NCBI GenBank assembly: GCA_013239625.1
Contig: MU053881.1
Coordinates: forward strand, 16,794,373-16,858,372
Direction of reading: 5' to 3'
Source: Lama guanicoe
Lineage: Eukaryota
DNA length: 64,000 nt
Notes under the pieces: generated by a model
What the model saw: the letters and a program-made list of their open reading frames with translations, nothing else
What the model was told of the DNA's origin: nothing
Databases searched by the model: none
Made by a program: the position numbers and the translations under genes
Shown here: positions 1 through 64,000 of the stretch, one piece after another
How the letters are laid out: each line of letters begins with the position of its first letter
Position numbering within the stretch: position 1 is the first letter of the stretch

Positions 1-73
1 AAGGAGTCACTGTGACTGCTTCCAGACCAGCCCCCAGGAGAAACCTCAACTGGCTGGGTGTGACCACACTCAC

Positions 74-136
74 CTCTTTCAGTTTGTCAGACAGAAGTTT
101 AATTTCTTCTTCATATTTATCCTCCTTTTCAGAATA
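74..136 (-). CDS. TPM4: Tropomyosin 4 exon 7 (exons 8-9 lie beyond the window start)
   Basis: 63 nt, YSEKEDKYEEEIKLLSDKLKE; CAG/GTGAGT boundaries. Confidence 0.96.
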
Positions 137-179
137 CTGTGGGAGAAACCAAAACATTGCTTTTAAAAAAGGAGGGGTG

Positions 180-290
180 GGGGCAGGGTATAGCTCAGCG
201 GTAGAGTGTATGCTTAGCATGCACAATGTCCTGGGCTCAATCCCTAGGACCGCCATCAAAATAAATAAACCTAATTATCCTCCTCCCCCC
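180..290 (+). mobile_element. tRNA-Ala-derived SINE (Vic-1-like, camelid)
   Basis: GGGTATAGCTCAGCGGTAGAG...TGCTTAGCATGC...TCAATCCC head followed by AAATAAACCTAATTA tail. Confidence 0.85.
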
Positions 291-326
291 CAAACAAACC
301 AACAGAAAAACCACCCAAACAAACAA

Positions 327-423
327 TGGGGATGGATACAGTTCAGCAGTAGAGCACATGCTTAGCATGCATGAGGTCCTGAGTTCAATTCCTGGTAACT
401 CCGTTAAACAAATTAAATAAAAA
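327..423 (+). mobile_element. tRNA-Ala-derived SINE (second copy, tandem)
   Basis: Same head motif, more diverged, with an A-rich tail. Confidence 0.8.
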
Positions 424-2115
424 GGAGGGAGGGAGGGGCAAAGCATAAAAGAATGCATGTTTCCTGTTCCTTGGAGAAAAGGGTGTGCCCAAAGCTGTGA
501 ACACTCCTTAGAAGCAAAGTAGAGACGGGCACCTTTCCAGGCAGAAGAAATGTGTGGGAAACTCAGAGACTCTAGGAGTGAGTTCCCTGAGATGGTACTG
601 AGATCTCAAGGCCTGAGCTGATAATCGGAGATACAAGTGTGATGAAGATGGAGCAGGTGACTGAATGGAAACATGCTACTACAGCCCCCCGCAGTGGCTG
701 GCGTAACCTGTGTTTCCAATCCCACTTCCCACCAGCTTCCCCAAGCTGCCACTTGCTTCCTGAACCCATTCTGTGTACTCTCCGGTCTCCCAGCCTTTGA
801 CTATGACTGCTCCCCCGGCCCGCCTCCATCTTCCATTTCCTGTTACTACTTGTCACAAATTCTATTTGTCTTTCAAGGCTCAACTCCCACGAGCCTTGGC
901 TAACCTTCAGTAACTGCTTGCTACAGTGCTATAATCATCAATCCCATTTTACAGATAAGTAAAGCGTCACAAAGAGGTTATGTGATTTGTCTAAGGTCAC
1001 AAGGCTATGAAATGACTAAGCCAGGACTGGAACCAGACTCTGGAACTTGAGCTCTGGGCAGCATCACTCTCTCTAGTCAACATCACCTCCTTGTGACACC
1101 TTTCCTAACTTCCCAAAGTCCCTATTGAAGTCCCAGAGCCTGTGGTTACTCTGTCAATCCCTCTGCTCAATCAGACTGTGAGCTCTTCAGAGCAGAAGCC
1201 ATGACCGTAGCATCTAACCTCAGGACCAGGGCAGCATCTATGGCATACACACGTGGACATGTGGACTGCATTTATTCAACTCTCCCACCATGAAATATAT
1301 GCCAGGACCAGACTGGTACTAATGACCCAGCTCTAAACAAGACAGATACAGTTTCTGTTCTTAAAACTTCCAATCATGCAACTCATTAGGATACATGTGA
1401 TCAACCAGCATGTTAAGATAAGATGTAGCTGGGGGTATGCAGCTGAGAAACACCTAACCTAGATGAGCCACTGGGGAGGGCCTCCTACACGGAGACCTAA
1501 AGAATGGATGGGGGTTACCAAGCAAAGGGAGGGCCACCCCAGGTGGAGTGGACGGCAGGTTCAAAGCACCAGAGGCGATGAGAGAACACAGAATGTTTCT
1601 GCGCGTGAAAGTTCAATGCAACTGGAGGGGAGCAGGAAGAAGCGTGAGGATGGAAACTCAGCAGCGGTGGGGAGTGTCAGTCCATGGAATGACTGCTTTG
1701 GGTTTGGGAATGACTGTTTCAACCCAACAAGCTCAAGTGCACCTCTGATTGCTGCCCGACTTTCTAGAAAGTGTTTCTGGAGGAACCAGGGATTCAATTG
1801 AGCGTGAGGCTCTGTAGTTACACGATTATGCTCAGATTTCCTTAAGAGGAGTCTGACTTGGTACCAGTCTCATTTTCCATCTCACCTTCATAGGAGGTGG
1901 AGAGAAAAGATGGTGCGAAGACCCCATGAAAGAGGGAAATCCAGCCTCCGGACACCTCTTTCTGGAGGGAAAAAAACCTAGCCACTGGGCACCAAAGCTA
2001 CCATTAGCAAATACACGTCAGACCCCTGAGACCCCGGCATGCTCCTGTGTGTCCCTGTGGGGAAGAAAAGAAAAAAGTCCGGCAAATCACCCTCCAGCTC
2101 AGGCCAACCACCAAC

Positions 2116-2191
2116 CTTTTCAGAAGCAGCCTCTAGTGACTTCAGGTTGTTAGTGACATTCTTGAGTTCTTCTTCCAGGTCCCCACATTTT
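2116..2191 (-). CDS. TPM4: Tropomyosin 4 exon 6b
   Basis: 76 nt, KCGDLEEELKNVTNNLKSLEAASEK; CAG/GT boundaries; phase matches exons 5 and 7. Confidence 0.96.
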
Positions 2192-3124
2192 CTGCACAAA
2201 GACAAAAGGATTTTTGGGTCTTATCTTCCCCGGCGGCAGGCAATTCCCCTAAAAGAAGTTTTCAAAAGGAGGAATCCACGCTGCCAGGGGCCCCCAGAAG
2301 GAATGTGGGGAAAAAATGTTAATGGCTTTCTCTGAGACATGGTGCTGCGTACTTATCAAAACCCCATCGTGCTGGGCAAAGGCGCGGCCGGCCAAGGAGT
2401 ATTTGGAAGGTTTGTAAAGCTCTCCTGGGCTCCTGCCAAGTCTGAGGCAACAGGGACTTGTGAAATCTCTGATTGATGAGGCTGACTAGGAAGGCTGTTT
2501 CAGTGTGAGATGGAGTGCCGGAGGCTGGCAGACAGCAATTGGAGTTTACACCGGATACTCCAGGAAGTAAGCTTGGAATGGATTTTCGAAACCAGATCTT
2601 TCTCAGCACTGTGGGATGCTCCAGGGGGCTGGATTCCTCACCCAAGTCCAAGGGGAGAGGCTTTTTGTTTCTTTGCTGGAGCTTGTGGGGATTCTGGTGG
2701 TCAAGCTTCTCACTTTACCCCCCAGGAATGTGTCGCAGCTAAACAGTGACATCAAAGCACAAGGAATTTAAACGCTGCCTTCCGTAGGTCCGTGTTCTCA
2801 TAAAAAGGCACAGCCTCCTGAGATGTCTTCTAGGAAAATGGGACTTCTGGGCTTCTCTGCCACTGCCTGGCTCACTCACATTTCTCAATACCTTGTGGGA
2901 AGAGTCATCACGTGGGCAGCACTTCCCCGGGCAGGAAGAACAAACAGTGGCCATCACTCTTTGTCTGCCGTGGAGGCCAAGAGGAGGGACAGAGCAATGA
3001 GTCCCAGATGCTCGTCCACTTGACCAGAGGCCCTGGTCGGTGTCCAATCCCAGCACAACCACCTCCCCACCGGCTCTGCCCCACGGAGTGGAGCTGGGTG
3101 CCACTCAGTCCAGCAGTCACTCAC

Positions 3125-3195
3125 AGTTCAGACACCTCGGCACGCTCCTCCGCCCTCTCCAGCTCGCCCTCCAGGATGACCAACTTACGAGCTAC
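3125..3195 (-). CDS. TPM4: Tropomyosin 4 exon 5
   Basis: 71 nt, VARKLVILEGELERAEERAEVSEL; CAG/GTGAGT boundaries. Confidence 0.97.
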
Positions 3196-3535
3196 CTGCG
3201 GAGACAGAAAGGATCAACCCAGACTGACCCTCCATTGCCCCACCTAGTAGGATGCCCTGCCCCTGCAGACAGCCAGGCTGCGCCCAGACCATCTGCAGCC
3301 GAGGGCTCTCTGCTGCTGCTTCGACTCTGACCATCCTGGAGAAAATCCAAAGTCTCTCCCTCAGGCCCCAGGAGTGAGGCAGACAGGAAGGGCAGGAAGA
3401 GATGAGACCACGGGGGCAGACAGAAGAGCAACTATGCACTTTCGTGGTCTAAAGACCCAGCACTGGGGACCACAAGTCCCCATCGGAGCCCAGCAGCAGG
3501 GCCAAAAGGGATCTGATCACTTGGTTTCCCCACTA

Positions 3536-4160
<625 letters not shown>

Positions 4161-6328
4161 AACCATATTCCAAGAAACTACAGCTGCTTTTACTCAATTC
4201 ATTTTTAGTGAGCACCAGGCACTATTCTAAGAGCCTTAAAATTCACAACTCACCCCCCACAGAAATAGACACATTATTCCCATTTTACAGAGGAAGAAAC
4301 TGAGGCATAGGGAGGCTAAGTGACTTGCTCCAGAATCCATGCTCCCATCCTAGAGTCTCACTAACCAATAACCAGGTGGACTTGTACACCAACAGTTAGC
4401 ACCGAGGGATCAGAGGTCTGGGCCAGCTTGGCTGTGGGAGTGAAGAATTCCGCTGCAGTGAGGGAGGATGTGTGTATATGTGTGTGTGTTTCACGAGAGG
4501 CCTTCCAGAAGAGTCCACAAGTGAACAACGAGAGGAAAGTTATTCTTCAGTGAGTCGGAACTGTACAAAAAAGCTCCAGAAAAATGAAAGAATATGGCAG
4601 GGAGGTCAGGGGGGCTGGATCCCAGGCTGCACGCTTGAATGACATGCTAAGGATTTTATGCCCAGGTGACAGGGAACCACAGAGGGGTTTCAAAAATAGA
4701 AGTGAGTGGAAACCAGAATGATGGATGGAGTGAGAAGACCAGGGAAGAGGCAGGCAGCTCCACAAGGTGACAGATAAGGGTACCTACAACTTCTGACCAT
4801 GAAATGAACTGACTCTGGCCCACCCTGCTTGGAGTGGACGAGGCATCAGAGACCTCCAAAGAGACCAACCCAGGCTAACGTATCACCGTGTGCCTGCCCA
4901 CAGCAGGGGATCACATACTTCCTGCTGTCTTATCAATACCTCCATTCGGACCATCACTACTACCATTTTCAGGTGACGACCAAGACACTCTCCACACCTG
5001 TACCTCCAGATCAGCCAGCTCGGAAACTCCTCTTTAATAACAGATCGCAATGACTTGCCCAAGGCCACACAGGAGGTGACAGTGCAAAGACTTGAATCGA
5101 GATCCACCAGCTCCTCAGTATAGAATTCTTTCTATCAAAACAGCAGTTTCTAACAAGGGTGGCATCAATACCAACCAGTGAGGGGCCTTTCCAGTCTCCC
5201 TTGATTTGCCTAGGGGAGGTCCCAGAAGTGAGACATCTGATCAGGCTGGTCTGGATCTGACCAGCTTAGCAGCTCATCTCAGGCCTAGACACAGCCATGA
5301 GCACCTGTGACTGCATCCTTCACACTTCTCGGTGGTGCCCTGAGCTGCCACCCACTCCCTCTCTCCAGTGGCTGAGACAGAGCCTGCACTGGGATCGGTG
5401 CCCTCAGTAGGAGCTATTTCACTGCACGGGAAGACAATTTCCCACTTGGGCAACTCGAAAAAAGTCAATCGCCAAGATTCCCCAGTGGGTTTCGGCATCA
5501 CTAGTGGCTGGTCACCATAAGACAATCAGGAATGAAGCCTTGGGAGGAGCTTCTACCGGGAAACCATGGTGGATTGGTCAACGAAGAATTCTGGTGCGAT
5601 CGTGTGGCAGCCCCGCGATGATCAGCGGCCCAGCCCACACCATCACCGCACACAAGGAACCCATTGACCACCACACAGAGACGGCTGCTTCTGTGAATTA
5701 CACAATCTGCCTTCAGTCCTCCAGAGCCTGCGCCAAGGCGTGCCAGAGAACTGGCCCGCTCCGGAGGAGGAGGACACTGTAGGACCCTGCCGGAGGCAGC
5801 ACGCATGCCCTGGAGGTGAGCAGCACTATCAGTTAAAAGTACATTAAAGGGACTGGTTTGCGCACGTCCCGGCCATATGGCTGTGCAGTAGCCCAAAGCC
5901 TGCCTGGAGCACTGTTCACAATCATCTATGAAGCTGGCCCATTCTAAATGTCATCCCCCACCTTATCACATCACCCTGGAAATTGCTCTGGAGAACACCG
6001 ACGACGCACAGTGGCTTTCAGAGAGAATATGTGAACCAGGGCCCTGTAAACTGACCGCCAATGACGGTCACAGCTGCAGTCTTACCTCTGCCTGTTTTTG
6101 GCCTTCCTCTGCCCGTTGGGAGTTTTCCTTAGTAACCACCACAGCATCAACACCTCGACACACAGCATGATGGTTCCCAAGGCATGGTCGTGCACTGAAC
6201 GTAGGTGCACGTGTGCATGTCTGTGTGATCACGTTTATGCTTATTTCAGCTCTGGGAGGCCAGCTATTGGGCACGATCCCCATTTCCCATAAGTGAACGC
6301 CAAGGCCACCCAGTTCACAGCATTCTTA

Positions 6329-6472
<144 letters not shown>

Positions 6473-9400
6473 TCAGAGGGGCGGTCAGGTAAAAGGGAAA
6501 CAGACCAACCAGCAGCGGGAGCTGTTCCATCACACAGTATCCTCTCCCCCAGGTAACACGCTTCCCCTGTCAAAGCCCATCCACGAATCCGGATGGTAGA
6601 TTTCATGCTCTATCTCATCTGGAAAATGTGAATTTTTCATACAATCTTTCCCCCAAATGTCAGTGAGCATCCACCGCTCAACTAGAAAGGCAAGCGTCCC
6701 ACAACAGGATGGACGGTCAAGTCAACCCAGGAGAAATCGACGAGTACGCTGTTCTAAGAGGACCTGCTGGCCTCTTCAGACTTGCTGGTCCCTCCATGGG
6801 GTTTCTAGGCAGCAAGGCCTCCAGTGACCTGGCTCACCCTGTCATATAAGGTCTGCTTCCTCCCAGCCAGCTGAATGGCAAGATAAATACAAGAATATGG
6901 ACGCCTTGGGACACGTGGGCCATCCAGTTGGGAGGAGGGGTGGGGGTCACCTGGTCAGAACTCCAGCCTCAACTAAGGCTGGCTGAGAGTTGCTGGGACA
7001 AAAAGGTGTCAGAAAGGAAAGAAAACTTGGTTGCTGATAAACGAGAGATGTCTGGATGGTGTTGCTGGCTTTTCAAGGTGTTTTTACCTACAAGTGGTGC
7101 GCATAAAAGCAGGAACTCCAGGATCAAAAATGTGCTGAGTCACAATCCCCGCTCTGCCGGGCTGTAGCCACGTGGCATCGGGTGGGTTGCTTCACTGCTG
7201 GCTCTGAGCCTCCCTATCCCAGCACCTGGTTACTTCACACCTCTGCAGGGACAGCAACGGAAGGGTGTGGCATTATACCTGGCATGTGGGATGTCCCACA
7301 AAGAACAGCTCTTACTGCTGTGACTTCACCTCTTTTAATCCTCGAGTATCTCACCCATTTTACAGTTGGAGAAACTGAGATCCAGCAAGGCGATGCAGTT
7401 TTGTTCAGTGTCACAGAGGGAATGTCCTCTGGAGCCCCAACCCAGGGTTCCTGCCTTGCTGAACCAGCACTCTGGGTCCTGTGGGGGCTTGGAGGCCACT
7501 TAGGAATATGGAGAGTTGGTAAAATAGAGATCTACCGACGGGTGAAGTATAAACCCACCCTGGCTTCTTCCTGACAAGACAAATAAAGACTCTCCAAATT
7601 GGAGGAGGATGTAAAAATTAGTAGAGTGAAAAAAAAATGAGGCCAGAGTTGCTGAGAAACAGAGTCAGGGAACTTTTCACAGCTCCAGAGTCCGAGTGGC
7701 AGAGGGAGAGGAAATACGCACAGGTGTTTCGGATCGCAACTTCCTCTGAAACACCAATGTGGAGAATCCATTTCAACCACCGATGAACTAGTTGCAGAAA
7801 TATCACCCACACCTTCCAGTGAGTAGGTGCCTTTCATTCTCTTTCAATTACATGAATCTTAGCTCTTTCCACTACGGGGGCAGGAATCAATTCTTTCCCC
7901 CCAATAGTTTTTAGTACATTCACAAAATTGTGCAACCCACACCACTGATTCCAAAAAATAGTTTTGTCACTCCTAAAAGAGACCTCATACTCATCAGCAG
8001 TCAAGAAATTGACGTTTTAGATCATGCAGAGGTGCATGATTCATGAGTAGCCTTAAAAAAAAAAGCCACTCCTTATGTGAGGGATTTTGAATCCCGACAA
8101 CATGCTTTTGGCATGTTTTCAATTATCTGGCATCGAAAGAGCTCTGAGATGCATTCATATATGTATGTATATACATATGTATATTTTTTTGAAAAACTGC
8201 TAGTCACTGCTAGTCATTTTGGGCTCCTCCCCTTCCTGCAATCAAAGCTTCTACACTCTACAAAGGATTTCCCTTATAAGGTAAAAGAGGCTTGCTAGAT
8301 ACATGTGGCAAAGGAACAGGAAGATGTCCGTTAATCACACAAAAATCTAAACGAAACCAGCTGTCGGGAGGCAGACTCAGAAGTCTGCCACACGCCGGCT
8401 CTTGGCTTTCTCTACCAGAGACTGAAAAAGGTTTTTTTTTTTTCGCCTCCTCTGGGCTCAATTCCTTTTACCCAGGAAACCTTCTCAAGGCTTTTCCCCT
8501 CTCCTGACCAAGAGAAGCACGCTTTGAAAAGTGAACTTTTTAAAGAAGTTTGCGACTTTCCAAAAACATCTTTCCTCCCAACTGGACAGTCCCACTCTTA
8601 AGTCTTGGCTGATGGCTAAGGGCCATTTTTAAGCAGAAGTAATTGTCCTCCAGCGAGATGACTTGGGATGAGATCAGAGGGAGGGTTAGGCCGGTTACGT
8701 GTGTGAAAGAGGCCAAACCAGCTACTGTTGGAGGCTTACACCAGGTTTCTGAGGCCTCTTCACGCCAGAGCAGACCTTACAGGATTAAACACTTTGACTC
8801 CAGCCAGGCGCAAGGCAGCCCGGGGCTCTTCCCTAGACCTGTCAATACACATGGCAATTCCACACACCTGGGCATCCTTTCCATTTCTGGGGGTCCCCAC
8901 CCTGAGTCTCAATGCTCCAGCTTTCAGGGATCCTGGGCTTCCACCCTCTACCCTAACGAAATTTCTTGCCTCTGCGTCTTTGCACATGATCTCTCGTTCC
9001 AGCAAACTCTTAGTTCTTCTGTAAGACCCTGTTCAACCTCCACTTTGAACCTACCCTACCGGCTGGCTGCTTTTGTTAGGATCCCGTAACAGAATACAGA
9101 ACCCCTCAGGAACACTAATCAGTCTTATTTGTACCCCCAACTCCCTCCCCCACCCCCACCCCCATGCACACACTAGGCTGTGAGCTCGTCTGGGGTAGAG
9201 AAGGGAGAAAAAAGACTAGGAATACTCTTTTTTCTACTATATGCCAGATGCCATGCAGGGAGGTTTTATTCCTGAGACGCCCCCGGCTATCCTGGGGTCA
9301 GCATTATTGTCGCTCATACTTTACTGATGGAGACACGCTCCTGGGAGTGAAGTACGAAGTGGTATGAGATAGGATTGGAATACAGACCTCTCTCTGGCCC

Positions 9401-10274
9401 CACGGGTTGCCACCACCTGTCTGATCCCAAGGGGCAGTCAGGCGACGGAGAAGAGAGGTCAAGCCCCCTCCTCATTCAGCCCCATTATCTGCCTCAAGCC
9501 CTGCGACTTGCAGCAGAGGCACACAAAATGATCGTGGGTCAAGGGCCCCGTGCTAAGGTCCCAAGGGTCCCTTAAAAGGAAGGCAGGGTCCCGCGGCCCT
9601 TGTTCCCGCCGGGACCAGCTGGGGAGGGAAAGGCCGGCGGCTCGGGACTGAACTTCCGCCCCCGCCTGGAGCAGACACGTCGCCGCCGCGCCCCTGGGAA
9701 CAGCTGGGAAAGTTCAGCAGGAACCGGGAAGCCTCGGAAGAGGCGAGAAAGTGCGACGCCCCCACCCCCACTCCCGGTCTCGCCCTGTCCAACCCCAGAC
9801 AATGGAAGCGCTACGTTTCCACTCTCACTTCCCGCTCCCAGGTCGAGTCGCAGGCCCCCCTCCCCCGCCCCGCCCGCCGCGCCCGGACCCCGGCGCCAGC
9901 CGCCAGTCAGAAGGCAGCAGGGTGTCCCCGAGCCCCTCTCCCCATTCCAGGATCGCGCACCCCCTCCTCCGTCCCATCCCCCCGTTTCTCGCTCGGCCGG
10001 CCCCGCCCGACCCGGATGCGGCACCCCCTCCCGCGTCCCAGGCCAGGAAAGGAGGATGGCGGTGAAGGAAGGGGTTTCAGCTGCGGGTCCCGGGGTGCGG
10101 GTCCGCGATTCGGAGCCCTGGGGCGCGAGTGTGCGAAGGTGGGCTAATGGGGGGGGGCAGCGGCGGGCGGGGAGCGCGGGAAGCGGGCGGCGCCGGGAGA
10201 AGGGAAGAAAGGAGGGGGCGCCCGGGCCGGGGGGCGGGAGCCCGAGCGCGCGGGGCCGGGGTGCGGGCTCTCAC

Positions 10275-10406
10275 TTTCTCGCGCCGCTCGCGCTCGCCGT
10301 CCAGCTCCCGCTGCAGGCCCTGCGCGCGGTCCTCCGCCTCGTCCGCCTGCTGCTGCAGGGCCTGGATCTTGCGTTTCACCGCCTCCAGGGAGTTGAGGCC
10401 AGCCAT
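10275..10406 (-). CDS. TPM4: Tropomyosin 4 exon 1b (short isoform start)
   Basis: 132 nt, [44 protein letters not shown], the diagnostic TPM4 N-terminus; donor GTGAG. Confidence 0.98.
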
Positions 10407-10809
10407 GGCGCGGAGGCGCACGCAGCGGGTGCGGGCAGCGGCGGGCGCTCGGCTCGGCTCGGCTCGGCTCGGCTCCGGCAAGAGCTGCAGCAGCCGCGCC
10501 CCGGCCCCCGAGCCTTTGCCTGCGCCGGGGCCGCCCCCGCCTCTCCCCGCCCCCGGCCCGGCCGCCGTCGGGGCGATGAGGTCACCCGGCCCGGCCGCCG
10601 ACGTCAGCACCGCTGGGGGAGGGCCTGACGTCGGCACCGCTGGCCACAGCTGCTGGAAAGTGCCCCTTTTCGGGACTTATTTGGAGAAAGCGCCGGGAGG
10701 CACCGCCTTCTCCTCTTCCTCCTCCTCCTCTTCCTCTGGCGCTTCCCACCCGCCCGGCCCCGGGGCTCCTGCCTGGCTCTGCCGCGGGCCCCCATTACTG
10801 GCCACGTAC

Positions 10810-10935
10810 GTCGGAGGCTTTCTTCTCCGTCAGCTCCAGCTTCTCATGCGCGTCCTTTAGGCTCTCGGAATGTTTGTCCAGTTCATCCTCCGTCTCCTTC
10901 AGCTTCTTCTGGAGGTGCGTCAGCTCCTCCTCCAC
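10810..10935 (-). CDS. TPM4: Tropomyosin 4 exon 2b
   Basis: 126 nt, [42 protein letters not shown], flanked by CAG acceptor and GT donor, phase 0. Confidence 0.95.
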
Positions 10936-13900
10936 CTGGGGACAGATCGGGGGACGCGTCAGCCTGGGACCACGACCCCGCGGGGCAGGGGTGTGCCCCC
11001 ACATTCACAAGAGTCCTCTGCCTGTGTCTCTGGGCCCAAGTTTTCTAATCTGTAAAACAGGGGTAACAGTGTTATGCACCACTCAGTAAATGGGTTAATA
11101 CGCCTTTAGCATCCTTTCCTTGTGCTTATCTTTTTTGGGGTCCCCTCTGTCCTCTTGCGGAATCCATCACAGCTATTGGGAAACAAGCCCCGACGCGTTT
11201 CCTAGAAACACGTGTTCAGTTTTTGCAGGCTCCTCTGAGGAGTCTCATGTTCTGGGCCTAGACCATCCCCTTACCCGCAGCCACCCCAACTCTGGCAGCC
11301 AGAGAAGCTTCCTACATATGTTTACCGGCCTTCTGCCTAGAACCTGCCGTGGCTCCCCATTGCTTAAGAGAGGGGTTCTCAGACCGTCCCACAAAATACC
11401 CTGAAGAGTTGACGTGCTCAGCCTCCCCAACTCCTGGACTTTGGGGGCTTAGGCTAAAAGAGAGGTACTCAAAGATCATTTTCTTGGAAAGCTCAGGTTA
11501 AATCTTTTACATTCTTGCATATTTGGCTTGTGTTCGTTTTAATAAAAATGTTCCTTACATTCCCCAAATTTTCAGTCCTCTTTGTTTATCCTGAGAGTCT
11601 TGCCCCACTCCTGGCACCCACAGTTTAAGAAGCTCAGGTCTATGGGATGCAAACCACAGACCCCTCCACCTCTCTGTTTCCACCACCCCCTACCACACCA
11701 GTCACCTCTCTCACCTCCCTCACCTTCCTCTAACTCTGAGCTGGGATGATCAGACCAGCTCATGCTTTGATCTCATTACGTCTCAGGTGGTTTGACCCCT
11801 GGTTTTGTCCATACTTTCAGGGTGGGCAGGTAGCCCCAAAGGACCGTGCATCCTCCTCCTGCTTCTTCCTCACAACAGGAAGCCCAGAGAAGGGGAGTGG
11901 CTCTCTGAGGGTCACACAACACAGGATTTGAACCCACTTCTGAACAGGCCCTCATGCCAGACTTGCTTTTCTGCACCCCTCCCTGACACGTACACTCCTA
12001 AGACAATATGCATAATATCAGGTGCTGTGTATGTATGTGTGTGAGCGCACACTTGCAGGCGTGCACGTTCTTCAAAGGGTCCCATCGCAGCCTCCCATCT
12101 CCCGGGCTACTGAGTGTCCTACTGCTCGCTGAGCTGGGGAATGGAAGCCGGGTGGAAGATCAAAGGAGAAGGGTGGCAGCAACTTGGGCCTAAGTCAGGG
12201 TCCACAGGCTCTGACCTTGACCTCTAGGTAAGGAGCCGGAAGCCTGACTCCAAATCCCAGCTGTATGACCCCTGTCCCCTTTTTTGGGCCTCAGTCTCCT
12301 CATCTGCAGAATGGAAGCCTTGACTTGGTGGTCTCTGAGTGTCCTGGCAGCTGCTTTTGAGCTTCCGCCTTGACCGAGAAAATGAGCCAATTTCCTTAAA
12401 GACAGGTCAGCCTGACCTAGTGTCCATTTGACTTCCTCTGGGTGACAGCATTCCCTAGGGGCCAGCTGTGTGCCGGGCACAGTGCTCTTATAACATGAAA
12501 GTATAAGAGCAAGTTCTGCAGCATTGGGTTCATTTGGGTGTAAAGGAAGTTTCTGATGACTTTTTCTTGCAGTGTTTGCACAACCAGGAATGAGTCTGTC
12601 ATAAGCAGGGCAGGAGACCACGGATCAGTTAGAATGTGCCACCGTCTTCCTGGAGCCTTATGGCACAGAAAAGTAAACTGAGTCCCTAAATAAGAAAAGG
12701 ACCTGCCCAAGGCCACACAGAGAGCTCATTTGAACCCTTGTCAGACTGACTCCCAGCTGGGTTGCTCCTCTGCTGGGTGAGCTGTGCCCACCGCCCAGCA
12801 CACTTTCTTCCACTGACCCTCCACACCCAGCGCCAGTGCCCCCTCCCCTAGGCAGAGCCCTCACCAACCCCTTGGGACCTCCCAGTCGCTATCTGACCCT
12901 CTGGCCCAACCCTGACCCCTAAGGCAGGGTTGTCCCTCCGTGTGTGGCTCTGTCCCCCCCACCCCAGTCTGGGCCTGAGGTTGCTACGGGCTCCAGCATC
13001 ACCCAGCGTGGAGCTGGGCCTGATGCTCACCACAGAACCCCGGGGGGGGGGGAGGTTTGCAGAATGAATCAACGACACAATCCCAAACCCTTCACTGGTT
13101 GGAGCCGAGTCTGAGAAATAAGTAAGACGGACACAGACTGGGTTCCTTTCCCTCTGTGAATTCCACCCCGACAAAGCGTGTATGGGTGCACAGGGCCTTG
13201 CTGGGGGGCTGAGCCTTGCCCTGGCTCTGCGAGGTCTCCCTCAAGTCATTTCCTTCTTGGGACCTCAGTTTCCCTGCTTGTAAAATGGCCAGGAGGGTCA
13301 TGGATTGCATCCCTGCAAATGGGGCCTTTGGGCAGGGCTGAAGCAGGATGTGGGGTCAAAGGCCATTTGTGGCGGATGTCACTGCCCTGGGAGGAGAGCA
13401 GGCAGGAAGTAGGCAGGCTTGGCCTCCTAGTCTTCTTCTGGACAGAGAGGGCTTGGAATCGAGACTTTGCTGCAGGGTCCATGAGGGTCAGGCTGGCCCA
13501 AGAACCATGTTCTCTGGGCTCCTGAAGCATAAGACACTCTGGGTAAATTGTCTTTCATGGCCTCCTGCCTTTGTTCCCAGGCAGAACTGGCCATCTGCCC
13601 TACAGAGCTCAGGCTTCTGCTTTGGACCTCTGGAATTTTGGCTTCAGTGCCCTACCATAAGAAAGCATTGTTTGCCCCCATTTCTCAGATGGGAACACTG
13701 AGGGCTCAGAGAGGGGCAGCAATGTGCTCTGAGTCACAGAGCTAGATGATCTGGTATGACTTTTAGCACAAGTCCACCCCAGTGGGCAGCTTTGTGGCAA
13801 AAAAAAAAAAAAAAGCCAGAATGAAAATCCAGCTGGAGGCTAGAGAACTCATCCTGGCCTTGGCCACCCAGCTGGCTGGATGCTTTGAGGAGCCTTCCCT

Positions 13901-15049
13901 TTTGAACTTGTGTCTGCCTTGGTAGGTTATGCTGTATCAGTCACTCACACCTTAGTGAAAATTAGAGACAGAAAGTTGCTTTTCTCTGAATCCCTAGCTA
14001 AGCTGCTTATGGTAAGGGCTGGAAGGGACGGGTGGAAGCTGGCAGCTCAGTGCCAGCACAGGATGGGCGTTTGTGTTTGCCAGGGAAGGAGGAGGAGGGT
14101 TTGTGGCAGGGAGCACTGGGGTGGGGCTGTCCTGTGCAGATGTGTCACAGGCGCTTAAGGCAGTCCTGGGACACTGGGGGGTGGGGAAGCCCAAAGAGGA
14201 AGTAGGGCAGGGCAGGAAAGAATCCTGAGCTTACTGAGTGCTTACTCTGTGCCAGGAGGCAGACCAAGGGCTCCACCTGCACAGTCACCCCCAGTCTTCC
14301 TATGGTGGGGAGGGAGGCACCACTGTCTCCTCCCCATTTCACACATGTGGCCACTGAGTCACAGAGAGGTGAAGGTGTTCATTCCAGGATGCTCAGTGAC
14401 TGAGCTATGAACTGGGCCGTTCTGAGCTCACAGCCTGCACTTTTACCTGCCAAGCTGGCCTGGTGCCTGGGCCAGGCAGGGCTGGGCACTTGGTGTCACT
14501 GCCCAGGGTGTCTGCTGGGGCTTATCTGAGACCTTGATGCTCTTGAGGGCTTGGTGGTTGACCCCAGGGGTGTGGATGAGCTTATGGGCATTATGGGAGG
14601 GGGCAGGACCCCCTTCCCTCCTCTCATTGGCTGCTCTGGCCACCCAGACCCAGACAACTGACTCCTGTTCTGCCCCAAGCCACAGCCATGGGACTGCCCA
14701 GCCCAGGCCTCTGCCTGCTGCCCCTCCACTAGCTCCCTGATATGTCCCTATTGCCAGGGCCTCCTGGGAATCTTGTCCCCAAAGCTCTGGGTCCAGTGCT
14801 TCTGCCTGCCACCAGCACCCCTTGCCTTCCCCTGCCAGTCTCACAGCAGGGGCAGTAGGGGCACCCCAGATACACAGAGGCACATTGAGATTCTCAGATT
14901 CACCCTCAAATCTCTCCCCCAACCCAGTCCCCAGACTCTCACCCAGCTGCCCCTACAGCTGGTCACAGCGGGCCCTACCCCACATCCACACTCAGCCACC
15001 CTCCCTGGGCAGTCACTCACAGTCACACCTGAGTGTGCCCTGACGTGGG

Positions 15050-15530
15050 CACCAGGTCACCCACACACACAGACACAGGACACACACACCCTGAAATACC
15101 CACACGCCAGTACAAACACACAGTTACCTCAACACACACACACTCACCCTGACACACGTACATTCCATGAATGTCATGTCAACTTTTGCACAAGCACATG
15201 CACAGCCAGCCTCTGCCCTGTACACACAAACCCATGCTCATTCCACCATCAACATACACACAAACTCACAAACACAACCACACTCACACCCACTTTCAAA
15301 CAACCACATGCTCATGCCCCTCTCCGTAGACTGTCACCTTCAGCCCTCTGAGCAGCTGAAACACAGACACACAACACGTGTGCAAGCACAGATGGGCAAA
15401 CACACACAAATACCTTTCACAAACACAGCATCCCTCAACCACCCCATCTAGGACACCCCCATGCTGCCACTCTCACCCCAGTGCACCTCCACACGCTCTC
15501 ACATTTGTGCGCACACAAGTGGCCCACACA
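15050..15530. repeat. CA-rich low-complexity tract in TPM4 intron 1a
   Basis: Degenerate (CA)n/(CACA)-rich sequence. Confidence 0.75.
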
Positions 15531-15808
15531 TCGCCCCTCCCTTTCTCATCCGCTTTCCACTGTCTCTGTCACTTTGCTCCCACTGGTCCTGCTGGGAGTG
15601 GGTCCAGCTGGCCCCATCTCTCGCAGCCCAGGGACCCCTCCCGGGAAGACAATGGTCCCTTCCCTCCTTCTCAGCCAGCGCATCACCCTCCGCCGCCCCC
15701 AGTCTCTGCCCTAACCTCCAAGTACCAAGGTGTCCGAGACTCCCACCCTCTCCAGCTCAGAGAGGGTGCTGGGCAGCCCGACGCAGCCCAGCGAAGAAGG
15801 CTCCTCAC

Positions 15809-15922
15809 CTGTTTGCACCTCTCCTCAGCGGCTTTCTTATCTGACTCTGCCTGTTCGGCGCGGTCAATGGCGTTCTCCTTGTCCAGTTTCAGCATCTGCA
15901 TCTTCTTCTTGATGGCCTCCAT
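15809..15922 (-). CDS. TPM4: Tropomyosin 4 exon 1a (long/high-molecular-weight isoform start)
   Basis: Encodes [38 protein letters not shown] (114 nt). Start context gccATGG; followed by donor GTGAG. Confidence 0.97.
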
Positions 15923-16009
15923 GGCTGGGCCGTGGTGGGTGCAGGGGCAGAGCGGGCTGCGGCGGGGGCTGGAGGGGCTGCAGGGGCGAGTGAGCCGGGA
16001 GGGCAGAGG

Positions 16010-16230
16010 AGAGGCCCTTATAGGCTCCCAGGGTGCACCGCCCTGCTGCCGGGCGAGTCTTGGAGGAGGCCCAAGCCCAGGCCGGCCGGGCCAGCCACCA
16101 CTCGCTTGCTTGTTTGGGAGGACTTGGCCAGCTCACCAACCTCCCTGCAGCCGTCGCCTTATTTGGGCCTAGGATTTTTCTCAAAGGGGAAAAAAAAAAG
16201 GCCCGACCCGGTTCCATTTTTAACCTGGTG
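16010..16230 (-). promoter_or_regulatory. TPM4: Upstream promoter of TPM4 exon 1a with TATA-like element and CArG (SRF) box
   Basis: Minus-strand CCTATAAGG at about 16016-16024, about 100 bp upstream of the ATG. Perfect CArG CCTTATTTGG at 16157-16166. A/T-rich MEF2-like TTAAAAATGG at about 16213-16222. Confidence 0.7.
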
Positions 16231-19200
16231 ACACAGGTCCCGTGTGGGCTTGTGGGCACAGCGCTGGCCCCGGAGGATGCCGGTGGCCTGCTGGCTGGTC
16301 TCAGTTTCCCCATCCATGGAGTGGGCTGAAGAGGGCTGGTGGGTGGGTGCCAAGTAGGGGTGAGGTGGGATGAGGGGGCTCCTGTCCTCCCACTTCCCCA
16401 CTTCTGGGTCCCTCCAAGTTTTGGGGGTCAGGACCCCATCCTGTCTCCTGCTCCCACCCCTGGGGGCCTCCCTGGATTACGCCCACCTTTTACTGATGAG
16501 TCTCTGTCCCATCACCTTCTCCCCGTCTCTCTTTTGGTAACTGTCTCTGTGTCTCTCTCCATCTCTCTCTCTTTTTTTAGGTTTTTGTATTTTATTTTAA
16601 AATTTTTATTGAACTGTAGTTGGTTTATAATGTTTCAGGTTTACAGCAAAGTGATTCAGTTACACAGATATATATGTTCTTTTTCAGATTCTTTTCCATT
16701 ACAGATTATTACAAGATTTTAAGTATAGTTCCCTGTGGTATGTATTAGGTCCTTGTTTATCTGTTTTATTCTCTCTGTTGCTTTTTTGTCTCTGTGTCTC
16801 TCCATCTCTCTGTCTCTTTGTCTCTCTCCATTTTCCTCTCTCTGTTTCCTCCTCCGCCTCTGTGTCTCCATCTTTCTCCATCATCTCACCTGCCCCCGTT
16901 GATCCGGCTCACCAGGGCGGGGTTGACCCAGGCGTTGGAAACTCCTCCGGGAAAACTCCGGGAGGCCAAGGCAGGCACAGACCAGACCCTGGCTGCCTTC
17001 TTTAGATCTCGTACCCTCCCTGCTCCGCTCAGGTTCTGGCTGCAGCTCCCCAGCACCCACAAAAACAGGAGGCAGCTTGGCAACTCAGCTTCTCACTCAA
17101 GACCCCTGCCCATGCCCTCCCCAGGTTCTCCCCACACTCAGCTCAGAGCTCCTAACACTGTTGCGCTGGCAGGGCCGCCATCTCCTCTCCTCTGGGCCTT
17201 TGCCTGTTTCATCCCTTCTGCTGGTTACTCCTTCCCTCCAGCAACCTGGAGCAGGACTCGCTGCTTTCAGAAAGAGATATTCACTCATTCCATCACCTGA
17301 GGAACACAGAATGCCTTTCCCCTGCTGAGCCCCAGCTGCACGTGCTCAGAATGTGGGAGCCGTTATTACAATTGTTATTGTTTGATCATCTGTTTTCGAC
17401 TGTGAGCAGCTTTGGGGCAGGCCTGTGCCTCAGTCTCATTTGTGGCCCCCAGAAGATCAGAAAGTCCTTGTTAATTAAAATGAACAATTCCCATCTATAC
17501 ACTCGCACACTCTCTCACACATGTTCACACACAAACACATATCTCTAACTCGGAAACTTCTATTCATTCTTCAAAGCCCAGATCAGATGCCCTCCCTGCC
17601 AACTCCACCTCCAGGAAGCCTTCCTGGACTCCTAGATAGAGCTGTGGACTCCCAGCCCAGCATCAAGACGTCTATGTGGGATGGAGAAGAGGTAGTGAGG
17701 CTTCTGTGTTTCCTGCCCAAGGCCGCAGAGGGAGAGGCCAGCGCCGCTGGGGAGTGCAGGAGTAGGGGGGTCAGGCTAAGGTTTAGAGTTCCCAGCACCT
17801 CTCTGCCACCTCCTGATTCCTTCACTGCCCCCTAAGCCAGCTTCCTTTTCTTGATCACGGTGGGATCATGGTGAGAACCCCCTCCCCCACCACCACTGGC
17901 AAAGAGGTCCCCATATGGCAGCAAACAGAATAATCTGGAAACTTTCTCAGGCTCCAAGGACATTGGTTTCTCCTTGTGTTCAGGAGCCAAGGGGTCCCAT
18001 CCCAGACCCCTCCACAACTCCATTCTCCATCCACCTCCCTTATCTCACACCTACCCCATGTCCTGGCTATGCAGACTGGTTCCTCTTATGATAAAAGCAG
18101 ACTGTCGTAATTGCCAAGGATGTCAGTGGTGATTACAGGGCACTAGAGAGAGCATGGAATACTGCTCACTGAGCGCTCACCACACCCGGGAAGCCGTGCT
18201 GAGCCCCGGACTTGCAGCATCTCACTTAAGCCTCTTTGAAGCCTAAGAGGTAGGGGATGTTTCTATTCTCATTTTATCAAAGAGGAAGCTGAGGCCCAGA
18301 GTGGCCCACACAGGGTCACCCAGCTTATGAGTGGTAGAGCTGGCACCTGGCCCAGCTGACTCTGGGACAGAGCTGGATAGAAGTCCTAAGACCACGCTCA
18401 CCATGCCTTCCTGCCCCCCAGCTCCCATCCCCTGATTGTCTTAGGCTGAGTCATTAGAGGTCAGCTCTCTCCACCCATGACTTCCCGTTGGGAGACCCTG
18501 GGACCACCCTCATCACAGGTGTTGTGGCTAATTCCAGGCCTGACACTACTGGCTCCAGAAAGGGACCCCTCCCCCAGGAGATGCTGGCTTGCTCCATAGC
18601 CTTGTAGGGTAGACGCTTGTCCCTGGAATGGCCTCTTGCTCGAGGAGCTCCCAGAGGTGCAATTTGTTGCCAGAGAAAGGAGAAGAGGGTTAGGAATGGT
18701 GTTAGAACCCAGCTGTACCCTGCCTTGCAGCCTTAGGACTGGAATTATGTTCTCTCTGTGTATCTGCCCCAAGAACACCCCAGGAGTCCCGGCCAGGGCT
18801 GGAAGGGTCATCTGGGGTTCCTGACCCCTGGGGGCCCTAACCTAGCTGTCCAGGCTGTGTGGCCTGGGGCGTAAGGTGGGTGAAGGATGCTATATGTAGC
18901 TCAGAAGAAGTGAGCTCCCCTCTTGCAACGTAATTCTCCAACTGGGGGCTTCCAAGGATGGGGGTGGGGGCGGAGTCCACGTTGCTATCTGGCCACTTCA
19001 CAGCCCTGAGGCTCAGGGTCACTTAAGGAGCACCTATGACATGCCAGGCACTGTGCAGGCTTTGGAGACTCGGTGCTGGACATGACAGCCCAGTGGAGAG
19101 AGACCACCAATATCTGCAAACAATTGCAGGATTTATTAGGATAGGGCAAACTGCTGTCTTCGGTTGGGCTCCCCCAGAAGCAGACACTAAGACAAAAATT

Positions 19201-20764
19201 TGAGAGCAAATAATTTCTTTGGGAGGTTATCCAAAGAAACACGGGTAGGCGACGGGGAAGTGAGACAGGGAGGAAGCCAGTAAAGCCTGCGTGGTGAAGC
19301 CCATTACCACTCGGGACAGCTGGGGCACAGTCCCGGCGGGGACCTCTAGGGAGCAGCAGAGAGCACGCCCTCCAGAGTTTGAAGACCTGAGGGTGAAGGA
19401 GCTGGGATATTTACCCACCAATCCCCATCCTCGTCGGTTGAAGGCGGCTCCTGCGGGTTTTGATATGTCAGCACTTTTGGCCTGGCTTTGCTTGGGCCAC
19501 TGCCGGCTTCAGCAGCCGGACAAAGACCCTCCTCCTCCTCCCCGCCACACGTAATTGCTGGAAGAAGGAAGCCTTTGGTGTGGGGACCTGGTTAGTTTCG
19601 GGTGGGTCAGTGAAGTCTTCCCTGAGGAAGTGGCAGCCGAGGTGAGGTCTGAAAGAGAACTGAAAGGCGGGTGGGGGTGGTAGAAACAGGTGTTGCTTAT
19701 GCGAAAATCACAGGTGGGAGGGGCTGAGAGGAGATGGGCGTGGCTTGAGTGCTGAGAGACAGGAGGAGGGAGTGTGGTGGGTGATGAGCCTGCAAGGACC
19801 TGAGGACAGAGGAGGGTATGAGGGCGCCCCTCCCCTCAACACCTCTCCTGGAGTTTGAGGCATGCAGAGGGGCCGAGGGACTAGAGTGAGTACTGGAGGA
19901 AAAGAGCCAAGGTGTTTTCAGCTTGCATCTATGGAATCTTGCTCGTTGAATAATAATATGATGATCAAAATGAATATTGAACAATGATAATTGAAATGTC
20001 ACTGGCTCAAGATGACCCAGAGCATGTGCTGGGCAGGTTATGTGCAGCATGTTGGGGGTGGGGGTGAGCGGGGATGGGGAATCATTGACCCTTTACTGAG
20101 AACCTTGTGCAGTGTGTACTTGGGGTCCCCCCAGCAGGGAAGTTGCTCAGCAAAGTTGCACAGTTGGCACGTGCCAAAGTCAGGATTTGAACTGGAGTCT
20201 CTGATTTCCTGGAACCCTGAAATCACCATCGTTCCAGCCCTGCTGCCCTAAGAATCACTGGGGGAGGGGCAAGTCAGTGTCATCAGTGTCAGGAGGAGGG
20301 AGCAAAGGGCTCTGTGTCCTCCCCAAATTCCCTGAGACAGACTCCAGGGGAACTGTGTGGGCTACAGAGCTCTCCCACAAATGCTGAAAAACAGGCATGA
20401 CCACAAACTTTGTGGCATTGTCATAATGATTCATGATAATTATAATTAACATTGACCTGGCCCTCAATCTGCCTGTGCTGTTCTAAGTGGCTCACATGTC
20501 TAAGCTCATATATTAATTTTCACAATAGCCCAATGAGATAGAGGCTGTGATTATTCCCACTTTACAGCAGGAGAAACTAGAGCACAGAAAGGTCAAGAAA
20601 CTTGCTCAAGGCCACACAGCAGAAAATGGCAGAACCAAGATTTGAACCCAGGCTGTCTGACTCCAGAGTTTACACACTGAACTGCCGTATGATACTCTGA
20701 ACAGGGTCATATGCTTGACTTCTAGTCCAAATTACCTTCCCAGTTGGCAGCCATTGCCCATTGG

Positions 20765-21245
20765 GTGTGAGAGCTACTACTACTGGGAGATGATTCTCGG
20801 TGAGTCCTAGGTATTTCTGTACAACCCACAAGCAGGAATGTGGCTAGTTTTCATTCTGGCTATCTTTTCAAGGATGTTTGTATAGCAAACAGCCTTGGAA
20901 GATAGATAGAATTTCTTGCTGTGGAGCAGAGGGCAGGTTTGTTTGCTGTCCACATGATAAAGATAATGCTTCCCTCTGAGACCAAGCTAGAGCAGGTTTG
21001 TTCTCAGAGTTACTCGGCTATGGTGCAAACCCAGTGTGCACCCAGCACCTGTCTGGGTTCGCCTGCGTCTTCCCTGTAGGACTTGGGAGGAACCAGCAAA
21101 CACATGGAAGTCATGCTGCCCGCCGTGTAATAAAGTTCTTTGTCTCTGACCCTAGAGTCTGGCGTCTCCTGCCAGCATCCACGAAACTGGCAGGTTAACT
21201 TGTCAGCTTGCAAGTAAAGTCCCAGACTCTTCGCAGTTCTAGGTA
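20765..21245 (+). mobile_element. Old ERV LTR-like element
   Basis: LTR-like motifs AGCAAACAGCCTTGGAAGATAGA and AATAAAGTTCTTTGTCTCTGACCC; family not determined. Confidence 0.55.
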
Positions 21246-21482
21246 CCTATTTGCTCTTTCTGTGATGCCACCTGTCACCAAGATGTCTCATCAGGGACCC
21301 TGGATTTAGCCTGTTTAGGTCCCACCTCTGCTGCTGCCTTTCTGACCTGGTGCAGAATGGGGCTTGTGGTATTTTGTTACAGAAGCCCTAGGAAACTGAT
21401 AAAGCAAGCATGATTTTCATCCTGACTGACACAAAAATTGGTGTCAGAAGTGGGGTGTTGCCATCAGAAAAATGAAAAATTC

Positions 21483-21602
21483 AGGGGGAGGCTATAACTC
21501 AGTGGTAGAGTGCATGCTCAGCATGCATGAGGTCCTGGGTTCGATCCCCAGTACCTCCATTAAATAAATAAATAAAAATAAACCTAATTGCCTTCCCCCT
21601 CA
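21483..21602 (+). mobile_element. tRNA-Ala-derived SINE
   Basis: A box and B box (GGTTCGATCCC) intact; AATAAACCTAATT tail. Confidence 0.88.
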
Positions 21603-22561
21603 ATTATTTTTTTAAATGAAAAATTAGTTGCCTTAACTTAGGGACCTGATGGCAAGGACACAAATATTGCAGACTGGAAAGCTGGTGACCCTTGTTGTGC
21701 CAAAGAACAGCAGTAGGCAATATCACCACGTGTGATAACCTGGAAGGTAGACTATATGTCTGCTGAGCCTACATTCCTAGAAGTGATTGGAAAGGTTAGG
21801 ATGTCGTTGTGAGTTGGCTGCTCCTTGCAGAAAGTGATGCTCTTACATAAGAACTGGTCACTTTTCAGAGACATGCACATCAGAAGATTGGAAGAGCCAA
21901 CAGCTTCCTGTCCCCCCAAACAGTATAAATAGGGATCTTGCCTCCTGCCCAAGGCTGTTGCTTCAAATGACCATTAATGGGGAATGACAAAGATGTAGGT
22001 AGTTCAAGGCAGCAAATACTGCAAGTAAATAGACACAGAAACTCTGGCTAGAGAAGAACACAGAATGTGGTTCCTAACAATGGATCAAACTAGAAGCAAC
22101 TAGACCAGATGTCTGCTAAGTTTTTTGAAGAAACTACGTTACTGAAAAAAACCAAGAGTTCAGTCTGCAAAATCTTATAACCTTTGAGCTTTTGTGTTTG
22201 GGTTTCTTTGTTATAGCAGCTTAACTTGACCCTTAACCCAAAGTGCGGCTTAAATCCTGGCCTCTCTGGCTTCCAGAGCACTTCCTTTACACATGATGTG
22301 TTCTTCAGGCTGTAGTATAAACACCATAGGGTCAGGGGTTTTGCCTGTTCCCTGCCGACCCTTAAAAGGGTTTAAATAGTAAATAGCAAACAGTATAGGG
22401 TGAAATGTATTAGATATTCAATAATTATCTGTTGGAAGGATGAAGTAATAAACAAATGAACCAAGAGTGATATGGAGGAAATATCTAAGATGGGGACTAG
22501 CCAGGGAAGTCCAGGACAGGTGGGCACTGTATTCGGACCCTCGGGTGTTCCAATGCTGTGG

Positions 22562-23509
22562 TCACCGAATAAAAGCTGGCCTTCTGCTGACAAGGGCCCC
22601 CAAGGCGCCCTTCATATCTCTGTTCCTCAGACTGTAGATGAAGGGGTTCAGCATGGGAGTGACCACCGTGTACATCACTGCAGCAGCTGTGTCCTTCTGG
22701 GCTGTATGGGAGGACATGGGGCTGAAATAAACCCCGATGAGTGTGCCGTAGAACAGGGGCACCACAGAGAGATGAGAACCGCAGGTGGAGAAAGCCTTCC
22801 GCTTGCCTCTCATGGACGGGATCCTCAACACAGCAGCAAAGATGCGCGTGTAGGAGGCCAGGATGCCCACAAAGGGAGTGATGACGGTCAGGGCACCCAC
22901 AGTGTACACCATTGCATTGTTGAGAAAGGTGTCAGAACAAGCCAGCTTCAGCAGAGGGCTGAGGTCACAGAAGAAATGGGGGACCCGGTTGTGGGTGCAG
23001 AATGAGAGGCGGGTCAGTAATACCGTGTGGGTCAGGGCATTCCCGAAGCCTGCAGTCAAGGATGCCACCACCAGGAGGCCACAGAGCTGAGGTGTCACAG
23101 ACGTGGTATAGTGCAGAGGGTGACAGATTGCCACATAGCGGTCGTAGGCCATAGCAGTCAGCAGGAAGCTGTCGATGCCGGCGAACCAGATGAAGAAGAA
23201 CATCTGGGTCAGGCAGCTGGCATAAGGAATCCCTTTATGTCCTGTCATGTGGTTGGCCAGCATTTTGGGGATGGTGGTGGAAGTGAAGCAAATGTCCACA
23301 AAGGCCAGGTTGGCCAGGAAGAAGTACATGGGTGTGTGGAGCCGGACGTCGGTGGCAATGGCCAGTATAATGAGCAGGTTCCCCAGTCCTGTGATCAGGT
23401 ACATGCTCAGGAAGAGTATGAACAGGAGCTGCTGTTGCTTGGGGTCCTCTGAGAGGCCCAGGAGCAGGAACTCTGAGATCAGGGTGAGATTTGCCCCTTC
23501 CCGGGCCAT
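22562..23509 (-). CDS. Olfactory receptor, family 1 (OR1AB-like), intact single-exon 315-aa ORF
   Basis: All OR motifs present: N-glycosylation [57 protein letters not shown]. Splice acceptor AG at 23511-23512 just upstream of the ATG. The OR1AB assignment is from recalled synteny next to TPM4. Confidence 0.95.
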
Positions 23510-24472
23510 CCTGAATCAATCAGAAAGGGAATGGGGAGCTGTCCAGGGTCCTGGCCAACACCAGTCCCTCCATTGCACCCTGGCTCCCATCCCGTCTCAT
23601 TAGTTCAGCCATTCACCAATTCTTCTCACTCCCTCCTGCAACAGGATACCCTCCCCGATCCATTTGTTACATCATTTCCATCAGTGAATACACCACTCAT
23701 TCCCCATAGTCCACTTGCAGGATGTCACCTGCAGCTTGGTGGACAGCTCCCAAGCACACTGATCATTTGTCACCTCCACCACCTCCACCTCTATGCCCTA
23801 GGGCTTCATCAGGTCATAGGAGCAGGCTCAGTCTGCACACAGAGTAATGTGGAAGCGCTGCTGACTGACACCTCGGGGTGATCTTTGACCAGCGAGGGAC
23901 GAGGCTTGTTGGGTGAATCCCCTGGCTTCATCACTCTTGAGTAATGCAGTTCTGGGGTGTGTTCTCTCAAGGATCCCTAGAAGGATGACCCCTCAGTAGC
24001 CGAGAGTGGGAAGCTACTCGTCCACACCTTCTTTCCTCAAACACTCATTGGGTCTTCTGAAATTATTTCCCAAATAAACTATTTGTACTCGGATCCTTGA
24101 CTCAGAACCTGCTCTGGGGAGAATCCAAACTAAGATGCAAGGATTCCAAAAGTTATTCCATCTCTGAAAGAATCCCTTCTTTGTCCCAAATACCCCTCTC
24201 ACTCTGCCCCTTTCTCTGCTCCATTAGATCTTAGTAGTCCTCAAAAACATTTCCTGTTCTTGCATGTCAAGAGTACCACGACCTCCTATTGCTAATTCAA
24301 GGCTAGGATACAGTCAGTATGCAGCAGTACACATGTCTCATTGCTAAAATCTAGAAAGATTTGGCAGGAACCAGACAATACCCTTATAGAACTTCCAAAG
24401 AATAGTAAAATTAATTAACAATACAAATTTCAAGTTAATTGTTGTTGAATGTTGCAGTGAGCTTTGATACAT

Positions 24473-24524
24473 TATATATATATCATTTTATATATATATA
24501 TAAATACACACACACACACACATA
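24473..24524. repeat. (TA)n(CA)n microsatellite
   Basis: Direct reading of the sequence. Confidence 0.85.
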
Positions 24525-26419
24525 TAATGGGACTATTATTCAACCATGGGAAAGAAGGAAATCCTGCCATTTGCAACAACATGAATAGATAGATCTTGAG
24601 GGTGTTATTGTTAAGTGAAATAAGCCAGACAGCAAAAGAAAAATACTGCATGATACCACTTATACGTGGAATCTTAAAAAAAAAAGGTAAAAAAATCCAA
24701 ATTCTCCAAAGTCTAGCTCCTGTTGAACTCCTCCATCTCCACTCATGTGACTGTCCCCCAGCCGTCCAGGTATCTTAGCCTAAGATTGGTTCTACCTCAG
24801 GGCCTTTGGACTTGCTGTTTTTGTTGCCTCAAATGCTCTTCCTCAGGACTTTGCTCCAGCTGTCGAGACCCATCTCAAATCCTACCCTCTCCTATAGCTC
24901 AGCTTCTAGTGGCGACTCAGTCCTCTGTTCTCTAATGACTTGTGTTCTCTGGACCTGGAGAGCAACCTTCTCCCCAGATCCCTCTGCCTGGTGCTCTGTT
25001 TCTCTCCTACCCCTGCCCAGGAAGTCCACCCACCCTGTTTCATTTCCTTGTTGATTCGTTGACCACTTCTTGAACATCTTCACCGAGGCATCCCTCAAGG
25101 TGTGGACAGAAATTCTGAGATGATAACAAAGACAGGGTCCCCAGTCATTTCACCACAGGGGAATTATCTTGAAGGTGCCCTATGAGGCACATTCAAGGAG
25201 GTTCGGAAAAACAATCATCTACCCCCAGTCTTGTTCTTCCTCGGTACCTGAGCTTAGCAGGGACCCTGATGATTGCCCGGTCACTCTGGCCAGAGATTTG
25301 GGCAGCAATGCAGTCTCCTTCAGCCCCGCTCGCTGCATCCTGACAGTTTTACATGACCCCTTCACTTCTTCTTTACCCCTCTTCTCCTTCCCAGCACCCT
25401 ACTAGATCTTAATCTTGTCTCTTAGATTTCAAACCTGTCCCTTCTCTGGTCTTTCTGGCTCCAGTCTTACTCGTTTGGTCCAGTCTCCACAATGGCCACC
25501 ACCATGGTGAAACGACCTACCTTTCCCTTGCTTAAAATCCTGCAGTAGCTCCTTATTGCCCTGCTACTAATAGCCAACATTTCTTAATGCTTCCTGTGAC
25601 ACCATGATGAGGAGTTATACAGGCTCCCTCCTACTCAGTCCCCTGAGACAGGCACTCTTACCTCCATTTGTAGGATGAGGGAGATTGGAGAGAAACACTC
25701 CCCCGTATCTCACAGTCTTTCTTGTTCCAAAGCTCTTAGAACTCTGCGATGCAGGACCCAGAAGCTGGAACCTCTTAGCAGGGTTTACACACACAGGACG
25801 CTGCCCATTTTAGTTGTACTCAGTATACAGACTAATGAACTGAGGCTCAGAGAAACAAAGGCACTTCCCCAAGGTCTCACAGCAGGCCTGGCTGGTGAAT
25901 CTCAGGCCACTGCCCCTGCCCTGCCCTGCTTGTTGTTTTCTCTCTCTGTCTGCTTCCCTCTCTCCCCACTCACCTATGGAAGGGGTCCCCTCTGGCTTTG
26001 GCGATGTCTGGCAGGAGGTGAGACAGCTTTTGCTGGGAGAGATTCCTGGGCTGCATGCAATGTGGAGGCAGGTCTCTGGCCCCACAGAAGGGAGCACGAG
26101 GACCCGGCAGAGCCCAATTTACCCCTCCATCCTCAAAACTTGGGCTCAGTCCCTCGTGTCTTGTTAGGGCACCTGCTAATTGTCCACACCACACTCCGCC
26201 CCTGCTGGCCTGTCTCTTTGGGGAGGAAGGCTACCACAGCTCGTTCTGGGCTTTTCTGAGCTCGGAGTGGTGGGGACTCTGGGCCTCTTTGCGGGAACTT
26301 CCTTGGGGGCCTGATCCCAGGGGAATTTCCCCAGCTCTGGGGGACCTGGCTGACCACAGGGGGGCATGTCTGGGGCTCCCCACTGCTGGAGCAATGGCCT
26401 GTGAACATAACGTCTTCAT

Positions 26420-28670
26420 TGAGGTGAGATTCACATGACACAAAATTAACCGGTTAAAAGTGAGCAATCCAGTGGCATTTAGCACATTCACAGTGTGTGC
26501 ACCCCCCACCTCTCTCTTGCTCCAAAACATTTTCATCTTCCCGAAAGCACACTTCCTAGCCCTTAGGGGTCACTCCCCATTTCCTTTCCACCAGCCTCTA
26601 ATCCCTCTCTGTGGACCTACCTATCCTGGACACTTCGTGTAAATGGAGTCATGCAGTGTGTGACTTTTCGCGACTGACTTCTTTCACTCAACGTAAAATT
26701 TTTGAGGTTTTGCAGCACATGCCAATGCTCCAACCCTTTTTATGGCCGAGTAATATTCCATTGTATGAATGGACCACGCTTTGCTTATCCACTCACCCAT
26801 TGATGGACATTTGGGTTGTTTCCACCTTTGGGCTACCATGAATTGTGCTGCTCTGAACATTGGCTTACAGGTATTTGTTCGAGTCCCTGTTTTCAGTTCT
26901 TTTGGGTACAACCCTAGGATCAGAATTGCTGGGTCATGTAGCAGTTCTATGCTAAACTTTATGAGAAACTGCCAAACTGTTTTCTACAGTGGCTGCACCA
27001 TTTCACATTCCCACTAGCAATGCACAAGTGTTTCAATTTCTACTCACCCTCACAGATACCTGTTGTTTATCTTTTTTTAAATTATTGCCTCCTTAATGGG
27101 GGTGAAGTGGTATCCCATTGTGTTTTTAAAAATATCTTTATTTTGTTAAAACATACATAATATTTTATACATAAAAATACATAAAATACACATAAATATA
27201 CATAAAATTTACCATCTAAACCATTTCTAAGTGTACAGATCAGTGGAGTTAAATACATTCACATTGCTGTTCAGCCATCAACACCATCTACCTGCATATT
27301 TCATTCATCTTGTAAAACAGAAAGTCTATACCTCATTTGTTTTTGCGTAGAGGGAAATAACAATTTTTTATTATCAAAAAGAGTTTTTTACATATTTTAT
27401 TGAAGTACGGTCACTTTACAATGTTGTGTCAATTTCTGGTGTGCAGCACAGTACTTCAGTCACATGGGAACATACGTTCGTTCTCATATTCTTCTTCACC
27501 ATAGGTTACTACAAGATACTGGATATGGTTCCCTGTGTTATACAATATAAACTTGTTGTTTATTGGGTTTTGTGAGAATCCTCCTATATTTCGAAATGAG
27601 AGACACTCTGCCAGATTTCAGTAGGTGTTCTGTGCTATTCGATGGGTTTGTAGATGTAATTCTTGGTGTATTTGTGGGAGAAGGTGAGCTGTGAGTCTCT
27701 CCATTCTGCCACCTTGGCTCCACCCCACCAGAAAGAGTTTTGCACATTGTTGTGGTGAAAGTGTACACTTCTTAAACACCAACTCCCGAGTCCCCACTCC
27801 CCCAGTCCCTGACACTCACCATTCTACTTTATGTCTCTATAATTTTGACAACTCTAAGTACTTCGTATACGTGGAAATACACATTATTTGTCTTTTTGTG
27901 ACTGGTATATTTCACTTGGTAGAATATCTTCAAGGTTCATACATGTGTAGTACGGGTCAGAATTTATCCCCTTTTTAAGGCTGAATAATATTCCATTGCA
28001 TGTATATAACACATTTTGCTTATCTATTCATAAGCTCTTGGGTTGCCTCCACATTTTAGCTATTGTAAATAATGCTGCTATGAACATGGGCATAAAAATA
28101 TCCTTTCAGACACTGCTTTCATTTCTTTTGGGCACATACCCAGAAGTGGAATTGCTGGGTCGTATGGTAATTTTATTTTTAATTCTGTTTTCCGCAGTGG
28201 TTGTACCAATTTTCATTCCCACTGACAGTGCACAAGGGTTCTAATTTCTCCATATCCTCACTAATGCTTGTTGTCTGTCTTTTTTTTATTACAGCCACCT
28301 TAATGGGTGTGAAGTGTTATCTCATTGTGGTTTTGACTTGCATTTCCCTAATGAATAATCAGGATGAGTATCTTTTCATGTTCTTAATATTTTCTTTTTT
28401 TTTAATTGAAATATAATCAGTTTACAATGTTGTGTTAATTTCTGGTGTACAGCGTAATGATTCTGTTATACATAAATATATATTCCTTTTCATATTCTTT
28501 TCCATTACAGGCTATTACAAGGTATTGAATATAGTTCTCTGTGCTATACAGTACCCTGTTGTTTATCTATTTTATGTATAGTAGTTTGTATCTGCAAATC
28601 TGGAACTCCCAATTTATCCCTCCACACCCCCACCCCGGTAACCACAAAGTTTTGCTTTCTATGTCTTCCA
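26420..28670 (-). mobile_element. Cluster of nested L1 3' fragments
   Basis: Typical antisense L1 3' sequence (AATATTCCATTGTATG, GATGGACATTTGGGTTGTTTCCA, GGCTGCACCATTTCACATTCCCAC). The minus-strand ORF contains WKQPKCP...HTMEYYSAIK. Confidence 0.85.
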
Positions 28671-31600
28671 TTGTTACTGAGCACCTACTATGTGCCAGGC
28701 CCTGGACCAGCTGAAGAAAGACAGCATCTTGCCCCTGCTCCAGCTCACAGTTGAGCGGAGAAGACAGAAATCCAACAATTGCATAAATAATAAATTTATG
28801 ATCATTTGTGACACGAGCAATAAGAACTTGATGCTAAGAGAGACAATAATGTGTGTCTGATTTGGGGTCAGAGAAAGCTTCACTAAGGGGGTGACAGTGA
28901 CTTGAGCTATGAAGGATGAATGAGAGGTGAGCTGGCCAAAGTGAAGAAGGAACAGTGACTCAGGCCAAAGGAACAGCACATGTGAAGGCAGGAGGCTGGG
29001 AAAGGCATCCCTGGGCACTGTACTCTTGGTGGGGGTCCTGCCCTGCCTCACAGTAAACACAGTCAAAGGCGCTCACATTCAGTGTATTTCTTCCTTTAAA
29101 AAAAAAAGTAGAAAGAATCCTTACATTTTTGTTTTTGAAATTATTTAGGTGCCATGAAAATTACTGCACCGTTTACGTATCTTGCATCCGCAGGAATTCT
29201 TGCAAACAAACTCCTAACGCACAAATCACTTTCCAACGTAATGACGTTTTGCGGGAATGTGAGAGACAACAATGAGTGAAGTTGACATCCTGTTAGTTTA
29301 ATCATCAAACTGTGCGGTTTAAAATTTTTTCTTCCAGGCCTTGGAACATTCTCCGAGACTTCTGGAAAATCTACAGGCGTGACAATGTACTGGCGCCCCC
29401 CAGTGTCCTGGCTGGGAAACACACCCTGCGAGGGTGTAGATCATCTCACGTGGGGATGCAGAAAAATTAACCCACAGCCGCCCAACTCCCCTGACTCTTC
29501 TCTCAGAGTTGTCCCATCTTCACGAAACCCAGACTCTAACTGGGAGGAAGTGTCTTTCTCCTCTGACACAGCATTCCTTTCATGCGCCTCTGCTCTTGCA
29601 CCTGAAGTTTCCTTTCCAATCTTTTATTCATTTAAAAATTTTATTTCTAAATTAGTTTGATTGAAGTATCATCAGTATACAATACACAACACAAATTTAG
29701 AATCTACAGATAGATAACTTTAAAAATACTTTTATTGAACTATAGTCAGTTTACAATATTGTGTCAATTTGAGATTGTTATTCTAAGTGAAGTAAGCCAG
29801 AAAGAGAAAGAAAAATATCGTGTTATCACTTACATGTGTAATCTAAAGAAATAAAACCCAAAACAAATGAACTTATTTACAAAACAGAAACAGACTCTCA
29901 GACATAGAAAACAAACTTACGATTACCAGGAGGGGAAGAGGGTGGGAAGGGATAAATTGGGAGTTAGAGATAAGTTTTGACATACATATACATCCATGAA
30001 ATGATCACTTTTTAAATAATAATTACTTAAAAGAATAATTTTAAGTATATAAAATATAAAATTAAAGTAATTGCAAATTTACAGAAGAGTTGCAAGAATG
30101 TTACACAGAACTCCTCTGCATCCTTTTCCCAGTTTCACCAATTGTTAACCTTTCTTCCCCCACATTTTAAAATTGCTCCATCTCTTTTTAGATATATATA
30201 TATACACACACATACATACATACATATATATGTATATATATATTTTTTCTCCCTGAACCACATGAGGGTAAGTTTCAGACACGATGCCCCTTCACCCCTA
30301 CCTACTTTTACTGTGTATTTCCTAAGAACAAGGTTCTCTTTAAAACAGTGGTAAATCGATCAAGTCCAAACAATTAACCACTGACACAATTTTATTGTCT
30401 AATAGATATTCAGATTCCATTGTCTCTCAATTGTCCCCTAAATGTCTATAATTTACAGCAATATTCTTTTCTCTGATCCAAGATCTAGTCCAGGACCAGG
30501 GGCATTGAGTTGTTATGTTTCTTTTGTCTCCTTTCATCTGAACCAATTTCTCAGCTTTTCTTGGTCTTTCATGACATTGAACATTTAAAAAATATGTTTA
30601 ATTTATTATTATAAAACCTGCTAGTGGATATAAACATTAAGAGAGTTTTACAATGAGCCTTAATATGCCTATCATCACCCAAATTCAACAGATCTCAATA
30701 TTTTGATTACACTTGGGTCCATCTGGATAATTCAGGATAATTTCCTTATTTTAACATCAGCTGGTTATCAAACTTAATTCCATCTGCAACCTTAATTCCT
30801 CTTTGTCATGTAACTGAACGTATTCACAGGCTCTGGGGATTATAATGTGGACATCTTGGGTGGGGGACATTATTCTTCTTATCCAAGACACAGAGACTCA
30901 ATAGATTCTGATACCAGGGTTGTTTTTGTTTTTGTTTTAATTTCCAAAGTCACGCCCTATTCTAAAAGAATGTCTAAAGGGAGTTCTCTGAACACAAAGA
31001 AAAATGCACGCTGTATATACGTGCATGCTGCACACGTGTATTCACAGAGATAAATCTAGATCAAGAGTACCTCGTCTGAGTACTCTCATCAAAGGGTACC
31101 AATCCCACAGAACAAGAGTGAAAAAGTATAAAAGTGCCATAAGTCGTTGAGGTAGATGCTGCAAGGTCTTTGCAATGAAAATCATGCAAATTTTTACAGC
31201 CAGGATTCCCAAGATTCCTCAGGGCATCAATTCTTATTTTAATTATGATTCTAACAATCATAGTTCTCTTAAACGATCTATTGCTGTTCCCGGAGCTTCA
31301 GTCTCCAAGTTTGTAAAATAAATATATTTGTATAAAAGCTCCGAAGTTAGAGATAAGATGTAACAGTCCCCAACACTGCACAGCACACATAAAAGACAAT
31401 AAATAATAGCATTATCATGATGGTTATCGTTACCTGCTTCCCCAGCCCAGAGAAAAGAAAATAGCAGATTTGAAAATGAGTAAACAAACAAATGATTTTT
31501 AAGGAAACTTAGACTATCAAAAATAAAGAACTTGGCAAGAATAATATGTGACTTGTGAATTTGGATCTTGATTTTTGCTTCCCCAAGACTTCCAAGCTGC

Positions 31601-32838
31601 CAGGCAGTGAATCTGGTTACATAGAGGCTGTGTCCTTACCTTCCACCTTCCTTGAATCATTTCTCATCAGGAAAATGGGAATAAGATTTATGGGAATTAC
31701 TGAGACAACATCAGACAGAAAAAGATTCCGAATTGGTAGTTACACAGAAGCCAACTGTGTTGTTAAACACAGGTGACATTATTATTATCCTGGCCTCAAA
31801 AATAGGTGCTCAGGAAACGCCATTTGATGGATGAATCTTAAGCAGATCATCCAAATAGAAAAATTCATCATTCAACATTTAAAAAAATTTGACCACAAAA
31901 AGCAAGAGAGGTTTATAGGAGCCCCTTAGCTTATTAGTATATATACCAAAGTATATCTATTATCTCTCTCTCTGTCTATCTATCTCTCTGATGCTTAGCA
32001 ATTATATAGCAGTTTAACTTTGCAAAGTATTTTTGTATCCCTTATCACAACATTATTTTACCATTTATTGTGAAATATAGTGCAAATAAAAATAGATTAA
32101 TATATACGTACACTCAGTGGATAGTTACATAATGAACGTTCACTTATCTGTAACCCAGGCACAGCAGAGCATGCTTGTCAGACCCAGAAGCCCCACATGC
32201 GCCTCTCTCATCCCATGGGTTAATTCTTCAGAGTTACCTATTACTTTCAAATTCTGATAATCATTCACTGATTTTCTTTACTGTTTTCGACCCTGTATAC
32301 GTCCGTAAACAACGTAGCTTATTTTTGCTGTTAAAAACTCTATTGAAGTATAATATACATAAAATGCTCTTAATTAATAACTTTAAAGCAAATTGCAGAC
32401 ACTATTAGAAATTTCCTGATAACATCCAAAGTCCAAATTGATAAAACAGGACAAATCTCTACATTGGCCCTCATTTTAATTATATATTTTGATGAGTTTG
32501 GCGTGGAACTTCCACCACAATCAAGATACAGAACGTTTCCATCACCTTGGAAAAGTTCCCAGTGGGTTGCTTCTGGGTCTTTTCAGGTTTTCACCCCATT
32601 GGGCTAAAACCAAGTCTGCAGAGGACGCTCGATGTCCACTGTCTTTGTGCCCAGGTTCCTTCTCCCAACTTATTAATCGATCATCTAGAGATCTGGGGCC
32701 CCACACGATCTCCAGGAAGGAAGAGAAATGTTAGAAGGCCGAGGAAGCGCGGTGGGAGCTGTTTCCTTCCAAGGGCTGGGTGGAGTCGCCTGGAGTAACT
32801 CTGCAGGGTGCCATCACGGAGCTGAGTGCTCTGCGGCC

Positions 32839-32917
32839 ATGGCTGAAGCCAGGGACTACAAAGCCAGGGGGTGCACAACACTGAGGGCCAAACTTTCCCC
32901 GAAGCCAGGGGACACTG
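32839..32917 (+). CDS. C-type lectin exon 1 (cytoplasmic tail)
   Basis: gccATGG Kozak context, MAEARDYKARGCTTLRAKLSPKPGDT, donor G|GTGAGT, phase 1 matching exon 2. Confidence 0.7.
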
Positions 32918-33267
32918 GTGAGTCAGGAGCGGGGACCAGGGGCCCTTTTCCTTGCTAACAAGGGCTGGGTGCTGGGTTGCGCCAACACCCTAACCGAAGA
33001 TCAGAGGAAGAGAAAGCTCAGAGTTCAAACTCGAGGCCCTACTTCATCCCCTCAGTCTTCACCCTTGTGACCCCCTCATCCTTGAAGGATGGGCTTCTTT
33101 TTCCAGCCTTTTCTGAGTCTTCAGCATCCGGTGTTTCCAGTAGGGAACCTGGAATACCATGGGGGATATGGCAGATTCCCCCAGCTGGTCTGAGAGTACA
33201 CTTAGCCATCTGAGCGGGAGAGAGTGTACGTCCCTGGGGAGAAGGAGGCTGACCTGGTTTCCCCCAG

Positions 33268-33375
33268 GGCAATGGGGACAGAAGTCCCAGAACAAGACCT
33301 GGAAGTATCTCTGCCTCGTCGTGTCCCTGATCCTGCTTCTCATGGTCATTATCCTCAGTGTGGTTCTGCCCAAAG
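33268..33375 (+). CDS. C-type lectin exon 2 (transmembrane signal-anchor)
   Basis: Acceptor TTTCCCCCAG; GQWGQKSQNKTWKYLCLVVSLILLLMVIILSVVLPK; non-canonical donor AAG|GCAAGG. Confidence 0.8.
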
Positions 33376-33928
33376 GCAAGGCAGCTGGGCCAGCGGGGAC
33401 CGGGTGGCCACTGGGAAGCAGACACACAGCTTCCAACCTGCAGAAGTGGGTCTGCAGAGCTGGCACCGCAGTGGCTGCTCTGTGTCCCTGGGGGGATGAC
33501 AATAGTGACAGAAAGGAGTTGACCTCCCCACCAGCCTCAGAGGCATTGGGGAATCTGCATGGGCCGAAGGAGGAGCACAAGTTGGTCTGAGTCATGGGTG
33601 AGTGTCTTCCCAAAGCTCGTCTCTGAGCTGGGGCTAGAACCCTAGGTTCCCTGCGAAACAGGACAGAGAATTGACTCTGCAGTCAGATACACATGAATTG
33701 CAAGTCTTGCCTTACTGTTCACTAGCTGGTTGCCTTAGACAAGGGCCTTTACCTTTCTGGGTCCAGGGTTTTCCTCATCTTAAAAAAATGGGTGGGGGCA
33801 TTTTAGAACCCCGGTGTGCCTTGCCCCAGGGCTGGGAGAAAACCTTGGTCCCTTGGGTCTGAAGAACAGAGAGAAATCTCAGGGAGGTTCTGGGGGATCC
33901 ACAGCCTTCTGCTTATGCCTCTCCCCAG

Positions 33929-33982
33929 TTGTGAAGATGACACAGCAGTTGCAGGAGGGAGTCACACAACTGAATGAAAAAG
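33929..33982 (+). CDS. C-type lectin exon 3 (neck)
   Basis: Acceptor CTCTCCCCAG, VVKMTQQLQEGVTQLNEK, donor AAG|GTGAGT; 54 nt, phase 1-1. Confidence 0.78.
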
Positions 33983-34078
33983 GTGAGTGCAGGTCATATG
34001 GGTTGGCCCCCTCCCCCCAGCCACATCCCCTCCCTCTGCCAAGACCTTCACCAGCCCTTACACTTCGGGTCTCCCTTG

Positions 34079-34168
34079 TGATACAGGGACTGGCAGACGC
34101 CAGACATGACCGGGACTTCATTCAGGGCGAAATGTTCCGTCAAATGCAGGCTGTGCTGGCTGGCAATG
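34079..34168 (+). CDS. C-type lectin exon 4 (neck)
   Basis: VIQGLADARHDRDFIQGEMFRQMQAVLAGN resembles the recalled CLEC4G neck VTQGLAEAGRGREDVRTELFRALEAV. Donor G|GTAAAG. The 5' boundary is uncertain because TG stands where AG is expected. Confidence 0.72.
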
Positions 34169-34662
34169 GTAAAGGGTGGGGCAGGAGTGGTGGGGAGGGG
34201 GAGGGGCTGTGCAGGAGTGGGTCTCAAGGGGCACCCGGGGATAAAGGTTTCTCAGATCTTTTTAGAAGGTTAGAGTGACATGGTTAGAACATGTCTGTAG
34301 TGGAGGGCTCCCAGAAAAGCAAGACTTTTGAGACAGCCAGATGAGGTCTGGGTTCATGGTCACCTGCAACCTTGTGAGCCTCTCTGAGCCTCAGTTTAAT
34401 CAACTGTAAAATGGGAGAAATTAATAGTATCTTCTTCCAGACTGGCTGTCGGGATCCAAAGCCTCCACTTTTAATCACCACAGCAGTGCGCTGCAAAATG
34501 TTGCTCTTTATCTGCATTTTAGAAGTACCTGGAGAGTTTGCTAAAATGCAGATTCTTGAGTTCCAAATAACTCTATTGGATTCTATTGGAGGGGGTACCC
34601 TTAGTGTTGTATATTTTTAAAACAGAACTTTTGCATGAGTGAAGGAGATGCACTACGTATAA

Positions 34663-35249
34663 AGTTGATTCTCATTATTCACTGTAGCGACCTTTTACAA
34701 AGTTGCCACAAATACTGAATTAGCGAATATTGAATCACTGCTCCTGGGGGAAATCCAGGGTTAGGTTCCTTTGAGCCTTTGGTCATAACACTTTGTCAAC
34801 TGATCAATACATAACCTTATTTCTGTGTGTTTCTGTTTAAATATGTTTAATATATATCATTTCATTAACATTAAACTCACGGCCAATAGCACTATAACTG
34901 ATTGAAACTTAGCGAACACACATGCATTTTCTTTGCAAGGCACATGGCAGCCTTTTTGTGCTTAGGAACATTAGATAGAGCTTCAGCACTATGCTGAGGG
35001 CCTTTTAAAGCAGCGAAGGCACCAAGAAAAAGCAGAAAAATGAGAAAAACACGTTTGTTTACAACATGAGAGTAGGAAAAAGAAGGCAGAGCTTTGCCTT
35101 ATCTTATCTCAGACTCAAACTTTTTGCCATCCCACACATGTCTTCAAATGACTGTGAAAACTTCACAAGAATTGATTTTGGGATTACCAATACATTTCAG
35201 CCAGTAGGTGAATTCACAGATATGGAGTCTACAGACAATGAGGATTAAC
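34663..35249. mobile_element. Tigger-type (TcMar) DNA transposon fossil in lectin intron 4
   Basis: Terminal inverted repeats AGTTGATTCTCATTAT ... ACAATGAGGATTAACT; internal sequence resembles Tigger3. Confidence 0.7.
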
Positions 35250-35908
35250 TCTGTGTGTGTGGATTCACCAAATGAATACAGATGAATTTAGTGAGAATTC
35301 TCCCTCCATCTGCTGAGCCCTCATTGCCAAATTCCCACCTAACCCTCAAGAACCACTGTAATTAGTAATTTTTTGTTATTATTTAAGGGGAGAGTTTGTC
35401 AACCTCTGTATTATTGACATTTGAGACTGGATCATTCTGTGTAGTGGGGGATTGTCCTGCGCCTTGTAGGGTGCTTGGCAGCATCCTTGGCCTTGACCCA
35501 CCCGTTGTGACAACCCTCCACTAGTTGTGACAAACAAAAAATGTCTCCAGATGCTGCCAATTGTCCCTGGTGGAGACCCACTTACTCTCGACAAGTAGAG
35601 AACATCAAGTGTATGTCCCTCTATTTAATATAAAATATATAAAGTGTTCACATTTAGTGTATATTGTTCACACTATTTTTTGAGTCACTTTGCCCCCCTC
35701 CACAATAGCATGTCAATAGCATTTTACTCTTTCCTCTCTAATATGGTCCAGTAATGGGAAGCACCCATTTACTAGGTAGTGAGTCTCCAGTTGTTGGGTG
35801 TATTTAAGTGGTGGCGATCAGGGGTATGAATGGGGGTGGTGGGTGACGTGTCCCTTCACTGGATAGAAAGCCGGGGATGCTGACTCTGCGGATGATTTTT
35901 GCTCACAG

Positions 35909-36057
35909 AGTCCTCCTGCCACTTCTGCGCCCTGGACTGGATCGCCTTTCAGGGCTCCTGCTACTTCTCCTCGGGCAACCTCACCTGGACCCAGGCTAAT
36001 GCTTCCTGTGCCCAGAAGCGAGCTCACCTGGTTATCATCAACAGCCAAGCAGAACAG
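35909..36057 (+). CDS. C-type lectin exon 5 (CTLD part 1)
   Basis: ESSCHFCALDWIAFQGSCYFSSGNLTWTQANASCAQKRAHLVIINSQAEQ, the classic CxxxWxxFxxSCY...W...C...AHLVII...EQ pattern; CAG/GT boundaries. Confidence 0.92.
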
Positions 36058-36921
36058 GTGGGAAAGAGAGAGGCAGGACCTTAGCAGGGTGGAAGAGGAA
36101 TTCTACAATAATTTGGGGGTTCATACCCATGTCCTCTTTGGAATCCAGCACAATACTCCTAGTGTGGTCTTTAAGACTTGCCTCAACCCACCCTCACTGC
36201 TCTGACATGCAGAGAATGGACTCTGTGTACCGTGCTCTTGCCTCCAAGCTCTGATTCACATGGATTCCTCTGCTTGGAGTTCCCTTCCCTTTGCTGTCTC
36301 TATGGGGAACTCTTAGGCACCTATTAAAACCCCAGTACAAATACCCCTTCCTTCACATCCTCTCATGGCATTCATCACAGCCCTTCAGGCTGCATTGTGG
36401 TTGCCAGGCCATCAGTCTGGTGCTGGATCTAAATCTATGGGTCTCCTGGGCCAGGAACAAGGAATGGCCCAAAGTAGGGCATCAGGAATGTCCTTTGATT
36501 TGGGTTTTTAGCCAGAAATGTTCCTGTAGCCTACAGATCAAACCCCCTGCCCTGACATACACTGACATCCTTAAAGGGGACTCTCAAGCAATATTTGCCC
36601 AGTGCTTCTTTCTAGGTGCACATGCCTCGCGCAATTGACTCTTTTGATCTTGGGAATATGCTGGGAGGTGGAGACTCTATTGTTTCCTTTGTATGGGTGG
36701 GGAAAACAAAGGGTGGATGACTTGTCTGAGGCCATACAACATGCACATAGTGGATCTGGAATTCATAGTCAGGATATAAAGTGAGAACTCTGTGTGGCTG
36801 CATCTGTCTGCCTGCCCACCTGAGGGTTCCTCTGCACCTTAGCCCTCCTCCAGCTCCTTGAACCTTCATCCTTTCAGCTCTGATGGAACTCGACTTTGCA
36901 AGTGTGCCTTATCTCATCCAG

Positions 36922-37025
36922 GACTTCCTGACATCAACTGGGCAGGTGACATCCTGGATAGGCCTCTTCCAAGAGGGCCAAGGAGGTGCCCACAGGTGGA
37001 CTGATGGCTCAGCCCCCACCTACAC
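36922..37025 (+). CDS. C-type lectin exon 6 (CTLD part 2, WIGL)
   Basis: Not in the ORF track. Acceptor TCTCATCCAG; DFLTSTGQVTSWIGLFQEGQGGAHRWTDGSAPTY(T); 104 nt, phase 0-2. The donor reads ATGAGT instead of GTGAGT. Confidence 0.88.
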
Positions 37026-37374
37026 ATGAGTCTCCCTGTCTGGGATGCAGATGCTCCTTGCCACCCAAAACAATCTCCCCCCAAGACTGGTAGGGCATTC
37101 AAGGAGTGAGTTTACCACTACGCACGTTATTCTCTTTCATTCATTCATAATTATTTACCTACAGCAGCTCCCAAACCACATGGCTTCCTTTCTATTATAC
37201 CAGCTATTGCTATTCTGTTACTTGAGAAGAATTTTCCCAGCTTAAATGCTTGAGAAACAATGAGTTAAATGCCAACTGATTTCTTTGTTTCAGGGCTTCT
37301 CAGAATCTTGAATATTCTCATATGCAACTTGGGCCTTTTTAGGAGTATAACAATGTAGCACTTTCCAACTATAG

Positions 37375-37805
37375 GAGCTTTCTGTGACTGCTGTAACAAA
37401 GGACCACAAACTGGGTGGTTTAAAACAACAGAAATATTCTTTCACAGTTCTAGTGGCCAGAAGCCCCAGATCAGGGCCACATTCCCTCCAAAGACTCTAG
37501 GGAGGATCCTTTCTTGCCTCTTCCAGCTTCTGGGGGCTCCAGGCGTCCTTTGCTTGTGGTCACATCACTCCAATCTCTGCCTCCATCTTCACATGGCTTT
37601 CTCCCTTGTGTGTCTGTGTCTCCTTTCTGTCCTTACAATGGCACTTGAGATTGGATTTAGGGCTCAGTTAATCCAAAATGATCTGATCTCAAGGTCCTTC
37701 ATTTAATTACAACTGCAAAGATCCTTTTCCCAAATGAGGCCACATTCACAGGTACCAAAGGTTAGGATGTGGGCATATATCTTTCTTGGGGGCAACAATG
37801 AGCCC
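37375..37805. mobile_element. MaLR (MLT1-type) LTR in lectin intron 6
   Basis: CTGCTGTAACAAA..ACCACAAACTGGGTGG.TTAAAACAACAGAAAT start and CACATTCACAGGTACC...GGTTAGGA end, typical of MLT1. Confidence 0.75.
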
Positions 37806-38448
37806 ACTCTACCTTCCTGGCATTTTCCTGCATCCTCACATTCTTTGCCTTTGTTTGTGATGTTTCTCTCTGCTGTCTCACCTTTTCTTGTCTGGCAAAT
37901 GGCTCTGTATGAGTCCAGGCCCAGAGCAGAAGTCATCTCCTTGGTAAACTCATCTGTTGTCTGAATACCTGCTGTATACTATACATGCATCAGTCATCAC
38001 ACCCTCAGAAATACTCCCATTTTGCAAAAGAGGAAAACTGAGGCTCAGAGACATTAAGACAGTTGCCCTGGTCACAAAGATAGCAAGTAGCAGAGCAGGA
38101 ATTTGGACAGAGTCTATCTGGCTTCAGGGTAAATGGACCTCAGAAAAAGGGAGAGGCTAGTGGGATGGGACAGTTAGAGACGGTGGCCAAGAAGCTTGGA
38201 GATCCTCAGCTTCTCTGAAGACCATTGTCTGTTACCACTTCTATTTGAACTTAGTTTCTCCCCTTGAAGGGAGAAAAAAAAAATGGGAAGGGGTTGACCA
38301 GATGGCTACTGTAAGGTGGCTCAATAAATTACTTCTACTTGAAGGGCTACCAGAGCCTCAGGGCCAGACCCTCACTCACAGAGGACAGGGCTGGGGCCTC
38401 CAGGCTCTGGCCTGTCTGCAGAGGGGGTTGGTGGGCATCTCTTTACAG

Positions 38449-38587
38449 CAACTGGGTCTCCAAGGATCTGCACGAAAATGGCACTGCCCCAGCCTGTGTG
38501 ATGATGGTCTACCACGGGCACTGGAGCGACTTCTTTTGTGAATCAGAGTCCCCTGTTTTCATCTGTGAGAAGTGGCAGAGCTGCTGA
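38449..38587 (+). CDS. C-type lectin exon 7 (CTLD part 3, stop)
   Basis: Acceptor CTCTTTACAG; NWVSKDLHENGTAPACVMMVYHGHWSDFFCESESPVFICEKWQSC*, matching the CLEC4G-type CVMM...W.D..C......ICEK...C ending. Confidence 0.92.
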
Positions 38588-38689
38588 CCCAGGCCTCCAC
38601 ACTCCCCAGGACTGATGTAGACCCCTTGCTATATGCATCCTCAGTCCCCCTTTCCTGCCTTTCTCTGGTTCTATGTTCCCAGAGGCAAC

Positions 38690-38695
38690 AATAAA
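38690..38695 (+). terminator. Polyadenylation signal of the C-type lectin gene
   Basis: AATAAA about 100 nt after the stop codon. Confidence 0.6.
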
Positions 38696-41600
38696 GAATG
38701 TTTTGCCAAAGCTCAGGGTCCTTTTCTTGGTACAAGGCTTGCTCACCCTTTATCTCATCTCCCAATTTCCGCTGAGTGTAAGAAACGGTCCAGGAGTGGT
38801 CTCAGGCCTATCCCTGTAGGAGAATTATAATTATGACCCTTAATAAAACCAGATTTGGCCATGCTCTTGCTTGGGCCATCAAAATGTGATGGGAATTTCT
38901 TTGTGCCACTGCTAAGAGGGAATCTTAAATAGTCTCTTGGGGTTTTCCCAATTTTGTTTTGCTCTTGCCCCAAGACCAGCATTTCCTAGAGAGAGGTCAC
39001 TCCTTCAGTCTTGGTCCTGCAACGAAGCAGACCCCTTCGGGCAGAGTTTCTGCTGATTCATGATGAACATTGACATGACCAAGAGATGAAGCTTTGGGGC
39101 TGTTAGCCTCTAAGATTTTGAGGTCACTACTTGTTACTGCAGCTTGAGACCCGAAAGTGTTCAATAAATGTTTCATGAATGAATGAGTTCTAAAGGCATG
39201 GGCAGGGGTGGGGGTAGGTGAGCTGAGTCAGTCAACTGTATCCAGACTCCAACAGAACTCTACTGAGTGATAAAATAACACTATCTAGCGTATACTGAAC
39301 ATTTAATAAGTGCCAGTAAGTTCACACACACTGGTGTTAGGCAGATGCTGTTACTATCAGCCTCCCTGTTTTCAGAGACTCAGGGAGATCAGCTCATTTC
39401 ATCAAGGTCACACAACCAGGAAGTTGCTGGGCCAGGATATAAACCCAAGTCTGATGTCAGTGCCCCAGGGTGCAAAGCCATCCAGGTTATTTACATGTCT
39501 CCCCTTGCCTATTAATCTATGTTTAAGAACCTGGAAAGAAGTGGACAATTCACACTGGTAGCTAGGTTCTTTGTTTAAAGAACTAAATAGCAAGCTCTTC
39601 AGTCTTTTAGACTCTTTACTGATATTAAAGGCATGTAGGACACATGCCTCGTACAACCTGCCAGACTCCGTTGGCAGAACAATCCTTGGAAGCACATTCC
39701 ACGTTTCATTGCTGAACAAGCCACAGAATTTTCAGTGACAACTGGGGTTTCATTAAAAGTTGACCCACAATTCCCATCTCCATGATATTTGTGCAAATTA
39801 AAGAATCCTTAAGGATCAGGCATAGAGCTTCAGGCGGACGAGGTCTGATGCACACCTCAGGGCTAAGGTGGAGACAGAGCCACAGGTTCACCAGGCTCTG
39901 GAGAAATGGTCCCCAGATAGCTTTCCTGCTTAGTCTCAAGCTCAAACTTGGGTGTTTGATTAGCACACACATGCAAAAATAGGTGGCCTTTTCTTGGCCC
40001 ATGCACCAGTTTCCCAGAGCCAAATGCTACAGCATGCAACATGGCGCCCTGGACAGCAGAACCATAGCATGAAAAACAGCTGGTGCCAAATGTGGCTGCT
40101 GTGAGTGCTCCAGGCTGCCAGGTACAGACAGAGGTGAGGGTCTCCAGAGACTGAAGAGTGGCTGATGCTTCTACTTCCGTCGTAATGCTCACTGTGCCGT
40201 GTTACGTACATTACTGTCCAACACCTCCCCGTCTCTCCCATTAGACCTGCAGCCCTGGCAGGGTAGGACCACTCTGGACTTGCTCACCATTGTATTCCTA
40301 CAGCCTGGCACCTCGTAATATGTGCTCAATAAATACCTGGTGAGAAAACAAACAAAAGAGTCTCTCATTATAATCCTCTGGCAAGTCTGTGAGCCGCTAA
40401 ATCCTTCTGAAATGTAAGTGGCTATTCTCTAGTTTATCTGAAATACACTTTTCAGGTTTGATGATCATCACCAGAACTCACCCACCCTACATCGTGTTAT
40501 AGATCATATCCCTGTTGTAGGTGAATGTCATCTTGTGGCTGTTGGGAATGTGGAGCCAAGTCCTTTGTCATTGGGCCTCTGTCTGTCATTTTAGGCCATC
40601 TTGAATCACTCTCTCACTCCTCGCTGCCCAAGTACCCAGTTATATTGGTCTTCTTCTGTTCCTTGAATGGGCAATCATCTTCCCACCCCAGGTCCTTTCC
40701 ACATGCTGATCCCCTGCCCGATGCACCCTTTCCTCTCCCTCAACCTCTGGAGTAAATATCTCAGCTGAAAATTCCCCTCAGTCTGCCCTCTTCTCTATGC
40801 CTTAGATTTTTGGGCTCTTAATAACCCTTTGCCTTCCCTTCCTCACACTTACCACATTCTCGTCTAAATTCAGTTATTCATCTTGAAAAATAAAACAAAT
40901 AAGTAAAACCTAATTACCCCCACTCCCAAATTATATTCAGTTATTCATCATCTGCCTTCTCCCCTCCTCCCACTGTAATGTCCATGAGAGCAGGTGTGCA
41001 TGTACAGGTCAGTGTGATCTTCCCAGCGAGGGGCTTAGCAATGGGCTCAGATGTTCCAGACACATCTGTTGAACATATAGTTGCTGGGGCTGGACTTCCT
41101 CTGAGCTGGAGATAAGAATTGTCTCATGCACAGCCTTTAGGTGCCAAGACTGGTCATCTTATCAAACTAGCCAGCCAGTGTGGCCAGCTCGGACTTTTTC
41201 CAGTCATCAGAGACCAGATCCAGCATAAGTTTTCACGTCTTTATTTACCATCAGACAGCTACTTATCTCAGAAAAGAGGAGAGCAGAACGTTGACCAAGG
41301 ATTTGACAAACCCTTCAACTTGACTTAACTGTCCAATTCTTAATGGAAATTTTACCCTATAAATATTTATGGTATCATTAGTTTTTGCTAGAGAAGAAAG
41401 ATTACTGGGGCTCACATTCTGTTTCTAAGAGGTCCTGGACAACGTGGTGAGACTGGTAAGTGCATAAGTCATTCAGCTACTGCAAGATAAATGCAATGGA
41501 GATGTGACAAACTCCTGGGATGGTTACAGCCTCTTTCTCTTCTCTGAAACCAGTCAAGATAAAAAGATCTCCAAAGGAAACCCAACAATTTTATTGCCAT

Positions 41601-43313
41601 AGATGCTAAAGGGTATTTGCCAGTTTCAGGTATTTGGCACTAGGCTTGCCTACCCTTGGGAGAGGTCAGCCTGCACCCGTGAAGGAGGCACAGTGTCCTC
41701 AGTGTGCCCTGAATGCTGTCATGCCGTGGCTGGGGCAGATCTTGGTGGTAGTAGGAAACACTCCAACAACTTTGAAGGTCAAAGTAATAAAAAGTTCCAT
41801 CTGAACAGCAGTTGAACATGATCAGTTAAAATTGTTTCCAAAGATACCGATGAAGTGCTCCTTTGCCCTCAACCAACTCATAGGGCATGAGATTTAGAGC
41901 CAGGAATCGAGAGTGAAGAGACCCATGAAGGGAGATGAGCTGTGTGATTATACCGCCCATCCCTGAGCTGGGGAGACCCCTGCTTTGTTTGCAGGGGGCA
42001 GAGCATCCTGGGGTGGGCTTACTTCTTTAGGGCATCCTGGGATGGGTTCCTTTGGGAGAGAAAGGAAAGCACATTTCGTTCTGAGGTGTCTAGTGAACTT
42101 TTGCTGGCTCTCAGAAATTGATAGACCCCCACCTTGCTTGGCTTCAGAAGGACAGGGGTGCCTGGGAGTTTGCATTTTCGTTGGCAGCAGACCTTACCTA
42201 AAGATGAATGGGTTCAGAAGGGTAAACACTGTAGCTCTCTTGACCCTGATTGAGACAACCCTCAAGTGTGACCTATAGCGCCCCCAGAAACCCCTGGTTC
42301 AGGCCAAGGTTAACTTCTGTGGGGCTTTGCTTAATATCGTCCCTTGCTCATTCTATAAGTTGCTCACCTGACCCCTCACCCAAGGTCCCAGTTCTGAGGA
42401 CCCCAGCCTAAATACACCACCCAGCCCCAAGCACCCCAAGTCTAGGCCACATTTGTGTATTTGTTTGGGGATTTTCGTGGAGATCCCTCCTGTGGTGTAG
42501 GAGACCAGCAATGCTAGAAAGAATGTGCTCAAAGTGACATCTCGTTACTGGGGCTTTGTCCTTGTGGTCGATCATCAAACTACCTATTTCCTCAAAGGAA
42601 GAAATGCATTCCAAGACCTGAAGTCCTTGGAAGTCTGCTTTGCTGCCTGTTTTTCTGTTAATTCTTGATCATGGTGCCTTATTTCCTTATGTGCTTTGCC
42701 TATTTTTCCTCTCTGAGTTACATATTCTGATTGAGATTTGACTCACAGAACCTCTTTGAGATCTGATCTGAAAATGAGTTTCTTCAGAAAGAGTTTGTTT
42801 TTCCTTCAGCCAGGCTCTCAGAGTCTGGCATTACCTAAATACTTGGCTTAAGGTTTTTCAACTACCAGGAAATTGTTCGTTTCAGTCTGGAAACCCACGT
42901 TTGGTTTTGTTTTCTGTTCTCTGTACCCTACAGACCTTGGAAACCAGAACTTAGTTTCATTTACATCAGCACATGCCCTGTAGATAAAAGCTGGTTGGCA
43001 GTTCTCTGCTTATCTCTCTAGGATCCTTCCTCCACCCGGAATCTAGCTGGAGAACACTTCCTTCCAAACTCACTAATTTTTCTAAGAACGTGGTTTTTGT
43101 ATTTTTCTATTCTTTTTAGCTGTTCTTGGGGAGAAGAATAACCTGGGTATCAGGGTCACCCACCATAGCTAGGAAAAGAAGTCATAGTTGAGTTTTTCAC
43201 ATAAATTCTGCTGCTCTCTGAGGTCAGCTGCGCTCAGGTGCTGGACTACACGGTAAGGTCAGAGAATCACAGAGGCCATTTAAAGAGAGTGGTGCTAGGT
43301 CAGGAGGAAAGGC

Positions 43314-46300
43314 TGTAACACCAAGAATGTTGCTCACCACCTGGTTCTACAAGGTTTAAGTCCTTAGCCATTGCAACTGCCGTTAGTACACTCTAAAAGG
43401 ACTTATAATGAATCCAGATTCTTGCATCTTCCCGTACACAGAAAAAAACACTAAAATCATTCACTGAGATTTCTGTTCCTTGTGACCAGCAGGAATCTTT
43501 TACCAAGATGTATGGCTGACTGCACATATTCCTCGGCCAGATTCACACATATACTGGCTTCTCCCCCTGCCTCTTCAGAGCAGTGCCTCAGAGCTACTGT
43601 AAGGCTACCTCCTGGGCTCGAGTTCAGTAAGAACTTGAATAAATCTAAACTCACAGCTCTCATGTTGTGCGTTTTTCTTTCAGTCGACGGTTTTGGAGCC
43701 CGTGAAGATACCCAGATCAGACTTCTCTCCTTGGCCTGAGCCTTGATACCAGCAGGGGCCCCTCGTGTCTGTCCACCTCTGTGTTGAGTCCAGGCAACTG
43801 GTGGGTCCCTTTGGGGTCTTGGATCTCCTGTTTGGGTTGATGATGCAGAGATTTATTTGGTGGTTGTAAACTCCTCCCCGCAAGGAATAGTTTTCCTTGA
43901 ACTTACATTCAAGAAGAGATACCTGGATTCCTCAGTTGAAAGACACTGGGAAGGCTGCTCAGTTGAAAGACACTGAGAAGGCTTGGACTGGGTGGACTGA
44001 GTGATGAGGTAAGGGTCTGACCTGGCTTCTTTCCTTCAATTGGCTACTTTAACAGTTTGTCCGAATAAAAGTGAAGATACCACATGAGAGCTGTCAGATC
44101 TGAAGGTAAGGGACACAGCTCCCCCTGGCTTGTTTCAGCTTTCTCAAGCAACTGAGAAATTTACAGGCGTGGTGGAGGTGAGGCCTCATTCCATGCAGTG
44201 GTCTCATATTTAAAATATTGCTTGTCCAGGTAAAGACAGATAAGGGTAGGCCAACCAGTGCTTCAAGGATCCTCATAGTGTTAGACTGCCGAGGTAGAAG
44301 CCGAGACACATAAAAGTTCTGAAACCACTCTAGGGTGACACTTAGAGGAGTTAAGCTCATGAATCGCACACCAGCCCACCACGGAGTTTTCAACAGTAAT
44401 CTTATTTCTACAAACCAATTTTAAAATGGGCAGCAAAGCCTCCTGAACAGAAGAGGAAGGAGCATCAGAGAGCCAGCTTCCGGGCGACTCCCCAGCTGGG
44501 CTCGTGCAGGGATGGGGCTTATGCTTGCAAGTACTTACTCAGAGACGACTAGAGATCTCATCCTGAAATGGCCAACGTGGGGTTCTTTTAACATTCCAAA
44601 ATCGGGCTCTTGCTTTTGAAGTTAAAGACAGCCAGCTTGATAAAACATCTTTCCAAAATTTTGACTCTAACAGAACAGATGTCCTTCTACAAGGAGCTGG
44701 CATTTCTCTCCCTGTGTCTTTATGATGTAAATGTCTTACCAAGACTCTCAGGAAATGCTTTTCTAGACCATTTCCAATTCTGGAGAGGGGAAGAAAGGAA
44801 AAAGAGGTCTTTTTAAACTGAAGTGTGTAAACTTAACTTATTCCAATGGTTATTTATTAAAAAAATAATTTTTTTGGTAATACCTGATTCATGACTAAGT
44901 TTTAAAATGAAAAGTACGAGGTCTCTGTGTCTATGTGGATATATGTATGTCTAGATAAGATATATTGTGAAGGAAAAGCCGGGCTGGGCTAACAAGATAA
45001 CTCACAAATCTAAGTATCGGAATACTGATCTGAGTTCTGCTGGACTAACTCGTAAATCTAACTTAATTAGTGTTGTGTTTGCTGTTCATGTTTTTTTTTG
45101 CTAGTCAGCTGGATTTTCAAAGAGATGTATCTGGCTTTGGAATGTTGGTTTGCTGCCTCCCTGCCTCCACTTTTGTGATAATGATGCTGCTAAAGCTGTT
45201 CCATGCCTATTGGCCGAATACCCCAAGCTTGTACTTTACCCTATAAAACCTCACGCGCACGTCTTGGAGGTGCTCAGAGCTTCAGAGCAGAAGCCCCTCT
45301 GGGCCCGCCGGCATAATACATCTGAGTATTCCAACCCTCCGAGTGGTGCTTGTTTCTTGGCTGGCCTGTCATTTCCGTAACAATATTTCTACCTCAGGAT
45401 GATATTGCCAAAATTATTTTGTCAATGAGCTCTATTTAATTGGCTTAAAGGAAATTAAGCAGTTATATAAATTCTCAGAAATATAATAGGAACTAACCCA
45501 AATAACTTTCAGGTTCATGTGCTCTGGAAAATATTTATATTAAATTAATATTCTGCATTAAAGTTAGTTTAAGTTTGTTGGTTTAACTGAGACAGTCATG
45601 CTTTTTTTTTTTTTGACAGTCATGCTTTTAGAGACATCAAGTATAATTCTTATATTTATCTAGGTTTGCAAAAACTCAAGATCTTATTGTCTCTCTTACA
45701 AAATTTGTCAGTAAAAAAAAAGCTTGCAATAATGGCTGACTTGGTCTAATGTCTCATGAAATTTAAACATAATTGTTGGGAGCCAGTGAATTATGGCTAA
45801 ATGCAGTAAAAACTTTTAGGTGAACTGTTTAAGAACAAATATGTTTAATGGTATGTCTACTTAAAATAATTTCTACAGATTTTTGGTAACTTGAAACTAG
45901 AGATTTGACAAGTTAAATGATGGAAATTTATTGAATATCTAGATCATTCACAAATAAAATAAGATACTGAAACATTAATTACTGAACATAGACTTCCTTT
46001 TAAAGAGAAACTAAAGATATTTATGGCTATTAATGTTTGGTTCCACACTGAGAAATTTTCTATAAAAAGCCCATGTTTAAAAAAATTATAAATAGCATTT
46101 ATAGGCTTGCTAATCTACAGAATGCTAATGTAAAAGTTCATAATAGCTTACTTCTCATTTTTCACTTTAGGTTTTAAAGGTTAAGAATTCTAACATAATT
46201 AAAACTACCGTAGTTAGTAAAAATCTTTGTGTGAAAAAAAAGAAAGTATAAGGAATGGAAATGCATTTTGTTAAGGGAAAATAATTTTTGTAATTTTGTC

Positions 46301-46470
46301 CTAAAGAGGGTTTAAAAGAGAGAGAGAGAGAAATACGCAAAGCATAGGACAAAATCTGAAGGTAAAAAGGAAGCTATAAAAGGTTTATGAAAAAGAAACA
46401 CTGAGAAAAGAGTTTTGTGCATAACCAGGACTGAGCAAAATTAGGAAAAATTTAATTGAGTAAATGAATT
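43314..46470 (+). mobile_element. Degenerate ERV1-like element: 5' LTR (about 43314-43689), leader, gag remnant and AT-rich internal region
   Basis: TGT start, AATAAA at about 43638, LTR end followed by TTTTGG (PBS position). Gag-like MGSKAS* at 44426 and WPTWGSFNIPK at 44569-44601. Boundaries are approximate. Confidence 0.65.
44966..45382 (+). mobile_element. Solo LTR nested in the older ERV
   Basis: TG...CA termini, 4-bp TSD ATAT (44962-44965 and 45383-45386), TATA box CTATAAAA at 45241-45248. Confidence 0.82.
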
Positions 46471-47800
46471 TTTTATTGATGTATAGATGGTTTATAATAT
46501 TATATTAGTTTCAGGTGTACAACATAGTGATTCAGTATTTTTATAGACAGGGAAGTAGGGAGAAGAAAGGTAGGGGTAGCAGATTAAGAGTTACAAACTA
46601 CTACATATAAAATAAATTAGCTTCAAGGATATTGCACAGCACAAGGGATATCGACAATATTTTATACAATCTACAAAAATATTGAATCACTATGTTGTAC
46701 ACCTGAAACTCATACAATGTGCTGCACAATATAGTTTTGTAGCTTACTTACTTGTACTTGTATTTTATACATAGCAGTTTGTAACTCTTAGTCCTTTACA
46801 CCTATAAGGCCCCTCCCATCTTCCCACCCCACACTAGTAACCACTGGATTGTCCTCTATATCTGTGAATCTGTTTCTGTTTTATCACTTCTTCATTTTAT
46901 TTTTTAGATTTCATATATATGTGGTAACATACAGTATTTATCTTTTTCTGCCTAACTTATTTGACTAAGTATAATACCCTCAGCTTCATCAATGTTGCTG
47001 CAAAGGCAAATTTCATGCTTTTTATGGCTGAGTAATATTCCATTATCTATATATACCACATACTTTATCCATTCATCTGTTGATGAATACTTAAGTTACT
47101 TCTATATCTTGGCAACTTTAAATGATGCTGCTATGAACATGGGGGTGCAAGTATCTATTCGAATTAGTGCTTTTGCTTTCTTTGGATATATGCCCAGGAG
47201 TGGAATATCTGGATCATATGGTAATTCTATTTTGTTTTTTTGAGAAACCTCCATACTGTTTTCCATAGTGGCTGCACCAATTTATAGTTCCACCAACAGT
47301 GTACTAGGGTATCCTTTTCTTTACCTCCTCACTAATATTTGTTATTGATAGACTTTTGGAAGATACCCTTTTCACAGGTGTGAGGTGATGTATCACTGTG
47401 GTTTTGATCTGCAATTCTCTGATGATTAGCAATGTTAAGCATTTTTTCATGTGCCTGTTAGCCATCTATATGTCTTCTTTGGAAAAATGTCTATTCAGGT
47501 CATCAGCCACTTTTGAATTGGGTTCTTTGGGGTTTTTTTGATATTGAGTTATATGAGCTGTTTATAAATTTTAGATATTAACCCTATATTAATCATATCA
47601 TTTGCAAATAGCTTCTCCCACAAAGTAGATTTTCTTTTCATGTTGTTAATGGTTTCCTTTGTTGTGCAAAATCTTTCCAGTTCTTTATATCATATTGAAT
47701 TTCTTTCACCAGTGTTTTATAGTTTTCAGGGAACAGGTCTTTTATCTCCTTGGTTAAGTTTATACGTAGATATTTTATTCTTTTTGATGCGACTTTCAAT
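46470..47800 (-). mobile_element. L1 3' region fragments
   Basis: Antisense L1 3' sequence (GCTGAGTAATATTCCATT, CTCCATACTGTTTTCCATAGTGGCTGCACCAATTT). Confidence 0.82.
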
Positions 47801-48088
47801 GGGATTCATGTGGTGCTCACCACCTGCTTGAAGATAGATAACACATTCTTAGGCACAGGTAATGGGATGGAATTCATCTCACTGGATATAAGTAAGAGAC
47901 TATGATGAGTTGGGGAGAGACTATGCAATAGGGGGAAAAGAAACTGGAGAAAAAGAAATATCTAGTATGCATCAAATTCCTTTGGAGTGTAGGTATTTTC
48001 TCAGACCCAAATGATTACAAGAGCTCTATGGAAACAGACATTTTTAAGCCCAAACCATCTGTCACATTTCCACACCACCAACTGGCCA

Positions 48089-49029
48089 TCAGGAGCTTGA
48101 GGGACAGAATGTTCTGCGGAAGCTTCTCTTTATGGCATTCTTCAGCTCCTTATTCCTGAGGCTGAAAATGATCGGGCTAAGAAAGGGGGTGAAAACTGTA
48201 TAGGTGGTGGCCATCAGAGTGTTACTGTCCATCGAATGTGAACCCTTGGGCTTAAGGTAGATCATGGAGGCAAAACCATAGTGAACAATCACTATGGTGA
48301 GGTGGGATACACATGTGGAGAAGGTCTTGTGCCGGCCCTCAGCTGAGGGGATTTTCAAGATGGCAGCCACGATGAAGACATAGGAGAGGAAGATGAGGAA
48401 TAAGCACCCCATCAGGGCTGTGACACAAATCAGGATCACACTCAAGGTGACAGATGACATCCCCTTCCCACAGGCCAACTTCAATAGAGAAAGCACATGG
48501 CAGAAAAAATGGTGGATCTCATTAGACCCACAGAAGGTGAGATGAAAAACTATCAGTGTCACCATCATTCCCATGACTGAGCCACCAGCCCAAGGACACG
48601 AGAACAGTCACGTGTGCTCATGAGCACGTTGTAGTGCAGGGGGTGGCAGATGGCCACGTAGCGGTCATAGCCCATGATCATGAGCAGGAAGGAGTGGGTG
48701 AAGCCGAATGTAAAGGAGAAGAACATCTGGCTGGCACAGGCCACGAAGGAGATGGAGCGGTGGTTGGAGAGCATGTTGACCAGCATGTGAGGGGTGATGG
48801 CAACAGTGAACAGAATCTCAGAGATGGAGAGGGCACACAGGAAGAGGTACATGGAGGTGTGGAGGCTGTGCTCACTCCAGATGGTGACTATGATGAGCAG
48901 GTTGCCCAGGAGTGTGAACAGGTACATCAACAGGTACAGCAGGAAGAAGGCAGGCAGGAGATGCTGAGGGAAGTTGGAGAAGCCGATGAGGATGAATTCA
49001 GACATTGTGCTATAGTTCTGACCAGACAA
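48089..49029 (-). pseudogene. Olfactory receptor OR10H3/OR10H4-like pseudogene
   Basis: Two overlapping ORFs in different frames join into an OR10H-type protein ([50 protein letters not shown]). Frameshift at about 48593-48603; TTG at the expected start codon; LHTSMY instead of LHTPMY. Confidence 0.92.
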
Positions 49030-51856
49030 GGATGCTGCATCTGGTGAGATTAGAAATAGGATGAAGTCACAGTGGTTAAAACATAGGCTCTAACATAGAT
49101 TAAATGGCAATTAAAGACCTCCATACTATATAACTATTTGCTTAACTTGTCTGAGTCTCACAGTCTTCATCAGTAAGATGGAATAAATGATAATACTTCT
49201 TACCATTTAGTAATATGATAAAGATAAAATGAGATCAATATATTAAGCGCTTAAGGCATAGTTTGGCTATTGGGTTTTTTTAATCGAATGAAAATTTCTT
49301 TAAATCCTATAGTGCTTTATAATGGCTATTGAGTTTTAATTAACCATGATGAAAAGAAATAAAAGATCCCAGGTTTGTAATCATTAAGACGGACATAGAC
49401 CATCAGAGTCATATTCTCTTGAAGAGTCTGCCTGTTCTAGAAAACCTGTATTTTGATCTTGAGGTTCTAACCCTTTTTTTTCTCTGAGAAGTTTTGTCCT
49501 TTAATTGAGTAACCCATTCACTTTTGTTTTAATACTGTTTTATTGGTACTCATTTGTGCCATCTTGTCTCATATTTTGTATTTGCTGTTCTAAAGTAACT
49601 GAACAGAAAGTATGAAAATAAAAAGCTGGACAGTTATATGCCAAGCAAATGTGCACCAAAGGAAAGCTGAGGCAGCAATCTTGAAAGTAGGGAAATAATG
49701 GGTTAAAAGAAAAAATAATCATAATATCTCTGTTACCAGATGCCAGTAAAAGGAAACAGGGTCCCTGCAGAAATGGTCTGGGCATGGAAGCAAGGCTAGG
49801 AAATCTCTGCAACAGTGAAATGGAACTTCCACTGAGCAACGTGTTCACGTTAAAGGATGTTGGGACCTGAGTGAGAAGATGTCTATTGGCCATAGGGGAC
49901 CATGTGCAGAGGATGGAGGAACAAGCTAAATGACACTCTGAAGAAGCAATCAGAAAGTCCAGAAGGTGAAATATTCCACAGAACAACTGGTCTGGTCTCA
50001 TCAATAAGCCAGGACCAAGAAAAGGATGAAGAGAAATTCAAGGGACATAACAACCATATGCAATACTGGGTTCTAGATTAGATGCTGATTTAGATATGCT
50101 AATTGTGAAGTATTTTAAAGGAGATAGAGGAGATTTTGATTATAGTATAAATGAATGATATAGTATAAACAATATTAAGGTGTGATTATTAATTTAGCTA
50201 TACATTTTATATTTGATCTTGTTATTTCAGCTGTGAAGGTAAATATCAGTAGTTTAAAAGCATGTTGACATTTAAAAGTTGCACACATATGCACACATGA
50301 AGAAACAAAGAGGAATATTTCATGAAGGTTAAAAGAAAGTTGTAATGACTTGCATATATATAATTAACCTATATAAAAATAATCACTTGAATGTTAGGAA
50401 TAAATATCCAACACAACTTCAGTGAAATAGTTGTAAAATAGAAGTAGCTAAATCAATACTAGTAGCTAAATCAATATTGAAGTTGAGAATTTTAACAGAG
50501 TTCAAAAATCCAATTTGGGAATTATTAATTATAACACATTAATAATATTCAGACATTAGCTCCTGGCTATATTTAGACTCTTTACCAAACAAGATGAAAC
50601 ATATTTTTCAAGCACATAGAAGACTCAAACAAAAACTTACTTTGTTTTAGGACATGAGAAAATCCTCCATCCACTTTGAAGTATAAATAATAAAATAGAT
50701 TATAATGCACTAACATTATAAATCAACAGAGAAGGAATAGTTTTCCAAAGCCATAAGTTAGAAGGATAAATACATTATTAAATACTATTTTATTTCAGTA
50801 GTAAATCATAAAATAAATGAAGAAATATTTATAATTTAATAATTTAAACATCAAAGGTCAAAACTTTAAACTAAAACAGTACTGTATGGGAAATATGCAG
50901 CTTTCAATATATTTATCAAGAAACTTTATCTAGAAAATCATCATTAATACAACCAAAATCAGCTGATGGAAAGGATTAATAAGATAGAAAGAGGAAAAAT
51001 GTCAAGGAGAAAACACAAAATTAAAATTGGGAAATAAAAGTACAGAAATAATAGATTATTTTAATGGATAAAAATAATAAGAAAAATATATTAAGACATT
51101 GAAACACCCCCCACCCCTCAAAAGGAATAAAATCTCAGAAACAGATAAAATACCAAGACTGGTGCAAGAAAAAATAGAGACCCTGGATTTCAAAGAAGTT
51201 CTAAAGAAATTGAAATAGTTAAAGACTTTTCCTTCCTGTAATCATTAGCCCCACTGAGTTTATAAGTGAGTGCTCACAAATCTTTAATGAACAATTGACA
51301 AATATTTTATACATGTTCTTGAAATAAAAGAGAAAAAAAAGAAAAAATTGAAATCTGCCAGGCTCATTTCATCAAGTGAATGCAATCCTGATTCTAAAAC
51401 TGTATAAGAATGTTATAAGAAACAATTATCGGCTCGCTCTACCTATCCAAGTTGATTTTAAAATCCATAAGACACCACCTAATCAATGAAATGGTGTATT
51501 AAAGTTAGTAAATTATGATCAAGTGTTGTTGGTTTATCCCATGAGTGACAAGGTGGTGTAGCACCATGTGATCCATCACATAAATAAACTAAAAAGAAAA
51601 ATTATGTAATTATTTTTTATCAAGGAAGGAATATATTTTCTAAAATTAAACTCCTATCTATGATTTAAAAATTTTCAAATAATTGACCTATAACATCATA
51701 TTAGTTTTAGGTATACAGCATAATGATTTGACATTATGTCTATTTATGATTTTTTAAAAGACTTTTGCAACAGGAAATTGAAAAAGACTTTATTAGCAAG
51801 GTAAAGAATATGTACTATAAAACTAACAAGATTTATTCATTGAGTTCTGCTTAGAG

Positions 51857-51931
51857 CCGGTACCAGGGATTGAACCTAGGACCTCTTGGGTCCTGAGTAT
51901 GTGCCCTACCACTTAAGCTATACCCTGCCCC
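51857..51931 (-). mobile_element. tRNA-Ala-derived SINE, diverged
   Basis: Reverse complement reads GGGGCAGGGTATAGCTTAAGTGGTAG...GGTTCAATCCCTGGTACC. Confidence 0.75.
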
Positions 51932-52746
51932 CTGCAAATAGTATGCTAAGTGGTGAACTTTACATGCATTATTTTAAGATCAGGAACAAGCCAGGGTTAC
52001 TCACTGTCTCTGCTGTTCTTTAACATGGAACTGAAAGTCATGAGTGGTGCTAAAAGGAAAGAAAAAAAGCTATATAATGTTCCAGGCATATGTATACATA
52101 CATATATTCCTTTTCATATTCTTTTTCATTATAGGTTACTACAAGATATTGAATATAGTTCTCTGTGTTATACAGAAGAAACTTGTTGTTTATTTATTTT
52201 ACATATAGTAAATATTTGCAAATCTCAAACTGCCAATTTATCCCTTCCCATCCCCTTTCCAGAAATTGACACATTGTAAACCAACTATGCTTTAATTAAA
52301 AAAACCCAATCTTTTATGTTATTTAAAAAAAAAGAAAGAAGGTATAGAAAGATTGGAAGGGAAGAGACATGATCATCTATCCAAAAAGATATAGGAATCA
52401 AGACGTAATATACTAGAACAGTAAGAGGGCACAGTGCTGCAGAAGGCAGGATCAACTTCCAAAAACCATACTATTTCTCACAGCATTACACCATTAATTA
52501 TCCTCAAACTATAGAATTTAAATAAAAGTAAGACAATAGTGATACAAACTATAAAGAAACAGCTCTCAAGTATTTTGATCTCAGGATCCCTTTACACTAA
52601 AAAATTATTGAGGTTCCTAAAGGTCTTTTGTTTGAGTGGATTGTAATGGTTAATTTTTACCATATTAGATACTAAAACTAAGAATTTTTTTAAAAATTAT
52701 TGAAGTATAGTTGATTTACATTGTTGTCTTAGTTTCAACTGTACAG

Positions 52747-52773
52747 TTTTAGTATATGTGCTAAAGCAAGCAC
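52747..52773 (-). pseudogene. 5' fragment of U6 snRNA (tailless retrocopy)
   Basis: Reverse complement GTGCTTGCTTTAGCACATATACTAAAA versus U6 GTGCTCGCTTCGGCAGCACATATACTAAAA; flanked by imperfect 18-bp direct repeats. Confidence 0.65.
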
Positions 52774-55700
52774 TTAGCTTCAAGTATACAGCAAAGTGAT
52801 TCAGTTATGCATAAATAATTTTTTTTCTTTTTTGGTTTCTTTTCCATTATAGGTTATTACAAGATATTGAATATAGTTCCCTGTACTATACAGTAGGTCC
52901 TTGTAGTTTTTAAGGAACCTCCATACTGTTCTCCAAAAACTAAGAATCTTTTACAATATTTAGTTATTAGTACACTTAAAAGAGCAATAATAAACCTATT
53001 ATATGTTGATATTAGTAATGTATATTTATTACATTTTCAAAAAAACATTTAGTGAGAAAAGTGGCCTTGTTTTGCATTTTTTCAAATATGCCTAATGTTT
53101 GGCTTGATAGGAGGTAACTAAGCTCGTATCTGCTTCTTCATTTAGTCTGTGGTGATACATTGTTTTAGTTGAAGTATATGATGAAAACACATCCACGCAT
53201 GTAACTGGAAAAGAAAGGACCTGATGGACCCCCAGAAGGGATCTCAGAGACCCCCAGGGTTCTTCATATCAAACTCTGAAAACTTCTGTTATAAAATATC
53301 TAGGAATTAACCAGAAACACGTGATACCTCCAAAGGCAATTTAACCACTAGTAAAAAAAAAAAAAATAGAAGATGATCTAAGTACTTGGAAACAGACTAC
53401 ACCCTCGGATGAGTTGAGCTGATATTGTAATGGTGCCAGTTCTTCCCCTAAATTATACCATCAGTGCAACTGCATTTACAGTTCCAGTGAATTGACTGTG
53501 AATTTAATGGAAACTAACCTAAAATTCCTTCTGAAAATAAAGTCAATACAAATCTATGTCAAACTAAATAAAAATGGTGTAAACAAGAGAGATACGCCCT
53601 CCTGTGTATAGAGTTATAGACATTTCTTAAAGTGTGACCCTGGATTAGAGATAGACATCAATTAAGTTGATTCTATATCTCAGATAATACCCCTTCATAT
53701 TCAAAACTCAATATATGATAAAGGTGGGCAGCACAAATCAAAGGGAAAAGATAGATTGTTTACTACTTTTTGGTGGGAAAACTTCATTTTATGAAGCAAC
53801 GTAAATCTGAATTTCTGCCCAAGAACAAGGGCAAGGTGGAACCTAGATGGATGCAAGACATAAATATGCAGTATCAGCTGTAAAGTTAATAGAGGAAAGT
53901 GCAAGAGGATTATTTTGTTGATTTTAAAAGGCACAAAAGTTAAGGTTATTATTTTTTAGAAAAAGACATGAAAACATCAAATTAAGGATTTTCATTCCAC
54001 AAAGGAAATTCTGGATAAAGTTATCATGAAGATGAAACGTTGGGAAAAATAACTTGCATTGTGTAAAACTAACAAGGGAATTCTATCTAGAAAAATGAAC
54101 AAGAAGTAGGGAACAGTACAGATGAGCAAAGGATATGAGCAGAAAAATCACAGAAGGAGTTACGCAGGCGAATGAGAAGATGCTCAGTTAAAAAGAGAGA
54201 GAGAGAAACAGTAATGGAATTTCACTGAATACAATACAACTGATGAACCAATATATGTATATTGTAACTAACCAAAGTCCAAGTTCACATTAAGCCTCAC
54301 TCTTTGTCTTGTTCATCAGTTGTAACAAATGTGCCACACTAACGCAACATATAAATGATAGAGGAAGTTGTGTGCAGGGAGAGGAGGTAAGTGGGAACCC
54401 GCCATACCACTTGATCAGTTTTTCTGTAAACCTAAAACTCCTCTAATGGAATAAAGCCCACTCATTAAAAAAAATTAAAGAAAAATATACAAATTTGCAA
54501 GAACATATACAAATCAAAGGATATATGAAATATTTTTAAAAGATTGACAAAATGAAAAGAAAATAGGGTGAAAGAAAGAGAATAAATTTATGAAATAAGG
54601 GAAGAACTTTGTGCAAACCCAAGATAACCAAAAGCCATAAACTAGAAATATCACTGCTCAAACCTCTGTACCGAAAGTCCATCATAAAATTTTTAAAAGT
54701 ATTTTTATGCATAACTTGAGCCACATTGCTGCCCAGAGCTCCTGAATTCCTTGTCTCTGGGACAGGGCCCCCTCATCATTGCACCCATTGGTGATCTCAC
54801 TAGTGCATTGTCTCTAAGTGTCCCCCCAAGTAGGGGTCAGCCTGGAATTTGGAGGACACAGAATCACCAGGACAGTGAGGAACTTCACTAGAATGAGGAT
54901 GCTCCTGGAGTGGAGAAGACCTCATTTATGAACTGAAAAACAAGTGCTCTGATCACCTATGCGCCCCACCCAGAAACCCTGGCATCAACTACCTTCCACA
55001 CTCAACCCTCCCTTCACTCAGCAACCTCCTTCTCAGCTAAGCAGTTCTTGGTCTGTCCTGTTCCTCGACATCCATATGGCTCCATCTCCTCTTTCCTGGA
55101 CCACAGCCCCAGGCTCCTCCCATGTCCTCTCCTTTGCTCCCACTCCACTCTGGCTTCCAGAGAGAATCTTCTGAAATAGCACAGAGTATACAGTCATGAC
55201 ACCCAGGGTTCAAATCCAAAGAACTTTTCAGCAATGAGCCTCCTCACCCCACCTGAAACTGGGATTGCACGGAGAGCTGCCTTCAGCGGGTCCATGAGGA
55301 TTCACATAAAGGGCTCAGAGTTTACCTAATAAAAGTAGTTGTCACTGATATTGAGGTTATGCTCCTTGTTCTGATCTGGTTTAGTGTCATTCTTCTGTAC
55401 AAGATGACACAAATTGGCCTCATTCTAAACTCATGGTATCTGACCCCAGCGGGGCACTTAGTGCCTATGGCAAACACACAACACAGTTTCCCGTCAGAAG
55501 GCTGATCCAACCTCCACTATCCCCTCCAGCCCTTGCCTCACCCCTGTGGTCCACCTTCCCACCTCCCGCTTGGTGGAATGGCCACGATTATCAAGGTTAG
55601 CCTCTCCCATCTCCTCTGACGGGCAGAACGATTTCTGTCTCCTCTGGTCTCACAGCGGATGGCCCCCACACCATTGCTGAGCAAGCATCACACACATCCC

Positions 55701-56904
55701 AGGAATGCGTCCAGCTCACACCTCTGTCTCACCCAGAGCCTCCGCCCCAGGATAGGAGGGGCCGTCTTTCCCCCAGACCAGGACACAGCAGCAAAGACAA
55801 GGTAACCTAGAACAGGGTTTCTCAACCTCAGCACTAGTGATTTTGGGGGCCAGGTCATTCTTTGGCTCTCTTTTTCATTGTACAGTGTTAAGCAGCCTCT
55901 CTGGCCTCACCCACCAGATGCCTGTAGCATCAACTCCCACCATAAGTTGTGATAACCAAAAAATTCCAGACATGTCCAAATTTCCACTGTGGGGAAGAAT
56001 CACCCTTGGTCGACAACCGCTGGCCTGGAAGCTGCAAGGGGCACCTAGGGTAAGTGAGAACACGGGACCCAACACGGGCAAACAGAGAAGCCCCCTGGCC
56101 GTCTCCCAAGACTAAGATCCTCTCTTGACACCCTTCTCCCCAGCCCTGACCCCATCCCCAGGGTGGGCAGCATTATGCACAACTGTAGATTCTGACTTCT
56201 TACCTTCTTTTTCCTGGTCCTCCTCTGCCTGGGGTGCCTCTTCCAAGAAACAGCCAGCAGCAGAGGGCAGAAGCAGCTCTCCCGCTTGTTGCTGTCAGCA
56301 GCGGCCGCAGGCAGGTCTGGGGTCAGACCTAATGTCTTCTGGACCTGATACTGTGAGCTTTATCGCTGCTGCAGGATTCCCAGCAGGCTGTCCCCGAGAG
56401 CCTCTCCATGAAACCAACCTGAAAGGGCGGTCCTCAGGGTCTGGAGAGGCTGGAGGGACCTCAGGGGACCTTCAGGGATCTGCAGCCTCTACTTCTTCCT
56501 CCAACTATCCACATGCAATGACAACTCCCTGCTGCCTCTCTCTGCCCAGAGAGACACCAGTCCCTGCTGAGGGCTGAGGAGCTCCCAGTCTTGGGGGAGA
56601 CAGGACTGGATAAAGATGCCCTCAACCTCCTGGGGTCAAGTTACGGTCAGAGGGAAGACAGGAGCTGGAAGAGCCCAGAGTGGGAATCCAGTGCTGTGCC
56701 CTCGGGTGAGGGCAGTTGAAATGCTTCCCCTAATAAGAGTAATTTGGACCTGGGTCTTGGAGAATGGTGTCTGTTGGCTAATACAAGTACTCAAAGACTT
56801 CTAGCCACACTGGAAAGCCCCACTTTTCTCCTCTATCAAGTACTACCCTATCCCTGTTGTCCTGGTGGTCCAAGCCAGAAGTCTGATGTTAGCATAGGCT
56901 TCCC

Positions 56905-57668
56905 TGTGATGTGATACAAATATTTGATCCTTTGGTCTTTGTCACTTATTCCTGACACTGAGTTCCTGAAACTGTTAGTATCTCATGAGCGATAAAACCA
57001 TATTTTAAAAATTCTAATGAGATGACTAGTGGACGGAGGCTCTTATGTAGCTTCAGGATGGGGGTTGGTCTCCAGAAAGACCAAGGCATGATAATGGGTT
57101 GAAAATTTCAGCCCCACCACTTAGACATCCAAGGAGAGATACGGGTGGGAGATTGAGTTAATCACCAACGGCCAGTGATGTAATCCCCCAAACAACAGGG
57201 TTTGGAGAGCTTCTAGGCTGGTGACCACATGGAGATGCTGGGGGAATGGAGCATCTGGAGAGGCCATGGAAGCTCCACATTCCTTTGCCCACACCTTGCC
57301 CTATGCATCCCTTCCATTTAACTGCTCCTAGGTTATATCTTTTATAATAAACTGGTACTAGCAAGTGAAGCACTTTCTTGAGTTTTGTGAGTCATTCTAG
57401 TAAAGTGTATTCTGGAAGGGGGATGTGTTGTGGAAACAACTTTGTAGCCAGTTGGGACAGAAGTGTAGGTACCATGGGCACCCAATACCTGAGGCTGGTC
57501 TCAAGGTGGGGCAGCCTTGTGGGACTGAACCTTCCAGCTGTGGAGTCTGAGGCTAACTCCAGGTAGTAAGTCTCAGAACTGAATTGAATTATAGGACCCT
57601 CACTTGGTGTCCAGAGTTGGAGAACTGATCCTTGATGTGGAACGAAGCCACACACTTGGTGTCATAAG
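56905..57668 (+). mobile_element. MER21-like ERV LTR
   Basis: Recognisable MER21-type motifs (GGTCTCCAGAAAGACCAAGGCATGAT, ATAATAAACTGGTA, GGAGTCTGAGGCTAACTCCAGGTAG). Confidence 0.65.
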
Positions 57669-59129
57669 TGTTATGCATAAAAGAGTTCACGCCTCTCTCC
57701 CTCTGTCTAGTCAGCAATACTGTCCATTCCACCTCTGTAATCAGCCTCAAATCTGACCACTTAGTCCAGGATGCCTGCACCTATCTCCCCCCACCTCTCC
57801 CCACCACTCACGGGGTCTCCCCACACCCACCTCTGCCCTCAGCAGTCTGCTCCTCTCACAGCAGCCAGCAAGAGCTCCGTACAAGCAAGAATCTGACCAT
57901 GCTGCCTGTGTATGAAACCATCTCCTTGGTACAACATCTTTGGAGAACTGGCAGTATCTACTGAAGGTGACCACAAATCTCTCCTATGATTTAGCAATTA
58001 CATATCCAGGTACAGACCCAATGGAACAACATATAAATATTATCCACTGAAGTTCATATACTAGTTGTTCACAGGAATGCCACTTATAGGAACCCCAAAG
58101 TGGAAGCAACCTAAATGTCTATGAATATGCTCACATGATGAAATATCTTACAATTCTTTTCTAAAAGTATATTTAAAATATGTGGGATACCCCTATTACC
58201 TCTGGAACAACTCTTCAAGTGGCCTTCATGCTCTTACCCTTCCCATCTATATGGCCTTCACATTCCAGAAATCCCCCAGCCACCTTCAATGCTCCAGAGC
58301 TCACTAGACATACGAATGTCCCTGAGTGCACCATGCCTCTGCTATCCTGAACCTTTGCACTTTCTGTTTTCTTTACCTGGAAACTTCTCTCACATTTGTG
58401 TGCCTCATGTGGATAAAACCTACTTACCCTTCGGGTCTCACTTTAGACATCACCCCCCTCCAGAAGCCTTCTTTAAGCCCCAGGCTAGTCTTTGATCTGC
58501 ACTTAGCTCCTGCAGGCCCCTAGGATTGATTTCCTCATCACGCCTCAGACCACGGTGTGTTGTCCTCTTTGGTTATGTGACAGCTTCCTGCACTGGACCA
58601 GAAGAAGCTGAAGGTAGAGATCAACTCTGTCCTTGGTCATCGCTAGATCCTAGCACCTAAAATGTTTCCACATAAAATAAGTACTGATTAAGCATTTGTT
58701 GACTATATGAATGAATACATGAGGGTAAATGATGTGAGGACATAGAGAGGTGGGAGTGTCAAAGGTATCATTTCATGTGGAAAACTTTGATGGACAAGGA
58801 AGAGATTTCCAAGTAATGTTGTGATGGCATTCACAGAAGAGAGAACAGTTTGAGCAAAAGCATGCAGGTGTGCTGAGCATGGAGGAAGATGGATAGACTA
58901 TGAATGGCTTGATGGCCTCCTTAGAATAATTGCTCTGTGTCCCACAGAGAGGTCAGATAAAAGGCATGTGTAGCCAGCAGGTTGAGGTAGAGTCCAGCAT
59001 GGACTGATGTGGTCCTGCCATCCCTTTCACCTAAGCTCCAGGGAGGTCTACACTGCGTTGGAACAAGACATGTGGGGAAATATGACATGGTACATTGTAT
59101 GACATGGTACAATGTACCACATATGTACA

Positions 59130-62100
59130 TTGACAGTAGGTTAACCAAGGAGGTAAAAACCATGTACACTGAGAACGATTAGGACATTGTTAAAAGAAAT
59201 TGAAGAAGAGACACAATAAATGGAAAGATATTCTGTGCTCATTGATTGGAAGAGTTAACAATACTACCCAAAGCAATCTACAGATTCAATGCATCAAAAT
59301 CCCAAGGACATTTTCCACAGAATTAGGACAAAAAGTAATCATATGAAATCACAAAATACTCTGAATACCCAAAACAATCCTGAGAAAAAAGAAGGCATCA
59401 CACTCTCTGGTTTCAAACTATATTACAAAGCCATGGTAATTCAAGCAGCATGGTATTGGAAGAAAAACAGATACATAGATCAATGGAATAGAATTGAGAT
59501 CCTAGAAACAAATCCACACGTTTATGGACAATTAACTTAGGACAAAGGAGCAAAGATCCTTCAGTGGAGAAAGGATAGTCTCTTCAATGAATGATGTTGG
59601 GAAAACTGGACAGATATGCCAAAAAAAAAAAAAAAGAAACTAGATCACTGTCTCATACTATACACAAAAATTAACTCATAATGTATTAAAGACTTGAATA
59701 TACAACATGAAATCATAGAACACTTAAAAAAACATAGGCAGTGTGCTCTTTGACGTCAGTATTAGCAATATCTTTCTAGATATGTCTCCTTAGGCAGGAG
59801 GGGAAAAAAACCAAAAATAAACAAATGGAAATACATTAAACTAAAAAGTTTCTACACACAAAAGAAACCATCAACAAAATGAAAACACAATCCACCAAAC
59901 AGAAGAAGATATGTGTAAATGATTTATCTGATAAGAAATTAGTATCCAAATATATATAAAGAACTCATACAACTCAACAACAAAAAAACAAACAACTTGA
60001 TTAAAAAATGTGCAGAGAAGCTGAATAGACATTTTTCCAAGCTACCAGGCACATGAAAAGATGTTCAACACTACTAATTATTAGGGAAATGCAAATCAAA
60101 ACCACAGTGAGGTATTATCTCACACCTGTTATGTTAACCTATTATCAAAAAGGGGGAAAATAACAAGTGTTGGTAAGGATGTGGAGCAAAGGGAACCCTC
60201 AAGCATTTTTGTTGTAATGTAAGCTAGTGAAGCAATTATGGAAGAGAATGTGGATAGTTCCTAAAAAATTAAGACTAGAACTAGCATATGATCCAGCTAT
60301 GATCCAAGACGTCCTTGAGTAGGTAAATGCATAGTTAAACTGTGGTACATCCTGACAATGCAATATTATTTAGAGCCGAAGAAGTAAGCTATTAAGCCAT
60401 AAAAAGATACCGAGGAACAGTAAATGCACATTACTAAGTGAAAGACGACCCTCTAAAAAGGCTACATACTGTACAATTCCAACTATATGACATTCTGAAA
60501 AAGGCAAAACTATGAAGAGAGTAAAAAAATAAATCAGTGGTTGACAGATATTAGGGGAGAGGGATGGATGTGTAGGCAGAGCATAGAGGATTGTTGGCAG
60601 TGAAAGCACTCCAAATGATACCTTAACGATGGGTTAATCTCATAATACATTATTTAAAGCCCATAGGAGGAACAACGGGAGTGAACCACAACGTAACCTA
60701 TGCACTTAGGTGATGATAATGTGTCAATGTAGGTTCATCGATTGTGACAAACATACCACTCCAGTGGAGAATGTTGATAATGGGAAACTGTTCATGTGTG
60801 GGGGGCAGAGGGTATATGGGAAATCTATGTACCTTCCTCTCAATTTCACTGTGAACCTAAAACTGCTCTAAAAATAGTCTTAAAAATAATAAGCTGAAAC
60901 CCAATCTGAGATATTTGCACAATATTTTTTTTTGGTAGAATACAGTTTAAGAGCTTGGCAAACTTAAGGGTAAATGGCCAAATGGTAAACATTTTTGACT
61001 TTGCAGGCCACACTATCTCTGTCACAGACTCAACTCTGCTGTTGTAGCACAAAAACAGTTGCAGACAATATATCAATGAGTGGGTATGACTGTGTTCCAA
61101 CAAATATATATAAACAGGCAGTGGACCCACATGCTGTAGTTTTTCACCCCTAAAACTGTAGTATAAAGGCATTAGAAGAAATTAAGTAGGATGTCTCTGA
61201 TTAGAACAATATTAAGGTACAAGAAACAGAAAGCAAAGGAAAAAGATAGGTAAAAAAAATTAGTGTTTAGAATCTCTTTTTAAACGCCTGCAAATCAGTA
61301 AGAACAAGATAATCTAACAGAAAAACGAGGAAAGACTTTGAACAGGCATGTGACAAAAAGGAAACCCACACGGCTAATAAACAATGGAGGTTTTGAATCC
61401 CACTAGTAATTAGGGAAATGCAATTTAAAGTGACAATGGGAGCTCGCTTGGCAACCATATTGGCAAAATTAAGTTTCACATTGTCAAGCGTTAGAAAGGA
61501 CGTGGGGAAACAGATCCTCTGATACACAAGTGCCGAGGGTGTAAATCAGCACAGCCACCTGAGAGTTGAATTTGGCAATTCTTCTTAAATTTAAGAATCA
61601 TATTTTTTATGAGCTGATCATCTCACTACTCAATTTGTATTTGAATCAGAGAGTTCCTGATTGTAGCAAAAGACATATAAAGATGTGTATTGTATAATTC
61701 CTAACAATGGTGAAAAATTGGAAGCAAATCAAGATGTCTAATAGTTAAACATACACCACATATATTTATAATATTGACTATTAAATTAATTTTATAAAAA
61801 TGAGGTGTTTCTATAGGTGCGGTTCTCACCTGGGGGTGATTTTGGGGGTGATTTTGTCCCTAAGGGGATATTTGGCCGTGTCTGGAGACATTTATGTCAT
61901 GGCTGGTGTGGGGAGGCTCTTGGAATCTAGTGGGTAGAGGGCAAAGAAGCTGTTAAACATCCAGCAGTGTTCAGACAGCCCCCACTGCAAAGGGTGAGCC
62001 AACCCAAATGTCAACACTGACAAGGTTGAGAAAACTTATTCTAAATAAACTAACATGAATATCACTCCAAAATGATGAGTAAAAAAGCCAAGTTGCAGAA

Positions 62101-62725
62101 AGGTACCTACAGAATAATCAAATTGTGTAAAATCACGTGGTATGAAAAGCAGCCTGGTGGTTCATCAAAAAATTGAATATAGAATTACTATATGACTAAG
62201 GACTTTCCTGGGAATGTACCCCAAAGGAATTAAAAGAATTCAAAAAAAATTCCTTGTACACAGATATCCATGGCAACACTACTTACGTAGCCAGAAGGTG
62301 GAAATAACCCAAATGCCCGTCAGTGGGCGAACAAGTAAACAAAACATGGTCCAGCCATAAAATGACATATTAACTCAGTTATTAAAAAGAATGAAGCACT
62401 GATACATGCTATCTGACAGGCGAATCTCAAAAATACTATGCTGAGTGAAAAAAGCCAGACCTCATAGGCTACAAATTGTATGATTCCATTTATATGGGAT
62501 GTCCAGATCAGGCAAACCCTCAGGGGCAAAAAGCAGATTAGTGATTGCCAGGGGCTGAGGGAGGAAGACTGCTAATGGGATGGCATCTCCCATTTTTAGG
62601 GGGTGATGAAAATGTTCTAGAACTAGGAAGAGACGGTGGTTGAATAACATTGTGAATGTGCTAAATGCCACTGAATTGTTCACTTTAAAGTGGTTAATTT
62701 TAAGTTATGTGAATTTCACCTAAAA
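59130..62725 (+). mobile_element. L1 ORF2 3' end and 3' UTR fragments, with MER58-like (about 60950-61130) and MER20-like (about 61815-62035) insertions
   Basis: ORF 59289-59540 [35 protein letters not shown] is L1 ORF2 C-terminal sequence with nearby stops and frameshifts. Confidence 0.88.
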
Positions 62726-64000
62726 ATAAAACAAAACAAGCAAGCCAAAAGCACAACAAAGCTCTATAGCAGTATCTTATTGATGTATTTGTGTCTGTTC
62801 ACTTCCTCCTGCATGCAAAGTTCTGCAAGGATGCCCATCAAATTCACCATCGTGATCCCATAGCTGGCCATTGCATGACTTTTAGCCTTATTTGTAGCAT
62901 CTCAATGATTTAATAGGAAGAAACATATTTATGTACTGATGTAAAAAATTTTTAAACACATGTAATTGGACAAATGATCCGATCAGGGAAGAAAGGAGAT
63001 GGAGAGGCATGTGGGGCAGCCTCCTCAGCCCCAGCAGGCAATGGCAGGACTGCTTTCCTGCCGAAGTCAGGAACCAGGGCCTCAAATGCCAAATTTGTGA
63101 AGCATTAAATTCTGCTCAAGCCCCTGAGAAGCCCAGGTAATTGACTCACCCCTGGCAGGCAGGGAGGGAGGGAAGGAAAGTGAGAAAGTATCCCTGAGGT
63201 GTCCAACAACTTGCAGGGTCCCCAGGGGTCCCAGCATCCTTGTAGCAGAGGGAAGATGCAGAGGCAGTGGGACCACAGCAAGAGAAGGCAGCAGGCAGGG
63301 AGCAGAGGCAACATAAATAATGATGGTGAGGTTCAGGTAGCCCTTCCCCCTCTACCCTGCTGGCAAACTCAGGGTGGCAGGCTCCTTGTCTTGCAGCTGT
63401 CACCTGCAAGGAAACATCAAACCAGGACCTCCAACTGGAGTGAGGCAGAAGCAGGTGCAGAGCCTGGAGCCCCAGGTGAGTCATTTCTCCTCCCTCCCAC
63501 TTGACCAGGAGAGACCTGGGGAACATGCATCTGCTACAGACTCAGAAAAGCCACTCTGTCTATATAACTCCTTGGGCAATTCGAGTCTACGGGATGGGAG
63601 CAGAAGGCAGGGCTCCACTTCCTATTTTCAAGGTGACGGGATGATTGCTTCTCAGGACAGGTGAAGAAACTGAGGTGCAGAGAGGGGAGCTACTGCTTTC
63701 AGTTACCCAGAACATCTGCTGGCGTTTTAACTTCTCTCCCCTCTCCATCCTGGCCAAAAAAACAGAGGTAAAAGGATTGAGGGGAGGCAGAGAAAAGAGA
63801 CAAGAGGATTTAGGACTGAGAGTCTCCAGTCACCCACCAAGGGTGTAATGTATCCGGGGGCACCAGGGCGGACAGGTGCGGTGACAGTAAGGAGTTAGGG
63901 ATGAAAATGGGGAGAGAAAAGGGAGGCAAGGGTGGCAGAGATGGGAGGGAGGATGCAGAAGGGCATCCTAAAGAACTTCACTGAGAAGAGAGAGCCAGGA

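Follow-up and report, generated by a model that had tools for sequence, protein, structure and literature searches.

A probable CLEC4G-lineage pseudogene with an open reading frame between olfactory receptor genes in Lama guanicoe

The 64-kb stretch of the Lama guanicoe genome analysed here (hereafter, the window) contains a seven-exon C-type lectin-like gene belonging to an old sister lineage of LSECtin/CLEC4G, which lacks a name of its own and is denoted clade A below. In this genome, the locus is probably a recently inactivated, unprocessed (unitary) clade A pseudogene, broken by splice-site changes rather than by lesions in its reading frame. Sequence comparisons provide good support for the view that CLEC4G has two undescribed paralogues in placental mammals, clades A and B, which gave up sugar binding and are whole mainly in carnivores and xenarthrans.

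Results

Gene structure and neighbourhood

An earlier reading of the window, made without database searches (the sequence-only reading), had joined seven phase-compatible exons into a protein of 240 residues free of stops and frameshifts, and recomputation from the window sequence gave the same result: the coding exons (Table 1) total 723 nt, or 240 codons plus TGA, with exon end phases 1, 1, 1, 1, 0 and 2 and no internal stop or frameshift. Coding exon 1 (32839-32917) ends at a canonical donor, CTG/gtgagt (exon in capitals, slash at the junction). The strong Kozak context and polyadenylation signal noted in that reading are also present, with G at both -3 and +4 of the start context gcggccATGG and AATAAA at 38690. 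The proposed type II membrane layout likewise holds as a prediction: an N-terminal tail, a single signal-anchor (the one hydropathy peak, residues 41-59), a neck and a C-terminal lectin-like domain, the Lectin_C profile matching exons 5 and 6, each of which alone scores below the curated cut-off. Group II receptors encode a lectin domain with conserved cysteines in three exons of phases 1/0/2, and the same pattern is found here, with cysteines at residues 114, 117, 128, 144, 211, 225, 234 and 240.

Table 1 Features of the lectin-like locus and its neighbours in the window
Feature	Position	Strand	Description
Olfactory receptor gene, intact	22562..23509	-	315 aa; putative OR1AB (name from the sequence-only reading)
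Exon 1 with start context	32829..32917	+	ATG at 32839; 79 coding nt; cytoplasmic tail
Exon 2	33268..33375	+	108 nt; last part of the tail, transmembrane segment
63-nt box	33535..33597	+	AG acceptor, G/gtgagt donor, phase 1; in-frame TGA 33588-33590
Exon 3	33929..33982	+	54 nt; neck helix; both splice sites canonical
Intron 3	33983..34078	+	96 nt, in frame, stop-free; 3' end TG (34077-34078) where AG is expected
Exon 4	34079..34168	+	90 nt; last neck exon; CLEC4G-type 'QGLADA..R..EMFR'
Exon 5	35909..36057	+	149 nt; first third of C-type lectin-like domain
Exon 6	36922..37025	+	104 nt; motifs WIGL and WxDG
Intron-6 donor	37026..37031	+	ATGAGT instead of GTGAGT; TAC AC/atgagt (AT, not GT)
Exon 7, coding part	38449..38587	+	139 nt including TGA; DLH, WSD; last four cysteines
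AATAAA polyadenylation signal	38690..38695	+	103 nt 3' of the stop
OR10H-like olfactory receptor gene	48089..49030	-	frameshifted near the middle; 65% identical, across 171 aa, to the OR10H1-like portion of a puma model

The neighbours of the gene are one tropomyosin gene and two olfactory receptor genes; profile scans in all six frames of the 64 kb revealed no further lectin gene and no placement in an FCER2-CLEC4G-CD209 cluster. Intron 2 contains a 63-nt box with exon-like borders, possibly what is left of the first neck exon, 21 codons long, of marsupial and monotreme relatives. It resembles that exon weakly (an equal score was reached by 390 of 22666 random 60-nt stretches, and two such boxes occur in 24 kb), there is no convincing match among 352 proteins compared, and the box appears in no orthologue model. 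Given this absence and the weak likeness, we rejected 33535-33597 as a genuine exon disabled by a nonsense codon and did not count it among the lesions.

Orthologues in carnivores and xenarthrans

The 240-residue model spans every one of the 242 columns when aligned with 25 carnivore 'CLEC4G-like' models of 242 residues (65-73% identity, two gaps of one residue each), and this full-length alignment shows that the exon model is not due to chance. One gap falls in exon 1, the alignment running from residue 1 onward; the other leaves exon 5 one codon short at a column on which all 11 clade A rows agree. At least 60% identity over at least 200 columns was reached by 37 of the 352 proteins. Predicted carnivore orthologues, such as those of leopard (XP_019271706.1), cat (XP_023102488.2), dog (XP_005632812.1) and polar bear (XP_008704622.1), and a xenarthran one, from tamandua (XP_076975752.1; 62% identity), agree with the window model in length to within two codons and share its degenerate Ca2+ site; across all six junctions, the RefSeq-predicted orthologues align without gaps. 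The whole frame is conserved in predicted gene models of other species. The gene is not 'hidden', as had been supposed: RefSeq predicts an orthologue in many carnivores under the name CLEC4G or CLEC4G-like.

Clade A, which includes carnivore and xenarthran models, received support of 99/94 (12 rows) and 99/93 (14 rows). Whole models come from Carnivora, Xenarthra and degu, and a 174-residue gorilla model without the membrane segment also places here. The window copy retains all 27 residues that are invariant in the family and 72 of the 76 that are invariant in the clade, on a terminal branch of 0.14, and its exon 7 (60% identity to leopard) is kept as well as the other exons. No clade A protein from a camelid or other ungulate was found among 120 listed of 454 protein matches to a query that included five of the window's exons, an absence which may reflect annotation; the matches listed do contain six camelid CLEC4G rows from four species. 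The word-based search is leaky: with exon 5 alone, none of 12 candidates passed and the leopard orthologue was missed, although a HMMER scan found the orthologues. The ESM Atlas returned generic lectin clusters only. In the literature within our scope (subscription journals and supplements lay outside it), we found no paper describing the pair, and PMC7135977 and PMC9339297 mention CLEC4G in lists.

Relationship to CLEC4G and to a second paralogue

The sequence-only reading had proposed a dispersed paralogue of the CLEC4G lineage rather than CLEC4G itself, and both identity and phylogeny agree. Identity of the model to the CLEC4G of alpaca and camel is 34-36% (36% for alpaca), grouping with 16 eutherian CLEC4G rows is rejected (AU p 7.6e-49, log-likelihood 108 lower), and the CLEC4G clade contains another, distinct row for carnivores, armadillo and tamandua. 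Many orthologue models are plainly named 'C-type lectin domain family 4 member G', as would be expected of a true CLEC4G orthologue, but against these results the probability of that reading is virtually nil.

Clades A and B form a placental paralogue pair (support for A+B, 100/99). Clade B comprises 'CLEC4G-like' proteins of 224-241 residues from carnivores, armadillo and aardvark and a hippopotamus fragment; they are 45% identical to the window model and differ from it in a deleted EPN loop, with none of the five Ca2+/sugar ligands. The A and B genes lie on the same scaffold in armadillo and puma and have consecutive accession numbers in jaguar and clouded leopard, and a puma model fuses clade B with an OR10H1-like gene. 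Profile scans in six frames detected no clade B copy or remnant in the 64-kb window. Possibly, the pair descended from a marsupial gene in which EPN/WND is still intact. The human pseudogene CLEC4O, put forward in the sequence-only reading as a possible counterpart, belongs to a region of chromosome 19 with OR10H, CYP4F and TPM4 genes and would lie about 0.2 Mb from TPM4 with other genes between. The name CLEC4O appears at chr19:15,856,586 in one paper's table and, because a second paralogue exists, could denote a remnant of either clade A or clade B.

Splice sites

The claim that the gene is intact fares worse. Joining the 240 codons requires a GC donor in intron 2, a TG acceptor in intron 3 and an AT donor in intron 6, none of which had been mentioned, so that GT/GC-AG or U12 consensus is lacking at two introns (TG, AT). 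The intron 2 donor, AAG/gcaagg, is of the GC-AG type and possibly usable; it was not counted as a lesion, GC-AG introns making up about 0.9% of human sites according to PMC4176328. The other two changes sit exactly at junctions fixed by the 25 full-length predicted orthologue models, which run across both junctions where the window has TG and AT, in addition to its two one-codon deletions.

At the intron 3/exon 4 junction (cccttg/TG ATA), an in-frame AG lies 24 nt upstream and an out-of-frame AG 8 nt downstream; use of the nearest real AG (exon 4 starting at 34087) shifts the frame, with a stop after 87 residues. Read-through of intron 3 adds 32 codons, as it also does in a dog model (P0198) and in P0206, in both of which Pro precedes the Val opening exon 4, where the window has Leu. 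Human AG>TG mutants switched to neighbouring AGs and not to TG, and TG acceptors function as alternatives at most 28 nt from an AG, as reported in PMC2374985.

The AT of the intron-6 donor has the pattern of CpG loss, and orthologue models place the exon 6/7 junction at the same codon. The donor ATGAGTCTC is not U12-like when compared with the U12 consensus, and read-through of the intron meets TGA after 195 residues. PMC4176328 describes a spliced, GT-derived AT-AG intron in primate ACTR10 and three edited AT-AG sites; another study reports only 184 non-canonical sites in the whole human transcriptome. Rescue by A-to-I editing was considered, but no supporting structure was found: among the 25 longest of 39 inverted repeats, none has an arm over the donor, and the local sequence folds no better than its shuffles (z -0.06). 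Among 20 GT/GC-AG splice forms, all counted without the 63-nt box, none keeps WTDG together with an in-frame last exon: four stop at 87 residues, eight are frame-shifted, four stop at PTYT and four lose 10 codons including WxDG, the Trp of which is invariant in 25 of 25 aligned relatives.

Discussion

Fate of the gene in this genome

If the locus is a pseudogene, as is probable, the spliceosome would not use the AT donor. Read-through of intron 6 would then end the protein after the WxDG loop, without the final strands and four of the eight domain cysteines; alternatively, a GT 30 nt upstream would be used and the WxDG core lost. Neither product would be expected to fold as a domain. Loss would be recent because the invariant residues are kept, the branch is short and the frame is open; had 0.15 neutral changes accumulated per site, the frame would still be open with P < 1e-4 under assumed rates. 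Several points go against inactivation. The splice lesions may be private to this assembly. Two lesions both on splice letters and none in the frame have P 0.04-0.08 under neutral decay, a value softened by the choice of the locus for its open frame; each of the two indels relative to orthologues comprises an entire codon; there are AGs 8 and 24 nt away from the TG, within the 28-nt range; intron 3 can be bypassed in frame; and rare AT-AG introns are spliced, as PMC4176328 reports.

Other readings are less probable. The gene could be functional in the species or its close relatives, TG and AT representing a segregating null allele or assembly errors. The fully open frame, the whole start context and poly(A) signal and the conserved residues fit this, as does the fact that none of 18 high-share DNA runs (seven studies, five organism labels; one possibly the source of the window) exceeds 0.93 of 628 sampled words, which implies that the window differs somewhere from all 18 or that some words are unindexed. 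Yet two independent errors would both have to strike invariant splice letters, AT fits an ordinary CpG transition, and the matches listed contain CLEC4G of four camelid species but no camelid clade A protein; we regard this reading as unlikely. No RNA run appeared among the sequencing runs listed as sharing words with the window, and two runs presumed to be RNA contained 0.07 of the words, which speaks neither for nor against expression. A working protein of 240-250 residues might instead be made by non-canonical splicing (the GC donor, the TG-AG tandem or the upstream in-frame AG, and the AT donor used directly or after editing). The confinement of the lesions to splice letters, the proximity of AGs to the TG, the ACTR10 precedent and an intron-6 donor that otherwise fits the consensus at seven of nine positions speak for it; the rarity of non-canonical sites and the lack of any sign of an editing substrate make it highly improbable. 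The same slender chance attaches to the more specific view that the gene is alive, producing one transcript with the GC donor, TG acceptor and AT donor, and encodes a Ca2+-independent receptor of an A/B pair lost in most ungulates and primates. Very unlikely, too, is a shortened protein kept by selection (tail, membrane segment and neck, followed by an incomplete domain up to PTYT) and acting as a decoy or as the partner of another lectin: several predicted isoforms or models of relatives do stop at the end of exon 6 or shortly beyond it (ferret, 201 residues; lynx, 207; aardvark, 183; hippopotamus, 161), but these may be decayed genes too, the domain would lack its last strands and four cysteines, and a dispensable exon 7 would soon decay rather than be kept like the rest. 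A recently broken clade A gene is the reading we retain as most likely.

Likely function in species with a working gene

The earlier description of the protein as LSECtin-like does not extend to mechanism. In mannose-type Ca2+-dependent carbohydrate-recognition domains, EPN, a downstream Glu and WND ligate the conserved Ca2+. Only one of these five Ca2+/sugar-site ligands is present in the window copy, which reads DLH for EPN, Pro for the downstream Glu and WSD for WND; clade A members keep 0-2 of five, as opposed to five of five in 16 of 16 CLEC4G rows. Because these ligands are lost across clade A, we consider it fairly probable that a working clade A protein binds a protein ligand independently of Ca2+ and not sugar. 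In the AlphaFold2 model of the leopard orthologue, residues 37-110 form one helix and the lectin fold is closest to that of CD23 (TM-score about 0.8 on the target, 31-35% identity), with a pLDDT of only 55-57 in the loop region 181-210. In a species with a working gene, the product would be a type II membrane protein. Its tail would be short, with no conserved tyrosine motif, its neck helical and responsible for oligomerisation, and its domain a four-disulphide one of the CD23/LSECtin type. Having lost the Ca2+ site, it would probably serve as an adhesion molecule or receptor ligand by binding a protein carried by another cell, in the way that human CD23 binds IgE without binding sugar. Domains without these ligand residues bind non-carbohydrate ligands, usually without Ca2+, and CD23 has lost sugar binding while keeping protein ligands, as stated in PMC6791321.

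For this genome, the direct biological stake is small, the gene being probably dead. Dog, cat, ferret, bear and armadillo, by contrast, are predicted to have two further CLEC4G-derived surface proteins without the LSECtin sugar site, and the plain 'CLEC4G' label that databases frequently give to A/B proteins can mislead studies of expression, orthology and virus receptors. In addition, the pair is well suited to testing how a lectin lineage exchanges glycan for non-glycan ligands and is afterwards lost from several lineages.

Comparison with known lectins

CLEC4G/LSECtin is the closest named family among the protein matches listed and shares with the window gene the type II layout, the last neck exon and the eight-cysteine domain. 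The window gene differs in a neck shorter by about 50 residues, in the loss of EPN and WND, and in its separate clade; in four gene models, CLEC4G seems to be fused with an adjacent FCER2 or CD209-like gene, whereas the window gene is flanked by olfactory receptor genes and has a tropomyosin gene nearby. CD23/FCER2 has the same cysteine count as the window model, which is 32-33% identical to it over the domain, and stands on a separate branch.

Gene structure, splice sites and reality of the locus

When joined, the seven exons listed in the table yield 723 nt, that is, 240 codons and a stop, at the coordinates given by the sequence-only reading, and the frame is open throughout, with no internal stop or frameshift. 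The start context is gcggccATGG, the poly(A) signal AATAAA follows 103 nt beyond the stop codon, and the predicted protein contains a single hydrophobic segment (residues 41-59). Of 628 words sampled from the window, 0.92-0.93 were recovered in 18 DNA sequencing runs from seven studies with five organism labels; one of these runs may be the source of the window. Given the open exon join and these shared words, the locus itself is genuine.

Features of the lectin locus and its surroundings (window coordinates)
Feature	Position	Strand	Remarks
Exon 1	32839-32917	+	
Exon 2	33268-33375	+	
63-nt exon-shaped box	33535-33597	+	AG ... G|gtgagt, phase 1, in-frame TGA
Exon 3	33929-33982	+	
Intron 3	33983-34078	+	96 nt, in frame, stop-free
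Exon 4	34079-34168	+	
Exon 5	35909-36057	+	
Exon 6	36922-37025	+	
Exon 7	38449-38587	+	
Intact olfactory receptor gene			one flank of the lectin locus
OR10H-like olfactory receptor gene	48089-49030	-	other flank; frameshifted near middle
Tropomyosin gene, 5' part	~3700-16020	-	farther left; alternative first exons near 10275-10406 and near 15900-16020
tRNA-like sequence (ARAGORN)	3997-4068	+	presumably a camelid-type tRNA-derived SINE, which it resembles, not a tRNA gene
tRNA-like sequence (ARAGORN)	21487-21559	+	

The 240-aa join requires three non-standard splice sites. The donor of intron 2 is GC, a tolerated variant that accounts for ~0.9% of human splice sites (PMC4176328). Intron 3 ends in TG, and intron 6 starts with ATGAGT, a single change from GTGAGT in a CpG context. 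With splicing at exons 4 and 6 restricted to nearby GT/GC-AG sites, 20 splice forms could be enumerated: four end in a stop at 87 aa, eight are shifted in frame, four read through intron 6 to a stop at PTYT, and four lose the WxDG motif through a GT located 30 nt upstream of the intron-6 donor. With the TG acceptor, the AT donor and none of the 20 forms keeping the last exon together with WxDG, whose Trp does not vary among 25 relatives, the intact gene proposed from the sequence is not upheld. Intron 3 can be circumvented without loss of frame, so that the AT donor of intron 6 is the decisive lesion.

Intron 3 is in frame and stop-free in the window and, if retained, would lengthen the neck by 32 residues; the read-through frames of a dog model and of the stored protein P0206 are the same in this respect and also span 32 codons. 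In the latter two, Pro precedes the first Val of exon 4, an indirect sign that would be compatible with CCA-G, i.e. an acceptor AG; the window has Leu (CTT-G). The 63-nt box between exons 2 and 3, possibly a relic exon, corresponds in position and size to the neck exon that comes first in marsupial and monotreme relatives; its similarity to that exon is weak, an equally high score being reached by 390 of 22666 null stretches.

Placement among CLEC4G paralogues

Exon 5, used as the query of a full HMMER scan, retrieved close relatives at 67-82%, mostly predicted "CLEC4G" or "CLEC4G-like" proteins of cats, dogs, mustelids, bears, hyenas, armadillo, tamandua and others. Among the 352 stored proteins, 37 match the guanaco model at ≥60% over ≥200 columns. 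They include 25 carnivore models, each 242 aa long, whose alignments cover the full length at 65-73% and contain two one-residue gaps. Since the carnivore models cross the intron-3 and intron-6 junctions without gaps, the TG and AT lie at homologous splice points.

In a tree of 57 rows (the guanaco model, 52 stored proteins and four domains cut from fused models) and 162 columns, the guanaco model shares a group (99/94) with nine rows from carnivores, a 174-aa fragment from gorilla and a degu protein on a long branch; tamandua and the stored protein P0186 join next (99/93), completing clade A. Its sister, clade B (100/99), comprises shorter proteins of carnivores, armadillo and aardvark and a hippopotamus fragment; A+B is supported at 100/99. 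The 16 eutherian CLEC4G rows, alpaca and wild camel among them, group apart, and a tree with the guanaco model placed in their group was rejected (p-AU 7.6e-49), in agreement with the earlier paralogue call. That carnivores have a separate true CLEC4G is shown by rows from ferret, polar bear and African wild dog.

Marsupials apparently possess a pair of CLEC4G-type genes, each with a complete Ca2+ site: five rows (P0096, P0262-P0264, P0267) join A+B with support of only 84/82, and a second koala/wombat gene (P0171, P0172) falls nearer eutherian CLEC4G (90/91). This topology suggests, but does not establish, a duplication that predates the split of marsupials and placentals: the outgroup is not gathered on a single side of any branch, and some branches were flagged as long.

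The clade A gene, described as hidden in the sequence-only reading, is already predicted in RefSeq, but unnamed or misnamed: many models (P0019, P0162, P0175, P0209, P0220 and others) are plainly called "CLEC4G". No study of it appeared in listings of the open literature on the gene family.

Distribution and genomic neighbourhood

Among the best 120 of 454 profile matches, whole clade A models come only from Carnivora, Xenarthra and the degu; no row is marked as encoded by the window, and the six camelid rows, from four species, are all ordinary CLEC4G at 33-35%. This distribution would fit loss in camelids and many other lineages, although annotation may be incomplete, and the protein search is leaky, the leopard protein having been missed in a word-based search.

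The OR10H-like gene is probably also a pseudogene. The tropomyosin gene, the short-form exon of which matches tropomyosin chains in PDB, we take to be TPM4. No second lectin gene, clade B copy included, was found in the 64-kb window. In armadillo and puma, clades A and B lie on one scaffold, and in jaguar and clouded leopard their accessions follow one another directly; one puma model is B fused to an OR10H1-like gene. In armadillo, at least two clade B models adjoin clade A on one scaffold. The human pseudogene CLEC4O, which may belong to either clade, is placed at chr19:15,856,586 in a table of PMC12559834.

Age of the damage and alternative readings

Of the residues invariant across the family the guanaco model retains 27 of 27, and of those invariant within the clade 72 of 76; each of its two indels spans a whole codon. 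If neutral rates are assumed, two lesions are what ~0.02 changes per site would produce (95% range 0.002-0.08), and a frame still open after 0.15 changes per site has P <1e-4. The gene is recently dead or still alive. We consider it probable that it is a recently inactivated unitary pseudogene of clade A. What counts against a pseudogene is the chance of both lesions falling on splice letters (P 0.04-0.08), an objection softened by the fact that the finding was itself chosen for its open frame.

The two splice lesions could instead belong to a private null allele or be an assembly error, which we regard as unlikely. That selection maintains one of the truncated products is very improbable, and rescue of the full-length protein by non-canonical splicing is the least probable of these readings. 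TG acceptors can function if an AG is no more than 28 nt away, which is the case here, but splicing in human AG>TG mutants moved to neighbouring AGs (PMC2374985). Similarly, AT-AG introns that are spliced or edited have been described (PMC4176328), but they are rare, and a search for paired structure over the intron-6 donor, as editing would involve, found none.

Ca2+/sugar site and comparison with known lectins

The conserved Ca2+/sugar site has five ligands: E and N of EPN, a downstream E, and N and D of WND. Each of the 16 CLEC4G rows and each of the 9 marsupial/monotreme rows has all five; the guanaco model keeps one, clade A rows zero to two, and clade B rows none, their loop being deleted. 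The LSECtin-like character attributed to the protein is thus not borne out at this site. As ligand loss is common to clades A and B, it is old and does not point to decay in the guanaco genome. Clade B represents a second paralogue devoid of the EPN loop (P0190, P0081, P0236, P0258, P0261, P0132, P0272).

In PMC6791321, which gives part of this ligand definition, lectin-like domains without Ca2+/sugar ligands are described as binding non-carbohydrate partners, usually without Ca2+. By analogy, the working clade A protein probably binds a protein partner in this manner, presumably as an oligomeric surface protein; no conserved tyrosine motif was found in the tail. Modelled with AlphaFold2 (mean pLDDT 69; only 55-57 in loop 181-210), the leopard protein has one long helix across membrane and neck and a lectin fold closest to that of CD23. 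In contrast to the guanaco locus, which lies between olfactory receptor genes, ordinary CLEC4G is fused in four models to FCER2 or to a neighbour that we take to be CD209-like.
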